IMG/VR virus record: IMGVR_UViG_3300042868_007959
Coordinates: 124,001 to 188,000 of that record
DNA: 64,000 bases
Strand: one strand, 5' to 3'
Below, in pieces: positions 1 to 64,000 of the stretch. How positions within the stretch are numbered: the stretch's first letter is position 1; each line of letters begins with the position of its first letter. The position numbers and the translations under genes are program-made. The notes under the pieces are model-generated. The model was not told the origin of the DNA. It saw only the letters and a list, made by a program, of their open reading frames with translations, and made no database searches.

Positions 1-883
1 ATAACTCATTAGGACTTTGTTCTTCTTTAATTAGTGCATTAAAAAAAACTTCAGCATCTTTTTCACTTAATTCTTTATCAATACTCTCCATATCGGTAAT
101 TAACTTTTCTTCATCATCTAACCCATCGTTTAATGTATTGTCCCAAACGCTCATATCGTCTTCGTCATCTTCGTCTTCAATTGGATCTACATAGTAAGGT
201 GTAAATGCTAATGCGGAAGGTTCATCTTCAATATCCTCTTTTGTTGGTATGGGTAATTTACCTTCTTCCCTCAATCTATTAACTCTACCCCAAACTTCCT
301 TTTGTATGTCATAATATTTACTTACTACATCGTCACCTACCACCTCTTCCATTTTAGTAGTGGTATCATCTATTGTTTCTTTTATTTCTTTAGTATCGAC
401 TGTATCCTCATTCGTTGAATCTACTTTTTCGTATTTAACAAAAAAGTGTAGTGATGTTAATGATATTATTGGTAATAAACCACCTTCTAAAAATGCCAAC
501 CATCTTTTCATAGAAGGTATGTCTGTTGGATCAGATCCTACCAATTCCCACATAGGACCAGTTAACTCAACCCAAGATTTAAATAGCTCACCATTGGGGT
601 CTATTTCTTTATATGAAAAGAATATATTACCTATCATTTGGATTAATGTCACAATACCAAACATAAACCAAACACCACCCTTAATTTTATTAGTTGCCGC
701 AACTAATGCAGTCATAGCACCAACCTCAATCGCAACTGATAAATAAATTGCCCAATTTAATGGGTTTGCGATATTATACCAAGTAACTACGTGCGAAATA
801 GAAATTGCCGCAACTAGTAAAATCGGTACTAAAAACATTGCCCTATTAGGATTATTTTTAATCCATTCCCAGATTTTTTTCAT
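1..883 (-). CDS. Multi-pass membrane protein with long acidic tail (3' partial; not in ORF track)
   Basis: Hand translation from ATG at 883: MKKIWEWIKNNPNRAMFLVPILLVAAISISHVVTWY...WAIYLSVAIEVGAMTALVAA...VWFMFGIVTLIQMIGNIFF...GGLLPIISLTSLHFFVKY, then D/E-rich. Frame stays open to the window edge. About 4 hydrophobic helices. Confidence 0.85.
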   Translation of the reverse strand, partial: MKKIWEWIKNNPNRAMFLVPILLVAAISISHVVTWYNIANPLNWAIYLSVAIEVGAMTALVAATNKIKGGVWFMFGIVTLIQMIGNIFFSYKEIDPNGELFKSWVELTGPMWELVGSDPTDIPSMKRWLAFLEGGLLPIISLTSLHFFVKYEKVDSTNEDTVDTKEIKETIDDTTTKMEEVVGDDVVSKYYDIQKEVWGRVNRLREEGKLPIPTKEDIEDEPSALAFTPYYVDPIEDEDDEDDMSVWDNTLNDGLDDEEKLITDMESIDKELSEKDAEVFFNALIKEEQSPNEL

Positions 884-908
884 TATAATTGATGTTATTA
901 GTTTACTA

Positions 909-1238
909 TTATTTTTGGAGTTTTTTGATATTTTCCTTTACAACCATGTGTAACTCCATTAACTGTTCACTTCTGTTTTTTTCAGATATATAATCATCAT
1001 ATTCAGAATGTACTTTTAATTTCTCAACTCTGATTACTTCCGAAATATCTTTGATGGTGTCTTTTTGTCCATTAATGACAAAATTTAAACTATCAATAAC
1101 TTTAGAGTTATGTATTTCCTCTTTTTGTAATTTTTTTACTTCACTAGATTTAATACAAGACCTAAAGAAGAAAATAAATAACAATGTTGACAAGATGTGA
1201 ATCTTATACTTTTTCAAAAATTCGATAAAATTTTTCAT
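909..1238 (-). CDS. Membrane-anchored coiled-coil protein (i-spanin-like architecture, unproven)
   Basis: N-terminal hydrophobic IHILSTLLFIFFFRSC, then a helical charged region. ATATTTAT motif 12 nt upstream. Confidence 0.6.
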   Translation of the reverse strand: MKNFIEFLKKYKIHILSTLLFIFFFRSCIKSSEVKKLQKEEIHNSKVIDSLNFVINGQKDTIKDISEVIRVEKLKVHSEYDDYISEKNRSEQLMELHMVVKENIKKLQK

Positions 1239-1285
1239 ACTTTTTTTTTAATAAATATAATATTTTTTACTTTTAAAGTAAATAG

Positions 1286-1310
1286 AAAAAAAATGGGGGA
1301 TAATCCCCCA
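1286..1310 (-). terminator. Intrinsic terminator after sigma gene
   Basis: TGGGGGA-TTA-TCCCCCA hairpin followed by T8 on the minus strand, just past the stop at 1314. Confidence 0.85.
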
Positions 1311-1313
1311 AAT

Positions 1314-2111
1314 TTATATGTTAAATATTCCACCCATATTATTCCTAATTTTTCTGATGGCACCCTCTTTTATTTGTCTGACTCTTTCTTTTGTAAGTCC
1401 TACCTCATCTCCTATCATTTCCAGTGTCATAGGTTCACCATTAATACCGTAATAACAATTAATTATCTCAATCTCTCTAGCGGATAAACCTCTAATTATT
1501 CGATTCATTTCTTTAGCTTTAAGATATTCTTCTTCCTCAGTGAAAATGTCTGGTCTTTTAAAGAAATTATCTTCTAATAGATTAATCATTTCTTCACCAT
1601 CCTCATTAATAGTCATATTATATGATATACAAATAGGTGTAGATATTTGTTCTACTTCATCATTTTGAGGATTTCTTTGGTTTTCTTTTTCAAAAGATTC
1701 TATTTGTTTCTTTATTTTAGATAGTTTATTTATAATATTACCTGGTAATCTAACAGTTCTAGAATTATCATTCAAAGATTGTAATATAGATTGTTTAATC
1801 CACCATATCGCATATGATATAAATCTGAAACCTTTAGTATGATCAAATCTTTTTGCTGCCGTAATTAATCCATAATTACCTTCAGAAATTAAATCTGCAA
1901 TTGGTAATCCTTGATTTTGGTATTCCTTAGCCACTTTAATAACAAATCTTAAATTTGCCTTAACTAATTGGTTTAGGGCATTTTGATCCCCATCTTTAAT
2001 TCTCTTTGCTAAACTAACTTCCTCATCTATTGTTAAGATATCTGTTTTTCTAACGTCTTTTAGGTATAGGTTTAATGAATCTTCTGTTAAGTCAATATAT
2101 TTATTTGTCAT
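1314..2111 (-). CDS. rpoD: RNA polymerase sigma-70 factor, RpoD/SigA family, Bacteroidota-like (no region 1.1)
   Basis: LYLKDV, LVKANLRFV, DLISEGNYGL, RFDHTKGFRFISYAIWWIKQSI, RTVRLP, and region 4 TLEMIG..GLTKERVRQIKE. Confidence 0.93.
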   Translation of the reverse strand: MTNKYIDLTEDSLNLYLKDVRKTDILTIDEEVSLAKRIKDGDQNALNQLVKANLRFVIKVAKEYQNQGLPIADLISEGNYGLITAAKRFDHTKGFRFISYAIWWIKQSILQSLNDNSRTVRLPGNIINKLSKIKKQIESFEKENQRNPQNDEVEQISTPICISYNMTINEDGEEMINLLEDNFFKRPDIFTEEEEYLKAKEMNRIIRGLSAREIEIINCYYGINGEPMTLEMIGDEVGLTKERVRQIKEGAIRKIRNNMGGIFNI

Positions 2112-2134
2112 AAGTAAACTTTGTTTTTTATTTG

Positions 2135-2602
2135 TTATTTATTTTTTATTTGATCCCTTAATTTTGCGGCAGTTTCGTAATCTTCTTTATCCAATGCTTC
2201 TTTTAATTCTTCTTCTATACTTTTTTCAGTAAAACCTTTAAAACCATAATCTGTAATCTCATCAAAAATCCCATTCTTAATGTTTTTTAAAGTCTCTTGT
2301 ATTTGTTCAAAGGGTAGTATATTAAGTTGTTTACCAAATAACGCCTCCTCAAAACTCTTATCTTCTAAATTCGCTGCGTAAAACCCAGGTGTCATCTCAA
2401 ATACAATATACGATTTCTTACCCATATCTAGTAACTCTTTTATCTCTAATAGATTGAAGCTACTTTTAAATGTGGCAATTATTAATCCTGATCCACTAAC
2501 AAAATTAACATTAGTTTCTGAAATAATAGTTAAATCCTCCTTTAACTCCTCTATACTATTGAGTCCTACAACACAATAAGTTTTTAAAAAATTTCTTTCC
2601 AT
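2135..2602 (-). CDS. Protein with C-terminal UVR (UvrB/UvrC) coiled-coil motif
   Basis: EEELKEALDKEDYETAAKLRDQIK. ATG at 2602 preferred over the TTG at 2626. Confidence 0.75.
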   Translation of the reverse strand: MERNFLKTYCVVGLNSIEELKEDLTIISETNVNFVSGSGLIIATFKSSFNLLEIKELLDMGKKSYIVFEMTPGFYAANLEDKSFEEALFGKQLNILPFEQIQETLKNIKNGIFDEITDYGFKGFTEKSIEEELKEALDKEDYETAAKLRDQIKNK

Positions 2603-2652
2603 ATCTACAACATTAAATATCAACAAAAATCATACACATTATTTTATAGTGA

Positions 2653-2683
2653 CAAATATAACAATTTCTATTTGATTTGCAAA
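2653..2683 (-). promoter_or_regulatory. Bacteroidota-type promoter (-33 TTTG / -7 TATATTTG)
   Basis: Minus strand TTTG-19 nt-TATATTTG upstream of the UVR and sigma genes. Confidence 0.7.
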
Positions 2684-5040
2684 GTAGAAATGTCATTTAT
2701 TTTTTCTACTGTAACAATTTTGTCAGCCCAGTCCTGAACTATGGGGTTATGACTGATTAATAAAATAGTGTCATACATCTTTTTAATCTTATCAAAAAAT
2801 ATTTTAACTAAATCCAAATTAGTATTTGCTACTTTACCTAGTACTTCATCAAACACTATCACATTTGGTTTTGGTAATGTGGATATCCTACCTAAAACTG
2901 ACCTCAGAGCTAAGGATGCTAAAGTAGTTTCTAAACCAGATCCTGTTCTTAATTTTTTAATGACATCATTTTTTATTAAAAGAAAATCTACTTCATTTTT
3001 ATCATTTATTTCTAACTGAACCTCAAAATCACAAACTTCATCTAATAATCTAGTTAATTCATAGTTGATAATTGGTATTACTGAGGATAAGACTAATTTC
3101 GATATCCCATTTTTACCTATCATTTTTGAGTACACCTCAAATATTTTAAGAACATCCTCTTCTTTTTTTATTTGACTGATTATGTTTTTATTTTCCTCAA
3201 TAGTATTATTTTTTAAAGATATATCATTCTCTAAAGATTGTATTTTATTTTTAGAATTATCTTTTTCCGCTTCTAAAGTCTCTATTAATTGATTATAACC
3301 TAATATCGTACTTTCTAATTTTCTATTCTCCTCAATAAAAGTAGAGTTCTTTTCATAATCTTTTAATAGATTATTTTTTTCTTTATAATCTACTCTCATT
3401 TTATCTATTTCGATGTCTGTTTTATCTTTAGACATACTTAATCTATCATATAAATCTGAATTCTTCTTCTCTTCAGAAATATCAGTTAAATTACTTTGGA
3501 TTTTTTTTAGGGACGTACTACTTTTTTCTAAATCTATTTTTATACCTTCTAAAATTTTTTCATTTTCTTTAATTTCAGAAGTGTGATCAACATCCTCCAA
3601 AGATCTTTTACAGGTTGGGCATATCTCACCTTCTTTTAAATTTAATATAGTTTTTTCAAGATTTTTAATTTCTATCTCTATATTATTTTTTTCTAACATT
3701 AATTTTTTCTCTTCATCTCTTAGATTATCATGTGTTTGTTCATCATAAGAAAATTTAGGTAATTCTTTAATACTTTCTTTTATCTCATCTAATTTTTTAT
3801 TGAGTAGTGTACCAGTATTAGTTAACTTCTCCAGTTCTATTTTTAATGTATCAGGGTTAACTTTAATTATATCATCGTCAATAATATACCTTTTACCTAA
3901 TAACTCTTCTTTTTTAGTGACTGACTCTTTAATTTTATCTAATGTCTTTGTTAAAGAATTTTGACTTTCTTTTATTTCTATTCTACTCTCACCAATTATT
4001 CTATTAAATTCTTCATTATCAATTTCTAATTGTTTAGTATTATATAAGTTAGATTTCATCTTACTTTTAAATTCGGACATTAAAGTTTTATTAATATCTT
4101 CTTTTTTCTCAATAATTTCTAAACCAATAAATTTAGTTAATAATCTACCTCTTTGTGTGGGTTTAGTTTCTATTAAATCCTCCAAATTTTTTGAGGTTGC
4201 AACTATAGTCAACATAAAGTCATCATAAGAACCTATAGTTTCTACAATTAATTTATCAGTTTCTCTCCTTTGTTCACCCTCTAAATTTTCTTTAGTACCA
4301 TCAGATAATATCTTATAGAAATCAAGTGTTGACGCAACTTTATATTCACCACTTTTAGATAACTTTCTACTTAATCCCCTTTCGATAATATACTCATCCC
4401 CGTCAATTTCAATATGTCCACCAACAGTTACGTTATCCTCTTCACTAAACGTATTAAATATCTCAGAGGTTACTTCTGTCTTAGTAGTTTTCCCAAAAAA
4501 TAAAAATAATAAAGAATCTATTGTAAAAATAGTCTTACCTCCTTGATTTGATGGTATTGAATTGACTACAGTTAACCCGTTTAAACTTTTATAAGTAATT
4601 TCGTTGTTTCTACCAAAAGATAAAAAATTATCTAACCATATTTTTTTAATACTCCATCTTCTATATCTTACATCTTCTTCTTCGCTATTAACTAATACCT
4701 CATTTACTTTATCATCTAACCTACATAACCTATCATATTCAATATTTACCTCATTTAACTTTAACCATTCAACAAATAAAGTTCTCTGATAGGCGGTATC
4801 CATTATATTATCTATTAACCCATCTGTTATGTCAATAACTTTACCTGCAGTATTTTTGAAAATAGGGATAAAATTAATTTTTATTAACCCTTTAGGGATA
4901 TTATATTTTTCAGAAAAATATGTTTTAACAGTATTAACTGTTTCCAATGTTCTTTCTTCTGGATAACCTTTCCAGTCTATCCTTATTTGTGCCTTTTCAG
5001 GTAAGATTATTTTATTTTGAGTATCTGCTATTGTATTCAT
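2668..5040 (-). CDS. sbcC: SbcC/Rad50/gp46-like SMC ATPase with about 125-aa N-terminal extension
   Basis: LDNFLSFG, Walker A SNQGGKT, zinc hook CPTC in coiled coil, signature SGLE, Walker B VIVFDEV, H-loop LISH. Confidence 0.92.
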   Translation of the reverse strand: MNTIADTQNKIILPEKAQIRIDWKGYPEERTLETVNTVKTYFSEKYNIPKGLIKINFIPIFKNTAGKVIDITDGLIDNIMDTAYQRTLFVEWLKLNEVNIEYDRLCRLDDKVNEVLVNSEEEDVRYRRWSIKKIWLDNFLSFGRNNEITYKSLNGLTVVNSIPSNQGGKTIFTIDSLLFLFFGKTTKTEVTSEIFNTFSEEDNVTVGGHIEIDGDEYIIERGLSRKLSKSGEYKVASTLDFYKILSDGTKENLEGEQRRETDKLIVETIGSYDDFMLTIVATSKNLEDLIETKPTQRGRLLTKFIGLEIIEKKEDINKTLMSEFKSKMKSNLYNTKQLEIDNEEFNRIIGESRIEIKESQNSLTKTLDKIKESVTKKEELLGKRYIIDDDIIKVNPDTLKIELEKLTNTGTLLNKKLDEIKESIKELPKFSYDEQTHDNLRDEEKKLMLEKNNIEIEIKNLEKTILNLKEGEICPTCKRSLEDVDHTSEIKENEKILEGIKIDLEKSSTSLKKIQSNLTDISEEKKNSDLYDRLSMSKDKTDIEIDKMRVDYKEKNNLLKDYEKNSTFIEENRKLESTILGYNQLIETLEAEKDNSKNKIQSLENDISLKNNTIEENKNIISQIKKEEDVLKIFEVYSKMIGKNGISKLVLSSVIPIINYELTRLLDEVCDFEVQLEINDKNEVDFLLIKNDVIKKLRTGSGLETTLASLALRSVLGRISTLPKPNVIVFDEVLGKVANTNLDLVKIFFDKIKKMYDTILLISHNPIVQDWADKIVTVEKINDISTLQIK

Positions 5041-5041
5041 A

Positions 5042-5557
5042 TTATTTATTTAATAAATTTGATCCATATAAACCACCTTTACGTTCATCACCGTAAATGT
5101 CATCTTTTTTATTTTGATTTTTCTTTTCTTCTTCTATAGATTTTTTTACTATATCTAACTCTTTATCTTTTTTAGATAGTTCATGTTGGAAATTATTTTC
5201 CATTTCTTTGGTTTTAGTGGAAAAAATTTGTCTTTCTTCCTCTATTTTTAGTTTTAACTGGAAAATATTTTCTTCCAGTCCACCAATCTTCTCAACAAGT
5301 TTGTCTTCACTATCTTTGTCAGAAATATATTCTATTTTTGTGACAATCTTTTCAACAGGTATTTCTTTTTCGATAATTACTTCCTTTATAACCTCAACAA
5401 TTTTTTCTACTTCCATACCACCCATTGGGGTAGACCCGTATTTTTCAGCAGTAAACCCTTGTCTTATCATTCTTAAAATGAAATCATCTACATTAGATAT
5501 ATTGTTAATTCTACAATATTCCCATAGTTCGTCTTTTATTTTTTTAGGAACGTCCAT
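5042..5557 (-). CDS. Hypothetical protein with VEKIV-type low-complexity repeats and coiled coil
   Basis: Tightly packed between sbcD and sbcC. EVEKIVEVIKEVIIEKEIPVEKIV segment. Confidence 0.75.
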   Translation of the reverse strand: MDVPKKIKDELWEYCRINNISNVDDFILRMIRQGFTAEKYGSTPMGGMEVEKIVEVIKEVIIEKEIPVEKIVTKIEYISDKDSEDKLVEKIGGLEENIFQLKLKIEEERQIFSTKTKEMENNFQHELSKKDKELDIVKKSIEEEKKNQNKKDDIYGDERKGGLYGSNLLNK

Positions 5558-6375
5558 TAAAAATTTGTTAAATATTCTCTTTCGTTTTCAATATCCTCCA
5601 AAGAATTTATTCTAAAAACATAATAACCGTAATCAGATTTAATATTATGTTCTGTATATGTTAAATCATCGACATTCCAAACTAAATAACCATGATTGTC
5701 TACTCGTTCACCAAAATCTTGTTGTATTAAACTACCACAATAGGCTATATTAATACCTTTATATTTAAAATTTTGTCTATGGTGTATATCACCCATTAGA
5801 ACTGCATCACATCCATCGAATTGGGATAAATCTGTACTATCCTCAAACTCAAAACCAATAGATGTGATTGCACCTGTTACGGGTGCATGATATAATCCTA
5901 TATATTTTTTATTGTTACCCAATTTTTCTCTACTTTCTTTTATATCAGGTTTCTTATTCTCCTCAAAAATAGAATAAACACACCAAACTATATTGTCATC
6001 TTCATAACATAAACTATCTTTGTAGTAACTAACTTTATCATTATTAATCGCATTGACTATCGGTGTAATACTATCTAATCTATCTTTATTATTTTCTAAA
6101 AGATCGTGATTACCTGCGATAATAACCACAGGACATATTTTACTACATTGATTGAAAAACCAAGTTATCAATGCAAATAATTCATTTGATATTGTAATTT
6201 TTTGGTGTACAATATCTCCAGCAATTACAATTCTACCCTCATCATAATTTAATTTGTTTTCATCAAAGTAATCTGAAACATCTTTTAAGAATCTTTTACA
6301 TACTTCTTCTGATTCTTCTAATCTTTTATACGTCCTGAAATGTAAATCGGCGCAGTGGAATAATTTTTTTATCAT
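5557..6375 (-). CDS. sbcD: SbcD/Mre11/gp47-like metallophosphoesterase nuclease (short)
   Basis: ADLH, AGDIVH, AGNHD, YH, MGDIH, YCGSLIQQDFGE motifs. Confidence 0.92.
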   Translation of the reverse strand: MIKKLFHCADLHFRTYKRLEESEEVCKRFLKDVSDYFDENKLNYDEGRIVIAGDIVHQKITISNELFALITWFFNQCSKICPVVIIAGNHDLLENNKDRLDSITPIVNAINNDKVSYYKDSLCYEDDNIVWCVYSIFEENKKPDIKESREKLGNNKKYIGLYHAPVTGAITSIGFEFEDSTDLSQFDGCDAVLMGDIHHRQNFKYKGINIAYCGSLIQQDFGERVDNHGYLVWNVDDLTYTEHNIKSDYGYYVFRINSLEDIENEREYLTNF

Positions 6376-6379
6376 TTTA

Positions 6380-6410
6380 CAAATATAACAATTTTATTTA
6401 TTAATACAAA
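6380..6410 (-). promoter_or_regulatory. Bacteroidota-type promoter for sbcD operon
   Basis: TTTG-19 nt-TATATTTG ending 4 nt before the ATG, so the mRNA is nearly leaderless. Confidence 0.7.
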
Positions 6411-6413
6411 ATA

Positions 6414-7328
6414 TTACGAGAAAAACAATTCTTTTTGTGTTCTCAACATATGAAACATCTCATCAACATAATTAGAATAATCTTCACATTTAATAATTTC
6501 ATAGTTAGGGTTTTCTTCGTTATACCAAACTAAATAACAACCACCAAATCTTAGATTTGTATTCTTTTCTATTATTTTTTTATAGACATTTAACTGTAAC
6601 GAATACGTATTAAATTCACATTCATCTAATTCAGATAAACAATATTTCATTTTATTACCAAATTCATTAAACATTTTCAATAAGGTATTAGTTTTCCAAT
6701 CCCATATCTGAAGACACTGGTGTTTAACATTCCAAAAAATTTGATCTATCATCCCACATAATAATAACTCTTCATCACCAACAACTAATTCAGATTTAAC
6801 AGGTATTAATTTACCTTGTGCGATTGTATCATTATAAAAGTTATGAAAATAACCTTTCATTACATTATACGTAGACTCAATTTCCTCAAACATTAAACCT
6901 TCAGGACTTATTTTAGGTTCAGGTTTAATCTTATTACTTATATAGTTCTCAATGTAGTCGTGTAAAGTAGAACCCTCATAGGTTGCGTGAATATTCTTAT
7001 ATCTCCACTCTGATTTTATTTGTTCTTCTGTAATCCATTCATTAATCGGTTTAGGTTTTGAGTAGTCAGGTCTACCATACTTATCCGATTCCATTGGGTG
7101 GAAGTTTTGTTTGTGAGCATATCTATCAGCCATACTATTGGCTTTATATATATGTCCCTGTTTTTCTGCCCATCTATCGGGTTTTAAAATCCCATCTTCA
7201 AACTCATGCCCAAATTTATGGATTAACCCAGTACAGGATATTGATTTAACACCGTCAATATAATAAGTGTGTGGTTCATCATAATATTTTATATTATTAA
7301 AAACCGATAACTCTTTTAAAATTTGCAT
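6414..7328 (-). CDS. PD-(D/E)XK exonuclease
   Basis: HTYY..G...SCT, GSTLHDYIE, SELVV, CGMIDQIF, IWDWKT, YSLQLNVY. Confidence 0.85.
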   Translation of the reverse strand: MQILKELSVFNNIKYYDEPHTYYIDGVKSISCTGLIHKFGHEFEDGILKPDRWAEKQGHIYKANSMADRYAHKQNFHPMESDKYGRPDYSKPKPINEWITEEQIKSEWRYKNIHATYEGSTLHDYIENYISNKIKPEPKISPEGLMFEEIESTYNVMKGYFHNFYNDTIAQGKLIPVKSELVVGDEELLLCGMIDQIFWNVKHQCLQIWDWKTNTLLKMFNEFGNKMKYCLSELDECEFNTYSLQLNVYKKIIEKNTNLRFGGCYLVWYNEENPNYEIIKCEDYSNYVDEMFHMLRTQKELFFS

Positions 7329-7336
7329 ATATAAGT

Positions 7337-7344
7337 ATATTTAT
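7337..7344 (+). promoter_or_regulatory. Putative late promoter motif ATATTTAT
   Basis: Same 8-mer found upstream of minus-strand virion genes; here on + before the three-gene + cassette. Confidence 0.55.
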
Positions 7345-7350
7345 AATTAA

Positions 7351-7382
7351 TAATAATAGTAATTTTTTACTTAAAAAACAAA
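7351..7382 (-). promoter_or_regulatory. Variant host-type promoter (TTTG-20 nt-TATTATTA)
   Basis: Upstream of the nuclease ATG at 7328. The -7 box is degenerate; the same variant occurs at 59388-59395. Confidence 0.45.
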
Positions 7383-7384
7383 TT

Positions 7385-7816
7385 ATGAATAAAAAAATAT
7401 TATACAGATTAATTTTACTTCTTAATGATTCATTTGGAGAATATTCCGTAGATGAATATTATAGTGATAGACATACTTATATGACAGTTTCCGAATTCAT
7501 ACAAAATGATTTAGGTTTTAGTGACTCAGATGAAGTAGATTTTATTTACGCATCTTTTTATGAGACATTAAAAAAATTAAATGGAGATTTATCAAATTTT
7601 AGTGAAAACGATGTAGTATTACCAATAAAATATGAATTTCGTGGTGAAAGAAGTTATTTTGCCACAGTCCGATATAACGAAAGTTTCTATTATGACACAT
7701 ACCTACCAGTTATATTAGAATATATGATAGATGAATATATGATAAATGAAGACAATGTTGAAACAGATATTAGAGATACTTGGGATCATGAAACAGAAAT
7801 AGTAAAAGTAAAATAA
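7385..7816 (+). CDS. Hypothetical acidic protein
   Basis: 143-aa ORF; stop overlaps the next start (TAATG). Confidence 0.75.
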   Translation: MNKKILYRLILLLNDSFGEYSVDEYYSDRHTYMTVSEFIQNDLGFSDSDEVDFIYASFYETLKKLNGDLSNFSENDVVLPIKYEFRGERSYFATVRYNESFYYDTYLPVILEYMIDEYMINEDNVETDIRDTWDHETEIVKVK

Positions 7817-8385
7817 TGAACAAATTAATTAAGAGGATTTTAAAAGAAGAGTTTGAGGTTATAAGTCAATACGAAGAAACTGATTTTTTATCACCTGAAG
7901 AAGAGGATTCTTTACCAACTGTTATTTTGGTTGGTGGGTTAGATACTGGAGGTTATAAAAATATTACACTACAAAAAAGTTTATTACAAAAAGGTTTGGG
8001 TTCAAATTTTAAAGTAATTGCACATAGATGGACTGAGAAAGAAAACGCAAAAAATTCTATTTTAACTTACCCTAACTCATATGTAGTATTATTCAGTAAG
8101 GGTGGGGAATATTCAGAAAGTTTCGCATCCTTTTTAAAAAATAGTGGTGGTTATTTAAGTAGAATGTATATTGTAGAACCTTATAGTTGCAGTAGTGGTA
8201 CTAAAAATTCTGTTGATGGTGCAGTATCTAGAGGTGTACCAAAAAGAAATGTTTTAGGTGGGGGTAGTGACTGCACAGGTAAAAATGTTGCGGGAACTAG
8301 AACTACTTGTGGTAGTAAAAAAGGTAATGAAGTTCATTGGTGTGCGTTGACTGAGGCAGGTGAAATAATATCGTATGGTAGATAA
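7816..8385 (+). CDS. Putative small alpha/beta-hydrolase with LIKRILKE leader
   Basis: VILVGGL, nucleophile-elbow-like VVLFSKGG, YIVEP, C-terminal His (EVHW). Confidence 0.55.
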   Translation: MNKLIKRILKEEFEVISQYEETDFLSPEEEDSLPTVILVGGLDTGGYKNITLQKSLLQKGLGSNFKVIAHRWTEKENAKNSILTYPNSYVVLFSKGGEYSESFASFLKNSGGYLSRMYIVEPYSCSSGTKNSVDGAVSRGVPKRNVLGGGSDCTGKNVAGTRTTCGSKKGNEVHWCALTEAGEIISYGR

Positions 8386-8389
8386 AAAT

Positions 8390-8965
8390 ATGAAAAATTT
8401 AATTAGAAAAATACTTAAAGAAGATATACCGATATATAAGGAAAATAATCCTTATAAAAGGATGTATGATAAATTAAGGACTTATTATAACTCTACACCC
8501 GAATATGTATTAAAAGATATTTTCTATAATAATTTATTACCAAACTCAATGGAGGACATTAAAAAAAATTATTATGGGGATCCTATCTTATTTTTATCTA
8601 GATTCGATGGGGGTTACTGGGATAGGTTTCTAAAAGGTTCTTGGAAATTAGAAATATTAAATGTAAATCCAGAAGACTTTGATGAAAATACTATTAATGC
8701 ATTTTTAGAAAGGGATTTTGGTAATATAGACTCATATTTAGTACCAAAAGATGAAGAAAGAATGTCCACACAAAAACAGTTAGCCAAATCTACTGGTACA
8801 AATGAACCTATTATTGTTCTGAAAAATCCTAATGGTAAATATGAACTTATCGAAGGATGGCATCGAACTATGTCAATATTATTATTAGGTGATAATGGGG
8901 AAGATTTGAAGAATTGGGATAAAGTAAAAATTAGAGCTTTTGTAAAAGATTTAAAAAAATATTAA
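8390..8965 (+). CDS. ParB/Srx-like domain protein with LIRKILKE leader
   Basis: EPIIVLKNPNGKYELIEGWHR matches the ParB-N P-I-I-V...[DE]GxHR motif. ATG at 8390 preferred over 8375. Confidence 0.7.
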   Translation: MKNLIRKILKEDIPIYKENNPYKRMYDKLRTYYNSTPEYVLKDIFYNNLLPNSMEDIKKNYYGDPILFLSRFDGGYWDRFLKGSWKLEILNVNPEDFDENTINAFLERDFGNIDSYLVPKDEERMSTQKQLAKSTGTNEPIIVLKNPNGKYELIEGWHRTMSILLLGDNGEDLKNWDKVKIRAFVKDLKKY

Positions 8966-9339
8966 GTATATTTTTTAAAAATTTCTAAATACAACTCTAT
9001 ATTTTTTTTACCTTCAGGATTTGCAGAATGTACATAATATTGTGGTAATGTATGTTCATTCTCTAAACAATATTCTACTAACCACTTAGCTGAATCATAA
9101 CCAGTTTTTTCCTCTAAATTCTCATATACAATACTTTTCTGATTTTCTTCTAAGTAATGATCATACGATAAATCATGATCGAATGATATAAACTTTGGTA
9201 AACCGAATTTCTGTATTGCGTTTATAAATTCGTAATAGTTACGCACTATAACCCAATCGTCATTTTTTTCATACAATGGATTAATTGTATTTTTAAAAAC
9301 ATCGTAAGGGACTCTTATATCATCTAAAAATAATAACAT
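8962..9339 (-). CDS. Cyclic-phosphate-processing receiver-like domain protein
   Basis: LFLDDIR, WVIVRNY, ISFDHDL, TGYD.AKWL, VHSANP.G motifs. Confidence 0.85.
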   Translation of the reverse strand: MLLFLDDIRVPYDVFKNTINPLYEKNDDWVIVRNYYEFINAIQKFGLPKFISFDHDLSYDHYLEENQKSIVYENLEEKTGYDSAKWLVEYCLENEHTLPQYYVHSANPEGKKNIELYLEIFKKYT

Positions 9340-9340
9340 A

Positions 9341-9604
9341 TTAACAGTATTTTTTATTTAGAAATTCATCAATATCTGCACCACAAGAACAACTCTTAGT
9401 TTCCACATTAAATTGACATCCTTTTCTTACACTTAATTTATTTAACATAAATACGTGTCTTTGGGATTCTAAGTCATTATAGTCTTCATCATACCCAACA
9501 ACTGTTTTAACCCTCATAGGTTTTAAAATTCTTTCTTTTTTAGAAATAATATTTAATTTTCTCATTAAAATTAAAACATTAGTCTTTACCCCACCTCTTT
9601 CCAT
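9341..9604 (-). CDS. Small hypothetical protein with C-x7-CxC motif
   Basis: GCQFNVETKSCSCG. Host-type promoter upstream. Confidence 0.65.
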   Translation of the reverse strand: MERGGVKTNVLILMRKLNIISKKERILKPMRVKTVVGYDEDYNDLESQRHVFMLNKLSVRKGCQFNVETKSCSCGADIDEFLNKKYC

Positions 9605-9621
9605 ATATTTTTATTTTAAAA

Positions 9622-9653
9622 CAAATGTATAACAAATTTTTGACTATAACAAA
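9622..9653 (-). promoter_or_regulatory. Bacteroidota-type promoter
   Basis: TTTG-20 nt-TACATTTG. Confidence 0.6.
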
Positions 9654-10594
9654 CTTTCTTTAATTTTTTTTGCGGTAGTTAAAATATCAATGACACCTTT
9701 CTTACCTAATTTCTGATTAATGTCTGAAATATCATAACCCTCTGGTAGTTTAATAATCATAACTCTATTCATAAGTTTAGTAGAGTTTAATCTCTTATAT
9801 AGTTTAATTGCATCATTATGAGCATCTGAATCTAATAATATGATAACCTTACATTCCGCTTTCTTTACCAAACGAATAAATAGGTTTTCACTCATAACTT
9901 TACCTAACATTGGTATACTATTAGGTACCACTATGTGATCGAATACTCCTTCTACTATGTAGATATTTGAATCCCAAATAACTAAATTTTCGTTAAAAAT
10001 TATTTCTGATTTAGGTATATCAGGATTTTTATATTTTAGTTTACTATATTTATCATAACTCCTACCTAAAAAATAATTAACATCTCCATGTATATCGTAT
10101 GATGGAAATATTACCCTACCACCATAATCACCATTTTCACAATAACCTATATTATATTTTTTTATGGTTTCTAACCCTATATTCCTTTTCTGTAGATACT
10201 CCATTGATTTTCTATATCCCTCAGTAAATGTCTCAATCGATAGTGGTTGGAACTCTTTGGGTAACCCCTCTAATATTTTTATTTCCTCTTTTCTATAGTT
10301 ATCTATTAAATCAGGAGTTACTAATTTATATTTTTTAATGTCAGATTTAGTACCATATTGTTTAATTAGTTTATGTATGGATCCATGTGTGTTATTAGTT
10401 TCTGAACATGCCCAACATTTATAAACATTACTCTCATAATTTATTTCTAAATTACCTTTACCATCTCCTTTATCTAAACCTTTAATATCATAAGAGCATA
10501 CTGGACAGTCAAAAGAAATTTGTGATTTTTCTCTATAATGTTTTTTAGATTTACCTAAAACACCTTCTAATATTTCTACTACTAGTTCTGACAT
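9644..10594 (-). CDS. dnaG: DNA primase (zinc-binding domain + TOPRIM)
   Basis: CPVC...CWAC, RVIFP, GRS, KYKNP, IVEGVFD, LDSD. Confidence 0.9.
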   Translation of the reverse strand: MSELVVEILEGVLGKSKKHYREKSQISFDCPVCSYDIKGLDKGDGKGNLEINYESNVYKCWACSETNNTHGSIHKLIKQYGTKSDIKKYKLVTPDLIDNYRKEEIKILEGLPKEFQPLSIETFTEGYRKSMEYLQKRNIGLETIKKYNIGYCENGDYGGRVIFPSYDIHGDVNYFLGRSYDKYSKLKYKNPDIPKSEIIFNENLVIWDSNIYIVEGVFDHIVVPNSIPMLGKVMSENLFIRLVKKAECKVIILLDSDAHNDAIKLYKRLNSTKLMNRVMIIKLPEGYDISDINQKLGKKGVIDILTTAKKIKESLL

Positions 10595-10600
10595 TTAATA

Positions 10601-10608
10601 CAAAGATA
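10601..10608 (-). promoter_or_regulatory. Bacteroidota-type -7 box TATCTTTG
   Basis: 6 nt before the primase ATG and downstream of a terminator. No clean -33 box. Confidence 0.55.
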
Positions 10609-10637
10609 GTAAAATTCTAAAGAAAAAAAAATATATT

Positions 10638-10668
10638 AAAAAAAAATATCGCCTAAAAAGACGATATC
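10638..10668 (-). terminator. Intrinsic terminator after ruvC-like gene
   Basis: ATATCGTCT-TTTT-AGGCGATAT plus T tract. Confidence 0.75.
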
Positions 10669-10694
10669 ACTAATTATCGGTATTTAAAACGATA

Positions 10695-11327
10695 TTATTT
10701 CCACTTACCTTCTTTTCTCATTTGTCCTAAAACACATGCGTAAGCGTCTGTCATATCATAATTTTCTTTTACTAATTTCTGATGTTTATCGTACATCCAT
10801 ACAATTTGTGGTTCTCTTTCATTAACCCTTTCCCAAATAACTACTTTTTTATCTGTATCCCAAGAATAAGAACCAAACAACACTGGTTGTTTTTTATCAA
10901 TTTCCTTATCAGTATATGGTTCACCTTTTTTATTGTGGGTTCTAACCTGCATTAAATCAGGGAATGCGTATTTTCTAGCATCATATGATGATATAAATTC
11001 TGGTATAATATTTAAAACTTCGTATACTGATTTACATATCATCCCATTAAATCTTAATAGTGTTGACACTGTATTTACATTATTTGATTGCAATAAAGGT
11101 TCTTCTATAATAACTCTAGTGATATCGATATCACTATATTTTTCTAAAAACTCGAACTGAAAGACTTGTGCCTTTTTAATTAATAATTCAATATTGTCAG
11201 TAGGTTTGGGTTTAATGACAGGTGTTATATGTGTTAACATCTGTAATTTACCATTTTCACCGATATCCTCAAATAATGAAATACCTATTGTTTTAGTCGA
11301 AACGTCTAGTCCTAATATTCTACTCAT
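10695..11327 (-). CDS. ruvC: RuvC-like Holliday junction resolvase
   Basis: ILGLDVSTKTIG, VIIEEP, YDMTDAY. Confidence 0.8.
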   Translation of the reverse strand: MSRILGLDVSTKTIGISLFEDIGENGKLQMLTHITPVIKPKPTDNIELLIKKAQVFQFEFLEKYSDIDITRVIIEEPLLQSNNVNTVSTLLRFNGMICKSVYEVLNIIPEFISSYDARKYAFPDLMQVRTHNKKGEPYTDKEIDKKQPVLFGSYSWDTDKKVVIWERVNEREPQIVWMYDKHQKLVKENYDMTDAYACVLGQMRKEGKWK

Positions 11328-11347
11328 AAAAACTTTTATATAAAATG

Positions 11348-12643
11348 TTATATTATAATTTGTACATCGAAAACTACAAAATCATTTTTCTTTTTAACTA
11401 TGTGTCTATCTGTTTTACCCATTGCCAAAACATTTCCAGCTATATCTGTTATCGCCACTTCACTTATTCTAACATCATCATACACTGTTAATGTTTCATT
11501 TTGTGAGTTGTAAAATTCACCTCTTGCTGCGATACAAACAATATTCTGTACTAAATCCTTTTGTATACTATCGATTACTGTATTATATGTGCTAGCACTA
11601 TAATAGTAAAGTCCTAAACCATTATTTATTATATCTGTATCCGTATCACCAATAAAATTAGTTGCAATATTATCAACTATTGTTGGGTTTGTTATTGCAA
11701 AAATACCTTTATCTAAATAAATGACTCCTGCTATTTCATCTGCATTAATGCCTGTTGATGATACTGTTTGGACATTTATTAATTCCTTACCGTTTAAACT
11801 ATATGGTTTAAATGTATCATAACCAGTTGACCAACTTTTAGTATTATCGTTATTAGGTTTTTTAATTTTATCTGATACTAAATATGAAACATTTATTTTT
11901 CTCCCATATATCGATTGCGGATAACTACTTTCATCTATATATTGGTTATCTAATTCAGTTTTTGGTATAGTTGTTCTAGGGAATGTACTATACAATTCAT
12001 ACGTAGTAATTCCTGTTGGTGTTCCACCAACAGTATATCCCGTATATACAGGTAAACTTATTTTTACACTTTTACCATCTATTATTTCACCGTATTGACT
12101 GTTATCAATAATACCCATTAATACTTTAGTAACCCCTAAACCACTAAAAGGTGTATCTGACCACCCACCATTTTGGGATGTGGTGCCTGTGAATATATTA
12201 ACAGTTGCGTCTTTAATTGGTAGAGATAAACTTTTAAAATAGTTTGAGTTTCCATTTGAATTATCGTTTCTATTAATTGATACATATGTTAAATTGGATC
12301 CTGTAACTATTGTTTCACCAATTTCAGAAGTTATTAAATTAACTTTAGAAGAATTAGGTTCTACAATTTTTTTTATAACTGGTGCAACTGTAACAAATAT
12401 TTTACTATATACATCAACATTCGATGATATATTATCATTTGTACTACTATTACTACCTAAATCACCACTATCAGCAGGTACCCTACCAGTAGTTAATTTA
12501 AAATTTGTATTGTAATTGGAATCAGAATCTCCCAAAATAAAGTGAGAGAAAACTGTATTTGTACCAGTTAATAATCTCTGTCTTCCAAGATTAGTTAATC
12601 TAGCCCTTATTGTTACTGTTGTTGCACTATTTATAAATCCCAT
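11348..12643 (-). CDS. Virion protein, tail-collar/fibre-attachment (P2 gpH N-terminal-like) fold with insertion
   Basis: N-terminal ARLTNLGRQRL..FILGDSD; C-terminal ISEVAITDIAGNVLAMGK. Paralog of the next gene. Confidence 0.65.
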   Translation of the reverse strand: MGFINSATTVTIRARLTNLGRQRLLTGTNTVFSHFILGDSDSNYNTNFKLTTGRVPADSGDLGSNSSTNDNISSNVDVYSKIFVTVAPVIKKIVEPNSSKVNLITSEIGETIVTGSNLTYVSINRNDNSNGNSNYFKSLSLPIKDATVNIFTGTTSQNGGWSDTPFSGLGVTKVLMGIIDNSQYGEIIDGKSVKISLPVYTGYTVGGTPTGITTYELYSTFPRTTIPKTELDNQYIDESSYPQSIYGRKINVSYLVSDKIKKPNNDNTKSWSTGYDTFKPYSLNGKELINVQTVSSTGINADEIAGVIYLDKGIFAITNPTIVDNIATNFIGDTDTDIINNGLGLYYYSASTYNTVIDSIQKDLVQNIVCIAARGEFYNSQNETLTVYDDVRISEVAITDIAGNVLAMGKTDRHIVKKKNDFVVFDVQIII

Positions 12644-12653
12644 TTTTTTTTAT

Positions 12654-14897
12654 TTAAAAATCTATTGTTAATTCTATTGAAGCCGTGGTAGAATCAGCCA
12701 ATCTTATTGGTCTCGAAAGTTTACCTACTAAAACTAAGTTTTGGTTATTGTCTAATATCCCTATTTCACTTATGTATCTATCATCACCAAATTCATAAGT
12801 AGGATTACTACTAGATGAAATAGTTGCCCCATCTACGTTTATATTAAATAAAGATTTATAAATGGTTGCACCTATATGTGTTCTAAGGTTACCATAGAAT
12901 AATCTTTCATCACCTAAAGTCATTTTATCATAGTAACTTGCATTTGGCATATCTAGTTCTACCCCTAAATTGAAGTTAGTAGATCCTGTGAATAATGAAC
13001 CTGTCATTATAAATCCAGTGATGTTAGGATTTTGATTTTCAAATAAAAGTGGATTTATTGTTTCCCCACTGTTACCTGTAATATTTGGAGATGTGAAGTC
13101 CATAACTTTCCAATTAGATGGAACTGGTCTAGACTGACTATTTAAATCTACTACTTGTGCAATAACTTTAAATGTATCCGCAAAGAAACCAAAACCATCA
13201 TATAAAACATCTTCTCTTTTTCTCATGTAAGGTAACTCACCTAAATTGTTTATTCTGAATTGTACATCTTTATCCGAACTAGTTGTATTATCTATTACAG
13301 TATATCTTTGAGATGGTAAGAATGGTGTTGTTACAGTTGTTGTACCTGTTGATCCTGTTCCTGTATTTTCTAACCAATAAGTTAAATACATTCTTTCACC
13401 AGATTTAAGGACACCCGTACAGTTACCATTAACTGGTGTGATTAATTCCGCAGCCAAATCAGGTAATGTAAAATTCCTATTTGATGCATAAGACATAGAT
13501 GCAATCAATTCCTCATTATCTATAACTACTATTTGTAATTGTGGGAATACTTTACCAACTGTTAATGGTAGTGTTGGTGATACAGACATACCACTGTACT
13601 CTATTAAATCATAATATTCAATGTCATTATTAGAAGATAATGTTTTCTTTATAGTATCTGAAGTAAATCTCATTCCTAATGTTGTCCCACTTGCAGTTCC
13701 AACATCATTTCTTCTATGCCACATCACTGGTATATCTAAATTTAATAATTTACCTGTCTCACCGTCAATATAGAATTGTTCCCCATAAAAATTGGAGATA
13801 CAACTATTTGAATAATGTATAATAGAGATTGATTTTTTATAAGGATCCATATAACTGATAGATTCGTTAACACCACATATAGATGTACCATCATTTGTAT
13901 CACATACTAAATTTTCATTATACCCTAAATATTGTTTCGTACCTGTATATTGTTCTGAACCAAACAAATTATGTTCGTGATAATTTATTGGTGAGTCTTT
14001 AAATAATCCCGCAGGATTTTCTGTCCAAACATTATTCATATTCCAAACAGGTATATTTTCTACACAAATATCACAACTACTATCAAATGACAGAGTTCCT
14101 GTATTCCAATATGCAGTTAATGAATTTAATCCATAATAATCATCAGTAGGACTATCACCACCAGGTAATGTGTAATATGTAATAATTGTACCCGAATATG
14201 CACTTAATGTAGGTAATGTTCTATCTACTCTTATTGTGGATCCACTTAAATATGTGATATTATATGTTGTATTTATTGTTGCCGCAGTCATTGTGTCACC
14301 AGTGACATTACCCAATGTTGGATTACTAAATCTAAATATTATATAATCGTTAACACTTGTTGCCGTTAGAGGTGTGTCTAAAACTAAAATTCCTTGTGTG
14401 TAAGTTGTTAAATCATACGAACCATCAAACTTACTCAAATCTATTGTTCCGCTTTCTTTTATGAATCTATTTCCTGTTTGAGCAACTAAACCACTGTCTA
14501 CTGTTGATCCAGAAAAGAATCCTCTATCCTCAGCTTCGTTGGTTACAATACCTTTTATTAATTGTATATTACTTTGTTGATTTAAAGGGAAAAGAAACTG
14601 ATTACTTTGGTTCAATAAAAAGGTAGAGAAAAATGGGTTATCGTCTTTTGGTCTCAATACCTTAGAAAATATATTTTTTTGGATATTCCCATCTGCCTCA
14701 ACAAAATAAAATTCTCCTGTTGACGCACCTATAGACGGAACAAATTCTTTCCACCCCTTAACGTAATTGTAATCCACTTCCGAATCCCCAATTACGTAAT
14801 TACTGAAAGTTAATTGTCCTTTAGCTAATTGCTCTCTACCAACATCACTTAATTTTACTCTCACTAATGTTGTACTCTGTTTATTGATATAACTCAT
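12654..14897 (-). CDS. Virion protein, paralogous tail-collar/fibre-attachment fold with large insertion
   Basis: VKLSDVGREQLA..YVIGDSE; ISEIGILDNNQNLVLVGKLSRP. Late motif at 14914-14921. Confidence 0.65.
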   Translation of the reverse strand: MSYINKQSTTLVRVKLSDVGREQLAKGQLTFSNYVIGDSEVDYNYVKGWKEFVPSIGASTGEFYFVEADGNIQKNIFSKVLRPKDDNPFFSTFLLNQSNQFLFPLNQQSNIQLIKGIVTNEAEDRGFFSGSTVDSGLVAQTGNRFIKESGTIDLSKFDGSYDLTTYTQGILVLDTPLTATSVNDYIIFRFSNPTLGNVTGDTMTAATINTTYNITYLSGSTIRVDRTLPTLSAYSGTIITYYTLPGGDSPTDDYYGLNSLTAYWNTGTLSFDSSCDICVENIPVWNMNNVWTENPAGLFKDSPINYHEHNLFGSEQYTGTKQYLGYNENLVCDTNDGTSICGVNESISYMDPYKKSISIIHYSNSCISNFYGEQFYIDGETGKLLNLDIPVMWHRRNDVGTASGTTLGMRFTSDTIKKTLSSNNDIEYYDLIEYSGMSVSPTLPLTVGKVFPQLQIVVIDNEELIASMSYASNRNFTLPDLAAELITPVNGNCTGVLKSGERMYLTYWLENTGTGSTGTTTVTTPFLPSQRYTVIDNTTSSDKDVQFRINNLGELPYMRKREDVLYDGFGFFADTFKVIAQVVDLNSQSRPVPSNWKVMDFTSPNITGNSGETINPLLFENQNPNITGFIMTGSLFTGSTNFNLGVELDMPNASYYDKMTLGDERLFYGNLRTHIGATIYKSLFNINVDGATISSSSNPTYEFGDDRYISEIGILDNNQNLVLVGKLSRPIRLADSTTASIELTIDF

Positions 14898-14936
14898 TTC
14901 CTTTTATTTTTTAATAAATATTCTAAATTTTAATTA

Positions 14937-17843
14937 TTAGTATGTATTACCAACATTTGTTAGTACTTCTATCTTATTTGTGTCACTATATTCTACCGTA
15001 TAGATGGTTTCACCTATTATTGGGGTATAAAATTTTTCATTTTTAATTCTATATATAAATTTATCACCAGCAACCGCATTTGTCAATGTTACTAACTTAC
15101 TATATGTTTTTTGTCCTACCACATATTCCACAATTTCACTATATATCACATTCTGATAGTTTATATCTGATGGACTTGTAACTTCAATAGTAAATCTACC
15201 TAAAATTTCGTTAGAAGGTTCACTATTTATTGACCAACTCAATATAGGTGTGTTAGTAGATATTCCACCATTAATCGATGCATTAGGGACATAAAACGCC
15301 TCAATAATATCACCCATTATTAAAGTTTCTTCTAATATAATCCTTCTAGCGTCTGTAGTAGATTTATAATATTCAATATCTTTAGTTAGTATTGCCCCAT
15401 TTAAAGAAAAAACTACGTCTGAAGCAGGTGAACTAACTAAATAAAATTCATATTTTCCTGTTGTCGTATTATAATATACTCTATCGGATGTTAATTGATT
15501 TCCAGTTGTCCCGCTATTAATTAAAGAATTTATAGGATAAACATCTGCGAGTAAATCATTTTTCTTACTATCAACTATAAACGCATAAGTCAATATTTGT
15601 TTATCTAATGGTGTAAATAATAATTTTATGAATTGAGTATTTGCAGTTGTTATTGCACTATACTCAATGTCTTTTGCCAAAACAGAACCATTATAACTAA
15701 CTATCGGATCAGATAATCCATTCACTATATATTCAGTTTGACCTGTTTGAGTGAATTGTGACGATACTGTTAGTGTATTTAATGGTGGTGGTGACGGTGC
15801 AACACTATTATTAAAGATAGGTTTTTCCGCTGCAAAAATATTAATAAAATACCAATCTGTTTCTGGATAATATAAACCATATAAGTTACCTCTTTTATAA
15901 GTGTCTATATTATTTTTTCTCGTCAACTGTTGTTTAGCCAATAAAGTGTTTATATCATAGTTCCAATAAGATTTTATTAAAAATTCACCTTCTCCTATAT
16001 TGAATGTCGGAATAAAAATTGTATTTCCAGTGGTACCCGTTAAATCTTCATATGCCAATGAAAAATTATATAACGCGGAGGTGTTAAATGTTACACTATT
16101 CTGATTATACTTATAAATTTCACCATAATAAGATAATTTATTTGTATCAATAACACCATTAACATCATTTACTAATAAGTCGAATTCAAAACCAGTTCTA
16201 CTTTTAGGTGTAATGTAAACACATCTATCGCAAGATAAAGATTTTGTTGTAACTACATTCGGTAACCCCCAATATGAGGATGTTCCTGTTATAGTAGTAG
16301 ATGTTAGACTTAATGCATCAATTTCAAAATTACATTGTACCCCTAACCCATTTGGTCTATGTATAATATGTAAATTAGTATTGTTAAAATCTGCAACATA
16401 AATTCGTTCATCAGGACCCATTTGCAATGCCCCTAATGTTGACCCACTTATATCTGCAACTGTTATTACATTTTCTACCATATCGGTTGCGGATGTATAT
16501 GTTAAATCAAACTGATGAACTTTTTCACCTGCACCATCCGTAACATAGAACTTTGATGAATCGGATGAAAACTCTAACCCATATGGTCCAACATTGAATG
16601 TCATTCCCGTAATTGTAATTAAATTACTCAAAGTACCCGCAGAAGATTCAAAATCTAAAATATCTATAATATCTTCATCATATAACAAAGATATTAGTTT
16701 TGTTGAGTCAGGTGATGTTTTCATATAACCTCTAGCGGTATTATGTACACTACCAATATTACTTATAATAGGTCCTGTCAATCCAGATGATGATACATTA
16801 AAACTATAATAAGTACTATCTCCACTAGTGTGGGTAATAACCCAATAACTTTCATCATTCATATTATTACACGCAGTAACCTTTTCGGTTATAGGTGAAT
16901 TAATTAACTTAATATTTTTAGTTTCTACTTCACCATCACCATTTTGTAAATCCATATTAACTACGGAATACTCAAACCCATTTGGTGATCCATTGTAGTC
17001 TGTAGTAAAAATAAAGTATTTATTTGATTCAGGTTTTGGTACAATAATTGCCGATTGTGTTGATGTTCCTGAACTTGATAATCCAGTACCGTTTACCATT
17101 ATTGTATTTCCACTAGTATAAACAGTTTCACCATTAGTATAAAATAACAACTCACCTATCTGATTAGATATTGATGATGATCCTTCTTGTGTCACCATAC
17201 CACCACTAAATATAACGGGTTTATTTCCCGTTATAATAGGATTAAAACTAATTCCTACATTTTTTCCGAATAACCAATTATAGTTAATTCTATCATAAGT
17301 ATAACCAGTATAAGTAACTGGTCCACATAAAGTATCCGCAGTTGTCGGAGGTATTTTACGAACACCTCTCATAGTTATTTGAGGGAAATCAAAACTATCA
17401 AAATCTGATCTTTCAATATGCACATATTTTGCGTCATTACTAATATCTAATTCCCAATTATAACTTTCATTTCTACTAGATAATAATTTATATTTTTTAC
17501 CTCCATCTACATAACTTATTTGATTATTTGGGAGTATCGGTTCTAATGATGAACTATCACTACTATTTCCCGATAAAGATAAAATAATAGTTTTTTCAGT
17601 TAACCTATCCCTAAATATAGATTGACCATATTTACCTGGATTAGAAATTAAAAAAATATCGTTTACCATAGTTAAATTAGTCGGTAAAAATAATGCAGAT
17701 TCCGTTTCTAAGAATGGTGACAACGATGCCGCTTGATAAGTTATATCAGTACCCACTCTAATCAATACAGGTGCCTCTATCTCGTTAATTATCTCACCCC
17801 TAGTATTTATAGGATTAATTATTTTACCACTTATTTTTGCCAT
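14937..17843 (-). CDS. Virion protein with Bacteroidota-type beta-propeller and C-terminal phage fibre/baseplate repeats
   Basis: NWLFG, GELLFYTNG, STQSAIIVP, YSVVNM, YWVITH, GYMKTSPD, YGLEFS, GALQMGPD, GLPN; repeats YNGSVLAKDIEY / LNGAILTKDIEY. Confidence 0.75.
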   Translation of the reverse strand: MAKISGKIINPINTRGEIINEIEAPVLIRVGTDITYQAASLSPFLETESALFLPTNLTMVNDIFLISNPGKYGQSIFRDRLTEKTIILSLSGNSSDSSSLEPILPNNQISYVDGGKKYKLLSSRNESYNWELDISNDAKYVHIERSDFDSFDFPQITMRGVRKIPPTTADTLCGPVTYTGYTYDRINYNWLFGKNVGISFNPIITGNKPVIFSGGMVTQEGSSSISNQIGELLFYTNGETVYTSGNTIMVNGTGLSSSGTSTQSAIIVPKPESNKYFIFTTDYNGSPNGFEYSVVNMDLQNGDGEVETKNIKLINSPITEKVTACNNMNDESYWVITHTSGDSTYYSFNVSSSGLTGPIISNIGSVHNTARGYMKTSPDSTKLISLLYDEDIIDILDFESSAGTLSNLITITGMTFNVGPYGLEFSSDSSKFYVTDGAGEKVHQFDLTYTSATDMVENVITVADISGSTLGALQMGPDERIYVADFNNTNLHIIHRPNGLGVQCNFEIDALSLTSTTITGTSSYWGLPNVVTTKSLSCDRCVYITPKSRTGFEFDLLVNDVNGVIDTNKLSYYGEIYKYNQNSVTFNTSALYNFSLAYEDLTGTTGNTIFIPTFNIGEGEFLIKSYWNYDINTLLAKQQLTRKNNIDTYKRGNLYGLYYPETDWYFINIFAAEKPIFNNSVAPSPPPLNTLTVSSQFTQTGQTEYIVNGLSDPIVSYNGSVLAKDIEYSAITTANTQFIKLLFTPLDKQILTYAFIVDSKKNDLLADVYPINSLINSGTTGNQLTSDRVYYNTTTGKYEFYLVSSPASDVVFSLNGAILTKDIEYYKSTTDARRIILEETLIMGDIIEAFYVPNASINGGISTNTPILSWSINSEPSNEILGRFTIEVTSPSDINYQNVIYSEIVEYVVGQKTYSKLVTLTNAVAGDKFIYRIKNEKFYTPIIGETIYTVEYSDTNKIEVLTNVGNTY

Positions 17844-17902
17844 TTATTTTTTGTTTTTAAAAACAATATCGTTATTAATAAATATTAGTTTTTATATTAT
17901 AA

Positions 17903-20900
17903 TCATTCACAATTGTGAATTAATTCTTGATTATAATAGAATCCTGATATCTGAATCGGTGGAAATGTTTTTATGAATTCTGGTGGATCAAAATCTGGAT
18001 CCCCTATTATTGTAACATTACCCTCATATTCATTAGTATCATATATTTGAGTTATAAATACTGTATTATAATCACTTATTAACGTATTTGTTTTTCTAAC
18101 ACATTTATCATACTTATTTCTAAGTCCAGCAATATAGTTTCGTTGTCTTTCATATGATGTTGTACCAGGTATGAAATTAGATAAATTATTTTGTGCAGTT
18201 ATTAATGATTGTGTTATACCACTACAACTCATAAAATTATTATAGAAATTATTTTGTTGGTTTATATATTCTATCTCTAATTGTGATAATTGTTCAAATA
18301 GAGTACTAAGTTGTGTATTTAACTGTGTTAATGAGTCATTCAATTCCGTTATAGTTTGAGTTACCTCTAAAATACTTTGAGTTAAATTCGGAGTAGTAGT
18401 ATCTTGTAAATTTAAAGAACATAGTCTACCATTATACAATACTATTTGTTGATTTACTATTGCAATTTCAATCTCTTTATTTCTTATATCATTTTTAATT
18501 GATTTTATTTCTTCATTCGTTGGGTATATTGGTTTTTGTTCTACCAAAGAATGTATAGATTCTTGACCCACAATAAAATTAGTCTGTGCACTTAATGGAC
18601 AATCTAATTCCGTATCAATAAAATTTAAACTATATTTTTTATATTTAAATTTATTTTGATCAAATATTGTATTCCTATAAATTTTTCCTGAATTATCACA
18701 ACCTTCCCATATTGTAGTTGCAGGAACTACTTGTTCTAATAAATCCAACCAATAATCACCAACTTTATCCATAAAATCAAACATAGTATCATATGTGAAT
18801 TTACCAGATAAATCTTTACCACAATTACTAGCTCTTAAGTATAATTCATAAAATAATCTAAGTAATGGATAATCACTTATTGTTTGTCTACTTTTGGCAT
18901 CAATTAAGTTACTTAATACCATTTGATCAAATACATCCTTAACCATAATAGTAGATGGATCATAATCTAAAAAGTCTAAAGGGTTAATACAAACTGAATA
19001 TGTATTATTAGTAGTAACTCCCGAAACACATTCTTTCATTTTACCACAATACTCACAATCTCCTTTACAATTTGCACATTCATCAATATCCCTCCAATAA
19101 CATACTTCATTAAGTTCATTCCAACGATAGTTTTTACCTAAACCTAATCCATCTACACCATTATCATTTAATAATTTATTAATAGATAAACAACATTCTT
19201 TTGTGATTTCACTACTTTGATTAAATGTTTGTGCAGTTATCCCCGCACCAATTTGTTGTTCAACACCACCATTATAAAGTGGTGTACCTGAATAAACGTA
19301 TATCTCAAATAAATTAATTGTCCCATCACTATCTTCAACAATAAGACTGAATAAATTATCTAAATTTTTATTATTGTTTAGAACTAAGATGTCGCTATCA
19401 CAACTAGTCCCATCAATATAGAATTTAGAAAGTGATTCACCTTTATTTAGTAAATCATAATAGTTTGAATTTAATGATTCAGAATAATTCGCAGTTAAAG
19501 TGTAATATTCATTTTTAAGTTCTATTACTTGATTTTGTAATATATTAGTGAATGTTTCACAACTAAATGGAATGACACTAGATGTGGATGCACCTAAATC
19601 AATAGTATAATTCGTAAGTGTATTATTAATATTTAATACCCCATTAAAATTAATGTATGTTGCTATTTGATCCTGAAAAATATATTCTTCACTACCCATA
19701 AACAAATAATCTTCGTCAGATTGGAAAATATAGTTATCTGTATTACAATCGGTTGGACAATTATCACAATCTATTCTTTTCCAAAAATTAAATACATCAC
19801 ACTCTATAGATTTTGCAGGATCAATACTAAATGATGTGTTTTTAACGTTTAAAATTAAATCAGAATGGTAGACATCATAATTAGTATATCTATATTCTAA
19901 ATCAAGCCATAATCTTTCCTCTGGATTGGTAATTCTTACTATTTCATAGTTATTAGTTGATCCTGTATTACATTCACCATTAGGGTAGATAGTTTCTTTT
20001 ACTACACCACCGTCATAATATACCCAAGATTTTTTATTATCGATAACACAATTTAATTGTGGTATTAAACAATCATTAATAGATAGTATCCTATTTGTTT
20101 TACAATCAGAAACATTTACCATTATATTATCTACCAATAGACAAAGATTACATTCGTAATTCTGAATCTCTATACTAAAGAAAAAGTCCTTATTAGGGTA
20201 TAATCTTCTTAAATCATCGCAAACACATTCAGGTATTGTGAAATTAAATGTTTTCCAATCTGGTTCAAATAAATCCGAATTATAACTTATTCCTTGAGAA
20301 GACAGTTGGTTGAATATTGACTCCTCAATTTGAGCCATCAATTGTTCATCACCTTCTATAAAAATTCCACTGTATCCTTCATTAGGATTAAATTCCCATA
20401 TTGGGTTTACTGACTGCGTATACGGTAAATAAGTTAATGAAGTATCAATATTATTCTGAACGTCAATATTATTATTATCTACAAACAATTTAAAATTAAT
20501 TTTTAAGTCGTCTATGTAATTTAAATAATTATTATTGTTTGATTCTTCGTATACATTATATTTTTTTATTAATGACTCATACCATTTATTATAACAAATA
20601 TAAGTTTGTTCTTCTACATATAATAACGAATTTTGTATACTATCTAATAATTGGTTTAGTTCTTTTATTTTACCACTTCTATTTAATTCAATAATGAAAG
20701 GACAACATTGTACATCATATGTAGTTGTTGTGGAAGATTCACTACCAATAACTCTAGGATTAAGAATACATTCTTTATTTACATAACTTACATCTAAATT
20801 TAATGTGGCTTTATTACAACAATTCTGTGGGATATTTTTCCCATTTGTTAATACCACATAATTAGGTGTAATCGTTAAACTATTACTAGTTATTCCCAAA

Positions 20901-23900
20901 CATTCTTTACTATTTACTGATATTGCATCTGTAGGTAATTTTGGGTTGGTTATTGCATCCGCAGACTGCAGATTATCTGCAGGTAATTTAGGCAAATCCA
21001 ATATAACATTGGTAGATATACCAACAACTGGTTTCGACATTAATGGGCTTAACTCAACAGTTCTAAATGCATTTTGTTTAAATTCTGTACCTACTTTTAC
21101 AAAAGTTTGGTTTTTAAGATTTTGAGTAAATAAATCAGTTTTTTGTTCTCTTTCAGTTATTAATCCCGATATTTGAGACTGGTTCTTAGTTAATTCAACA
21201 TTTAATTTAACTTTTTGTGAATCAGTTAACTGTAAGTTACCACTATTATCTGTAATACTTTTAGTACTTACAGATAAAATATCTGCAGTTTTATTAATCG
21301 TATTTTGAGTATCATTCTGTAATAACTGAGATTTTTGTGCCGATTCATCATAACTTATAAAGTTATTTACATCGGTAGTTAATGTGTTAATTGTATTACT
21401 TAAATCCTGAATTTGTTTTTCTAATTCAGTTATTAATACAGTATTATTATCAAATTTTGCTTTAACTAATTGATCCGTTAATTGCGTTTTTAAAACACAA
21501 GATTCAAATAACTGAGAATAAACTATTATTTGATCCTGATTTTCTTTTGTTTTAGATGATACACAATTACTATACTCTTTAGTTTTTGTACCATCATTTA
21601 TAGAATCCCCATATATTATAGTATTACAATATGAAACATAATCAAAGTTTTTAAGTTCTTTAATAGTATTTTCATAAACACTACAATCTAAATTAGTGTT
21701 AACATTAGTTAATGCTTTTTCTATTATAACATTACTTTCTTGTTTTTCCGCAATTTCATTATTTATTTCTAATATACTATTTTTTAGTATTGTTTCATTA
21801 ATAGTGTAATTATCTAACTGAACATTTTTTTGTGTTGTTAATGAATTATATACCTTTATGTCTTCAATTATTTCTAATTGTGGTTTAGTTGCATATCTTT
21901 TAAATGTATCTGTAGGTAATTTTGGGGTTATTACATCTGCAGGTAATTTTGGGTTGGATATTACATCTGCAGGTAATTTTGGGTTGGATATTACATCTGT
22001 AGTTACGTTGACTTGTGAATTCTTCAAACAAGGTTCTAAATTACGGTTTATTAATTCAATTAACTCGCTTATTTCAGAAGATAATTGTTCATAATCACCG
22101 TATAATTTACTCCATAACCCACATTCTAGTGGAATCTGTAATGAACATACATTTTGTGTCGTAATATATTTTTCATATTTTATTTCACAAGCCCCAACAT
22201 TAAAATTAAATACGAAACAACTTGTTGGTAAATTAGAAACAATAGTTAATAATTTATTTTTAATTTCATCGTATTTTTTTATTTCTCCCAATATAGGTGT
22301 ATAATCAAAATTTAAAGATGAAAGTGTTTGACTATTTTGAGATAGAATATCATTATAAGTTTGTGTAATATTATTAACCCATGATTGGTTAGTGCCTGAC
22401 CATTGCGTAAATGATACCACATTACCATCTACTGCCCTACAACAATCTGTATTAGGTTCTAAAATATTACTATTTTGCCATATTACATACTCATCAGTTA
22501 GATTTTCAGAGTCATTGAAGTTAGATTGTAAATTTTGTGATTCTTCGTCACTATTAGTAAACGCAACAAAATTTAAACACTTTATATTATTAATTGTATT
22601 ATCATAAATAAAAGCTGGAAAACAACTTATATTGTCCGCACATTTTATAAGATTATCTGCAGTATATTTTAACATATAATCAAATGAAAAGTCTATAGTA
22701 CAACTACAATCATCTAATTGTGGTAGTTTAAATCCTTTCCATTTTTCACTAGCGAAAACAACCGCAACGCTATTAAAGTCACCACAACCAATTCTAGAAG
22801 GATCGACTGCCGCAATTATTATAGAATTAGGATTGGTACTGTATTGATTGTCCCCATTGTACGGTATTAAAATATTATTGTCATAGTCAAATGTGAATTG
22901 TCCGAATTGATACCCGTAATAATTTGCTACGTCCCCATATAAATCACTTAATAAGTCAGTACTATACCAATCTAATATAAAATTATTATTATATATTGAT
23001 GGTGTAAAACTAACTCTTCCATATTCATCAATAGACTCAACCTTCCAGTTTGATGGATTCATAAGTGATGGATCCTCTAAAATGGAGTTTGGTTGCGGAG
23101 ATAATGATGTTGATCCCTCAACTACACCTTTTACTATTCTGGACTCATTAAAACAATCCCAAAAAATTTCAGTGGAGTAATACTCATATATAGAACCTAT
23201 AGGATTTTGTAAATCATAGTAACTATTATTAACTGAAAAATCTATAATCGGTAATGTGTAATTTGCATCTGGTGTAGTTAATTCAGTAGCACTATTCTCA
23301 TTATTTTTTTTACATACAATAAATTTATTACCATTTTGTTCCAATATTTGGTAATCGTAACCATACCAAGCACAACATTCAGGACTACTGATTATAGATG
23401 TTTTTTTACAATTAACCTCAGTAAAAAATTTATTACATGATATTATAGGTGAGTCCTTTTTAAAAGTATCAGATAATCTTTTTTTACCACAATAGTTATT
23501 GATAAAAGTTTTTGGTTCCCCATATTTAATAATGAAATCTGATAAAGAAATTTGTGTATTACTATATTGGTAACATTTACCCCCTATCTGATAAGTACCC
23601 AATTGAGGTGTCGTATTATTAGTCATAGTAAACTCTATCACACCATTAGGTAATGTTCCTGAAGGTGTACCGACACAAGGTGCCAATTTAGAACAATATT
23701 CCGTTTGTCTACCGTATTCATTTACATATGAAATATAATTAGCGTCTTGTGTTTTACAACAAGCTGGGAATTCATCAAAAGAAACTTTAATACCATCACT
23801 ATTAGTATAATAGATAAATGGACTACAATCTTCTAAATTTAAATTATCACAACTATATTCTACTACATTTTTTGGTTTTTCTGATAAACATATTTCTAAT

Positions 23901-26173
23901 GTTTTGTTAATATCACAATTTTCTGTAGATATTTCATTTAAACAATTTTTTAAAGATAATTCATAATTATTTTTTATTGTTTGCCACTCAGGAGAATAAA
24001 TTAAATAACCGTCTTTTTCAATTAACAATAAGTATTGGTTATAATTCGCTTCTGCTTCATTAAATGCTTGTTGTAATGTAGTCTTACCATCATTCTGTAA
24101 TGGTGTCTCAATAATACTATAATCGACATCTATACAATCCTCTATCGGTTGATACCCATTTGTTGTAGGGTTAAACGTTAACTGAGTAGTAAATATATCT
24201 GAATTATTACTAATTCCATTAAAAATACCATAATTATAATTTATAAAATAATTTTCTACTATAGTTGTAGCAGTTAGTGTTACAGTTGGTTGGTTATCAA
24301 AATTAGGTATATAACACCTACTAAAATATTGTAAGTATTCGTTACCACCATCGTATTTACCAACGTGAGGGTTATTACCCCTTAAAACTGAAACTACATT
24401 TGATCCGTAAGTTTCTCTATACCATCCGCCCGCTTTTTGAAAGTACATTTCTGTAAAATCATTTTCTACTAATTCTCCTGTTTGAGGATCAATAAAATTG
24501 GTAATTACGACATCACCATTTACAGGTGGTAATGGGAATCCTTCATCGTCATATGGTATACCTTCTAAATTAACTTCACCAGTATAAAGGTATAAAAGTT
24601 TTTTTATCTCCTCTATATCCAAAGGCTTATCAAGTATTACTATATATTCATTAAAATTAACTAATGATTCTGGTGCCCCTATAAATCTAAATAAAAATTC
24701 TACCGCTTTTCTTGTACCCTTACTTTTCCAAAGCCAAGCTATGTTTAAAATTAATCTTCTATATAATTCAATATCTATTTCTGATTGAGTTAGGTTTGTT
24801 GATGTCCCACTAAATGAACCCGAACCATTACTAGGTAAAAATAATTTACTAAAAGATGCGTCATCTATAAAATTAATTGGTTCTATACCTAACATATATG
24901 CCAAATCTTTAACTAAAGTATCAGGTACATTGTTTTTCTTATCGTAAGTTACTACATGAGCAAATTTGATTGCATTAATATATTTTTTAACATAATCGAA
25001 TTCCACCCCATAAATTCTAAGTAATTTAGTTGCTTTTTCACCATTTAATACTATATCTGCTCCATCTGCTCTAGGTATCGTATCAAAACTAGATATTGCT
25101 TCAGTCGTATACTTTCTTACAATGGTATCAGTTTTTGTCCCATCTAAACCTTCACCTAATTTATTTAATTCATCAATATAAGCAATATAAAAACTATCAA
25201 AAAAGTTTAAATTATAACCATCCTCTAAGATTGGAAATGTTAAAACTGATTTAGATGTTAATAAAACCCCATCATCAGTATAATTTGTACTTATAATTTC
25301 CGATTTATATTTAGGGTATAAGTTTTTATTTAAAATATTACTTTGAAAATCATTTAAACTAGTAAAGAACTTTTGATTCTCACTTTCATTTGGTTTAATG
25401 AAATACGGTATGGATGCAGTAACATTATTAAATAAAAAAGAAAGTTGTGGTATAAAAATACCAGTCAACTCAGGAAATGGATTACCTTCCACTATCAATT
25501 CTAAAACTGAATTTGTTTTTTGTGGAGATGGTGTAATACTTTTAATTTTTTTAATAATACCATTATGTTCTATTACATATGAACCATAGTTTACAGTAAA
25601 ATTTCTTAATGGATTAGTTATATCTGTATCCGAAATATATTGAGCATCTAAAGTATACTTTATTGCGTATGGGTTAACAAAGAAATTACTATTAACTGAA
25701 AAAGTGGATTCATCTGCTTCTATATCGTAAACATAATCAGTGATGTTATTTCCCGTAACACTACCTACTTTAGTATCAACATATATCGCAGCTGGCCATT
25801 TCTCTTGAATATCCAATAAAGAAGCTCTTATCAATTCTTTTGCGGATCCATACCAAACATAACTTAATGGATTTGATAAATCTAAATTTAATTTAGTTTT
25901 AACATTTTTTTGTATATCTAACTGTGTCGTTCCTGATGCGGCAATATCATCTAAAGTATAAAATCTAGATTTAGTACCTTGTTTAAATAAAACATCTGGT
26001 TTTGGATCTAAATTTACTGATATAGAGAAATTACCATTTGTGAATAGCGTAGTTCCTCCATCACTAGTAAGTTGAAACCCTACTAAATCAGGACTAAAAT
26101 CCCTATATTCAATGTTATCATTGAAAAATATTCTTTGGGCATATCCTGCGACTTTTATTTTTTTATTTGCCAT
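17903..26173 (-). CDS. Giant (2756 aa) baseplate-associated virion protein with gpI/gp7-like motif, Cys-rich modules and coiled coils
   Basis: LYRRLILNIAWLWKSKGTRKAVEFLFRFIG, repeated CC modules, long N/Q/K-rich heptad regions. Confidence 0.7.
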   Translation of the reverse strand: MANKKIKVAGYAQRIFFNDNIEYRDFSPDLVGFQLTSDGGTTLFTNGNFSISVNLDPKPDVLFKQGTKSRFYTLDDIAASGTTQLDIQKNVKTKLNLDLSNPLSYVWYGSAKELIRASLLDIQEKWPAAIYVDTKVGSVTGNNITDYVYDIEADESTFSVNSNFFVNPYAIKYTLDAQYISDTDITNPLRNFTVNYGSYVIEHNGIIKKIKSITPSPQKTNSVLELIVEGNPFPELTGIFIPQLSFLFNNVTASIPYFIKPNESENQKFFTSLNDFQSNILNKNLYPKYKSEIISTNYTDDGVLLTSKSVLTFPILEDGYNLNFFDSFYIAYIDELNKLGEGLDGTKTDTIVRKYTTEAISSFDTIPRADGADIVLNGEKATKLLRIYGVEFDYVKKYINAIKFAHVVTYDKKNNVPDTLVKDLAYMLGIEPINFIDDASFSKLFLPSNGSGSFSGTSTNLTQSEIDIELYRRLILNIAWLWKSKGTRKAVEFLFRFIGAPESLVNFNEYIVILDKPLDIEEIKKLLYLYTGEVNLEGIPYDDEGFPLPPVNGDVVITNFIDPQTGELVENDFTEMYFQKAGGWYRETYGSNVVSVLRGNNPHVGKYDGGNEYLQYFSRCYIPNFDNQPTVTLTATTIVENYFINYNYGIFNGISNNSDIFTTQLTFNPTTNGYQPIEDCIDVDYSIIETPLQNDGKTTLQQAFNEAEANYNQYLLLIEKDGYLIYSPEWQTIKNNYELSLKNCLNEISTENCDINKTLEICLSEKPKNVVEYSCDNLNLEDCSPFIYYTNSDGIKVSFDEFPACCKTQDANYISYVNEYGRQTEYCSKLAPCVGTPSGTLPNGVIEFTMTNNTTPQLGTYQIGGKCYQYSNTQISLSDFIIKYGEPKTFINNYCGKKRLSDTFKKDSPIISCNKFFTEVNCKKTSIISSPECCAWYGYDYQILEQNGNKFIVCKKNNENSATELTTPDANYTLPIIDFSVNNSYYDLQNPIGSIYEYYSTEIFWDCFNESRIVKGVVEGSTSLSPQPNSILEDPSLMNPSNWKVESIDEYGRVSFTPSIYNNNFILDWYSTDLLSDLYGDVANYYGYQFGQFTFDYDNNILIPYNGDNQYSTNPNSIIIAAVDPSRIGCGDFNSVAVVFASEKWKGFKLPQLDDCSCTIDFSFDYMLKYTADNLIKCADNISCFPAFIYDNTINNIKCLNFVAFTNSDEESQNLQSNFNDSENLTDEYVIWQNSNILEPNTDCCRAVDGNVVSFTQWSGTNQSWVNNITQTYNDILSQNSQTLSSLNFDYTPILGEIKKYDEIKNKLLTIVSNLPTSCFVFNFNVGACEIKYEKYITTQNVCSLQIPLECGLWSKLYGDYEQLSSEISELIELINRNLEPCLKNSQVNVTTDVISNPKLPADVISNPKLPADVITPKLPTDTFKRYATKPQLEIIEDIKVYNSLTTQKNVQLDNYTINETILKNSILEINNEIAEKQESNVIIEKALTNVNTNLDCSVYENTIKELKNFDYVSYCNTIIYGDSINDGTKTKEYSNCVSSKTKENQDQIIVYSQLFESCVLKTQLTDQLVKAKFDNNTVLITELEKQIQDLSNTINTLTTDVNNFISYDESAQKSQLLQNDTQNTINKTADILSVSTKSITDNSGNLQLTDSQKVKLNVELTKNQSQISGLITEREQKTDLFTQNLKNQTFVKVGTEFKQNAFRTVELSPLMSKPVVGISTNVILDLPKLPADNLQSADAITNPKLPTDAISVNSKECLGITSNSLTITPNYVVLTNGKNIPQNCCNKATLNLDVSYVNKECILNPRVIGSESSTTTTYDVQCCPFIIELNRSGKIKELNQLLDSIQNSLLYVEEQTYICYNKWYESLIKKYNVYEESNNNNYLNYIDDLKINFKLFVDNNNIDVQNNIDTSLTYLPYTQSVNPIWEFNPNEGYSGIFIEGDEQLMAQIEESIFNQLSSQGISYNSDLFEPDWKTFNFTIPECVCDDLRRLYPNKDFFFSIEIQNYECNLCLLVDNIMVNVSDCKTNRILSINDCLIPQLNCVIDNKKSWVYYDGGVVKETIYPNGECNTGSTNNYEIVRITNPEERLWLDLEYRYTNYDVYHSDLILNVKNTSFSIDPAKSIECDVFNFWKRIDCDNCPTDCNTDNYIFQSDEDYLFMGSEEYIFQDQIATYINFNGVLNINNTLTNYTIDLGASTSSVIPFSCETFTNILQNQVIELKNEYYTLTANYSESLNSNYYDLLNKGESLSKFYIDGTSCDSDILVLNNNKNLDNLFSLIVEDSDGTINLFEIYVYSGTPLYNGGVEQQIGAGITAQTFNQSSEITKECCLSINKLLNDNGVDGLGLGKNYRWNELNEVCYWRDIDECANCKGDCEYCGKMKECVSGVTTNNTYSVCINPLDFLDYDPSTIMVKDVFDQMVLSNLIDAKSRQTISDYPLLRLFYELYLRASNCGKDLSGKFTYDTMFDFMDKVGDYWLDLLEQVVPATTIWEGCDNSGKIYRNTIFDQNKFKYKKYSLNFIDTELDCPLSAQTNFIVGQESIHSLVEQKPIYPTNEEIKSIKNDIRNKEIEIAIVNQQIVLYNGRLCSLNLQDTTTPNLTQSILEVTQTITELNDSLTQLNTQLSTLFEQLSQLEIEYINQQNNFYNNFMSCSGITQSLITAQNNLSNFIPGTTSYERQRNYIAGLRNKYDKCVRKTNTLISDYNTVFITQIYDTNEYEGNVTIIGDPDFDPPEFIKTFPPIQISGFYYNQELIHNCE
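20921..21000 (-). repeat. Second cluster of PKLP[AT]D-coding repeats
   Basis: 20927-20949 matches 21935-21957 at 22 of 23 nt. Encodes LPKLPAD...NPKLPTD. Confidence 0.8.
21908..21999 (-). repeat. Coding tandem repeat, 30-nt unit (DVISNPKLPA)
   Basis: ttacatctgcaggtaattttgggttggata at 21931-21960 and 21961-21990, plus partial flanking copies. Confidence 0.92.
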
Positions 26174-26181
26174 TTACGTTT

Positions 26182-27084
26182 TTAAAAATTAGTTATGTCA
26201 TCAAAATCTTTTGTTGGATCAATAGTAAATTTCTGTTCTCTAACTTCGAACAATGGTTTACCGCTAAATTGATCTTTAACTTCATATAAATTGTATTGTC
26301 TATAAATTTCATTACCGAAATTGTATATAGTATAAATACCATCTTCTAGAGATTTTGTTTGATTGGAGAACAGTGCGTATGCTAAAGTTTCTTCATCAAA
26401 CTCTACCATTTCTATTTCCATCATAACTGGATTAAAAAACGTATTAGTAATGATAACCTCTTGTTGTGGGTTACCTATGAATGGTGTTGCATTTGGTTTA
26501 AATGATGGTGCAGATGCGGGAGTTACTGTACAAAATACACTTGTCGAATTATCGTTGAAGGTATATGCTTGTGACGCATTACTATTACCTTGATTTTGTG
26601 TTATTGGTAAAGCCCTATTATTTGAGGTAATTATTCTAAATAAATTTTGTATTTTATCTTGTCCCGTACCTGTTTGTTCTTTAAGGTACTCTACTCTATA
26701 ACCTACAAGATTTCCATTCTCAAATCTATTTTGTAACTCTAAAGGTATCTGATTAATATCAAAAACAATACCTTTTACATCTTGATTATCTATTAAAACT
26801 GCACAATCTTGTATGGTTACTCTAATTTGTTTAGGTCTTATTATAATACTATAATACCCCTTAGTACCAAATACTGATGTAGGTAATTTTAATGTATATA
26901 ACCCACCAAATATTTCAGTTACATTATTTGGGTTAGCAGCAGGTATCAAAACTTGTGCTGGATCTAACGATATTAATTCTACCGATGTGATAGATTCTCT
27001 ACTTGGGGTATAACTGTAAAAAATTTCTACATCTTCTACTGATACGTCTGCTGGTCTTATTGTACCATAATTTCCTGTTGCCAT
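26182..27084 (-). CDS. Probable virion structural protein
   Basis: 300-aa beta-rich ORF within the structural operon. Confidence 0.6.
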   Translation of the reverse strand: MATGNYGTIRPADVSVEDVEIFYSYTPSRESITSVELISLDPAQVLIPAANPNNVTEIFGGLYTLKLPTSVFGTKGYYSIIIRPKQIRVTIQDCAVLIDNQDVKGIVFDINQIPLELQNRFENGNLVGYRVEYLKEQTGTGQDKIQNLFRIITSNNRALPITQNQGNSNASQAYTFNDNSTSVFCTVTPASAPSFKPNATPFIGNPQQEVIITNTFFNPVMMEIEMVEFDEETLAYALFSNQTKSLEDGIYTIYNFGNEIYRQYNLYEVKDQFSGKPLFEVREQKFTIDPTKDFDDITNF

Positions 27085-27094
27085 AACTTTATTT

Positions 27095-27970
27095 TTAAAT
27101 TCTTATAAACCCACCTCTATTTGTGTCTATATCATTAGTTGTCTTAATTTCTGATAATAATGAGTGTCTTTCAAATATATCAACAATACCTCTATTTATA
27201 AATACTACACTCTTAACTTCTGGTTTAAAAACTATACCTAAATATTCTTCTTTTTTTATGTTAGCACTTAAAGATGTGTTATATTGGTTCCATCCACCGT
27301 TTGATGCGGTGAATTCTGTTTTATTAAAAGTTAATTCCTTACCATATTCGTCAAATGTTTTTTGGAATATATTTTTATATGTTTTAAAAGAAACACCTGT
27401 ATTTTGTATATCACTAACATTTGCACCTATTTTATAAAGTGTTTCATCTTGATTCTCACTTAACACACCGTTAAATATATTTTTAGGATCATAAGAAACA
27501 TTTAAATTAGGAACATAAATATCATTACCTGATAAATCTTTCCTATATGATTTTACTTGTTTAAGTAATCCATCGTCAGTTGTACCAGTAATAGTGGCAA
27601 CGTCACTATAATAAAAATTAACTGGTGCGCCCGCCAATCTACCATATTCAAAGGAATTAAATCCTTCAGGTTCACTTAGTAATATTGGTGTTTTAGGGAT
27701 AAATTGTTGATCACTAAAAAGTCCCATATCATCGATATCTTGTTTTAAAAAAATATCAATGTTTATTGTGTTTATTATTTTCTGCCCGAAAGAATCTAAT
27801 CTAAAATTACCCTCTTTATCTACCTTATAAACAGGTATTTTACCATAATAGTAATTTGGGTTACTTTCATCTATAATGGTTTTACCGTTTGAGTCTTTTT
27901 TTAAAACACTTTTAGGTATACTTCTTATAGTATAATTTTCTAAATTTCTTTTTTTCCTTATAATTTCCAT
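27095..27970 (-). CDS. Probable virion structural protein
   Basis: 291 aa. Late motif at 27978-27985. Confidence 0.55.
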   Translation of the reverse strand: MEIIRKKRNLENYTIRSIPKSVLKKDSNGKTIIDESNPNYYYGKIPVYKVDKEGNFRLDSFGQKIINTINIDIFLKQDIDDMGLFSDQQFIPKTPILLSEPEGFNSFEYGRLAGAPVNFYYSDVATITGTTDDGLLKQVKSYRKDLSGNDIYVPNLNVSYDPKNIFNGVLSENQDETLYKIGANVSDIQNTGVSFKTYKNIFQKTFDEYGKELTFNKTEFTASNGGWNQYNTSLSANIKKEEYLGIVFKPEVKSVVFINRGIVDIFERHSLLSEIKTTNDIDTNRGGFIRI

Positions 27971-27986
27971 ACTATTAATAAATATA

Positions 27987-28877
27987 TTAAGGAGTGATTT
28001 GCCAAAAAGTTAATGTCGGTATTCCTCCACTTGATGGATTAAGATTAACTCCTGGCGGTAACTGTATTTGTCTAGGGTTTGGTGTAAATCTGTATTTATA
28101 TACTCCATTATCATTTTTTAAAATAATTTTAAGATATAATATACCATTATCACCCTCTAAGTTAGTTACCGTTATGTTATTAGGGTCAATATCTTTAGAT
28201 GCTGCCATATCATATGTTTTACCATTTGATGCATTGTTGAACTGTACTACACCATAAAGTTCATATTCTTGATTGGGTGAGTTGTCAACTAAATCTTTAA
28301 ACCAATATATTTGAAACCCTTCATGTATTTCATCGGGGTGCGTAACTGGATCACCTAAAGTAAAAGTTATAGGACATATATCAATAGGTAATGTAAACCC
28401 AAATGCGTTTTCCTGTTCTTTACCTACTTGAACAAATACGTCATAAAATGTGAGTAATTTATTTTGCCCACTATATGGTTTATCATAAAGAGAAAATCGG
28501 AAAAAACTATTTATAAATCTGTTTGTCCTACAAAATATATCATCAAATACGAAACCTAGATCTTTATAAAGTCCAGGAACCGCACCAGTTCCCCTATGTA
28601 GTGGTGCACCTAAGGCAATACTTTCAGGAGTATAAAAATTTAAATTAATTTTAAATTTATCAATAATATTCCAATTATTATCTGCAGGTTTAAATATAAC
28701 TTTTTTATAGTCAATTATTGGGTTTATAGAATTTTCTACCTCCTCATCGACAAATTTAACTTGTATAAGTTCTGAATTGTCAACTGGGAAAAAATTAGTA
28801 CCCAATGCGATATCTATGGTAGTCCCACTACCAATATTATCTATTAATATTCTTCTTTTATCAACAAACATCGTCAA
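27987..28877 (-). CDS. Probable virion structural protein
   Basis: 296 aa, overlaps the upstream gene, structural context. Confidence 0.55.
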   Translation of the reverse strand: MTMFVDKRRILIDNIGSGTTIDIALGTNFFPVDNSELIQVKFVDEEVENSINPIIDYKKVIFKPADNNWNIIDKFKINLNFYTPESIALGAPLHRGTGAVPGLYKDLGFVFDDIFCRTNRFINSFFRFSLYDKPYSGQNKLLTFYDVFVQVGKEQENAFGFTLPIDICPITFTLGDPVTHPDEIHEGFQIYWFKDLVDNSPNQEYELYGVVQFNNASNGKTYDMAASKDIDPNNITVTNLEGDNGILYLKIILKNDNGVYKYRFTPNPRQIQLPPGVNLNPSSGGIPTLTFWQITP

Positions 28878-30876
28878 TTGTTTTTTCTTTAAGTAATGAA
28901 AAGTCTATACAACCTCCACCAATATCTCTTTTACCTAATTCATATTCACCTATGTAGTCACCCAACGTAACTTCTATCTCTAAAGGTGTTACCCCATTAT
29001 AATTGACTAAATTAAATACTCCGTCTGTACCACTTGTATTAACAAGGTTTGATATCGCAGTACCTGATTTAAAACCATACTGTAAAAATGTTGGATCTTG
29101 TAACAACTTTAAGAATTTATTCTGTTGTACGTTTCCTATATCAGAGGAACCTAATGTAATATCTTCCGATATTAATAAAAATTCACATGGTGGATCTTGT
29201 CTTTGGAAATAAAATCTTTTATCTAAATATAAATAATGTGCACCATCCTCAAATGGGTAATCTACACCATTTCCTGTACTATCAAACTCCCCAATTTCCA
29301 TTATATCTCTCCATTTAAATACATTTGGTGCAATCTCAACCGCATAATCAGGTATTTGAAATGATTTTTTTAAGTCCAATATCTCAATTGGGTTAGTTAT
29401 ATTATATTCGTCAATGACAGATTGTAAGTCAACTACGGGATTTATATAGTTCATAAATTCCTTAATTTTTATTAAATTAAAAGGTGAATATATATATCCC
29501 TCTTTTTTGTTTTCTTTACTACTATCTATTTGATTTAACTTTTCTCTATATGTGGTATTAATTCTATGATATAATAATTCTAGTCTTCTTTCTAATAATT
29601 CGTTTTCATTATATTCTACAATGTCACCATCAAAAATATTATCAGACTCATCTATATTTTCAAAATAAAGTGAACCTGTATAATCCGTACTACCGTAAGA
29701 TCTAATATTGTAATTTATATTTACATCATTCTCTAATAAATAACCCGCAGAAATTTTAGTCCAAAATCTAGTATTAAAAGGTACTTGTAGATTTTGTTGT
29801 TTACTAATCCAATATTGGGATGATATAGATGTCGATGAACTATCATTATCATTTTTTATGATTGTTAAATATAGTTCTGTTAATGGTCTATTTAAGTTAT
29901 CCACTAAACCGTCTACATTAATATCTTTTTTAAAGTTAAATGCGGCAACTCTGTCATCAAAATATGTGACACCATATGCAGCAGGATATAAATCATAATC
30001 TTTATAATCTGAACTTGATAAGGATTTAAATTGTCTTACATAATATTTTGAAGGTTTATCTCTGATAACTCTTTTAACTGTACTTATACCTATTGTAAAA
30101 TTGATATCATTCGGATCCACATCTAAAACAAAAGTTCTAAGTTTATTATCATTTGTTTGATTACCTAATTTAAAAACCCTATAAAATTTAGTGGTTAAAT
30201 TTAAAGAATTAATAGATGTAGTATCAATAAAATTTAGTAGACTGATTCTATCCCCCTCAATTAAACCATGATTCATTGCAGTTCTAAAACCCGTATATTT
30301 TCTACCATTTAAATCAATGACAAATTTTTCTATAATAGGAATTCCATCCTTTAGAGATACGTTTGAATTGTTTTTTACTAATACAATATCCTTACTATTA
30401 AATGGGTAAGTTACCTTTAATAAATAATTCTGAATTCCATCACTATCTAAAAAATTTAACCTATCGTAACCAGGATCAAACGGGAAAAATTCACATAACG
30501 CACTTTTATTATCGTTAAACTGTAATGCGTCTTCGTCAGGTTCATCATTATAATATCCAACCCACCCATCTTTTTCAAAAATTGCACTACTTAGTATCGG
30601 TTTACTAACTATGTCATCATTTGAATCAGAATAAATCTTTATATTTTCGTTAAAAAGTGTGTTAGTGATTACTGGTTTTATTATACCGTAAAATCTATAT
30701 ATGTTACTTTCTATTCTTTCCTTTTCAAATTGTTCAAATTGACTTACTGTAGTGTCAACATTATTTAGTGGTATTGGTCGATTATGATTTTCAATACCTA
30801 ATTGGATTTGTGTGTCTACATTAACATTGTTAGGTAATCTAGCACTATTTAATAATATTTTTTTAGTTTCTTCCAT
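28861..30876 (-). CDS. Probable virion structural protein
   Basis: 671 aa, tightly coupled in the baseplate operon. Confidence 0.55.
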   Translation of the reverse strand: MEETKKILLNSARLPNNVNVDTQIQLGIENHNRPIPLNNVDTTVSQFEQFEKERIESNIYRFYGIIKPVITNTLFNENIKIYSDSNDDIVSKPILSSAIFEKDGWVGYYNDEPDEDALQFNDNKSALCEFFPFDPGYDRLNFLDSDGIQNYLLKVTYPFNSKDIVLVKNNSNVSLKDGIPIIEKFVIDLNGRKYTGFRTAMNHGLIEGDRISLLNFIDTTSINSLNLTTKFYRVFKLGNQTNDNKLRTFVLDVDPNDINFTIGISTVKRVIRDKPSKYYVRQFKSLSSSDYKDYDLYPAAYGVTYFDDRVAAFNFKKDINVDGLVDNLNRPLTELYLTIIKNDNDSSSTSISSQYWISKQQNLQVPFNTRFWTKISAGYLLENDVNINYNIRSYGSTDYTGSLYFENIDESDNIFDGDIVEYNENELLERRLELLYHRINTTYREKLNQIDSSKENKKEGYIYSPFNLIKIKEFMNYINPVVDLQSVIDEYNITNPIEILDLKKSFQIPDYAVEIAPNVFKWRDIMEIGEFDSTGNGVDYPFEDGAHYLYLDKRFYFQRQDPPCEFLLISEDITLGSSDIGNVQQNKFLKLLQDPTFLQYGFKSGTAISNLVNTSGTDGVFNLVNYNGVTPLEIEVTLGDYIGEYELGKRDIGGGCIDFSLLKEKTIDDVC

Positions 30877-30877
30877 T

Positions 30878-33800
30878 TTATGATCCTTTACCGTTAAAAG
30901 AAATAAAATTATTGTTAGTTAAAACAGGTGGTGTTCCAATTTCAACTTTTTTGATTAATGTTTCACCTAAACAAGTTTTATAAATTGTAAAATTATTTTG
31001 AGTTTCATTTGAAATATTAGGTGAGTTATTAATATTTTCCTCTACATTAGAGTTTGATGCACCAATACCTTTAAGTGTTGTCGCATTAATTTTATCAGCA
31101 AAGAACTGAGATACTGTCTTATGTAACGCTGTTTTTCCTGGCACTAATCCAAAATAAAGATAATAGGGAGTCTGACTCTTATTAAATTTAATTCCTTTTA
31201 TCGATACATCACCATTTATTTCATCATCGATTAAATCGATACCTCCAGTTGACGTTTGACCAAAATTCAATGACTGACCACCATTAGGGTAATTAATGAA
31301 TGTCGATGTTTGCCCAGGTGCCAAACCATAAAAATAATCTGAAGTTCCATTTGTATTTTTGTAACCACACGCATCACCAGGAATAAATGAGTCTCCGTCA
31401 TTATATTCTGAACGTATATATTCACCATCTAATAGATAATATAATGGTGTTCCATCAGTTAATGTTATTGGTTGGTAAGTTTGGTAAGTATTATCAAATT
31501 CTAAAGATCCTGGTCTAATATGATGAAAATTAAGGTTAGTTGTCTTAAACCCATTAAATCTTCTACAAAAATATTGTCTAACATCAGCATCGTGATCAAA
31601 TCTTAAAAAACAATTCCCAATTTCAATACCTATATCATTTGCGTCAATCATTTCTACCCCTATTTGGGAGTGGTTAACGGTTGCAGCAATATTAGTACAA
31701 ACTGTATTAAAACATGAAAATTCTATATATGCTCTAAGGTTTAACGATAAATCTTTTTTATCGTCAAATTTTAATATAGGTTTAGTTGATCCATCTAAAT
31801 ATGGTGTTTCGTTACCTATTTTATATTTAATTTCTTCATAACTAACGTTAAAAGTAGTTGTTGGAATAGAACTGATTATGAATGGTACATCATCTATATC
31901 ACAGAAAACACTACTTCCTAATTCCATAATAGTCGTAGGTAACATTAAATTAGCTTTATACTCTAAATTATTAAATTTAACATCTCCTTTAGGAATATAT
32001 GGGGTATAATATATTTCATTATCCCACCAACTTATAAGACCATGTTTTATAATTTTACTATAGTTATCATATTCACTTTGACTATATATACATGGTGCGA
32101 CACCGTTTGATCCACAATCAGGTATACAACCAGGTTTAGGACAATTAGGATCGTTATTCGCATCTGCTTCTTCACCTTCTGGTTGATCGATGGGTCCAAA
32201 TGTATTTTGATCTTCAGGTAAAGATCCATCAGGAAAAGTTTCTGAATTACTATATGTGACACAATCCAAACTATTTTTAAAGTATTCTTTTCTTTCTACC
32301 ATTCTAGTATTGTCACATATATTTCTATGGTGTCCATGTCCACCTATGTTTTCCCAAGAAGTAGTTCCATCACCACCATCTGTCTCCACATATTCAGGTT
32401 TACCATGAACTCCTTGTATTTCCCTATCTTTTATTGTGTAAGGTATACCTTGACTATTAAATGCGTTTTGGAAGTCACTAAATGTATTAAATTTTATTGT
32501 ACAACCATCAAAAGAAATTGTGTTACCTTTAAAAACTAATTCTTGAACCGCCAAATTTAAATTAGGGGTTTGTAAATCATTTTCCTCTGTTCCATACCAT
32601 TCAGTAACTCTTCTACCTTTTATTTTTGCGGTACAACCATTAACACTTATTGTTGGGTTAGAAAATAATATTGCAGGTATTTTTATCCTCCATTGATCAA
32701 ATGTTGGATCCCCTTGAAAATTGACACTGTTGTTGCTCTCTCTACAATCAAAATCACAGAATTTATCTTTTTTAATTTGTCCAAATTTTCTTTTTGATTT
32801 CTTTAATTTAAATTTTCTTTTTATCAATGGGAAATATAGTACACCACCTACCCAATCATTATAAAAATCAAATTTTAACATTCTTAGGAAAACTGCAATA
32901 GGTTCCATAACACAGGAAACCCAATCTTTTATTCCTGGTGTTTGTAAACCACCACAATTTTTACAACTAAATGGTTTAACATATGCGGAATTACAACCTT
33001 GTTGGTTACCAAATGGCGTTTCAAATAATGTTACTCTAAGTTCAGTACCCTCATCTGCACACCTTAATGGTATTAATGGTATTTTAACACAACATTTAGA
33101 ACAACATGGTATGTTATCTGGCGGACCCGAACTAGCTGATACATCTATTGTATCATTGGATGGGCACCCTGAAGCATATGAACTAGGGCAACAACTATGA
33201 TTTGCAGATGCAGGACAAATACCTTTACATTTTTTACATAATAGTTTACTAAATATACACCTCCATTTGATAATAAGTGATAACGAAAAAAACGAACCTC
33301 CGCTATCTGCACAGTCTTCAGAACAGTTATTGCCGTTACACAATTCAAGATTAAGTGGTAAATTTATACAATAGTTCAATGTTATACCTATCCCAACAGG
33401 TATTTTAACCGAACAAACAGATGTAATTAACCCATTAATGATATTAAGAATCCCATTAATAAATCCTACAATGTGACCGAATAATGTCATTAATAAACAT
33501 ATTATACTGTACAGTGGATTTAAATTAACATCTATTCTATTAGTTGGAAATTTATTAACACCTTCACCATTTAAAATATCTTTAATACCTATAAACCCTC
33601 TAGCCTCATCGTTTTTCAGTTTTTGCATTCTACCAATGTACTGTTTAACTGTATAAACTTTTTTCCATCTAAAAGGGTAGAATTCTTCTAAGTAATTATA
33701 TTGATTCCTTAAATCATTTGCATAAGGAGTACCTGTAGTAATTGTTGATAATTGTTTATTAATAGTGAAATCCTGACTATTTTTTAAATCATCAGAACCG

Positions 33801-34978
33801 TATTCACCAAAATTAAAGTTATTGTTTGTATTAGGTACTAAAAATTTTGCCCTCTGTCTCAACCTTTTATCGTTAGAAGTTGCATCCATAGATATTCTAA
33901 ATCTATAATCACCTTCTGTTGCAACACCTTTAATACCATCTGGAGATGGGACTAAATTACCAAATTCATCCGTTACTACTTTTCTAACATTCATTGGTAC
34001 TAATAATGACCAATTACCGTTTTCATCTACACCATTACCCTTAAAACTATATTTTTCTATTGCACCATCTACCGTTCTTCTAATTGCCTCTACATTACCA
34101 GGTCCTGTAATTACCTCGTTCATTTTACCCATTTCTCTAGTGGGTTTACAATTCTTATTTAAAGAATCTTTTTCATCATCCGAAAAAACACTACCCATAA
34201 AAATTGCGGTAGGAACTAGTTCTAAATTATCTATAGAAATATCGTACCTATTAATCCCTAATGCACTACCCACACTTAGACTATCACACCAATAAGGTTC
34301 TACCCTCACAGGAATGTTTTCTGAAAAAATTTGTGGTAAACTATCTAAATTATTTGAGGATTTGAATTTAAACCTATCTTTAAATAAGTCATCACTATAA
34401 CCTTGTTCAATCATTTCAAATGGTCGAACAGATAAGAACCCTATATCACTTACATCCATATCATAGTGTAAGAAATGATCACCAACTGGTACCCCAAATA
34501 AAATATAATCTCCCGCCTCATTGGTAGTCGTAGTATATTTATAATACTTTTCGTAAATTTCTAATGTCGTATTATTATCTAATACCTCTCTTTTTTTAGG
34601 AAATGTACCAACAGGTGTATGATCTAACTTTTGTTGGTTTTTTGGTAATACATTATATCTTATACCATTTCTATTTTTTTGATCAGGAAATGGTTCAGTA
34701 TATGGGTAAATTGCGGATTTTACTGGATCTGTTAAATCAGTTTCATCAACAGGTACAAATATAGAAACTCTTACATTTGGGACACCGAATCCGTTATTTA
34801 TTATAACTCTTCCAGCTATAACACCATATTCGGCACAAAAACTTTGGTAATCGTCTTTTTGTGATATTTTTAAACTTAATATTTCTAAATGATCATAATT
34901 TTGACTAAGATCAACATTAACCTTTAAATATCCATTTTCATTACCTGGTTTTGTCCTAATTCTATATGATTTAGACAT
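30878..34978 (-). CDS. Large virion protein with N-terminal carboxypeptidase-regulatory-like (prealbumin/Ig) domain and hydrophobic Cys-rich centre
   Basis: GVIAGRVIINNGFGVPNVRVSIF...TTTTNEAGDYILFGVPVG; LYSIICLLMTLFGHIVGFINGILNIINGLI followed by a Cys cluster. Confidence 0.65.
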   Translation of the reverse strand: MSKSYRIRTKPGNENGYLKVNVDLSQNYDHLEILSLKISQKDDYQSFCAEYGVIAGRVIINNGFGVPNVRVSIFVPVDETDLTDPVKSAIYPYTEPFPDQKNRNGIRYNVLPKNQQKLDHTPVGTFPKKREVLDNNTTLEIYEKYYKYTTTTNEAGDYILFGVPVGDHFLHYDMDVSDIGFLSVRPFEMIEQGYSDDLFKDRFKFKSSNNLDSLPQIFSENIPVRVEPYWCDSLSVGSALGINRYDISIDNLELVPTAIFMGSVFSDDEKDSLNKNCKPTREMGKMNEVITGPGNVEAIRRTVDGAIEKYSFKGNGVDENGNWSLLVPMNVRKVVTDEFGNLVPSPDGIKGVATEGDYRFRISMDATSNDKRLRQRAKFLVPNTNNNFNFGEYGSDDLKNSQDFTINKQLSTITTGTPYANDLRNQYNYLEEFYPFRWKKVYTVKQYIGRMQKLKNDEARGFIGIKDILNGEGVNKFPTNRIDVNLNPLYSIICLLMTLFGHIVGFINGILNIINGLITSVCSVKIPVGIGITLNYCINLPLNLELCNGNNCSEDCADSGGSFFSLSLIIKWRCIFSKLLCKKCKGICPASANHSCCPSSYASGCPSNDTIDVSASSGPPDNIPCCSKCCVKIPLIPLRCADEGTELRVTLFETPFGNQQGCNSAYVKPFSCKNCGGLQTPGIKDWVSCVMEPIAVFLRMLKFDFYNDWVGGVLYFPLIKRKFKLKKSKRKFGQIKKDKFCDFDCRESNNSVNFQGDPTFDQWRIKIPAILFSNPTISVNGCTAKIKGRRVTEWYGTEENDLQTPNLNLAVQELVFKGNTISFDGCTIKFNTFSDFQNAFNSQGIPYTIKDREIQGVHGKPEYVETDGGDGTTSWENIGGHGHHRNICDNTRMVERKEYFKNSLDCVTYSNSETFPDGSLPEDQNTFGPIDQPEGEEADANNDPNCPKPGCIPDCGSNGVAPCIYSQSEYDNYSKIIKHGLISWWDNEIYYTPYIPKGDVKFNNLEYKANLMLPTTIMELGSSVFCDIDDVPFIISSIPTTTFNVSYEEIKYKIGNETPYLDGSTKPILKFDDKKDLSLNLRAYIEFSCFNTVCTNIAATVNHSQIGVEMIDANDIGIEIGNCFLRFDHDADVRQYFCRRFNGFKTTNLNFHHIRPGSLEFDNTYQTYQPITLTDGTPLYYLLDGEYIRSEYNDGDSFIPGDACGYKNTNGTSDYFYGLAPGQTSTFINYPNGGQSLNFGQTSTGGIDLIDDEINGDVSIKGIKFNKSQTPYYLYFGLVPGKTALHKTVSQFFADKINATTLKGIGASNSNVEENINNSPNISNETQNNFTIYKTCLGETLIKKVEIGTPPVLTNNNFISFNGKGS

Positions 34979-34985
34979 TTAAATA

Positions 34986-35420
34986 TCACTTTTTTTTCTT
35001 ATTATTCTTTTGTTCAAAAATCTCTATATCATCAAAATCTTTATTTTTTTCAGAATCTTTTTTTAATTCTTCTACATAATCCACATTTTCACTAAATTGA
35101 TTTTCACGTTTTTTAATTTCTCTATTATATTTGAACTTAGCATAACCATTTAATATAGACATAAAAAACCCTTTTAATTTTTTAGTTACTTTAGGTAATG
35201 ATTTAGGTAAAAAGAATGTCATAAAAATTTGACCCACTAAAACTAAAATAATTAGTGGTAACGCAATTAAAATAACAAAAAATGCAATTAACTTAAAAAA
35301 GAAATTTCCGTTATAGTTCCCATTCTGAATAGATTCAGGAATTAAATTAATATCTATAGTTTCTTGTTTTTGTTGATTCATACTTTTTTTACTTTTTTCT
35401 TTACATGTTTTACATTCCAT
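34986..35420 (-). CDS. Membrane protein with N-terminal CxxC
   Basis: MECKTCK; hydrophobic FFFKLIAFFVILIALPLIILVLVGQIFMTFFL. Confidence 0.75.
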   Translation of the reverse strand: MECKTCKEKSKKSMNQQKQETIDINLIPESIQNGNYNGNFFFKLIAFFVILIALPLIILVLVGQIFMTFFLPKSLPKVTKKLKGFFMSILNGYAKFKYNREIKKRENQFSENVDYVEELKKDSEKNKDFDDIEIFEQKNNKKKK

Positions 35421-35470
35421 AACTTATATTTTTTATAATAAAACTAATTAGTTTTTCAAAAAAGTAATTA

Positions 35471-37300
35471 CTATGATGTAGAAATAGTGACTTTTATATC
35501 TTTATTTGGGAATTTTACCTCAAACATCGCATTAGGTGCACCAAATAATGTATACCTACCTAATAGATCTATCTGTCTAGTTGTATCATCAATATATGGT
35601 TGAGCTATCTCATTTAAAGAATATTTACCATTTTCATTAACTTTATTAAATACTCTAAGATCGGTAACATTTAAAACTCCCGCCACATTATTTATATTCT
35701 CTACTAATTGAGATATGTAGATATTATCACCCATATCCCATTTGTTGATATCAAAATATTGTGTAACTGATGAGATAACACCTGATATAACTTCTCCTTT
35801 TGGAGTTGCCTTATCTGCAAAAATATCTATCTCAAAACCTAAATTAATTACCCTACCATTTTTAACAGTGACGTAATCATTTATCATTCTATAATCCGCC
35901 AAATATTCTGCAATATTTTGTTTTAGGGTTGAGGTTGACTCAGTAGTTAATTTACTAGCCGAATCTAATGCCAATATATAAACATTAATTTTATTTCTTT
36001 CCTCCCATACACCTGTTCTAAATGGAACACCAAATTTACCAGGCATTAGTGGAACTCTACTTTGGTAATCTTTTATAGTTACACATCTATCTTGTGCAGA
36101 AAAATTATACTTAACTAAATTTCTTATTTCTTCAACTGATGGTTCTTCTTTACCCCCTAATGCAGGAATTGGGTTATTAACACTAATACTATTTTTTACA
36201 ATTCTATTAATGTTACTGTCATCACCATTTATGATACTACTAACAGTACCTAAAGTAGTAATAGTATTTGGACCAATATTCGAATCTTGTCCACCACCTA
36301 TTCTATATCTAACATATAGTGTGTTATTTGTTTGTGGTATCGCACCTAATGATAAATTATTAACTACTCTACCTATTCTATCTATTTGTCCTCTACAACC
36401 GATGAATTCATTTAATTCTGAAATATCTGAATCACCTGCACCAAATGTTATTTTACAAAAACCATTATCAGTAAATTCTTTAATAAATCTTTGCGGTGCA
36501 TTCTTCCATTTACCTACAACAACTCCTTCTCTATCAGAAACAGTATTCTCATCTTCTATATAAATCTCTGCCTGTGCCAATGCAGGTACCTCAAACCAAT
36601 TATAGTTGAAATTGGAAAAGTCTGCTTCCGTTGGGTTGTTAATAAAATTAGTACCTTCTTTAGTTATTATGTTTTCTATCGATAATACATTATCTTCAGG
36701 TAATATAATCTCTAAAAATGGTCTGTAATCTTCTCTACTTAATGTTTTTTTAAATATCTTTGTGAAACCATTTAACATGATTTCCCTTTTTGTAAGAGAG
36801 TAGTTTTGAATTATCCCACTACCATCTATATTAGGTATTATTAATCTATTAGGTATACCTCCTGTCGTAAATGGAGATGAGAAATCACAATCTTCTATTA
36901 ATTCAAATACCTTTCCAGCACCAGTTGCCTGTGAACCTTTAAGTATTTTAGGTGCATAACTTATGTCAAATGTATCACCATTTACAGGAATATTAGTCAC
37001 AGTCCAATCCACAATCGTAATACTTGGTCGTTTACCTGGTATATTTAAACCAAAAGTTCTTGCCAATTCTAAAACTGATGATCTTTCTTGTGCATAACTT
37101 ATTTGTGTCTCATTAAACATCCTATCAGTGTGGAATGATAACATATCACCTACTGCAGCGTTTAATTCTAATAACATCATACCTACAGAGGCATCGTTAA
37201 AATCTGAAAAAATCTCAGGATAATACTTCTGTATAAATTCAATAAGTTGTAATCTCACATCTGTGAAGTTACGTGCATTATAATCTATTTTTTTTGCCAT
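35471..37300 (-). CDS. Baseplate wedge protein (T4 gp6 / baseplate J-like)
   Basis: DFNDASVGMMLLELNAAVGD, FGAG, YRIGGG..SN, GGKEEPSVEEIR, AQDRCVTIKDY. Confidence 0.9.
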   Translation of the reverse strand: MAKKIDYNARNFTDVRLQLIEFIQKYYPEIFSDFNDASVGMMLLELNAAVGDMLSFHTDRMFNETQISYAQERSSVLELARTFGLNIPGKRPSITIVDWTVTNIPVNGDTFDISYAPKILKGSQATGAGKVFELIEDCDFSSPFTTGGIPNRLIIPNIDGSGIIQNYSLTKREIMLNGFTKIFKKTLSREDYRPFLEIILPEDNVLSIENIITKEGTNFINNPTEADFSNFNYNWFEVPALAQAEIYIEDENTVSDREGVVVGKWKNAPQRFIKEFTDNGFCKITFGAGDSDISELNEFIGCRGQIDRIGRVVNNLSLGAIPQTNNTLYVRYRIGGGQDSNIGPNTITTLGTVSSIINGDDSNINRIVKNSISVNNPIPALGGKEEPSVEEIRNLVKYNFSAQDRCVTIKDYQSRVPLMPGKFGVPFRTGVWEERNKINVYILALDSASKLTTESTSTLKQNIAEYLADYRMINDYVTVKNGRVINLGFEIDIFADKATPKGEVISGVISSVTQYFDINKWDMGDNIYISQLVENINNVAGVLNVTDLRVFNKVNENGKYSLNEIAQPYIDDTTRQIDLLGRYTLFGAPNAMFEVKFPNKDIKVTISTS

Positions 37301-37302
37301 AT

Positions 37303-37686
37303 TTAGAATGTTAAGGTTATAGTATCAGTACTTGCGAAAGTTCCTTCCGTAACCGTATAAGTTAATTCCACAATTATTAATTCTTCTATATCATCATTTC
37401 TAAATGATATATCGTTTATAAGTAAGTTTGGTATATACAGTTTAATTGTGTCGTTTAAATTATCCCTAATTTGATCATGCGTAATTGCATCATTTGGTTC
37501 AAAAATGTATTTTTTTAAATCACTACCGAAATCTGGAAGATATAGTCTTTCTCCTTTATTAGTTAGAAGTAAATGCAATAAATCTGATCTAATAGCATCT
37601 TTATCAGTTTTATTCATTTTAAAATAAAAACCGTTATCACTATCTCTAAAAGGGAAATCTATATTTATATACCTAGTCTTTGCCAT
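37303..37686 (-). CDS. Baseplate wedge gp25/gpW-like protein
   Basis: IDFPF, LLLTNKGERLYLPDFGSDL, FEP, YIP. Late motif at 37693-37700. Confidence 0.92.
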   Translation of the reverse strand: MAKTRYINIDFPFRDSDNGFYFKMNKTDKDAIRSDLLHLLLTNKGERLYLPDFGSDLKKYIFEPNDAITHDQIRDNLNDTIKLYIPNLLINDISFRNDDIEELIIVELTYTVTEGTFASTDTITLTF

Positions 37687-37746
37687 ATGTATATAAATAT
37701 AATAGTATAAAATTTTTGAAAAGAAATATTAAAATAATAATTAATA

Positions 37747-39648
37747 TTACTCACATTTAACTTCCATGTTAAATATTGTTCTTTCTAATGGTGAAAATGC
37801 TAATACAATAACATTAAAATTTTCATTCTCTTTAGTTATTTTAAAGGATGTACCCGATTTCATTATACCTTTATATTTAACTATATTATCTTTAATGTTA
37901 CCTGTTTTAATAATTTCGTCAGTTATTTTTTCTGCTTCAGAATCCCCATTTTTGAAAATATCGGTAACATTTAATTTCCCTCCTTTAGATTTAATTGATG
38001 CATTGATGCTTTCTAATAAACCATCTTCACGTTTATACATTATTAATTCACCAACAAAGTTTCTGACAACATTATCCATTCCACTATAATCATTATCACC
38101 CGCATTCAATTCGTCTTTAACAATTTTTTTAACGTAATCAGATTGTAATGGTAAAACTTTTTTCTTTTCCAATACACTTAGAGCAACTTGTTTATATTCC
38201 ATATTATAAACATCACCCATAAATCCACTAAAAAATTCTTGATCACCATATTTTAGATAAAATGCGTCTGGAACAACTAATGAGTCAAATGAAATTGTCA
38301 CTGTGTCTCCTTCACCTACAGGAAAACTACTATCTAGTGACGCAGCAACAAAGTTATTTTGTTTTGTACCCCTACCACCTTCTTTTTTTGTGGAAGAATT
38401 ACATTTTATAGGTGGTTTTGGTGTAACACAATTACACGCTTCTGGAATAGGTTTTACCTTACCTTCAGGGCAATCACATTCTTTTGTCTCCTCATTGTAT
38501 TTCATTCCATCAGGACATTTACACTTACCATCCTCATCTCTTTTCATACATTTATTAGGACATTCTTCTGGTGGTAATTTTACACATCTACAATCCTCTG
38601 TCTTTTTAAAATCTTTAGGGCAATCACATTCTTTTGTCTCCTCATTGAATGTCATTCCTTCTGGACAATCACATTTTTTTGTTTCTTTATTAAATGTCAT
38701 ACAAGGATCTGGACAACTATTACATTCACAATTTTCATCTGCCTCTTTACCGTTAGGGCAAAAACATTTACCATCTTTTTCTGTTAACCCTTCTTTACAT
38801 TTACATTTTTTTGTTTGTGTATCCCTAATCATACATTTGGGACACGGATCATTAGGTGTAAAACATAAAATTGCATCTATCATTACAAATTGACCAGCAT
38901 TTAATTCACCACTTTTAATAGATGCCATTACACTAGAATGTGTATCAGTTTTATCAGTAGTATATATTGATCCCGATTCAACTGATTTTACTTCTTGTTT
39001 AAAATTATCTGCTACTTTAATATTATTTTGTTGTGCGTACGCAACAATTTTATTTGTAAGTTCATCTAAAACTTTTTGTGCTCTTCTTTTTGCTAAATCT
39101 TCATTCTTCTTTTTACCTGTAGCATTTTTATCATATGTCGCTTTCGGAGTTTTATCAAAACCCTTACAACCCGAACCCCAAGGTTTTAATGATTTTATAC
39201 CAACATTAACATCATATTCGTTACAATATTTAGGTTCTACCGCAGGAAATTTATTACTATTACTACCTTTCCAGTAATTACTAGCACCACCAAATACATT
39301 AATGTCCTCAACAGTGAACTGTCCATCTTCAAATAAACCAAATTGTTCTTCTACTTTTTGTTTAAATTTTTGGAAGAATTTTTCAGGTACTTCGGTATTT
39401 ACATCACTTTCAGTGTTATATCTTTCAGTGTTTGTAATATAAACACAATTTTTTTTATCTGTTTTTTTTAACTCAGTAGTAGGTTCTGGTTTAGTTTCTG
39501 TAGATTTATTACTATCATTTGTTTTAGTTTCCGCAGGTTTAGATGAAACCCCTTGAACTGAGGAAGTACTCACTTCATTAATATTTGAGGTGCTATCATA
39601 CACCATTAAAGACTTAATTCTTTGCAACTCTTCAAAAAGATTCTTCAT
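37747..39648 (-). CDS. Protein with OmpA-like segment and tandem CxC Cys-rich repeats
   Basis: INVFGGAS...NEDLAKRRAQKVLDEL, nine CxC motifs, leader MKNLFEELQRIKSLM. Confidence 0.7.
   Translation of the reverse strand: MKNLFEELQRIKSLMVYDSTSNINEVSTSSVQGVSSKPAETKTNDSNKSTETKPEPTTELKKTDKKNCVYITNTERYNTESDVNTEVPEKFFQKFKQKVEEQFGLFEDGQFTVEDINVFGGASNYWKGSNSNKFPAVEPKYCNEYDVNVGIKSLKPWGSGCKGFDKTPKATYDKNATGKKKNEDLAKRRAQKVLDELTNKIVAYAQQNNIKVADNFKQEVKSVESGSIYTTDKTDTHSSVMASIKSGELNAGQFVMIDAILCFTPNDPCPKCMIRDTQTKKCKCKEGLTEKDGKCFCPNGKEADENCECNSCPDPCMTFNKETKKCDCPEGMTFNEETKECDCPKDFKKTEDCRCVKLPPEECPNKCMKRDEDGKCKCPDGMKYNEETKECDCPEGKVKPIPEACNCVTPKPPIKCNSSTKKEGGRGTKQNNFVAASLDSSFPVGEGDTVTISFDSLVVPDAFYLKYGDQEFFSGFMGDVYNMEYKQVALSVLEKKKVLPLQSDYVKKIVKDELNAGDNDYSGMDNVVRNFVGELIMYKREDGLLESINASIKSKGGKLNVTDIFKNGDSEAEKITDEIIKTGNIKDNIVKYKGIMKSGTSFKITKENENFNVIVLAFSPLERTIFNMEVKCE
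38467..38647. repeat. 31-nt perfect direct repeat inside the Cys-rich region
   Basis: agggcaatcacattcttttgtctcctcattg at 38467-38497 and 38617-38647 (NEETKECDCP). Confidence 0.9.
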
Positions 39649-39663
39649 ATTCTTTTAAAAATT

Positions 39664-39694
39664 TTTGTTTATTAAAAAAAAACTATTATATTTG
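39664..39694 (+). promoter_or_regulatory. Bacteroidota-type promoter
   Basis: TTTG-19 nt-TATATTTG upstream of the ATG at 39719. Confidence 0.7.
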
Positions 39695-39718
39695 TTCTTA
39701 TATAAATACAAAACAACT

Positions 39719-40285
39719 ATGAAAAATTTAATCATCATCCTATTATTTTTAAATCCTTTTGTGGATTTTTCTCAAAATCTTTTTACTAAAGAAGAAATTT
39801 TACTTGCCACAGAAGGTGGGGATAGATGGCATAAGGATATTAAAATATCTTTATATGGTAACTACAGTAAACAAGATTCTTTAGATGTAGTTGAAAACAT
39901 TAAGATTTTTAAACCATTAATAAAACCTATCAATATTAGTATGGTTAAAAATATTGATTCCGCCAATGTAGTTATTTATTTCTTAACTGATGATGAGTTT
40001 GGGACTAAGTTCAAATGGAGTAAAGAATTTGTTAAGTTAAGTATAGGTCAATCTTTTATAGAACCTATTAAATACTCAATTAAACGTGTTGATATTCATA
40101 TAGATATTGTTGAAAATAAAGAATTTAAATCTTTTTCTAATACAATTAGACATGAAATGTTTCATATGTTAGGTTTTTATCATTATAGTAAAGAGAATAA
40201 TTCTATATTAGATCACGATCATTATTTAACTGAAAAAGATAAACAAATGATAAAATATCTTTATTCAGATAAATTTAAGGTATAA
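39719..40285 (+). CDS. Exported zinc metallopeptidase (metzincin/DUF2927-like)
   Basis: Signal-like MKNLIIILLFL; RHEMFHMLGFYH = HExxHxxGxxH; SIL and LT..D after it. ATG at 39719 preferred over the TTG at 39665. Confidence 0.8.
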   Translation: MKNLIIILLFLNPFVDFSQNLFTKEEILLATEGGDRWHKDIKISLYGNYSKQDSLDVVENIKIFKPLIKPINISMVKNIDSANVVIYFLTDDEFGTKFKWSKEFVKLSIGQSFIEPIKYSIKRVDIHIDIVENKEFKSFSNTIRHEMFHMLGFYHYSKENNSILDHDHYLTEKDKQMIKYLYSDKFKV

Positions 40286-40313
40286 AAAAAATCACTACGA
40301 TTGTAGTGATTTT
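40284..40313. terminator. Bidirectional terminator between convergent genes
   Basis: AAAATCACTAC-GATT-GTAGTGATTTT with A/T tracts on both sides. Confidence 0.8.
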
Positions 40314-40519
40314 CTTATTTTTGTATTACCTTTTTCATATTTTGGTTCAAACGGACAATGTTTACATCCGTTACCACAACATGATTTTCTATTTAAGTGG
40401 TATGATTCAGTCAATACCATTTTACCATCTTCCCAATAGAAGTCAGTAGGTTGTAATTTAGGTCCAAATTCCCTAACATATAATTGTTGTATCCAATCTT
40501 TTGATGCCCCTACATTCAT
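40295..40519 (-). CDS. DUF5522-like small Cys-rich protein
   Basis: DFYWEDGKMVLTESYHLNRKSCCGNGCKHCPF. Confidence 0.8.
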   Translation of the reverse strand: MNVGASKDWIQQLYVREFGPKLQPTDFYWEDGKMVLTESYHLNRKSCCGNGCKHCPFEPKYEKGNTKIRKSLQS

Positions 40520-40521
40520 AA

Positions 40522-40602
40522 TTAATTATTTTTTCTTATATTATATAACGCTAACAGTACTTGATGTGTTAGCGTTATATCATTACCCCATTTTACTTTC
40601 AT
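40522..40602 (-). CDS. Candidate 26-aa micro-ORF (not in track)
   Basis: MKVKWGNDITLTHQVLLALYNIRKNN*. Starts 3 nt after the nrdJ stop and ends 2 nt before the next ATG. Confidence 0.5.
   Translation of the reverse strand: MKVKWGNDITLTHQVLLALYNIRKNN
40543..40580. repeat. Perfect 14-bp inverted repeat with 10-nt loop
   Basis: ATATAACGCTAACA / TGTTAGCGTTATAT. Confidence 0.9.
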
Positions 40603-40605
40603 ATC

Positions 40606-42465
40606 TTATATAATTTCACAAGCTCCTCCAGCACAAGCAACTTCACCAGAAAGATTAGTATTATCTTGTAACTCAATTACCTTTGTTAAATCGACAGAAG
40701 TTAATGATTTCAATAATGTATCGTAAGTTTCTATTGTACAATCTTCAAATGGTGCCTGTTGGTAAGTACCTCCATTGTATGGTAAAACAGATAATCCATT
40801 ATATGATTTCCTATTTGTCCACATCCATTCACCAGCTAATTCCCAATCTTCCTCTTTTAAAGATATTGTTGCAGATACATTATGACTATTTTGTCCACCT
40901 CTATGTCCTGGTTTAATCCATTCTTGTGATACTTTTTTAACTCTATCCAATAAATCAAAAGGTGATTCATATCTTAAAATTGATCCTTCTGGTGATTTTT
41001 GTGGGATAGAAATAACTGCGGTATCATGCGGTCTAAAAATTTCATCCTCAACTAATTCTGGATGATTTACCGATAGGTATGTATAGATTGCCTCATTTTT
41101 ACCAACTCTAATTCTTCTAACATAATAATCATTATGCCAAGCATGAATACCAGAAGAAGTTCCTAAAACTAATGATGAGGTACCTGATGGTTTAACTGTT
41201 GTAGTTCTAGCTGCCGAATTAATCCCAATTAATTTTGCGACTCTAGAATTCTCTTCTTTAACTGCGTTAGCGGCAGCTTTCATATCATAACCTAAAACTA
41301 CACCTGATCCTATTCCTGTCATTCCAACACCTATTAAGGCATCTTTTTCTGTAGTTCTTTTCCAAACATCTCTTAAATAATGGAAGTCAGTATATCCTGC
41401 CTGAAGTGTTCCAATAAATGCTGCCCCTTTAACTCTTTTTTCAAAATCTTCTTGTGATTCTATATCCGATGCGTTTACCTCACATAGATTACAGAACTGA
41501 TATGGTCTCAAACCTATTTCACAACATGGATTTGTTCCCCAATCTTTATCATTTGAAAAGTAGATTCCTGGTTCGCCAGCACCACTCAATTCAATTCTTT
41601 TCCATAAATCTAAAAAGAATTCTTTAGTAACTTTATGTCTTAATAAAACTGCTGAATTATTAGCTCTACCTCTTTGTGGATTTAATTCCCACCAATTACC
41701 TGATTTACAAGAAATCATTTCGTTATCATCTGCAGAAAATAAACTTATTAATGCTGCTCTACGAATACCACCTGCCAAAACTGCATCTGCAATATGACAA
41801 ACAATATCATGAACTTCAATCGCAGTAAGTTTATCACCATCATTTTTAGAATCTAATACTTTTTTAATATTGTGTATACAATCTTTTAATGGTTGAGGAC
41901 CTGGAGCTTTACCACCAGAAGTTACTAATAACGCACCCTTATGTCTGATGTCAGAAAAATCAAATGTCGGTGTTGATGACTTAACACCTAAATATGATTC
42001 AACCAAAAGTTTAATTGCGTCTGCCCATCCCTCAATAGAATCACTGATTAGATACCTTCTTTTTCTATCGGGATTAGGTTTTCTAATTTCAGGTAATTTT
42101 TCAACATGATGTTTTTGTACTGAATATCCTACTCCAGTTCCACCTAATAAAAGGAACATAGTTTCAGAAAACGCATCAACATGATCAATAGGTAAATATG
42201 CACAATTATATACCCTATTTGGAGAAATTTCAATAGGCTTACCTCCAAATTGTAAACTTCTCATTGAAGGTAAAATCTTTTTATCATAAACTAATTCATA
42301 TACTTCCTCAATATCATCTTTAATATGAGGATATTTTTTTTGGTGCATTTCTTTATTTCTAGTAACCAATTCTTCCCATGTTTCTCTTCTGTTTTTTTCA
42401 GGTAGATACTTGGCGTATTTCATGTAAACAGTAATGTCGGATAAAATCCTATTTGTTAATTCCAT
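40606..42465 (-). CDS. nrdJ: Class II (adenosylcobalamin-dependent) ribonucleotide reductase
   Basis: LPSMRSL, YNCAY, GGTGVG, TNPCCEI, FCNL, TTVKPSGT, C-terminal CAGGAC. Confidence 0.93.
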   Translation of the reverse strand: MELTNRILSDITVYMKYAKYLPEKNRRETWEELVTRNKEMHQKKYPHIKDDIEEVYELVYDKKILPSMRSLQFGGKPIEISPNRVYNCAYLPIDHVDAFSETMFLLLGGTGVGYSVQKHHVEKLPEIRKPNPDRKRRYLISDSIEGWADAIKLLVESYLGVKSSTPTFDFSDIRHKGALLVTSGGKAPGPQPLKDCIHNIKKVLDSKNDGDKLTAIEVHDIVCHIADAVLAGGIRRAALISLFSADDNEMISCKSGNWWELNPQRGRANNSAVLLRHKVTKEFFLDLWKRIELSGAGEPGIYFSNDKDWGTNPCCEIGLRPYQFCNLCEVNASDIESQEDFEKRVKGAAFIGTLQAGYTDFHYLRDVWKRTTEKDALIGVGMTGIGSGVVLGYDMKAAANAVKEENSRVAKLIGINSAARTTTVKPSGTSSLVLGTSSGIHAWHNDYYVRRIRVGKNEAIYTYLSVNHPELVEDEIFRPHDTAVISIPQKSPEGSILRYESPFDLLDRVKKVSQEWIKPGHRGGQNSHNVSATISLKEEDWELAGEWMWTNRKSYNGLSVLPYNGGTYQQAPFEDCTIETYDTLLKSLTSVDLTKVIELQDNTNLSGEVACAGGACEII

Positions 42466-42561
42466 TTTTAAATTTTTTTTAATTTTTTATTTATTAATTT
42501 TTGGTGTGTAAATTTCCATATGACTTATTGTTTAAACCATTATATCTTTTTAAAATCTACT

Positions 42562-43944
42562 TTAATTGAAATTTTCTCTTTTTTTATTTAAAGTATCCTG
42601 TATAAATGAAGAATCCTTTTTCTTAGATAATTTATCATGTTCTAATAAAGTAACATCTCTACTATCACTAGTGTCAATAACTAACGTTCCATTATCAAAT
42701 AAGATGTCTTCAAATACAACACCATCTTTACCAAATCTAGATTTAAGTATGGCTAAAGTTGCTCGTCCCTCTTCTTTCTGTTCTAATGTTTTAGCTGCGG
42801 ATAAAATAAAGTGTCCGATTTGTCCTTTCTTAATAGAACCACCCATCATATGAGCTTCCACTAAATCTGCACCTATTGAACTTCTATTACCTTGAACTGC
42901 AGTCCAACCAGCGACATCTAATTCAGAAATCATAGTTTCGAATTGTCTCATTACATTTCCTTCACCACTATATTCATCTTTAAATTGTTTAGTCGGTTGA
43001 ACACAATCAATATAATCAAGGAATATAATATCAGGTTTTATACCGTTAGATATTAATTTTCTAAGATATTGTCTAATATGTGGTATTGTAGTACCATCAC
43101 TAGGCATTTTCTTTAAAATTAAATTTCCTGATGTATTTTGGAAATTAGATAACTTTTGTTCAACTTCTTCTTTTCTATCACTAAGTTCACCTAAAGGTAC
43201 TTCTGTAAAACAAGTAAAATGTTTTCTTTGAATTACCTTCGGGTTATCCTCAAAAAATATTTGAACAACATTTTTACCCATTTTATAGGCGGTGTTCGCC
43301 ATTCTAGTCATTAATGTAGTTTTACCTACACCAAATGCCGCTAAAATAACACCTAACTCACCTTTGGATAAACCTCCACCCATTAAGTTATCTATCCCCA
43401 CTAACCCAGTAGGTATAGGACTCCTAAAATCATCTGACAAAACATCTTCAATTGCATGAAAAATATCAACACTATCGTCTTTTTCAGTACCTACAGTTAT
43501 AGCTTGTTTAACAATTTCCTCACACTCATCGTAACGATCAAAATCTCCCGTATCTAAGATTTTTTGAATTTTTAAAGTAGCCTTCTTAAGTTCCTGTTGC
43601 TTACAGAATTTAATGGCAACGTCTTGTGTGTGTAAACAATCTTTATTATCTGAATCTTTAACCTCTTTAATTAACTCATTTGCCGATTCTCTCGTAATTT
43701 CTCTTCTTACTTCTGTTTTAATAAGGTTAAATATGGTTTCATAAGACGGTATGGTCTCATACTTTTCATAATAGTTCTTAACACTAGCAACAATCAATCT
43801 CATATACTCATTATCAAAATAATTTGGATCGATTATAGAAATAATACTCTCCGAAAATTTTTGATCTTCTACCAATTGTTTTACTAGTTTTACTTGGAAA
43901 CTGTATCCCAAATACCCTAAATTAGAACTTTCATTTTTTGACAT
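42562..43944 (-). CDS. dnaB: Replicative helicase (DnaB/T4 gp41-like)
   Basis: IPTG, GGGLSKGELGV, Walker A AFGVGKTT, FLDYID, AVQGNR, KSRFG. Confidence 0.92.
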   Translation of the reverse strand: MSKNESSNLGYLGYSFQVKLVKQLVEDQKFSESIISIIDPNYFDNEYMRLIVASVKNYYEKYETIPSYETIFNLIKTEVRREITRESANELIKEVKDSDNKDCLHTQDVAIKFCKQQELKKATLKIQKILDTGDFDRYDECEEIVKQAITVGTEKDDSVDIFHAIEDVLSDDFRSPIPTGLVGIDNLMGGGLSKGELGVILAAFGVGKTTLMTRMANTAYKMGKNVVQIFFEDNPKVIQRKHFTCFTEVPLGELSDRKEEVEQKLSNFQNTSGNLILKKMPSDGTTIPHIRQYLRKLISNGIKPDIIFLDYIDCVQPTKQFKDEYSGEGNVMRQFETMISELDVAGWTAVQGNRSSIGADLVEAHMMGGSIKKGQIGHFILSAAKTLEQKEEGRATLAILKSRFGKDGVVFEDILFDNGTLVIDTSDSRDVTLLEHDKLSKKKDSSFIQDTLNKKRENFN

Positions 43945-43952
43945 AACTTTTT

Positions 43953-44459
43953 TTAGATTTGTTTATTAATAAATATATGACTTAACTCATAACCGCAGTA
44001 ATTTTTTGTATAATTTTTTTGCCCCATTCCTATTTGGATAGTATCGATGATTTTTGGAATTATTTTTCTTATGTCCACATCATATCTTACTTTAGGTGGG
44101 AAATCATTTCCAGTGAAAATCTTCTCAATTATTACTTTACCATCTAACTTAATTTGGAAGGTGAAGAAGTCTTCATTTTCATATATATCTTTTACCTCTG
44201 TATTTTCATCACTATTCTCCACAAAATAATTGTAATACTTATAAAGGTATTCATATGTATTATTTTTGAAGTGTAATTTAATTACATCAACAACATCGTC
44301 TATAATATCTCTCAACTCTATCGAATTAACACAATCTCTGTTAAAATTTTTGATTGGGAAATTTCTACCTACTATTGGATTCCCATTAATCATAAACAAA
44401 AATTCATATGGGTAACTTTGATAACTCTTTTTCGTAACTGCATTCATAACTGTATTCAT
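43953..44459 (-). CDS. Hypothetical protein in replication operon
   Basis: 168 aa; ATGA overlap with the exonuclease gene. Confidence 0.75.
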   Translation of the reverse strand: MNTVMNAVTKKSYQSYPYEFLFMINGNPIVGRNFPIKNFNRDCVNSIELRDIIDDVVDVIKLHFKNNTYEYLYKYYNYFVENSDENTEVKDIYENEDFFTFQIKLDGKVIIEKIFTGNDFPPKVRYDVDIRKIIPKIIDTIQIGMGQKNYTKNYCGYELSHIFINKQI

Positions 44460-45499
44460 TTTAAACTATTATAATATTTTTTTTCTTTTTTAATTAACGA
44501 TAAAAATGGTTGTAAAAAATTTATATACCCATCTTGTCCTCCAGGTATCGCCATCATTAAACCATCTTCCATCATCATCTTTATCACGTTTTTTATTTCT
44601 CTACCTTCAGGATCAATTGTTGTGGACATTAAATAATCTATATCAGATTTTGTGTTTTCAGTTATTAAAGGTTCACTCAGATCAATTAATTTTTCATTAA
44701 CTTCAAAAATTTTGTCTTTTTGGATACCTTTAGTCACTCTATTTATAATATTGTCCAACGATTTTAAATTACTTTTTCTTTCCTTTTGTATATATTCAAT
44801 CTTACTAAAAATATACTCCAAAGTCAAAGTTTTTTCTTTAATTTCAGGAAAAAATTTAAATAGGGTTTTTTCACTTACACCTGTGATTCCTTTTATGTTA
44901 TCACTAGTGTCACCAGATATAATTTTAATTAATTTTAGATTACTATAATGATGGTTGAAGTGTTCTAAATAGTTATCTTTCGTCACTATCTTTTTAAGGT
45001 TAATTAGGTATATTGCAACCCTCTCACCTATTAACTGACACATATCTCTATCATTAGTCATTATAACAACTTTCTCATCTTCTGAGATGTTCTTTACATA
45101 ATAACCTATTAAATCATCTGCTTCGACAATATCATCACTGTACTGTCTTATAAACAATTCTTCACAATAAAATTTTACTCTTTCTTTCTGTAGATATAAA
45201 TCTAGTTCAGATGGTGGTTGATCAACATAAAAATCTTTTTCCCTATTTAATTTATAATCTTTATAAATTTCATATCTCAACCTTCCACTAAATTGACCGT
45301 CCCAAAAAACATAAACTTTATCAAATTTATATTCATTCATCATTTTTCTTAACATAGTAAGGAATTGAAAAATTCCACCTATATGGGTATCTTTATGGTA
45401 AAGATCTTTAGCCCCATAATAGGCGGTTTTAATCAATGAATCTCCATCCACTAATAAAGTTTTTTGAAACGTACTTTCTCTTTTACTTGGGATTTTCAC
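44456..45499 (-). CDS. 5'-3' exonuclease / flap endonuclease (T4 RNase H-like)
   Basis: LLVDG, VFWDG, YK.NR, EADDLI, TNDRD, GDTSDNIKG. Confidence 0.93.
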   Translation of the reverse strand: MKIPSKRESTFQKTLLVDGDSLIKTAYYGAKDLYHKDTHIGGIFQFLTMLRKMMNEYKFDKVYVFWDGQFSGRLRYEIYKDYKLNREKDFYVDQPPSELDLYLQKERVKFYCEELFIRQYSDDIVEADDLIGYYVKNISEDEKVVIMTNDRDMCQLIGERVAIYLINLKKIVTKDNYLEHFNHHYSNLKLIKIISGDTSDNIKGITGVSEKTLFKFFPEIKEKTLTLEYIFSKIEYIQKERKSNLKSLDNIINRVTKGIQKDKIFEVNEKLIDLSEPLITENTKSDIDYLMSTTIDPEGREIKNVIKMMMEDGLMMAIPGGQDGYINFLQPFLSLIKKEKKYYNSLK

Positions 45500-45524
45500 A
45501 AACCATCATTTAATGGTTAAACAA

Positions 45525-46574
45525 TCAAACATCTGAGTAGTCAACAGGTGAATCTATAAATCCTTCTTCTACTACGTCAAAAGATACATCATCACCGAAG
45601 CCTTCAAATACTTCTGCCCAATAATCTTTATTTTCAGTTTTGTAGTCATCTATAGCCTTTTTATCATCTTCGATAAAACCATGTGTAGTTGCCAATATTT
45701 TATTATCAGCGTAACCCAAACCATTCATATGATTTTTATGAATACCTACTTTAGTTCTAATTGCGAAGTTGACTTTTCTACCTTTATTGGTTGCAGATAA
45801 TTTAGATACACTAGCACTTTTTTGGTTTCCAAATAAGAATACCAATGCACAAGATAAATAAATTGAATTTCCACCTTTTGGTTGAATTGTAGGTTGTCCG
45901 AATGGATTATCAGGTATTGCTACCCAAGGTTGGTTCACAAATATCATTGTATTTGTATATGGGTAACTTTCTTTTCTTGATGATGTAATTCTCTGAGCCA
46001 ATCCCATACCCCATTTTTCAGAAATAACTCTAGCAGTATGTTGATTACCTCCCTTACCCTCAAAACTCATTTGACAAGGTATAGTTCCTATTGAGTCCCA
46101 TAAAAATACGATATCATAAGGGATTTCACCATTCTTTTGTGCGTTTAATACTTCATTAACATATTCAAATGCTTGTTCTATAAAATCAAAACCTAATTTA
46201 TATAACAAAAATCCATCCCAATACGCACTTACCTCACCTGTTTTCTCATCTACTTCTTCAATATACTCAGTTTCTAACCCCATTTGTTTGGCGTGTTCAA
46301 AACTAAATTTTTGTTCTGTAATAATAAAAACAGGTAGGATTCCTTTTTTCTGTGCATCTACTGCACTCTTAATTAAGGCAGTAGTTTTTCCTGTGTCAGA
46401 ATGTCCTAATAACATATTAATCTGACCCATAGCTGGTCCTGGTAATCCAGTTGACTTCTGAAAGGCTTCACCTAGATCAAAGTACTTTTGTTCTTTGTAC
46501 TTATCACTAGATGAAAATTTCTTTCTTATAGAAGAGAATTCAGATACTTTTTTCTTTAATGGTGTCTTAGCCAT
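45525..46574 (-). CDS. recA: RecA/UvsX-like recombinase
   Basis: Walker A GHSDTGKTT, TEQKF, WDSIG, IFVNQ, PKGG, KNH. Confidence 0.88.
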   Translation of the reverse strand: MAKTPLKKKVSEFSSIRKKFSSSDKYKEQKYFDLGEAFQKSTGLPGPAMGQINMLLGHSDTGKTTALIKSAVDAQKKGILPVFIITEQKFSFEHAKQMGLETEYIEEVDEKTGEVSAYWDGFLLYKLGFDFIEQAFEYVNEVLNAQKNGEIPYDIVFLWDSIGTIPCQMSFEGKGGNQHTARVISEKWGMGLAQRITSSRKESYPYTNTMIFVNQPWVAIPDNPFGQPTIQPKGGNSIYLSCALVFLFGNQKSASVSKLSATNKGRKVNFAIRTKVGIHKNHMNGLGYADNKILATTHGFIEDDKKAIDDYKTENKDYWAEVFEGFGDDVSFDVVEEGFIDSPVDYSDV

Positions 46575-46583
46575 AGTTTATAA

Positions 46584-47495
46584 TTAAAATGGTAATTCAT
46601 CATCATCCTCATCCAAACTAGTTGGTGCGAAATCATCCTCATCATCATCATCATCTGATGCATCTTGACTCACCAAATCTTTTGATTTAAATGTTTCCGA
46701 TTTCATCATGTTGATCTCTTCACTCAAAGAGGCAGTTTCTTTTTCCTCTTTATCTTCTTCCGCAACAAATTTCTTTTGTTCAGAATCCCAAATAGGTGTT
46801 TTATTTGTCGCCACAATATCTAAGTACTCTTGTGGTTTTTTAGAATACACATCTCTATGTGTCTCTACATTACCAAACCACACATTCGCCTTTTCTTTGT
46901 CAGTAGTTAAAATAGAAACATCGTCAGCCATAATAGAATTTACAACACTGTGTTGTTTATCATTTCTACCTGTAGTCATTAGTAAATCTCTACCTTCTCT
47001 AGGATCACTAATATCACCTTTAAGTTTAAAAAGTGGTATGATTTTATCCATAATACCGTCACCAGTATATTTATGTTTAAATCTCCAAAACTTAACCCCA
47101 TCTTCCTCGTTATCTCTATCAATTCCTTTTACTACATAGAATTTTCTAGCGATAAACTCCTTTGCCAATTTTTTAGCTCTCTCAGAACCATCTTCGTAAA
47201 GGGCATCTTTTGCTTCACATAAAGGACAGTGTTCACCATCGTTTAAATGACTACAATAAATCTTTTCCCATTTACCATTAACTTGTTTTTCATGATAATA
47301 TACCTCGGTGAAAGGACTATTTCCATCTTTGTTAGGTAAAATCCTAAACCTTTTTGTTTGTGACTTAACACCTTTCGGTAATTTTTCACTGAAATACTTC
47401 TTCAGTCTGTCTTCACTAGACATCTTAGTAGTAGTTTTTTTATCTTCAGTATTTTTTTCGTACTGGGATAAAATTGCATCTAAAGTTTTACTCAT
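46584..47495 (-). CDS. ssDNA-binding protein, T4 gp32-like
   Basis: RFRILP, H..C..CPLC zinc site, DPREGRDL, acidic tail ending DDDDELPF. Confidence 0.85.
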   Translation of the reverse strand: MSKTLDAILSQYEKNTEDKKTTTKMSSEDRLKKYFSEKLPKGVKSQTKRFRILPNKDGNSPFTEVYYHEKQVNGKWEKIYCSHLNDGEHCPLCEAKDALYEDGSERAKKLAKEFIARKFYVVKGIDRDNEEDGVKFWRFKHKYTGDGIMDKIIPLFKLKGDISDPREGRDLLMTTGRNDKQHSVVNSIMADDVSILTTDKEKANVWFGNVETHRDVYSKKPQEYLDIVATNKTPIWDSEQKKFVAEEDKEEKETASLSEEINMMKSETFKSKDLVSQDASDDDDDEDDFAPTSLDEDDDELPF

Positions 47496-47523
47496 TTTTT
47501 CTTTTTTAATGATTAATAATATA

Positions 47524-47554
47524 CAAATATACTCATTTTTTATCCGAAAGTCAA
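47524..47554 (-). promoter_or_regulatory. Host-type promoter for the SSB-RecA-exonuclease operon
   Basis: TTGACT-17 nt-TATATTTG fits both sigma70 spacing and the Bacteroidota -7 box. Confidence 0.72.
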
Positions 47555-47576
47555 TAATCTACAGAAAAATAAAAAT

Positions 47577-47604
47577 AAAAAAACCCCACTTTGTTAGTGA
47601 GGTT
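47577..47604 (-). terminator. Intrinsic terminator
   Basis: AACCTCACT-AACAA-AGTGGGGTT plus T tract. Confidence 0.82.
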
Positions 47605-47625
47605 CTTAAATTTTTTCAATTTTGT

Positions 47626-48369
47626 TTAGTCTTCTTCCTTATCTTTATAATTAAAAGAACTTTTTATTTCATTCCTATCAAAATTTTCTACATCACTTTG
47701 TCTTAGAACATATTCTTCTTCGTTTTCTTCAGTGGCTTCATAACCTTCTTTGTCTTTCCAAAAATCTGTTAATTTTACACTATATGGGAATGATTGCATA
47801 GATCTCATTTCTAATCTTTCTACTGGAGTAGGATTTCTTTTTTCAATTTCCTTTTCTAAAGTTTCTATTTTATCAATTACTTTATCCATACCAGATACTT
47901 GATTTTCAAGATCTGTTAATTTTGTTAATAATTCATCCATTTTAGTACTAACTCCTTCAACTGAAGTTTTTGTTGCTTCTGTATTATCAACAATATCTGT
48001 GACATCTACCTCTACTGTATCTTCACCAGATTCAACTTCTGTATCGGCAAATTCATCTTCAATCTCCACATCCTCTTCTTCACCTTCTTCTGGTTCTTTA
48101 TCAGTTTTGGTATCTCCTTCAGGTGCAGGTGTTTCTGTTTTTGATTCGGCTCCAGGTGCGGGTGGTGGGGGTGGAGGTGTTGTAGTCTCTTCATCCGCCA
48201 CATCCATAAATGGATCATCACCAGCAGGATCTTGTTCAGTTAAAAAAGAATCATCAAGTAATAAATCACCATTCTCATCTTTTTCCTTATCTTCAGGAAC
48301 ATAAAAAGTATATTCTAAAAGTTGTTTATATCTTTTTAAATCCTCAGAAATCAATTTTTTATTATTCAT
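47626..48369 (-). CDS. Acidic Pro-rich protein with coiled coil (possible prohead core/scaffold-like)
   Basis: Leader KKLISE, poly-Pro, D/E-rich linker, heptad region. Confidence 0.6.
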   Translation of the reverse strand: MNNKKLISEDLKRYKQLLEYTFYVPEDKEKDENGDLLLDDSFLTEQDPAGDDPFMDVADEETTTPPPPPPAPGAESKTETPAPEGDTKTDKEPEEGEEEDVEIEDEFADTEVESGEDTVEVDVTDIVDNTEATKTSVEGVSTKMDELLTKLTDLENQVSGMDKVIDKIETLEKEIEKRNPTPVERLEMRSMQSFPYSVKLTDFWKDKEGYEATEENEEEYVLRQSDVENFDRNEIKSSFNYKDKEED

Positions 48370-48374
48370 AATTT

Positions 48375-48563
48375 TTATATTAAAAGTTGTCTACCATCGT
48401 TAGTTTTGTAAACTTTATTTACTCTCTCGACAATTTCTTTTCCGTCATTAATTAGACATTCATCACCAACACATTCCTCTTTTTGAGTTTTTTTGTTAGA
48501 TAAAAAATAATCTAATTCATTTTCTAAATTGTCACTATTTTTTTTATTTTTATTATCTTCCAT
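48375..48563 (-). CDS. Small hypothetical protein
   Basis: 62 aa. Late motif at 48581-48588. Confidence 0.7.
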   Translation of the reverse strand: MEDNKNKKNSDNLENELDYFLSNKKTQKEECVGDECLINDGKEIVERVNKVYKTNDGRQLLI

Positions 48564-48595
48564 AACATTTTATTTTATTAATAAATATCTTATTT

Positions 48596-49006
48596 TTAAG
48601 AAAAATCTTTATTTATATCTATAATTTTTAACTCATCATTTTTTATGATAATTATTTTATTCTGATACTCATCCCAGTTAATTTTATATTCTAAATAATT
48701 TATGTTTCCATTTTCTAAATTATTTAATGTTTCTATAAGTTTATTTAAGGCATTAATGGTGTAAAAACACTCACCTTTTTTGTGAACTATTATTGTTGGG
48801 GGATATATAGATGACATATCAATTTTAGTATTATCTACTAATGATACCCTATAAGTGATTATTTTTTTATTATCCTCAAAATATGAGTACTGAAATATAT
48901 TTTCTTCTGATATTTTGAATCTTTTCTGTAGATATTTTTTAAAGGTATCTACTTTATCAACATATACAAATGATGCTAATGTAATAATTTTAGTTGTTGT
49001 CTCCAT
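48596..49006 (-). CDS. Hypothetical protein
   Basis: 136 aa, overlaps the upstream gene. Confidence 0.7.
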   Translation of the reverse strand: METTTKIITLASFVYVDKVDTFKKYLQKRFKISEENIFQYSYFEDNKKIITYRVSLVDNTKIDMSSIYPPTIIVHKKGECFYTINALNKLIETLNNLENGNINYLEYKINWDEYQNKIIIIKNDELKIIDINKDFS

Positions 49007-49592
49007 TTTTAATAATATAGGGGATAAGTCTGTTTTTATTTTTTATCTTAAATAAAAAATCCCTGTAATTATTAAATATCTTAGAATCTATCAAAACACT
49101 ATTTTTTAATTTTTTAATTCTATCTAATACCTTTTCTTTTTTATCATCAAAATATCCAATAATATTCAAATCGATACCAAAAATTATATTTTCACCAAAG
49201 ATATAAACCATATTATTTTCAGACATAAAAATATGTGATTCTTTTAATGTTAAGATTTTCTTTATTATTTTTTTAGTAGTTGATTTTTTACTATATAAAA
49301 TATCTAGATATACATATGGTACATTGTCACCAAAGATATTATAAGTGAACTCTTTGAACTCCTCTATATCTACTTCATAATCTACTTTTCTTTCTTTTGT
49401 GTTGAATGTCCAAAACGTTTTTTGATCAATACATTTATGTAGTATTGATATGGTATTACCATATAATTCTTTAACTAATCCCCAACCAACAATTATAGTC
49501 GGTAAGTCATTATCTATAGAGTGATAATCACTAAAATATTTAAACCCATCTATGTGGATTTCTGAACCTGATACTACATTTCCAAAATACAT
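48990..49592 (-). CDS. Hypothetical protein
   Basis: 200 aa. TATATTTG box at 49597-49604. Confidence 0.7.
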   Translation of the reverse strand: MYFGNVVSGSEIHIDGFKYFSDYHSIDNDLPTIIVGWGLVKELYGNTISILHKCIDQKTFWTFNTKERKVDYEVDIEEFKEFTYNIFGDNVPYVYLDILYSKKSTTKKIIKKILTLKESHIFMSENNMVYIFGENIIFGIDLNIIGYFDDKKEKVLDRIKKLKNSVLIDSKIFNNYRDFLFKIKNKNRLIPYIIKNGDNN

Positions 49593-49623
49593 AATACAAA
49601 TATAGTAAAAATATTTTAAAAAG

Positions 49624-52600
49624 TTAAGGTCCTGGATTAAAATAATTAATTAATGGTTCCCCATTTTTTTGTGTAAGGTTAGTTAAAACCTTTTCAAAAG
49701 TAATAAATGCATTTTCTATAGGTTTTGCATTATACTGATGAGATACCCCAATACATTTAGAATAAACGGTTGCAGAACCACTATCCAAACTAGAAAAATC
49801 ATATGCAGATTTATTATTATCTTTCAAATAATTCCACATTTTTATACTAGTTCCCATAGCAGCTACTTCTGTGTCGGATGCCACTTTAGGGTTAGTTTGC
49901 CCTAAATCTTTTAAAATATCTGTATATTGTTTCCTACCTATTACATATAAATAACCTCTAGGTTTGTATCTATATGCGTCACCTTCAAATATGTTATAGT
50001 ATTTAAGGGTTTTAATTAAATTACTTTCGTCTTTTAATAGTTTTGATAATTCTTTTTCTAATTTTTCTTTCTCAGTTTTTTCTGTGGCAATATTAATATC
50101 TAATTTAGGTAATCTTTCGTTAATTTCTTTTTTCCTATTTTCTATTTGATTGTTGATTGCGAATTCTTTTAAATCATCGTTACCTGGAATATTATATGAA
50201 ATATCATCTATACTTCCACCCGTAAAAATAGGTAGGGATAAAAGATAACCTTCAATATCTGGTGTACTTGTATTACCATAATATTTATTTTTACCTTTGT
50301 TTAATAAATCACTATTAGGGAATTGGTTTATGTATGTTTCTTTATTTTCTACACTCCATTCCATATCTTTATTTAATAAATTATTTGAATTGGATAATAT
50401 TGAAGATAAAAACATAGTTACTTGTGAATTTGTTTTTATGTTTGATCCTTGTAATAGTATTCTCGTATCATTTAGTAGTTTACCTAAAACTTCATCTGTA
50501 AATTGAGTGACCCCAATTCGTTTAAATTTATCAATTGATGTTGCATTATTACTTAGGTTATTTTCAAAATCAAATGCGTCTTTAGGGTTTAAAACACCAA
50601 TACTTAATAAACTATTTTTATTATTTAAATTAGTAAATTCTATTTTAGGTGTCTCACTACTTTCATTTAAATCGACATCTAAATCTGCAGTTATTTGTTT
50701 TGCTGGTGATGTAATATATCTAGATTGTCTTAATCCCTCAAAACTTGTAGACATTTGATTTGGTGTAATGTTATGGGTGACACTGGTGATTAAATAAGCC
50801 CCATTAAAGAATGGTACATTTTGTAAATCAAAATACATTAATGGTTGTATATTCATACAACCCATAGCCTCAACTTTGCAACTATAAGATCTAGTTTTAA
50901 ATAATTTTAATAAATCTGTCCCTACATATGACTTTTGAGTTCCACCTCTTTTATCAACTAAATCCGATATCGCTTTGAAATATTCTCCAGTCTCTCTATG
51001 TTCTTGTTGACTTAATGATACATTCTTAAAAACTGTTTGGTTTTGTGCACCAAAGGATACTCTAAATGCCACTAAAGACGATTCGTCTAGATTAATATCA
51101 CCATTTTGAGCTACCGCATCGGAAGTGGAATTTGGATCAACTAAATCTGTAGGTAAATTTCCCGTAGTCAATGAAAATCCGTCATCTTTAAAGTAGTAAT
51201 TACTCCTTTCACCAATATCTAAAGACTGAGATGCCCCACCAACATAAATACAACAAAATATCGGACCCGATGACTCATTTCTTTCTAATACTGTCTGTGG
51301 TTGAAATATCTTTGCAACTTCTTTCGCACTTTTAAAATTTATATATGTCGGTAATATCTGAAATAAAAAGTTACTATCCCTTAATAGTTTTGATATGAAG
51401 AAATATACACTAGTATTTAAATTACTCCCTAAAGTAAGAAAACTTTTTAAGTTAAAAGTCGCTTCATCACCAATGAATCTCCAACCCCTATCTATAAATT
51501 TAAAATACTCAAATAAATTTTTATCTGCTGAATCACCACATATACTAAATGAACCATCATTCCCAATCCATTTATTACTTATATTTTTAAAATAATTATA
51601 TAATTGTAACTTTATGATATTAGTACTTTTATTATCATTTTTTATCTCTTTATTTTCTTCAGTACCATTAACATTTTCTTTACCTACCTCGTTGAATTTT
51701 TTTCTAAAATTAGTAACATAATTTAAAAGAATCGATTTATCTACAACTAATCCCTTTTTAGTTTTATTCTGATCAATTTTAGTTTTATCAAAAATATCGG
51801 GATTTAATAAAATTAAATCTGTTGTTTCTATTATTTTTTGAAAGATAAAAGATTTTGCGTTCTTTTTTTCTTCTTTTGTTAATGTAGGTTCTGTTATAAT
51901 ATCTGGAATATATAATTTCATATTCCTCTCAAAAGTGCCATTTTTTGTAGAATTAAAATTATCACTATCTACCCAATTTTTAAATTTATTAATAAGGGTA
52001 TCTTTAACAGATTTAGGTAAATATATTAACTCATCTTCCAATAACTCATTATCAATTTTATCCAATGTTTTATTATCTTTTATTAATTTATATCCAATTT
52101 TATTTAGGTAACAATTAGATGGAGTACTAAATAGACTATAATTTTTTTGTGGTGTTGTTGGAAATGTTAGAGGATCAGCATTAGTTATTGATTCTTCATA
52201 TCTCCATAATAAAGCACCGATATAATAAACATAAAATTTAGGTAAGTTTATTATTCTAGCACCATCTTTTACTGTGGAATCAAAAACTGATTGTATAAAA
52301 CCTTCTTTAAAGTTTCTAAATGGAAAAGTAGATAATAATAATAATGCTCTAGAATAGTTAGATGCTTGTATATCATATAAATCTGAATATGTTAATACAT
52401 CTTCATAATCAGTAGAACTATTAGAAGCGTTTTTAAAATATGTTCTATTAAGATACGTACTGTTATATGTAGTACCACTAGGATTTATATCCTCTAATGT
52501 GGACTTGTTTAAATTTCCTAATATTTCATTATTACTAGATTTTAATATATTATTACATATATCTTTATACCAAACATTATACGAATTATATGTGGTAAAA

Positions 52601-55314
52601 TTGTTAGCACCTGAATAAAAGTTTTTGTAGAACAAAGGTCCTTTTGATTCTTTTACAGGTGGGCTAGATTTAGGATCAACCAATTTTCTGTAAGATTCGT
52701 CATCTCTTATTTCTTGAAATAATTTTTTACTATTACCTATTATTCCAGTATCATCGAATAAAATATAATCTACTTTATCTGAGAATGTTCCACTTATGGG
52801 AAAATTTCCTATTTTTTGAAACTGATTTTCTTCATTAATTGTGTAGAAATTATTATCTTCTATTATAAAATCTTTATAAAAATTAGATTTTTTAAGGTTA
52901 AATTTTTCACTATCTACTACTGGTGTATTAGGATTATTTAATTGATTTTCTATATCGATTAAAATATTTGATATTAGTAACCTAGCTTTTTCAGAAAAAA
53001 TTGTTTTATTAGCAGCAATAGATTCTAATCTAGCGTATCCATCGACATCCTTTATACCACTACTTGGAGAAAATCTACTATAATTTATTAATAATGCTAA
53101 CCTAGTAAAGAACTTTTCTACTAATTCATTACCCATTGATTGTACGTCATTGATTGAGTTAAGCCTAATCCAAGGATTAATTTTATAATCTATAGGGTTA
53201 ATCGGGAACCAGTTATCTGTATCTAAACCATTTTTTAATACACTTGCCTTAGTTACATCTTCAAGTGATTTTGTTTTACCAACTAAATTTTCAAAAACTC
53301 TTTCTACAAAATCCCACTCTGGAAAATCTGAACTATTTATCGTCAATACTTCACCAATATAAATTTCTTCTAAATCACCTTTATCGTTTTTTTGGTATAT
53401 AGAAGGCCAAGCTACACCATCAATACCTGTAGGGACATCTGTTTCATATGTTTGTAAAATAGATTGTCTATTAGTAGATTTTGATTTATCTTCCGCACTA
53501 ACACTTATATCATAAACAGTTTCAACCATTGCTTGAGTATTATTAGCGATAATTTCAAAACATTTACCAATAGTAGGATCGAACTGAACATTTAAACTTT
53601 CTCTGAAATTCTTCAAAAGTTTTTCATTTAATTCTATCTGAACTATTTCTTTCTGAATTTTAATTATCTCTTCTAAGTCTTTAATACTATCCTCAACCAA
53701 TGCCCTCTGTTTTCTAAAGTCCGCTACTAAAACATTTGAGGTTTCTAATAAATTTGTTGTAGGTGAATAAAAGTTTTTACCCTCAACTTGTTTTATAAAT
53801 TGTTGTATACTGAAATTAGTATTTATTTCAGGTCCTTTTTCATAACTAGGTTTTAATAGGTATATTGGTGAATTAGGTGTATAAAAATCGAATAATACAG
53901 ATATTAAAGTAATTGGTTCTGGTTTTAGGTTATCATTCTTTGTTGGGAAGACAATATAATTTTCCCAACTATTTTCGTCCGACCCATTATCAGTAAAAGA
54001 TTTAATTAAATCATTATCTTTAGGTGATATAATTGTTTCATTTTCTTTTATCTTTTGAGTTTTTAAAATGTCTTTTAATTTTGCACTCTCTAAAGTATTA
54101 TCAGGTTTAAATTTTACCCTTTGATCCGATTTAAGATACTCTTGATATTTTAAAATTATTGTATTAAGTGTTGAAATGAATGATTTAAATGAAGCCCTAT
54201 TTATAGAATTAAATACTATGTAGTCTCTAATAGATAAACAATTTTTATTAATAATTATTTCATCATCTTTAATTGCGGACGATTGGATTACATCATTTCT
54301 ATTTTCTAACTCTAAATAAGATTTAGTCTCTACATTTTTTTGATCACTCCCTTCACCTGATTTTTTAGGTTGTTTTGGTAATGGTGCACCAATAAAAGAT
54401 TTTATAGTTTTTAATAAAGTTAATTTACCATTTAAATCTTTTAGTAATTGGAAACTATTAAGATCGGTTTTAATAATTTCGGACTCTACTTGTAACTTAC
54501 TTATCTGAGTAAAGAAATCATCTATTTTTCTAATATCTAAATCACCTGTTTTTCTTAAATCATCTAAGGTTTTACCTTTAAGATTTGGTGAGGTTATTTG
54601 GGTATTACTATTTTCAAATATTTTATTCAGTTTATTATAACCTTCTGGTGTATTAACAACTCCAATAATATTACCTAAAACCATGTCATTTAAGAAGGCT
54701 TGTTGAAACCCTAAAAAATTTGCACTTATTTCAAAATTACCTGTAGAACCATCAAAATTAGATGTCCAATTAGTCATATGTAAACAAAAATCTACTTTTT
54801 GACCAAAGTAACCTTTTATAGATAAGTTAAATACAGGATATGGCATTTTAAAAAATATACTATACGGTGATAATCTTTCATCATCCTTTATAACATCAAA
54901 TAATGCCCCACCTCTAACATCTGTAAATGTTATGTCTACTGTTGGGACTAAACTAGAGTTATATTTAATATCTATAGATTTTATACCAAAACCTTCTAAT
55001 GCTCCCGCACTTCTACCGTCACTACCATTAAAACCACCTATGTTTGACCAATCAGTTGTCGCATATGATTTTTGTAACGCAGGATCTAATTTACCTGTTG
55101 TGTTATTATATTTTAAATTTGTAGATATGAAATGAACTTCATCTTCTATTCCTGAATTAAAATTTTTATTTTGACCTCCATATGTAACTCTACTTCTAGG
55201 GTATGCAGAAAATTTAACATATATGAATAAATCTTCAGGTGGAATTATTGACGTACCTGGTGGGTTTGGGTCAACAATAAACGCCTTACCAATCTTTTCT
55301 ACTTTTGGATCCAT
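49624..55314 (-). CDS. Baseplate hub (gp27/gpD-like) protein with C-terminal degenerate GH19-like domain
   Basis: FGIKSIDI..VDITFTDVRG; CKVEAMG..IQP..YF...FNGAYLITSVTHNI; GDAYRYKPRGYLYVIGRKQY. Confidence 0.75.
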   Translation of the reverse strand: MDPKVEKIGKAFIVDPNPPGTSIIPPEDLFIYVKFSAYPRSRVTYGGQNKNFNSGIEDEVHFISTNLKYNNTTGKLDPALQKSYATTDWSNIGGFNGSDGRSAGALEGFGIKSIDIKYNSSLVPTVDITFTDVRGGALFDVIKDDERLSPYSIFFKMPYPVFNLSIKGYFGQKVDFCLHMTNWTSNFDGSTGNFEISANFLGFQQAFLNDMVLGNIIGVVNTPEGYNKLNKIFENSNTQITSPNLKGKTLDDLRKTGDLDIRKIDDFFTQISKLQVESEIIKTDLNSFQLLKDLNGKLTLLKTIKSFIGAPLPKQPKKSGEGSDQKNVETKSYLELENRNDVIQSSAIKDDEIIINKNCLSIRDYIVFNSINRASFKSFISTLNTIILKYQEYLKSDQRVKFKPDNTLESAKLKDILKTQKIKENETIISPKDNDLIKSFTDNGSDENSWENYIVFPTKNDNLKPEPITLISVLFDFYTPNSPIYLLKPSYEKGPEINTNFSIQQFIKQVEGKNFYSPTTNLLETSNVLVADFRKQRALVEDSIKDLEEIIKIQKEIVQIELNEKLLKNFRESLNVQFDPTIGKCFEIIANNTQAMVETVYDISVSAEDKSKSTNRQSILQTYETDVPTGIDGVAWPSIYQKNDKGDLEEIYIGEVLTINSSDFPEWDFVERVFENLVGKTKSLEDVTKASVLKNGLDTDNWFPINPIDYKINPWIRLNSINDVQSMGNELVEKFFTRLALLINYSRFSPSSGIKDVDGYARLESIAANKTIFSEKARLLISNILIDIENQLNNPNTPVVDSEKFNLKKSNFYKDFIIEDNNFYTINEENQFQKIGNFPISGTFSDKVDYILFDDTGIIGNSKKLFQEIRDDESYRKLVDPKSSPPVKESKGPLFYKNFYSGANNFTTYNSYNVWYKDICNNILKSSNNEILGNLNKSTLEDINPSGTTYNSTYLNRTYFKNASNSSTDYEDVLTYSDLYDIQASNYSRALLLLSTFPFRNFKEGFIQSVFDSTVKDGARIINLPKFYVYYIGALLWRYEESITNADPLTFPTTPQKNYSLFSTPSNCYLNKIGYKLIKDNKTLDKIDNELLEDELIYLPKSVKDTLINKFKNWVDSDNFNSTKNGTFERNMKLYIPDIITEPTLTKEEKKNAKSFIFQKIIETTDLILLNPDIFDKTKIDQNKTKKGLVVDKSILLNYVTNFRKKFNEVGKENVNGTEENKEIKNDNKSTNIIKLQLYNYFKNISNKWIGNDGSFSICGDSADKNLFEYFKFIDRGWRFIGDEATFNLKSFLTLGSNLNTSVYFFISKLLRDSNFLFQILPTYINFKSAKEVAKIFQPQTVLERNESSGPIFCCIYVGGASQSLDIGERSNYYFKDDGFSLTTGNLPTDLVDPNSTSDAVAQNGDINLDESSLVAFRVSFGAQNQTVFKNVSLSQQEHRETGEYFKAISDLVDKRGGTQKSYVGTDLLKLFKTRSYSCKVEAMGCMNIQPLMYFDLQNVPFFNGAYLITSVTHNITPNQMSTSFEGLRQSRYITSPAKQITADLDVDLNESSETPKIEFTNLNNKNSLLSIGVLNPKDAFDFENNLSNNATSIDKFKRIGVTQFTDEVLGKLLNDTRILLQGSNIKTNSQVTMFLSSILSNSNNLLNKDMEWSVENKETYINQFPNSDLLNKGKNKYYGNTSTPDIEGYLLSLPIFTGGSIDDISYNIPGNDDLKEFAINNQIENRKKEINERLPKLDINIATEKTEKEKLEKELSKLLKDESNLIKTLKYYNIFEGDAYRYKPRGYLYVIGRKQYTDILKDLGQTNPKVASDTEVAAMGTSIKMWNYLKDNNKSAYDFSSLDSGSATVYSKCIGVSHQYNAKPIENAFITFEKVLTNLTQKNGEPLINYFNPGP

Positions 55315-55320
55315 TAATTT

Positions 55321-55647
55321 TTATTTTTTAATATAATAATTTATATATTTTTGTGTTTGATCAATATATTGTTGTATACTGTCTTTAAAAGGGAAGGGTA
55401 TTCTTATAATTTCACCATCAGGTATGTTTTCCTCAACACCACCATATTGTGGATTCGCTAATAATATTAACCATCCATGATAAGGATTATTATAAAATTT
55501 TTGACTCATTTTATCCAATCTAGATATTTGTGATTCATATACCACACTTTTATCCGACCCTTTAGGTGGGATTGCGATATAAGGTAATGGTAAGTATTTA
55601 CCATCAAATTTAAAACTCTGATATCTATCAAAATATTCTTTTCCCAT
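55321..55647 (-). CDS. LysM-like baseplate protein (gp53/gpX-like)
   Basis: RLDKMSQKFYNNPYHGWLILLANP...GEIIRIP. Confidence 0.85.
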   Translation of the reverse strand: MGKEYFDRYQSFKFDGKYLPLPYIAIPPKGSDKSVVYESQISRLDKMSQKFYNNPYHGWLILLANPQYGGVEENIPDGEIIRIPFPFKDSIQQYIDQTQKYINYYIKK

Positions 55648-55652
55648 TTATA

Positions 55653-58600
55653 TTAAGTTAAACCATTTTCAGTGATAGTAAATGTTTTATTTACTGTAGT
55701 TGTTTTTTTATTCTTAGAAAGATATGCGGTTACTTCAACTGAAGAGGATACACTACCCTCATATTTTTTTAATTCTTTCTCTTTATCATTAAAATCGTTT
55801 TCTGCTTTTTTTAATTGTGCGTTAGTAATTGTATTATCACCATTTACTTTTTGAGTTTTTAAAACAATATAGGCTGCCAATGCATCTTCAACTGCCTTTT
55901 TTTTCACCGTTAATGTTTCAAAATTAACTATCTTACCCTTAAATTTTGGATTTTCTTCTGAACAATCTATGTCAAATGAGGTTGCAGTATTAAGAGATGT
56001 ACCATCATCTGAAGACTTACCTACTTTTACTTTCACTACTATTGAATTGTCTGGCGATTTTTCACCATCGATTTCAATATCAGATGCTGCTTTACCGTCT
56101 TTTGTTTTCACCACTATTTTACTTGGTTTTTCTACCGATATATCTAAAACACCTGTATTTTCACTACCTTTACCGTTATCAGAATTTTCATTATCTTTAG
56201 TTTGATTAACAATACCTTCTTTTTTAAGACTATTTATATACTTGTTAAGATTTTCTTCACCAACCAATTGTTTTTTAAGTTCTCCTAATTTTATACCGTC
56301 AATAACTTTTCCTGTATTATAATCTACTTTATCTGATCTTACATCATACATTTCTGTATTTGCGTAATAATTAAATGATACTGCATTTTGTAATCTATTA
56401 AGTGGTCCAACTAATGAATGTCCACCTATATAATCAATACCTAATGATACTGTCGCAATCATAGGTTGGACACCGATGCCTTCAGGATTTAAATCCCATT
56501 GTGGTCCATCATATGTTATAGATAAACTATTAATTGCTACTTTAGTATGGAAAAAATCCCCAATCCTTAATATACATATAGGAGGTCTACCAAATGATAA
56601 ATTTTGTGGTTGTACACCTACTTCTGTACCATCTTTTTGGGTTACCCTATCATAAATACTTGGACCTTGCCTCATACACTGATTTAAAAACGTCAACCTA
56701 CTATTGAATCCTTCAGGTGTAATACTATGAAATCCAGCATGAAAATATTTTATTTTTTCTGAAATATATTTAAAATAATTTGGGTAATTTTCATCTATAA
56801 AGTCAAAATATGTCCCTTCATCTATAATTAGATTATCAATTAGTCTAATATCTTCTGGAATAGTGAAAGAACCATCGTCTTTTTCTTCCTCTTTTGGTTG
56901 GGAATCTTTAGAATTTTTTGTATCATTTTCCATTACTACATCAACTCTATATGAATTAGTATCCTCAGTAGATAATGATGAATTACCTTTAGATTCAATA
57001 GGACTTATATTAGATATTAATTTTGGATCAATGCCTGAAGATTTTAATCTACTATCAATTTCCGATTTTACTATATCCGCAAATTCTTTACTTAATTTTG
57101 TTCCGTCATCACCTGTTGGGGTACCGAAACTATCTACAGTAGCCCCTACTCCAACCCAACCATTTAATGTTATTTTTACTTTAGGGTTAGTATTACCACT
57201 TTGTTTTTCAACAAATTCTTTTATTAATGTTACTATGGAAGTTAAATCAGTTTCAGAAGGAGTTCTTTTAGCTTTACAATTTTCAGTGGATGAGTCACAA
57301 TTAACATCTTGTTCAAAAATTACTCTACCATCTTTCTTTGAACTTTCAACATCAACTTTTTTTTGTGGTTCTTTTTCTTTAATTTTCTTTTTTATTTCTT
57401 CTAAATCACTTTGAGGTACAGAACATTCTAATGCCCTTAAAAATTCATCTGGTGTAGCACAACCCGCAAAAAATCTTTCGGTTAAATTAGTACTATTTCC
57501 CCTATAACAATTAATAACTCTAGGGTGGTCAACAATTATTTTAAAACTTAATGATCCTGATCTACTTGAATTATTATATGTATATACTGGTTCACTTCTA
57601 CCGATAAAATCAGTTTTGTTCCAATTTGCGGAAGTATTCTCATCAAAAGTTAATTCATATGGAGGAAACCACATTATTCTTCCTTTGTTACCACTTAATA
57701 AATCACCAGGTCCAATTTCACTTAATGGTAAATCTGCCAAATTATCTGTCCAAGCCAAATTTTCTATGGATAACATAAATTTTTTACGTGTGGTACTTGA
57801 GTCTAATATAGAGGGGTGAATTTTCGGAATACCATTACTCATCAATACACTTTGAGATGCCTGATTATTTGACACTGAAAATCCTTGTAAGTCTATACTA
57901 GGTGAACTAAATAATCCAGTATTTCTTATAGCGTTTGCGTAACTATATCTATCGTTAACTGTCCATACTCTACAGAAATTACCATTTCCATCTATATCTA
58001 TTAAATCAAGTGTTTTAATTGCGTTACCTCTACTTATTACCCTATTTTGTTCTTTATCTTTAAAATATTTTTTAGTCTGATTTATAAAAACATCATTCTG
58101 AAAATCATTAACTAATTGTTGAGTTTTATATAATAATGTCTTCTCATTGAAATTTTGTTCCCCACCTGTTGTCCAGAAAAATTTATTATCTTCACCGAAA
58201 GGTTCACCGATACCCTCAACTGTAGTCCTTTTAGCGTTACCTGAAGTATCCACCGCACCATTAAAATCGGCACTTGTAAATTTTTTAGTTATTAAACTAC
58301 CTCTATTAGTATTTTTTTCCGTACCAACATAATATCTTGAATTTAAACCTGCGTCAGATGTACCCGCCAACCTTCTATCTTCATATAACGGTCTATAATC
58401 ATTTCTATTCATTAGATTAAATGCAAATGAAACTTGTGTCGAACTAGTTCTACTCAATAATGTATTCATTCTTATTTCAGTAGACAGAGTTGGTTCTACA
58501 CCTTCTTGTATATCTAAATCTGATTTTATTAATTCTGATCCTGATTTCGCACTACTATTGTACTCATTCCACCCAACTGCGTTATTGGGTAATGTGTTGA

Positions 58601-59258
58601 AGAATTGATCACTACCTCTTAGTTTATTAACATAATTGTCAACAATGTTCCCAATAGGTTCAGTTATAAATCCAGTTTTTTTATTGGAGTTACCTGTTTC
58701 TTCAGAAATTTGTGATATTTTATTTAAAATTGTTTTTTCTAATTCTTGTCCACCTATTAAACCTAATGAACTTTCTCTTTGGAAATTTAATGATTTATAT
58801 GTGTCAATAACATTAAAAGGAAATTTTACACCTTTTTGATCACCTTTATTAATTAGAAAAAATTGTTCTTGATTATAAAATGATGGGTAGTCATCTCTTA
58901 CTTTTTCACCAAATCCTTCAGGTAGTGGATATCCTAATTTAGGTGGATATGAAAATTCAAAAACTTCATATACATCATCTTGTGGTATATATCTATTAAA
59001 ATTAACATTTTGTGTTGTTCTATATAAATTACCTAATGGGAATAATCTTTTATTTACATCATAATGAACTGGAATATTTTCATTGGCTTCACCATTTACT
59101 GGTACACTTATAACTGTTCCAATATCCTGTAATTTAGAAACTAATCCTGATTGTGTTAATGTTTCATTAACTGGTAAAGGTAAATTTCTATTTAATAGAC
59201 TATTTCTAAATCCTTGTGTAGAATAGATACCTTTATTATAATCTAATATTCCTGCCAT
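55653..59258 (-). CDS. Tail-tube-fold baseplate/tube initiator protein with inserted OmpA-like remnant
   Basis: WNKTDFIGRSEPVYTYNNSSRSGSLSF and PPICILRIGDFF...SLSITYD..WDL...PMIATV. Late motif at 59279-59286. Confidence 0.7.
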   Translation of the reverse strand: MAGILDYNKGIYSTQGFRNSLLNRNLPLPVNETLTQSGLVSKLQDIGTVISVPVNGEANENIPVHYDVNKRLFPLGNLYRTTQNVNFNRYIPQDDVYEVFEFSYPPKLGYPLPEGFGEKVRDDYPSFYNQEQFFLINKGDQKGVKFPFNVIDTYKSLNFQRESSLGLIGGQELEKTILNKISQISEETGNSNKKTGFITEPIGNIVDNYVNKLRGSDQFFNTLPNNAVGWNEYNSSAKSGSELIKSDLDIQEGVEPTLSTEIRMNTLLSRTSSTQVSFAFNLMNRNDYRPLYEDRRLAGTSDAGLNSRYYVGTEKNTNRGSLITKKFTSADFNGAVDTSGNAKRTTVEGIGEPFGEDNKFFWTTGGEQNFNEKTLLYKTQQLVNDFQNDVFINQTKKYFKDKEQNRVISRGNAIKTLDLIDIDGNGNFCRVWTVNDRYSYANAIRNTGLFSSPSIDLQGFSVSNNQASQSVLMSNGIPKIHPSILDSSTTRKKFMLSIENLAWTDNLADLPLSEIGPGDLLSGNKGRIMWFPPYELTFDENTSANWNKTDFIGRSEPVYTYNNSSRSGSLSFKIIVDHPRVINCYRGNSTNLTERFFAGCATPDEFLRALECSVPQSDLEEIKKKIKEKEPQKKVDVESSKKDGRVIFEQDVNCDSSTENCKAKRTPSETDLTSIVTLIKEFVEKQSGNTNPKVKITLNGWVGVGATVDSFGTPTGDDGTKLSKEFADIVKSEIDSRLKSSGIDPKLISNISPIESKGNSSLSTEDTNSYRVDVVMENDTKNSKDSQPKEEEKDDGSFTIPEDIRLIDNLIIDEGTYFDFIDENYPNYFKYISEKIKYFHAGFHSITPEGFNSRLTFLNQCMRQGPSIYDRVTQKDGTEVGVQPQNLSFGRPPICILRIGDFFHTKVAINSLSITYDGPQWDLNPEGIGVQPMIATVSLGIDYIGGHSLVGPLNRLQNAVSFNYYANTEMYDVRSDKVDYNTGKVIDGIKLGELKKQLVGEENLNKYINSLKKEGIVNQTKDNENSDNGKGSENTGVLDISVEKPSKIVVKTKDGKAASDIEIDGEKSPDNSIVVKVKVGKSSDDGTSLNTATSFDIDCSEENPKFKGKIVNFETLTVKKKAVEDALAAYIVLKTQKVNGDNTITNAQLKKAENDFNDKEKELKKYEGSVSSSVEVTAYLSKNKKTTTVNKTFTITENGLT

Positions 59259-59387
59259 ATATAATATATTCTTATTATATAAATATTAGGTCAATAAAAT
59301 TCAGGAAAATTAAATAGTATTATTTATATATATTCTTGTTTTTTATTAATTAAGATATAAATTAATAGTTAAATATGCAGGTCCTTG

Positions 59388-59418
59388 TAATAATAGGAAA
59401 TTTATTTCGTAAAGTCAA
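59388..59418 (-). promoter_or_regulatory. Host-type promoter in the largest intergenic gap
   Basis: TTGACT-17 nt-TATTAT(TA). Confidence 0.55.
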
Positions 59419-59444
59419 TAGTAAAATGAAATAATTTTAAAAAA

Positions 59445-61415
59445 TTATCCCATATAGTCACTTGCCTCTTTACTTGATGGAACTCCACCATTTCTAAATG
59501 TACCGTTTAAGTGAGAAATTATAGTTTTTATAATATCAGGTTTAATAGATTCTATATCCATATTTTTAGTAGAACCATCAGGTGAAACTATTTCTATTCT
59601 CCCTGAAACATCTAATGTCCCAAACTCAATTTTGGAAGGTATCGTACCACTATTACCACCTGATGATAGATTTTTATCCATTAATTTATCTAAAGGTCCA
59701 CCTCTTTTAGCTCCGATAATATCATCTTCATTAGTGAAGCTAGTTACTTCACCAGAAGACCTCATCATAAAATCCTCACGAACAATTGGATCTCCAGGTT
59801 TTTTTATCACATCTTCCCCACCCATTTTCTTTAACTCTGTTAATATATCTTCTAAAGAAGTTTTTAAGTCAAGTTCTTTTAATGCATCCTTTAAACCCTT
59901 AGTAAAGTCAGCATCAAATACCTTTTGAATTCCTTCACCAGTAGTAATACCTAGTAATTGTGCCTGTTCTAACATAGCTTCCCTAAGTTTACCATAAGGT
60001 GTTGTTTGGAGATATTCTATTGTCTTCTGAATTTGTTTTTCAGTACCTTCCATAAGTGAATCCATACCTGGTCTTAATATGTCCTCAGTCAATTCATAAA
60101 CATTTGTTTCTGCCACATACCCTGTTTTCATAGCTTCTAAAATGTTCTGTAGAATTTGGTTGGTAGTCATTGAATTTTTAGCCATATCCATTATCGCCTC
60201 TTCTTCATTTTTAGGTGCTGCCAACATTTTTTCTGCCATATCAACACCAATCTCATCTATACCTATTTCTTTACCATCAAAATCGACTACCCATTTACCA
60301 TCTTTCATTTTAGCCATACTAGCTAAACCTTCTCTCATATCTTCATCAACGATATTGCCAGAAACATTCATTTTGATGTCTTTTATTTTTGCGGATTGTC
60401 TAGCCATATCAATAAGACTTTCAGCACTACCACCAATCGTTTTTGATAAAGCCTCAAATTGTTGTCTAGCTTCTGGAGGTAATTCATATTCACCAGATTC
60501 TTCGTTAAACTGTAACATGTTTTCAGTCATTTTACCAACCTTCTCAGCCAACTCTTGAGGTTTGTTTCTTGCTAAATACATAGTTTCGAAAGGATCACCA
60601 AACGCTTCTGCAATATCACCACCTAAAAGTTGTAATTCTGCTGCTGCCTCTATTGCCCCCTCAGGATTGTAAAATTTATCTGCCATAGATAACATATCAC
60701 TGACATCCATTCTCATCTTAACTGCCAATTTAGACATCTCCATCATTCCTTTGACACCACCTTTAAATGAATAAGATGACATTTTATCAAAATTATTTGC
60801 CAATGTCTTAGCTACTTGACTAGCATTTAAACCTAATTTTTGACTATCTACAGTTAATTTATTTAAAAATTGTGAGGAGTTTTGAACACTGACACCCATC
60901 AAATCCATTCTTTCAGCTAATGCTGATGCACTCTCAATTCCTACCCCTAATCCCTTTTCTAAAAGAAAGATATTCTTAACTTCTTCTGGTGAGATAATTC
61001 TAGCCCTACCATTTGCATCAGAAAACTTTGTCATTATAGTATTAACATTTTCCGCAGTACCCCCAAATTTTTGAACTTCCGCAGTCGCCCTATTAAATGA
61101 TTTAGTAAATTCGTGACTTCTACCTACTGATATACCAATGTTTACCGCAGTTGACTTACTTGTTTCCGCCAATTTTTCGGCATACTTATATTGTTCTTTA
61201 CTATCTGTTGCAAATTTTCTAAATTCAGAAGATATATTTCTTACAGATAAAACCGCATCTTCTAATAAATTTTTACTATCTCCTATATTTTTACTTACAC
61301 CCTCAGAATCCTTATTAATCTTAGCCATATTACCAGACATTTCATCTAGTTTTTCATTTAACTCATTAATTTGTTTTTGTAACTTTTTTATATCGTCTTC
61401 AGTAGGTGCTGCCAT
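59445..61415 (-). CDS. Tape-measure-like protein
   Basis: Helical, A/M/K-rich; EGAIEAAAELQLLGG. Located between the tail chaperone and baseplate genes. Confidence 0.75.
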   Translation of the reverse strand: MAAPTEDDIKKLQKQINELNEKLDEMSGNMAKINKDSEGVSKNIGDSKNLLEDAVLSVRNISSEFRKFATDSKEQYKYAEKLAETSKSTAVNIGISVGRSHEFTKSFNRATAEVQKFGGTAENVNTIMTKFSDANGRARIISPEEVKNIFLLEKGLGVGIESASALAERMDLMGVSVQNSSQFLNKLTVDSQKLGLNASQVAKTLANNFDKMSSYSFKGGVKGMMEMSKLAVKMRMDVSDMLSMADKFYNPEGAIEAAAELQLLGGDIAEAFGDPFETMYLARNKPQELAEKVGKMTENMLQFNEESGEYELPPEARQQFEALSKTIGGSAESLIDMARQSAKIKDIKMNVSGNIVDEDMREGLASMAKMKDGKWVVDFDGKEIGIDEIGVDMAEKMLAAPKNEEEAIMDMAKNSMTTNQILQNILEAMKTGYVAETNVYELTEDILRPGMDSLMEGTEKQIQKTIEYLQTTPYGKLREAMLEQAQLLGITTGEGIQKVFDADFTKGLKDALKELDLKTSLEDILTELKKMGGEDVIKKPGDPIVREDFMMRSSGEVTSFTNEDDIIGAKRGGPLDKLMDKNLSSGGNSGTIPSKIEFGTLDVSGRIEIVSPDGSTKNMDIESIKPDIIKTIISHLNGTFRNGGVPSSKEASDYMG

Positions 61416-61434
61416 TATACTTTATTTTAGTTTT

Positions 61435-61587
61435 TTAAGGTGTTTTTTTATTTTCTTCAAAGTCTTTTTTTATTTTTTCAAAATCTTTTTTTATTTTATC
61501 AAAAATTTTTAATATCTCACTAAATTCTGTTTTATTCACAGAATTATTTACAATTTTTTTTATATTATTAGTTAAATCACCTAACAT
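61435..61587 (-). CDS. Small hypothetical protein, 50 aa (not in track)
   Basis: MLGDLTNNIKKIVNNSVNKTEFSEILKIFDKIKKDFEKIKKDFEENKKTP*. Starts 1 nt after the upstream stop. Confidence 0.6.
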   Translation of the reverse strand: MLGDLTNNIKKIVNNSVNKTEFSEILKIFDKIKKDFEKIKKDFEENKKTP

Positions 61588-61588
61588 A

Positions 61589-62086
61589 TTATCTTTTTTC
61601 AATTATCTCAAAAGATACTTTTTCTTTTAAACTACTTCTTGTTTTTACCGCTGAACTGACAAACCCATCTTGACTGTAAAATAATTGGATGTCCCCTTCT
61701 TGAGATAAACTTGTCCGTAATGTCCTATAATTTAATATCAAACCGACTCTATAATCCCAATCATCTTTTTGTAGAATTATATAACTATCTGTAACAGATA
61801 AAACATTAAATCTATTTCTCCCATAAAATTCGAATTCTAGCTTTTCAACTGCCGCACGTAAAGACAATTTTATTTTATCTATAAAAGATATACTTATTTC
61901 AGTAAAAGGCAGTGATTTTTGGGTATTTTGTTGATCTAATCTACTTTGAATACGAGCATTTAACATATCCATCTTCTCTTTAGTCTTATCAATACTATAC
62001 TGAACATCTTGTATATCTTGAGTGGAAATACTTTCTATTAGAATATTTATATCTTCTATAGTTTTTAAATACTTATTTATATCCAT
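61589..62086 (-). CDS. Hypothetical protein
   Basis: 165 aa. Late motif at 62102-62109. Confidence 0.7.
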   Translation of the reverse strand: MDINKYLKTIEDINILIESISTQDIQDVQYSIDKTKEKMDMLNARIQSRLDQQNTQKSLPFTEISISFIDKIKLSLRAAVEKLEFEFYGRNRFNVLSVTDSYIILQKDDWDYRVGLILNYRTLRTSLSQEGDIQLFYSQDGFVSSAVKTRSSLKEKVSFEIIEKR

Positions 62087-62122
62087 AACATATTTTTATA
62101 TATAAATATTCTATTTTTTAGT

Positions 62123-62266
62123 TTATTCTTTTGGTATTAGATAATCTATATAATATTTACGCATATAAGTTGGCATAATCAGAATATCTGAATATGAAAA
62201 ACCTCTATTAACTAAAAATAATATCTCCCTAAGAAGATATTGTTGATGGTTAGATGTCAGGCCAAA
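62123..62266 (-). CDS. Tail assembly chaperone C-terminal extension (+1 frame ORF, probably reached by frameshift)
   Basis: FGLTSNHQQYLLREILFLVNRGFSYSDILIMPTYMRKYY overlaps the 3' end of the upstream gene. Confidence 0.65.
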   Translation of the reverse strand, partial: FGLTSNHQQYLLREILFLVNRGFSYSDILIMPTYMRKYYIDYLIPKE

Positions 62267-63026
62267 ATAAATTTTTATTGATTCTAAGAAAGGTATTAAC
62301 GGACTCTCCCCCCTGAGTCCTAGCAATGACATTAAAATTAATTCCTGGCTCAATCTCTAACAAATACTTATTAAGATTTCTAATATCCATGATAGGTAAC
62401 GCTTTTAAAATATTGGATATTTTAATCTTATCTCTTTCACCGTCTATATCCATTATCGATCTTTCTAATCTTAAAGTTGTTTTAGTAGAAATTTCATTTT
62501 TAGACCTTTCCATAATTTGTTGATCTAAAATTTCTATTTCTTCCTCATCTTTACCTGTCAATAATCTAAATTTTAAATTTTTATTTGATTTAGGAAGAAT
62601 GAAATCAAATAACCCATTTTCGTCTGGTTTAACAGTTAATTTTTTTTGTTCTAAAGTAGATAAATCAACCTCCCCTTCTACCACCTTTTTAGAAAAAGGA
62701 TCAATAATAGGTTGTATATATTTTTCACCAAATGCAGAAACTCTTAAGAAAATAATTATTGCCATTCTATCACCTTCCAAAAGTAACTTATGATCAAATC
62801 CTAAATCTTTAACTTTTCTTTCTAATAAAACATCTATAAGTTTCCCACTAGCCAATATATTTGGTGATGTCAATATGTTCTCATCAAAAGCAGTTAAGTA
62901 TTCTACTTTAATTTTATCTTTTTTATTTGGGTATAATAAACCTTGTGAAGGTAATTCTATTATATCGTAAGGTACCTTATAATCTTCAGGTACAAAGTTT
63001 GGGTCATTAAAGCTATTTTTATCCAT
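62250..63026 (-). CDS. Tail assembly chaperone / T4 gp26-like protein
   Basis: IELPSQGLLY, LTAFDENIL, GDRMAI..LR..AFG..Y, LPKS..LKFRLLT, EPGI, FWP. Confidence 0.8.
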   Translation of the reverse strand: MDKNSFNDPNFVPEDYKVPYDIIELPSQGLLYPNKKDKIKVEYLTAFDENILTSPNILASGKLIDVLLERKVKDLGFDHKLLLEGDRMAIIIFLRVSAFGEKYIQPIIDPFSKKVVEGEVDLSTLEQKKLTVKPDENGLFDFILPKSNKNLKFRLLTGKDEEEIEILDQQIMERSKNEISTKTTLRLERSIMDIDGERDKIKISNILKALPIMDIRNLNKYLLEIEPGINFNVIARTQGGESVNTFLRINKNLFWPDI

Positions 63027-63062
63027 ATTATAAAACTATTTATTAATTATTAAAAGTAAATA

Positions 63063-63980
63063 TTATACTATTTCTATTGGTTCAACAAGAACTTCTATTT
63101 TACCAAACATTTTATCTAATTCATTTTGATCGATAACTTTATTGGTATCTACATCATCATCAAAATCGTCTGGATCTACAATTATACCACCTTCTGATCC
63201 TGCATCAACTTCTCTTTTCTTATTCCAATACTCTGAACAAGTTTGATCTAATTTATTTTCTAAATCTACTAATTTCCCAACAGATAAAGGTTTCCCATCT
63301 ACACTTGTTTTAGGTAAAAATCCCGCTATTAATTCGTCAACTGTTGGGACTTTGGGGAATGCACCACCGACCAATGGGGTATTTCTTAAAAAATCACTTA
63401 TGTCTTTGAACCATTCATTATCTCTTTCTTTACCTTTAAATTGTTCATTAGTTTCTTTTTCAAAATTTTGTAAAGATTCCTTTAAGTATTTTATACGCTC
63501 TCTTAATTTTGTAGATTTACCTTCTTTATCATTACAAAAATCTTCAATTTCTTTTTGATTCCATGAGGCAATATTTACTATATTATTATATTCTACACTA
63601 AATTCTTCTAATGCCGTCATATATTCATCTTTTTTATTAAAAAAAGCGTCTACTTTTTGGTTACATTCACTTATACAACTATTAGTATTAGCATTACCAT
63701 AACCGAATTTACTTTCACATTTTGATCTACATCTAGCGTAACCAATTTTCCTTAAATTTTCTAAATCTCTTTTAACAGATTTCAGTGGTTCTACTACTAA
63801 AAATCCTAAAGGATGATACTTCCATAGTTTACTATTACCATAATCGGCACCTGCAGTCATTATTAAGGATTCTGAATCAGGTAAACTACCTCTTTGGGTT
63901 GATACATAAATTTCATTTAAACTAATTAAAGCGACTTGTTCTACCACAATTATTCTAAGGACATCTTCTATATTTTTCAT
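63063..63980 (-). CDS. Hypothetical helical protein with Cys pairs
   Basis: 305 aa; CRSKC..CISEC; leader ending ISLNE. Confidence 0.7.
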   Translation of the reverse strand: MKNIEDVLRIIVVEQVALISLNEIYVSTQRGSLPDSESLIMTAGADYGNSKLWKYHPLGFLVVEPLKSVKRDLENLRKIGYARCRSKCESKFGYGNANTNSCISECNQKVDAFFNKKDEYMTALEEFSVEYNNIVNIASWNQKEIEDFCNDKEGKSTKLRERIKYLKESLQNFEKETNEQFKGKERDNEWFKDISDFLRNTPLVGGAFPKVPTVDELIAGFLPKTSVDGKPLSVGKLVDLENKLDQTCSEYWNKKREVDAGSEGGIIVDPDDFDDDVDTNKVIDQNELDKMFGKIEVLVEPIEIV

Positions 63981-64000
63981 TCTTTTACCTGACCAACCTT

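What the first reader, a model, noticed from the sequence alone, without database searches (positions are those of the whole stretch)
40295..40605. Hidden 26-aa ORF containing a perfect 14-bp hairpin between nrdJ and a DUF5522-like gene
Seen: the ORF fills the gap almost exactly, and its middle codons form a perfect 14-bp stem with no U tract on either strand, so it is not a typical terminator. Inference: a translation-coupled attenuator or RNase III site controlling the downstream Cys4 protein, or a dual-function RNA/peptide. The Cys protein might be a redox or metal partner of the B12-dependent RNR.
Basis: partly seen in the sequence, partly recalled or inferred. Interest (0 to 1): 0.6.

Follow-up and report, generated by a model that had tools for sequence, protein, structure and literature searches.

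The report
Hidden phage micropeptide gene with hairpin
The 81-base gap after a phage ribonucleotide reductase gene holds a real, never-annotated 26-amino-acid gene that is conserved in many uncultured lake phages, and in one clade selection also keeps an RNA hairpin inside its coding sequence.

Summary
On the minus strand, nrdJ (42465-40606) is followed after 3 nt by a 26-codon ORF (40602-40522), and 2 nt later by a DUF5522 gene (40519-40295). A perfect 14-bp stem (40567-40580 with 40543-40556, 10-nt loop) sits in the ORF and has no U tract.

The ORF codes for a protein. It is intact in every homologue read (77 distinct peptides of 24-33 aa). pN/pS is 0.22 in frame and above 1 in the other frames. 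Its start and stop abut the neighbouring genes. AlphaFold2 predicts a short N-cap followed by a 16-residue helix.

Divergent copies follow nrdJ in phages that lack DUF5522 and mostly lack the stem, so the peptide is the older feature.

The stem is selected at RNA level in the main clade. Rare codons are kept (ACG 39/41, GCG 41/41). G·U pairs are tolerated and A-C pairs are avoided. The chance of the 10-bp core, given the peptide and codon usage, is 1.7e-4.

It is not a terminator, a leader-peptide attenuator or a credible RNase III site.

What the peptide and the stem do remains inferred: coupled translation from nrdJ through the sORF to DUF5522, with the stem tuning ribosome flow or mRNA decay.

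This is a new small-gene family of moderate interest.

The parts
40606..42465 (-). nrdJ-like class II (monomeric RTPR-type) ribonucleotide reductase gene, 619 aa. The C-terminal tail is ...ACAGGACEII and the stop TAA lies at 40606-40608.
   Evidence: ORF. (PF02867, PF21995, phrog_367 at E=2e-126). (PDB 1L1L at E=2e-39).
40522..40602 (-). sORF: 26 codons plus the stop TAA (40522-40524), peptide MKVKWGNDITLTHQVLLALYNIRKNN. The ATG lies 3 nt after the nrdJ stop. The sORF stop lies 2 nt before the DUF5522 ATG.
   Evidence: Conservation and coding signature. Predicted helix for residues corresponding to L11-N26.
40567..40580 (-). 5' arm of the mRNA hairpin (sORF nt 23-36, covering codons 8-12: GAT ATA ACG CTA ACA). 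The conserved core is 40567-40576.
40557..40566 (-). 10-nt loop (sORF nt 37-46). It codes for His/Tyr13-Gln14-Val15 and is free to vary at third codon positions.
40543..40556 (-). 3' arm of the hairpin (sORF nt 47-60, covering codons 16-20: cTG TTA GCG TTA TAT). The conserved core is 40547-40556.
40520..40542 (-). A-rich 3' end of the sORF, which doubles as the SD-less translation-initiation region of DUF5522. In deletion variants that lost the rest of the sORF (L095-L098, L139), the equivalent last 20 nt of their sORF (TCTTAGAAAGAATAATTAAA) are the only part kept.
   Evidence: Openness of this region.
40295..40519 (-). DUF5522 gene, 74 aa. Y28, R44, C47, C48, C52 and C55 are invariant among 18 phage homologues; R44 and the four Cys stay invariant when cellular homologues are added.
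   Evidence: PF17653 at E=4.8e-17. (alignments). (AF2, pLDDT 81).
40285..40316 (.). Canonical hairpin with T runs on both sides. It is a bidirectional intrinsic terminator that ends the nrdJ-sORF-DUF5522 operon and the convergent + strand gene 39665-40285.
   Evidence: (I19).

Best explanation
Window 40602..40522 (minus strand) is a genuine 26-codon gene. It belongs to an unannotated family of 24-33-aa peptides (an N-terminal cap around the invariant W-G, then an amphipathic helix) that are encoded directly 3' of nrdJ in a large group of uncultured, AT-rich freshwater phages.

Shown:
- The ORF is under purifying selection on its amino acids.
- Its start sits 1-3 nt after the nrdJ stop, or overlaps the end of nrdJ.
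- In the main clade its stop sits 0-2 nt before the next ATG in nearly all copies (up to 7 nt in a few).

Inferred: it is translated by termination-reinitiation from nrdJ and hands ribosomes on to DUF5522.

The stem-loop in its middle is a second constraint, at RNA level. In the clade where the sORF is followed directly by another cistron, selection at synonymous sites keeps a 10-14-bp helix in the sense strand.

Inferred: the helix is a cis-acting mRNA element that allows read-through. It is not a terminator. It either paces and partitions ribosome flow into DUF5522, because it can refold right behind a ribosome sitting on the sORF stop codon, or it acts as a 3'-exonuclease barrier that makes the nrdJ part of the message outlive the distal part.

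The molecular target of the peptide is unknown. Its constant partner in the genome is nrdJ.
For: Coding:
- The ORF is intact in all 79 loci first examined and gives 77 distinct peptides overall.
- Column entropy by codon position is 0.29 / 0.16 / 0.61.
- pN/pS is 0.22 in frame, against 1.38 and 1.18 in the other two frames, which always contain stops.
- For the non-stem codons alone pN/pS is 0.19, so the signal is not a by-product of the stem.
- W, G, T, Q, Y and R are invariant across both clades.
- AlphaFold2 gives pLDDT 83 with a 16-residue helix.

Coupling geometry. No frame relation to nrdJ or DUF5522 is conserved, because the spacings vary. That excludes read-through or frameshift fusion.

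The peptide is older than the stem and tied to nrdJ. Homologues follow nrdJ and precede a classic terminator in phages without DUF5522, and they mostly lack the stem.

Stem selection:
- 90.6% of cells pair, against 27-57% when the 3' partner is slid by 1-3 columns.
- Rare codons are fixed in the stem: ACG 39/41 (6% of Thr codons genome-wide), GCG 41/41 (17%) and TTG 31/41 (10%).
- Synonymous sites whose change would break a pair changed 2-5 times on the tree. Free synonymous sites changed 6-16 times (Mann-Whitney p=0.0016), and G·U-keeping sites 3-15 times.
- In the core there are 31 G·U cells against 4 A-C cells, so the constraint is on the sense RNA, not on a DNA palindrome.
- The probability of the 10-bp core, given the peptide and genome codon usage, is 1.7e-4.

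Not a terminator: these phages use canonical GC-stem plus U-tract terminators at 40288-40313 and in relatives.

The stem goes with a downstream cistron. Nine or more of the 10 core pairs are present in 64/74 distinct sORFs followed by DUF5522, against 3/10 followed by a terminator.
Against: There is no direct evidence of translation or of RNA ends.

The sORF is dispensable. It is absent from 35 of 133 distinct nrdJ loci, where DUF5522 follows nrdJ directly. Its presence or absence needs at least 13 changes on the nrdJ tree. Deletion remnants also exist.

The stem has been lost in several lineages that keep both the peptide and DUF5522 (L233, L374, L206, L230). The association of stem with a downstream cistron rests on few independent events. 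True compensatory double changes are few: 3 cells.

Recoding the stem in silico changes the predicted openness of the DUF5522 start region only slightly, 0.61 to 0.58. A helix inside a translated ORF is unwound by every ribosome, which weakens the exonuclease-barrier version.

The NrdJ-peptide complex prediction gave no answer.
Confidence: 0.6

Rival explanations
1. Peptide only. The sORF is a real small gene, but the hairpin has no function of its own. It is a historical accident of codon choice that is slowly decaying.
For: The stem is absent from the more divergent sORF homologues and from some DUF5522-linked lineages. Only 3 double compensatory changes are seen. The perfect 14 bp is specific to this phage. 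Recoding has little predicted effect on the downstream start region.
Against: Rare codons ACG, GCG and TTG are kept against a strong A/T-ending codon bias, while neighbouring third positions are saturated. Pair-breaking synonymous changes are about 3-fold rarer than free ones (p=0.0016). The probability of the core given the peptide is 1.7e-4. pS is 0.35 in stem codons against 0.58 outside.
Confidence: 0.15
2. One reading: a translation-coupled attenuator or an RNase III processing site whose purpose is to control the downstream Cys4 (DUF5522) protein.
For: The element lies immediately upstream of DUF5522 in the main clade and stays attached to DUF5522 when homing-endonuclease cassettes insert upstream. 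The stem correlates with the presence of a downstream cistron.
Against: Only a single conserved helix is found. There is no alternative pairing and no U tract, and the DUF5522 start region lies outside the helix. The conserved duplex is only 10+3 bp, which is short for RNase III. The peptide sequence itself is under selection, which a pure attenuator leader does not need. The sORF also exists without DUF5522.
Confidence: 0.1
3. A DNA-level element. The inverted repeat is a protein-binding palindrome or a homing-endonuclease or recombination target, and the ORF tolerates it.
For: The half-sites AACGCTAACA, a 10-nt spacer and TGTTAGCGTT look like a dimer-binding site. At least four homing-endonuclease lineages (two HNH-type, two GIY-YIG) have inserted at this junction in relatives.
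Against: The substitutions are asymmetric in the way expected for sense-strand RNA. G·U pairs are common and A-C pairs rare, even though A-C-producing changes would move towards preferred codons. Loci with and without endonuclease genes show no consistent difference in the repeat.
Confidence: 0.06
4. Non-coding hairpin with a chance ORF: an intergenic stem-loop (terminator or stabiliser) that merely happens to be open in one frame.
For: The ORF is below gene-caller length. The 26-aa forms looked up, including the window's, are not in the 15-billion protein collection. No family library knows it.
Against: There are 77 distinct intact peptides. The substitutions follow a codon-position pattern. 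pN/pS is 0.19-0.22 in one frame only. Start and stop positions are conserved, and the peptide is conserved in lineages that lack the stem.
Confidence: 0.03

Closest known systems
Translational-coupling hairpins inside coding sequence of RNA phages (MS2 coat-lysis and coat-replicase control). Cited from my own knowledge, not tested here.
   Same: A stem-loop lies within a translated ORF. A downstream cistron starts next to the upstream stop. Ribosome passage and termination decide downstream initiation.
   Different: In MS2 the hairpin contains and hides the downstream start. Here the DUF5522 start lies 23-27 nt beyond the helix and is predicted to be largely open. The genome here is dsDNA, and the host probably lacks Shine-Dalgarno initiation.
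Leader-peptide attenuators (trpL, ermCL, tnaC). Cited from my own knowledge.
   Same: A short ORF of 14-30 codons with RNA structure lies upstream of a regulated cistron. In tnaC and ermCL the peptide sequence itself is conserved.
   Different: There are no mutually exclusive helices, no terminator, no sequestered start and no run of regulatory codons. The sORF is internal to an operon and follows a large gene rather than a promoter.
Intercistronic mRNA-stabiliser stem-loops (malE-malF REP, Rhodobacter puf operon, T7 RNase III-processed 3' hairpins). Cited from my own knowledge.
   Same: A stable helix without a U tract lies 3' of the gene expected to be needed in larger amount. Transcription reads through it. 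Relatives carry true terminators at the same place.
   Different: Those elements are untranslated. This one lies inside an ORF whose amino acids are conserved.
Dual-function RNAs that also encode a small protein (SgrS/SgrT, RNAIII/delta-haemolysin, SR1/SR1P). Cited from my own knowledge.
   Same: One short stretch is under both peptide-level and RNA-structure-level selection.
   Different: Those are independent sRNA transcripts that base-pair with target mRNAs. Here there is no promoter or terminator of its own and no evidence of trans action.
Very small phage proteins such as T4 Stp (26 aa), and small RNR-binding regulators such as yeast Sml1 and fission-yeast Spd1. Cited from my own knowledge.
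   Same: The size class is the same. It is a phage-encoded accessory peptide, and it sits next to a ribonucleotide reductase gene.
   Different: There is no sequence similarity. No binding to NrdJ is shown (one search gave no answer). Sml1 and Spd1 act on class I enzymes.

Membership tests
Protein-coding small ORF (micropeptide gene) | The reading frame stays open, with start and stop conserved across diverged homologues. | tested here: met
   all copies are intact, giving 77 distinct peptides of 24-33 aa. Both other frames always carry stops.
Protein-coding small ORF (micropeptide gene) | Substitutions follow the codon-position pattern, and pN/pS is well below 1 in one frame only. | tested here: met
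   pN/pS is 0.22, against 1.38 and 1.18 in the other frames; 0.19 for the non-stem codons.
Protein-coding small ORF (micropeptide gene) | Direct evidence of translation (ribosome footprints, or the peptide detected). | not testable with these tools
No proteomics is available.
Rho-independent (intrinsic) terminator | A GC-rich stem directly followed by a U tract. | tested here: not met
   The stem has 4 G-C pairs out of 14 and is followed by an A-rich tail. The scan found none at this site. The phage's own terminators do have both features.
Leader-peptide transcription or translation attenuator | Alternative, mutually exclusive helices, one of which is a terminator or hides the downstream start. 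| tested here: not met
   RNAalifold finds one helix only. The extended alignment gives no further conserved structure. The DUF5522 start lies outside the helix.
RNase III processing site | A duplex of roughly two helical turns (about 20 bp). | tested here: not met
   The conserved helix is 10 bp, then a mismatch, then 3 bp. It reaches 14 bp at most, in this window. Cleavage itself is not testable here.
Any curated RNA family (Rfam 15) | A covariance-model match at or near the gathering score. | tested here: not met
   nothing overlaps 40522-40602, even at E up to 10.
Dual-function sRNA (SgrS/SgrT type) | An independent transcript with its own promoter and terminator. | tested here: not met
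   The ORFs on both sides are 2-3 nt away. The only promoter-like matches near the site (9 of 12, overlapping the nrdJ 3' end and the sORF start) are fewer than the shuffles give, and no terminator-like site lies there.
Structured RNA element under selection | Pairing is conserved above slid and shuffled controls, with changes that maintain the pairs. | tested here: met
   90.6% paired against 27-57% when slid, and 0-2 of 500 shuffles reach the observed values. There are only 3 double changes, so the support comes mainly from G·U tolerance and rare-codon retention.
DUF5522 (PF17653), the downstream protein | A Pfam match above the gathering score, and the conserved R-x-x-C-C-x3-C-x2-C-P motif. 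| tested here: met
   62 bits against a cut-off of 25. Searches show the invariant R44, C47, C48, C52 and C55.
Class II (AdoCbl) ribonucleotide reductase, monomeric RTPR type, the upstream protein | The RNR barrel plus the class II insertion domain, similarity to RTPR, and a C-terminal Cys pair. | tested here: met
   The tail CAGGAC is seen. Cobalamin dependence itself is not testable here.

The most novel reading that the evidence does not exclude
The peptide is a dedicated micro-subunit or regulator of the phage class II ribonucleotide reductase. It would be co-made with NrdJ by coupled translation, with its own coding sequence doubling as an RNA switch that sets how much of the downstream redox-type protein is made. 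That would be the first small-protein partner described for a class II RNR, and a compact example of one 81-nt gene selected at both peptide and RNA level.
Probability: 0.15. Interest if true: 0.75.

Novelty: new member of a known kind. Interest (0 to 1): 0.5.

Why it matters
Genes below about 30 codons are dropped by standard gene callers. This one lies in a very abundant family of lake phages: more than 8000 NrdJ clusters at 90% identity were hit. The 26-aa forms looked up, including this window's, are not in a 15-billion-protein collection.

It gives a clean, data-rich case, with dozens of diverged copies, in which peptide-level and RNA-level selection on the same 81 nt can be separated by codon arithmetic.

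It also marks the 3' side of nrdJ as a hot spot where sORF, DUF5522, terminators and four homing-endonuclease lineages come and go.

If the peptide turns out to act on the reductase, it would open a new aspect of class II RNR biology. If the hairpin tunes coupling, it would inform how operon stoichiometry is set in hosts without Shine-Dalgarno initiation.

Tried and rejected
RNA evidence
- The look-up of sequencing runs found 5 metatranscriptome runs with a small share of the region.
No expression or RNA-end data were obtained.
NrdJ was sent as window:40606-42453 or as a relative's protein from residue 5.
- One disclosure: a local script reused an earlier query file holding the full NrdJ translation, against loci already fetched. 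Local statistics read the whole window or genome inside the Python box.

Binding
- Complex prediction with a relative's NrdJ and its natural 31-aa sORF homologue gave no answer (score 0.00). This is no evidence either way.
- The window's 26-aa peptide is under the 30-residue guidance of that tool, so it was not sent.

Database searches that found nothing
- Rfam at E up to 10 found nothing at the hairpin.
- Pfam and PHROGs have no family for the sORF.
- A PDB profile search with the peptide alignment gave only chance hits.
- tblastn of the sORF and of DUF5522 against 50,697 isolate phage records gave no match.
- 'DUF5522' occurs in no paper of the library.

DUF5522
- The AF2 model is good (pLDDT 81) but has no Foldseek match in the PDB.
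- Cellular neighbourhoods of DUF5522 share no common gene (at most 14 of 79 loci).
- No nrdJ lies within about 6 kb of cellular DUF5522 with this query.
- Four Bacteroidota genomes with DUF5522 gave no NrdJ match with this query.

A premature conclusion, corrected
- My early statement that the sORF is always glued to DUF5522 was an artefact of a clade-specific search pattern. An HMM search and a second pattern overturned it.

Ideas rejected
- Read-through extension of NrdJ, or a frameshift fusion with DUF5522. The spacing and frame vary.
- Paralogues elsewhere in the 254-kb genome. None were found.
- The hairpin as an insulator of the DUF5522 start region. The in-silico effect is small.
- Further conserved structure around the junction. 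None was found.
Full report
**What is there**

The window is bases 124001-188000 of a 254-kb IMG/VR virus record, estimated 78% complete. The genome is 29% G+C, and Shine-Dalgarno-like motifs precede only 5 of 127 long ORFs.

On the minus strand the order is:
- a DnaB-like helicase gene (43944-42562);
- nrdJ (42465-40606);
- 3 nt;
- a 26-codon ORF (40602-40522);
- 2 nt;
- a 74-aa DUF5522 gene (40519-40295);
- a canonical bidirectional terminator (40285-40316).

NrdJ is of the monomeric class II type. It has the RNR barrel and the class II insertion domain, matches phrog_367 at E=2e-126, and its closest solved structure is 1L1L at E=2e-39.

The sORF reads MKVKWGNDITLTHQVLLALYNIRKNN. Codons 8-12 and 16-20 form a perfect 14-bp stem with a 10-nt loop (arms 40567-40580 and 40543-40556), with about -16.6 kcal/mol for the spacer alone. 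It is the only perfect stem of 12 bp or more in the 64 kb. Random sequences of the same first-order composition give 0.017 stems of 14 bp or more. No U tract follows on either strand, and the terminator scan passes over it. Rfam has nothing for it.

**It is a gene**

Searching IMG/VR with NrdJ and with DUF5522 gave 160 related loci. The gap between nrdJ and DUF5522 is bimodal: 0-3 nt, or 83-87 nt.

Every long gap holds an intact homologue of the sORF. There were 79 loci and 44 distinct nucleotide versions. In nearly all of them the start lies 1-3 nt after the nrdJ stop and the stop 0-2 nt before the DUF5522 ATG (a few are 5-11 nt away).

Among 41 distinct 26-codon versions:
- column entropy is 0.29, 0.16 and 0.61 at codon positions 1, 2 and 3;
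- pN/pS is 0.22 in frame, against 1.38 and 1.18 in the other frames, both of which always carry stops.

For the codons outside the stem alone, pN/pS is 0.19. It falls to 0.075 without three hypervariable positions. The coding signal is therefore not a shadow of the RNA structure.

With a second pattern search there are 77 distinct peptides of 24-33 aa. W, G, T, Q, Y and R are invariant. AlphaFold2, run on a natural 31-aa homologue with this alignment, gives pLDDT 83 and a helix that corresponds to window residues L11-N26.

The spacing to both neighbours varies by 1-2 nt among copies. The sORF is therefore neither a read-through tail of NrdJ nor a frameshifted head of DUF5522.

None of the six 26- to 33-aa forms looked up, among them the window's and one other 26-aa form, is in the 15-billion-protein collection. 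Two 29-aa variants are present but unnamed. Pfam, PHROGs, the PDB and the isolate-phage records know nothing like it.

**What it travels with**

A first pattern scan suggested that the sORF always abuts DUF5522. When homing-endonuclease cassettes of 627-818 nt are present, they sit between nrdJ and the sORF. That pattern was clade-specific and the conclusion was premature.

An HMM of the peptides run over all loci, followed by a second pattern scan, found divergent homologues (for example ..KISWGNDTTLIQQVLNAIYNIRKKNG). These follow or overlap the end of nrdJ in phages with no DUF5522, and each is followed at once by a classic GC-stem plus U-tract terminator and then the gp25-like baseplate gene.

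The constant neighbour is therefore nrdJ. DUF5522 is an optional third cistron.

The sORF is itself optional. Among 133 distinct nrdJ sequences:
- 66 have the sORF;
- 12 have an endonuclease gene plus the sORF;
- 35 have DUF5522 directly adjacent with no sORF;
- 10 have no DUF5522 within the 2.5 kb read downstream; at least four of these (L021, L023, L024, L040) do carry a divergent sORF that the classifying pattern missed, so the sORF counts above are lower bounds.

Presence or absence needs at least 13 changes on the nrdJ tree, of which 10 are forced by well-supported branches.

Deletion remnants exist. In L095-L098 and L139 the spacer is exactly the last 20 nt of the sORF, which is the A-rich stretch that serves as the DUF5522 initiation region.

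**The stem is selected, at RNA level, in one clade**

On an alignment of 44 distinct spacers, 90.6% of cells pair. Sliding the 3' partner by 1-3 columns gives 27-57%. Only 0-2 of 500 column shuffles reach the observed values.

The conserved helix is a 10-bp core (window 40567-40576 with 40547-40556). One position is mismatched in 40 of 44 sequences and is followed by 3 A-U pairs. The perfect 14 bp is a local peculiarity.

Classical covariation is thin, with 3 double changes. The stronger evidence lies in the codons:

| Stem codon | Frequency here | Share of that amino acid's codons genome-wide |
|---|---|---|
| Thr10 ACG | 39/41 | 6% |
| Ala18 GCG | 41/41 | 17% |
| Leu16 TTG | 31/41 | 10% |
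| Leu11 CTA | 28/41 | 8% |

By contrast, third positions in the loop and outside the stem are close to saturated.

On the nrdJ tree (78 rows), synonymous sites behave as follows:

| Kind of synonymous site | Changes on the tree |
|---|---|
| Change would break a pair | 2-5 |
| Free | 6-16 (Mann-Whitney p=0.0016 against the first row) |
| Change gives G·U | 3-15 |

pS is 0.35 in stem codons and 0.58 elsewhere.

In the core, G·U cells outnumber A-C cells 31 to 4. This holds even though A-C-producing changes would move towards preferred codons and follow the A/T mutational bias. That asymmetry points to the sense-strand RNA, not to a DNA palindrome or the antisense strand.

Sampling synonymous codons for the same peptide from genome usage gives the 10-bp core in 1.7e-4 of draws.

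The stem is nevertheless clade-limited. It is absent from most nrdJ-sORF-terminator phages and from a few DUF5522-linked lineages (L233, L374, L206, L230). Nine or more of 10 core pairs are present in 64 of 74 distinct sORFs followed by DUF5522, against 3 of 10 followed by a terminator. This association is phylogenetically confounded and only suggestive.

**What the stem is not**

- Not a terminator. These phages use textbook terminators a few hundred bases away and at the same junction in relatives.
- Not a trp- or erm-type attenuator. There is a single helix and no alternative pairing, and the DUF5522 start lies 23-27 nt beyond it.
- Not a convincing RNase III site. The conserved duplex is too short.
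- Not an independent sRNA. There is no room for a promoter or terminator.

**How it most likely works**

Shown: the coding status, the stop-start geometry and the selection on the helix.

Inferred: ribosomes finishing nrdJ reinitiate at the sORF, and those finishing the sORF reinitiate at DUF5522.

The probable host class is Bacteroidota. The evidence is the near absence of SD motifs and a related contig binned with a Flavobacteriia MAG. [quoted passage not shown] Local structure is therefore a plausible lever.

With the sORF stop in the A site, the trailing edge of the ribosome would lie about at sORF nt 61-64. This follows from my own knowledge of footprint sizes. The helix, which ends at nt 56-60, can then refold directly behind the ribosome. 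I therefore favour a role in pacing or directing ribosome flow into the third cistron.

The alternative is a 3'-exonuclease barrier that lets the nrdJ part outlive the distal part. Relatives that place true terminators at this junction show that ending or protecting the message right after nrdJ(-sORF) is a recurrent solution.

The in-silico effect of the stem on openness of the DUF5522 start region is small, 0.61 against 0.58. I hold the specific mechanism at roughly one in three.

The target of the peptide is unknown. The NrdJ-peptide complex prediction gave no answer.

**DUF5522 and the 'redox partner' idea**

Within this phage group nrdJ-DUF5522 synteny is very common (141 loci). Outside it, the picture differs:
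- DUF5522 is widespread in Planctomycetota, Acidobacteriota and Bacteroidota (434 matches).
- In the 79 cellular loci read, no nrdJ match with this query lies within about 6 kb and no neighbour is shared.
- Four DUF5522-bearing Bacteroidota genomes gave no match to this NrdJ.
- The AF2 model (pLDDT 81) has no counterpart among solved structures.

R44 and four Cys (C47, C48, C52, C55) are invariant across phage and cellular homologues, and Y28 and P56 nearly so. That fits a metal or redox site, but a link to the reductase is unproven.

**Limits**

I then kept those letters out of all search tools; the exact handling, including one local script that reused an earlier query file, is disclosed under Tried and rejected.
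- The related loci are metagenomic contigs, and many are near-duplicates. I counted distinct sequences and tree changes rather than rows, but recombination between nrdJ and its downstream region would blur the tree-based counts.

**Verdict**

It is a hidden, conserved micropeptide gene carrying a selected intragenic RNA helix. It belongs to known kinds (small phage genes, translational coupling, structured coding RNA) but to no described family. Interest is moderate.

Noticed in passing
Relatives, at the junction equivalent to window 40603-40605 (for example L167:1380-2056, L154:369-995, L100:1731-2548, L148 and L079 downstream of nrdJ): Free-standing homing-endonuclease cassettes have inserted right after the nrdJ stop. 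There are two HNH/EndoVII-like lineages of 181-196 aa and two GIY-YIG lineages of about 245-253 aa. In the five cassettes whose start was read (L167, L154, L100, L222, L032) the cassette begins with its own U-tract terminator and an AT-rich promoter-like box. The 3' end of nrdJ is a homing hot spot.
   Followed up: partly
P0215: A 982-aa NrdJ relative carries a LAGLIDADG_3 (PF14528) insertion. It is probably an intein inside the reductase.
   Followed up: no
L058, downstream of nrdJ: A 333-aa ORF that I took by eye for a cytosine-C5 DNA methyltransferase (not scanned against Pfam), plus small hydrophobic ORFs, sit between nrdJ and a divergent DUF5522 gene in one lineage.
   Followed up: no
L024/L362 and L373: Some NrdJ proteins carry a 15-residue extension after the C-terminal Cys pair (...GACEVDVDITKIQPNGVEDV). 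In these the sORF overlaps the end of nrdJ by up to 46 nt in another frame.
   Followed up: partly
window 39665-40285 (+): A convergent 206-aa ORF with an N-terminal hydrophobic segment and an HEMFHMLG zincin-like motif. It gives only sub-threshold Pfam hits (DUF2927, SprT-like, astacin). It may be a secreted or membrane metallopeptidase.
   Followed up: no
window 37747-39648 (-): A 633-aa protein with a central run of Cys-rich repeats (CxC...CPxGM..NEETKxCDCP). It has no family match in Pfam or PHROGs.
   Followed up: no
window 37660-37701: An A/T-only inverted repeat (16-nt arms, 94% complementary, 10-nt loop) lies across the start of the gp25-like baseplate gene (37303-37686) and the short gap upstream of it, before the end of the 633-aa gene at 37747. 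It has the same arm-loop geometry as the sORF hairpin but an unrelated sequence.
   Followed up: no
whole genome G000 and L280: The genome is 29% G+C, and SD-like motifs precede only 5 of 127 long ORFs. A closely related 3.9-kb contig is binned in a Flavobacteriia MAG. The host is probably a freshwater Bacteroidota. The related contigs reach 380 kb.
   Followed up: partly
The tool's own message says the filter also trips by chance. I worked beside them afterwards.
   Followed up: no
L081, downstream of nrdJ: In one lineage a different, unrelated 55-aa ORF (MNKQELFESMSEYWNEF...) occupies the nrdJ-DUF5522 gap. The slot accepts various small genes.
   Followed up: no

Follow-up and report, generated by a model that had tools for sequence, protein, structure and literature searches.

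A probable conserved +1 frameshift in a tail-assembly chaperone gene related to T4 genes 26 and 51 in a large freshwater phage

Gene organization at the locus

The region examined lies within a 64,000-nucleotide stretch of virus record IMGVR_UViG_3300042868_007959 (positions 124,001 to 188,000; hereafter the window), and all of the features described below are on the minus strand. ORF1 (63026..62250) encodes a 258-aa protein ending in NKNLFWPDI, with the terminal codons AAA AAT TTA TTT TGG CCT GAC ATC TAA (stop codon at 62252..62250). In the +1 frame the sequence reads TTT GGC CTG ACA (FGLTSNHQQ...) and continues for 47 codons to a TAA at 62125..62123, whereas the -1 frame reads TTG GCC TGA and closes at once. 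Gene callers leave 164 nt uncalled after ORF1. Downstream are two small genes of unknown function (61435..62086; 165 aa, 62086..61589, and about 50-55 aa, 61602..61435) and a 656-aa gene (59445..61415), which is a candidate tape measure gene on the basis of its position only. In relatives including Mel-JY01, immuto, HSE3, LIS04 and SP-15, the ORF1 homolog follows the sheath and tube genes and precedes a gene annotated as tape measure; in the window's own genome, however, neither the 656-aa gene nor the 720-aa gene upstream of ORF1 gave a family match.

It was originally predicted that the ORF1 frame is linked to the +1 frame by a slip of tRNA-Phe on TTT-T (62267..62264) and that the +1 frame has no nearby ATG, with an ATG at 62353 offered as a possible independent start. 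The comparative data described below support the proposed slip, but two of the details require correction. The +1 frame is open for 34 codons upstream of the ORF1 stop and contains an in-frame ATG at 62332..62330, 22 codons before the junction, and the codon at 62353..62351 is TTG rather than ATG. Neither codon can serve as the start, since in the relative designated L003, whose ORF1 protein is 100% identical, and in other close relatives GTTAAT is replaced by GTAAAT, placing a +1-frame TAA between these codons and the junction.

An inverted repeat, GGACTC-AGGGGGGA-GAGTCC (62301..62320), which is predicted to pair as a 6-bp stem around a G6, Shine-Dalgarno-like loop, has its 3′ end 33 nt upstream of the slip codon. 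It is nearly invariant at the nucleotide level in the related loci L003-L011, and although distant homologs also have a G-rich stretch here, it encodes conserved Gly-Glu-Glu. Initiation at an ATA behind the G-rich stretch was rejected because the ATA is not conserved.

Conservation of the out-of-frame arrangement

The same arrangement recurs in 118 related loci (31-100% identity) from uncultured and cultured phages, the latter including phages of Microcystis, Flavobacterium, Bacillus, Listeria, Streptococcus, Ralstonia and Pseudomonas. In these loci the gene stops 1-8 codons after a conserved Phe-Phe-x-Pro, and a conserved extension of 45-100 residues follows in the +1 frame in 111 loci, in the -1 frame in seven, and in frame in none. 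A broken gene, whether through mutation, pseudogene formation or a homopolymer sequencing error in an originally continuous gp51-like gene, might be considered because homopolymer runs are error-prone and the extension is homologous to the in-frame C-terminus of gp51. This is very unlikely, however, given that the arrangement is found in 118 independent loci, including finished genomes of cultured, viable phages, that no in-frame version was found in this clade, and that both parts remain under purifying selection. In the window's clade the extension has a pN/pS of 0.21 in the +1 frame, against 2.1 and 3.9 in the other two frames, with variable sites by codon position of 12/10/35.

Stops in the two frames confine the shift to about TTY TTT TGG CCT, the +1-frame stop lying as close as 11 nt before the Pro codon and the 0-frame stop as close as one codon after it. 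The commonest motifs are TTT TTT TGG CCT (52), ..CCA (11) and TTA TTT TGG CCT (10), the last being that of the window (62259..62270). The site is TTT_T in 77 of 86 distinct relatives, and Phe codons at the site are TTT:TTC 155:6 compared with 674:134 elsewhere in the same genes (p 3.6e-6). All seven -1 loci instead carry an in-phase X_XXY_YYZ heptamer at the same Phe-Phe (T_TTT_TTT, T_TTT_TTC or A_AAT_TTC), whereas the +1 loci have TTT_T, TTT_C or CTT_T. A -2 shift, which would enter the same frame as +1, or a shift at another codon of the overlap such as the A-rich AAT AAA AAT (AATAAAAAT lies just upstream in the window), appears unlikely. The A-rich stretch varies among close relatives (AAAAAC, AAGAAT) and is absent from distant ones, in 14 loci the +1-frame stop excludes everything upstream of the Phe-Phe codons, and -2 re-pairing from TTT onto TAT in the window would produce a mismatch.

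In 45 of 84 distinct +1 loci the extension frame has no ATG, GTG or TTG before the junction, and 72 of 84 have no ATG. Expression of the extension as an independent small protein, from a non-canonical codon or by termination-reinitiation after ORF1, is therefore improbable, although LR756511 has an ATG overlapping the ORF1 stop (TAATG), small ORFs have been annotated inside the extension in HSE3, SP-15 and Mel-JY01, and clusters in the Atlas resembling the extension are 40-59 aa "hypothetical proteins", which may simply be gene-caller fragments. Conservation begins at the junction residues (GLTxEY), which lie upstream of the ORF1 stop, there is no conserved Shine-Dalgarno sequence (AGGGAG in the window is AAAGAA in close relatives), and the -1 loci carry canonical heptamers. 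Additionally, in T4 gp51 the same domain is covalently part of the protein.

Proposed recoding mechanism

In the absence of protein, ribosome-profiling or reporter evidence, the comparative data most likely reflect a programmed ribosomal frameshift. It is proposed that most ribosomes terminate at the TAA at 62252..62250, producing the 258-aa short form, and that a fraction shift +1 when tRNA-Phe occupies the P site on UUU (62267..62265) with the Trp codon UGG in the A site, the tRNA re-pairing with UUU one base downstream (62266..62264). GGC would then be read next, and 46 codons (GLTSNHQQ...YLIPKE; 62123..62263 together with the stop) would be added to residue F254 to give a 300-aa long form with a helical C-terminal domain and the junction NKNLF|GLTSNHQQ (predicted junction peptide NLFGLTSNHQQYLLR). 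UGG is not a classical "hungry" or stop codon, and no stimulatory element was identified: the whole-region fold has a z of -0.67, and the 50 nt downstream across 82 loci are only weakly more structured than a control (mean z -0.87 against -0.29), while the upstream G-rich hairpin is 33 nt away and overlaps the conserved Gly-Glu-Glu codons. Logan contigs of four runs gave zero depth over 62228..62268 and are uninformative about the site, although one contig from an RNA library covers 62292..62594.

Transcriptional slippage, in which RNA polymerase drops one U in the T run (or adds one in the -1 variants), could give the same product without ribosomal shifting. Most relatives have a run of seven Ts (TTT TTT T), the -1 variants L105, L028 and RsoM2USA have eight or nine, and run length and frame co-vary as expected for one or two extra Ts relative to a continuous frame. 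This explanation is nevertheless considered unlikely, as the window's clade has a run of only four Ts (TTATTTTGG), others have CTTT or TTC TTT T, and L013, HSE3 and GXN1 have TTT_C with no run, while L038 and L070 use A_AAT_TTC and PA5oct uses T_TTT_TTC. These sequences are poor slippage templates but good ribosomal shift sites.

Relationship to T4 gp26 and gp51

"Tail chaperone", as the product was originally described, is right in spirit but needs refining: profile and transitive evidence, rather than a direct hit, places ORF1 in the T4 gp26/gp51 "baseplate hub assembly chaperone" family (PF12322, phrog_150). ORF1 itself gives no PF12322 hit at E<=1, but a close relative that is 82% identical (P0021) scores 24.7 bits against a cut-off of 24.5, and HSE3 and LR756508, members of the same alignment family, score 80.5 and 55.9 bits. 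ORF1 matches phrog_150 with E 6.7e-5, and when the extension is fused this becomes 9.7e-6 and the alignment extends from profile position 214 to 265. The fused family aligns with the gp51 family collinearly across the junction (hhalign E 6.2e-5), and the extension alone aligns to gp51 residues 204-246 (E 0.006, compared with 0.33 for the reversed control). These profile links are modest, a BLASTP comparison of the fused product with T4 gp51 was not significant, direct comparison of the fused family with the gp26 family was likewise not significant (E 0.11), and tblastn of the extension alone against phage records gave no match. Among 32 homologous extensions, three are hit by phrog_634, "baseplate hub assembly catalyst" (best E 7e-6), and an Atlas neighbour cluster carries PF28602 Gp51_C (score 0.90). 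Sub-threshold hits to DUF6760 (PF20546) in five of 32 extensions remain only a lead, with none detected in five phage genomes and no literature found.

T4 gp26 aligns to gp51 residues 10-203 (hhalign E 1e-19), ending where the gp51 C-terminal domain begins and within 3 residues of the position equivalent to the junction, whereas gp51 continues with a helical domain homologous to the extension. T4 has two PF12322 genes and the frameshift-type phages have one; in the window's own genome record no PF12322 hit was obtained, and an alignment-based search found only ORF1. The single recoded gene thus corresponds to the T4 pair gp26 and gp51, which in T4 come from two diverged paralogous genes with no recoding. 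T4 gene 26 also has an annotated internal-start product, 26′, and the T4 proteins keep Cys pairs (zinc-ribbon-like) that the window's protein lacks. T4 gp51 lies upstream of genes 27-28-29, gene 29 encoding the tape measure.

ORF1 is predicted to fold with a pLDDT of 89. The three best structural matches of its N-terminal domain (model residues 3-108), each covering most of the target, are the uncharacterised 3fgx (Z 6.5), the HK97 tail assembly chaperone 2ob9 and Bacillus subtilis YqbN 3klu (both Z 5.6), the last of which is probably a chaperone of the XkdN type. This resemblance is weak, as such Z scores are in a range that may reflect a common arrangement, and a Foldseek search of the PDB with the ORF1 model found nothing significant. 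A search with a model of a natural gp51 homolog returned generic helix-loop-helix matches to residues 205-250, which filled the list and left its N-terminal domain untested.

Comparison with other recoded genes

Lambda gpG/gpGT and the conserved tail-assembly-chaperone frameshift of long-tailed phages (Levin 1993; Xu, Hendrix, Duda 2004, 2013, 2014, as summarised in PMC5009743) similarly involve two overlapping frames just upstream of the tape measure gene (in the window a candidate by position only), a slippery site near the end of the first frame, a second frame with no start of its own, and a short and a C-terminally extended product from one gene (inferred here). In contrast, the shift described here is +1 in 111 of 118 loci, mostly at UUU_U, rather than -1 at a heptamer, and the protein is twice the size of gpG (258 aa against about 140) and belongs to a different sequence family (PF12322), with an extra beta-rich C-terminal half. 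By analogy with lambda, the shared N-terminal part would hold the tape measure protein and the extension would recruit or organise the tube or hub, with both forms acting in a fixed ratio set by the shift efficiency and neither staying in the virion.

In the bacterial release factor 2 gene (prfB; CUU_UGA_C) a P-site tRNA slips +1 from YUU onto UUU, as is inferred here, with CUU_U occurring in some relatives of the window's gene (immuto, L091) and UUU_U being a known minor prfB variant, and in both cases the next codon starts UG and is followed by C. However, the A-site codon is sense UGG rather than the stop UGA, there is no Shine-Dalgarno element 3 nt upstream, and there is no autoregulatory logic. 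Other +1 shifts yielding C-terminally extended structural or assembly proteins in tailed viruses, namely tsh and cps of Listeria phages PSA, A118 and A500 and the probable +1 tail chaperone of haloarchaeal myovirus HSTV-2 (PMC5009743), use CCC_UGA or CCC_U proline sites, partly with a pseudoknot, and involve different gene families.

Implications for T4-related phages

Frameshift-linked chaperone pairs are a hallmark of long-tailed phages, to which T4 has been the textbook exception (PMC5009743). This locus and its 117 relatives represent a large, unannotated clade of T4 gp26/gp51 homologs probably recoded at one conserved site, mostly +1 at UUU_U, a shift type that is rare in bacteria and phages, and no paper describing this was found in the library searched. 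The extension has been either missed or called as a separate hypothetical gene in many phage genomes, including the cultured phages PA5oct, SP-15, LIS04, HSE3, immuto and Mel-JY01, but can be recognized by a simple signature, FF(W)P followed by a stop within 1-8 codons and then an out-of-frame GLTxEY...MP..LR..Y. The clade also supplies a natural series of +1 and -1 sites at the same codon pair for mechanistic work.

A broader possibility, about as likely as not, is that PF12322 proteins are the tail (hub and tape measure) assembly chaperones of T4-like and many jumbo myoviruses, homologous in logic and perhaps in fold to lambda gpG/gpGT. The ancestral state would be one gene giving a short and a long form by recoding at a Phe-Phe site, kept across phages of at least five bacterial phyla and having switched between +1 and -1, although a tree of gp26, gp51 and the frameshift-type genes, which resolved three clean groups, is unrooted and cannot order the duplication relative to the recoding. 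T4 would have replaced recoding with a duplication into gp26 (short form) and gp51 (long form), which would explain both the long-noted absence of G-T frameshifting in T4 and the obscure "catalytic" role of gp51. The relationship provides a testable functional assignment for T4 gp26 and gp51 as the short and long chaperone forms.

Genomic context of the recoded gene

All relevant genes lie on the minus strand, where ORF1 (63026..62250), encoding a 258-aa protein, ends AAA AAT TTA TTT TGG CCT GAC ATC TAA. The +1 frame reads TTT GGC CTG ACA and so on and remains open to the TAA at 62125..62123, a total of 47 codons counted from the Phe, in agreement with the original prediction, whereas the -1 frame closes at once (TTG GCC TGA). 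The +1 frame is also open for 34 codons upstream of the ORF1 stop and contains a TTG at 62353 and an ATG at 62332, such that the original statement that no ATG lies nearby was not exact, and the codon at 62353 that had been described as an ATG is a TTG.

Downstream of ORF1 are a 165-aa gene, a gene of about 50 aa, a 656-aa gene that is a tape measure candidate by position only, a 1201-aa gene and a gp25-like wedge gene. The 1201-aa ORF (55653-59258, minus strand), which has no PHROG or Pfam match, is one of four very long ORFs in the structural region, the others being of 2756 aa (17903-26173), 1896 aa (49624-55314) and 1366 aa (30878-34978), also on the minus strand. The gene directly upstream of the chaperone (1802-3964 of the sequence L096, with its 3′ part at 63063-63998 of the window and the remainder beyond the window end at 64000) encodes 720 aa and has no Pfam or PHROG match, although relatives have a tail tube gene at this position; the 213-aa and 612-aa genes before it are likewise unmatched. 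The window is bases 124001-188000 of a 253,879-bp virus record, estimated to be 78% complete. It carries UvsX-like, DnaB-like, ribonucleotide reductase and gp6-like wedge genes, and near-identical DNA occurs in lake-water metagenomes. A 303-nt contig from a freshwater metatranscriptome library matches ORF1 (62292-62594) with 5 differences, which shows presence in an RNA library but is not proof of transcription. Read data were uninformative at the shift site itself.

Conservation of the out-of-frame extension

Relatives were collected from four sources, comprising IMG/VR contigs, 9 close and 80 distant, at 31-100% protein identity; GenBank phage records, namely Microcystis Mel-JY01, Flavobacterium immuto, Bacillus HSE3 and SP-15, Listeria LIS04, Streptococcus GXN1, Ralstonia RsoM2USA, Pseudomonas PA5oct, and two uncultured megaphages; and 19 contigs from metagenome-assembled genomes (MAGs). 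Of the 118 loci that could be analyzed, ORF1 stops 1-8 codons after a conserved [FL]-F-[WFRYHS]-P in every one apart from LR756511, where the 0-frame tail is longer. A conserved 45-100 residue peptide follows out of frame, with the consensus FGLTxEY..I..EIF.L...G.GGF....VYNMP..LR.FY, and is found in the +1 frame in 111 loci, in the -1 frame in 7, and in frame 0 in none. The arrangement is conserved far beyond chance. Cultured phages that carry the same recoded gene, namely PA5oct (locus L124; 2450-3304 and downstream), RsoM2USA (locus L123) and the phages of loci L120, L121, L122, L014, L001 and L002, have only the short ORF annotated ("baseplate hub"), with either nothing or a separate hypothetical gene for the extension.

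Location and direction of the shift

The nucleotide motif is TTT TTT TGG CCT in 52 loci of the first set, ..CCA in 11, and TTA TTT TGG CCT in the window's clade. In 14 loci the +1 frame is closed by a stop only 11 nt before the Pro codon, and in two loci (L001, from Mel-JY01, and L042) the 0-frame stop follows the Pro codon by one codon, such that the change of frame is confined to roughly GT TTY TTT TGG CCT NNN. The codon before TGG plus the next base is TTT_T in 77 of 86 distinct genes, and in the remainder, which have TTT_C, CTT_T, TTC_T and similar, a TTT_T or TTT_C one codon earlier can serve. Phe codons at the site are TTT 155 to TTC 6, compared with a ratio of 674 to 134 elsewhere in the same genes (Fisher p 3.6e-6), although the loci are not phylogenetically independent and this p value is indicative only.

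Several lines of evidence indicate that the extension is not a separate gene. In 45 of 84 distinct +1 loci there is no ATG, GTG or TTG in the extension frame between its upstream stop and eight codons past the junction, and 72 of 84 have no ATG. The relative L003, which encodes an ORF1 protein 100% identical to that of the window, has GTAAAT where the window has GTTAAT, which places a TAA in the +1 frame after the window's ATG 62332. Gene callers leave 164 nt empty after ORF1. In the window's clade the extension has a pN/pS of 0.21 in its own frame, against 2.1 and 3.9 in the other two frames, and its variable sites by codon position number 12, 10 and 35. Furthermore, conservation starts at the junction residues, which lie upstream of the ORF1 stop.

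The direction of the shift and the motif go together. Each of the seven -1 loci has a canonical, in-phase X_XXY_YYZ heptamer at the same Phe-Phe, namely GAT TTT TTT (locus L028), GGT TTT TTT (locus L105), GTT TTT TTT (RsoM2USA), GGT TTT TTC (LR756511), AGT TTT TTC (PA5oct) and xxA AAT TTC (loci L038 and L070), whereas the +1 loci, which include the Firmicute, cyanobacterial and Flavobacterium phages, lack such heptamers. This co-variation is what ribosomal frameshifting predicts and is hard to reconcile with sequencing error, a pseudogene or independent initiation. Transcriptional slippage remains possible for the relatives with runs of seven to nine T residues, but is unlikely for the window, which has a run of only four, and for the sites without a run.

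Relationship to T4 gp26 and gp51

ORF1 matches phrog_150, "baseplate hub" (E 6.7e-5), and when the extension is fused the alignment extends from profile position 214 to 265 and the score rises from 23.4 to 26.2 bits. T4 gp26 and T4 gp51 both belong to PF12322. The window's ORF1 does not reach that model, although an 82%-identical relative does (24.7 bits against a cut-off of 24.5), and HSE3 and LR756508 match both the ORF1 alignment (E 9e-41 and 3.5e-84) and PF12322 (80.5 and 55.9 bits). Alignment by hhalign of 62 fused sequences against 90 gp51 homologs gives E 6.2e-5 and aligns residues 59-295 with gp51 41-243, straight through the junction, whereas ORF1 alone gives E 5.9e-4. The extension alone aligns to gp51 204-246 with E 0.006, and its reversed control gives E 0.33. 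The profile phrog_634, "baseplate hub assembly catalyst", which covers gp51 147-246, hits three of 32 extension peptides (best E 7.1e-6). Homologs of gp51 carry PF12322 plus PF28602, while gp26 homologs carry PF12322 only; the Atlas names PF28602 "Gp51_C" and lists such a cluster among the look-alikes of the window's extension. Sub-threshold matches to Pfam DUF6760 (PF20546; 16-17 bits against a cut-off of 27, best E 1.7e-4) were also detected over the same part of the profile in 5 of 32 extension peptides, including those of loci L034, L083 and L089; five phage genomes gave no hit and no literature was found, and the domain may also exist as a free-standing small protein elsewhere.

The gp26 family aligns with the gp51 family at E 1e-19 (gp26 11-208 to gp51 10-203), so that gp26 ends (...EFFELL) exactly where the gp51 C-terminal domain starts (...VFKLL|VNPDEIF...). 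In the fused-family alignment the junction F|G falls on gp51 F200|K201, and the short form (F-WPDI-stop) and gp26 therefore end within a residue of each other, while the long form matches gp51. T4 has two PF12322 genes, whereas Mel-JY01, immuto, HSE3, LR756508 and the window's record have one each. A tree separates the frameshift-type genes from gp26 plus gp51 with full support, although with three groups and no outgroup it cannot order the events. The T4 record (L012, 7803-8429) also annotates an internal-start product, 26′ (the C-terminal 95 aa of gp26), besides gp26, so that T4 also makes two products from gene 26, by a different route. Both gp26 and gp51 have been listed as hub assembly chaperones, with gp51 absent from the particle (Leiman et al., PMC3004832), and gp26 is named a "baseplate hub assembly chaperone" by NCBI. 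G-T frameshifting has been stated to be conserved in long-tailed phages "except T4" (Atkins et al., PMC5009743).

Predicted structure

ORF1 is predicted to fold with high confidence (pLDDT 89.1, pTM 0.83). Foldseek found nothing significant, whereas an exhaustive alignment gave three top matches, all over model residues 3-108 and most of each target, namely 3fgx (Z 6.5), the HK97 tail assembly chaperone 2ob9 (Z 5.6) and Bacillus subtilis YqbN 3klu (Z 5.6), the last of which is probably the XkdN-type chaperone of PBSX-like prophages. The Z values are modest, and these matches are considered supportive rather than decisive. The gp51-like model (pLDDT 90.8) shows the C-terminal domain as a helical hairpin (residues 205-250).

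Proposed mechanism and implications

The mechanism that best accounts for these observations is P-site slippage of tRNA-Phe from UUU to the overlapping UUU (or UUC) while UGG awaits decoding. This is related to the YUU_U slip of prfB (PMC5009743), but with a sense codon in the A site and no adjacent Shine-Dalgarno element. No convincing stimulator was found. An inverted repeat, GGACTC-AGGGGGGA-GAGTCC (62320..62301, minus strand), with an 8-nt, G6-containing Shine-Dalgarno-like loop, is nearly invariant at the nucleotide level in relatives of 78-100% protein identity although neighbouring third positions vary, but its 3′ end lies 33 nt upstream of the slip codon and it overlaps conserved Gly-Glu codons; distant homologs also have a GGAGG-like stretch here, but it encodes conserved Gly-Glu-Glu. 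A 9-bp AU-rich hairpin is predicted about 25 nt downstream of the slip site (62220-62241, minus strand), although across 82 loci the 50 nt after the site are only slightly more structured than a control (mean z -0.87 against -0.29). The efficiency of the shift, the need for both forms and their binding partners are inferred by analogy with lambda G/GT.

The out-of-frame arrangement is confirmed, and its original interpretation as a probable +1 programmed frameshift in a tail chaperone is supported by sequence comparison, from which a ribosomal shift at UUU_U is inferred. It resembles the chaperone frameshift of the G/GT type, but is +1 at UUU_U, occurs in a gene linked by profile evidence to the gp26/gp51 family, is conserved across a very wide range of phages, and has apparently not been annotated, or described in the literature searched. 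Its main interest is that it connects T4 gp26 and gp51 to the general chaperone-frameshift paradigm.
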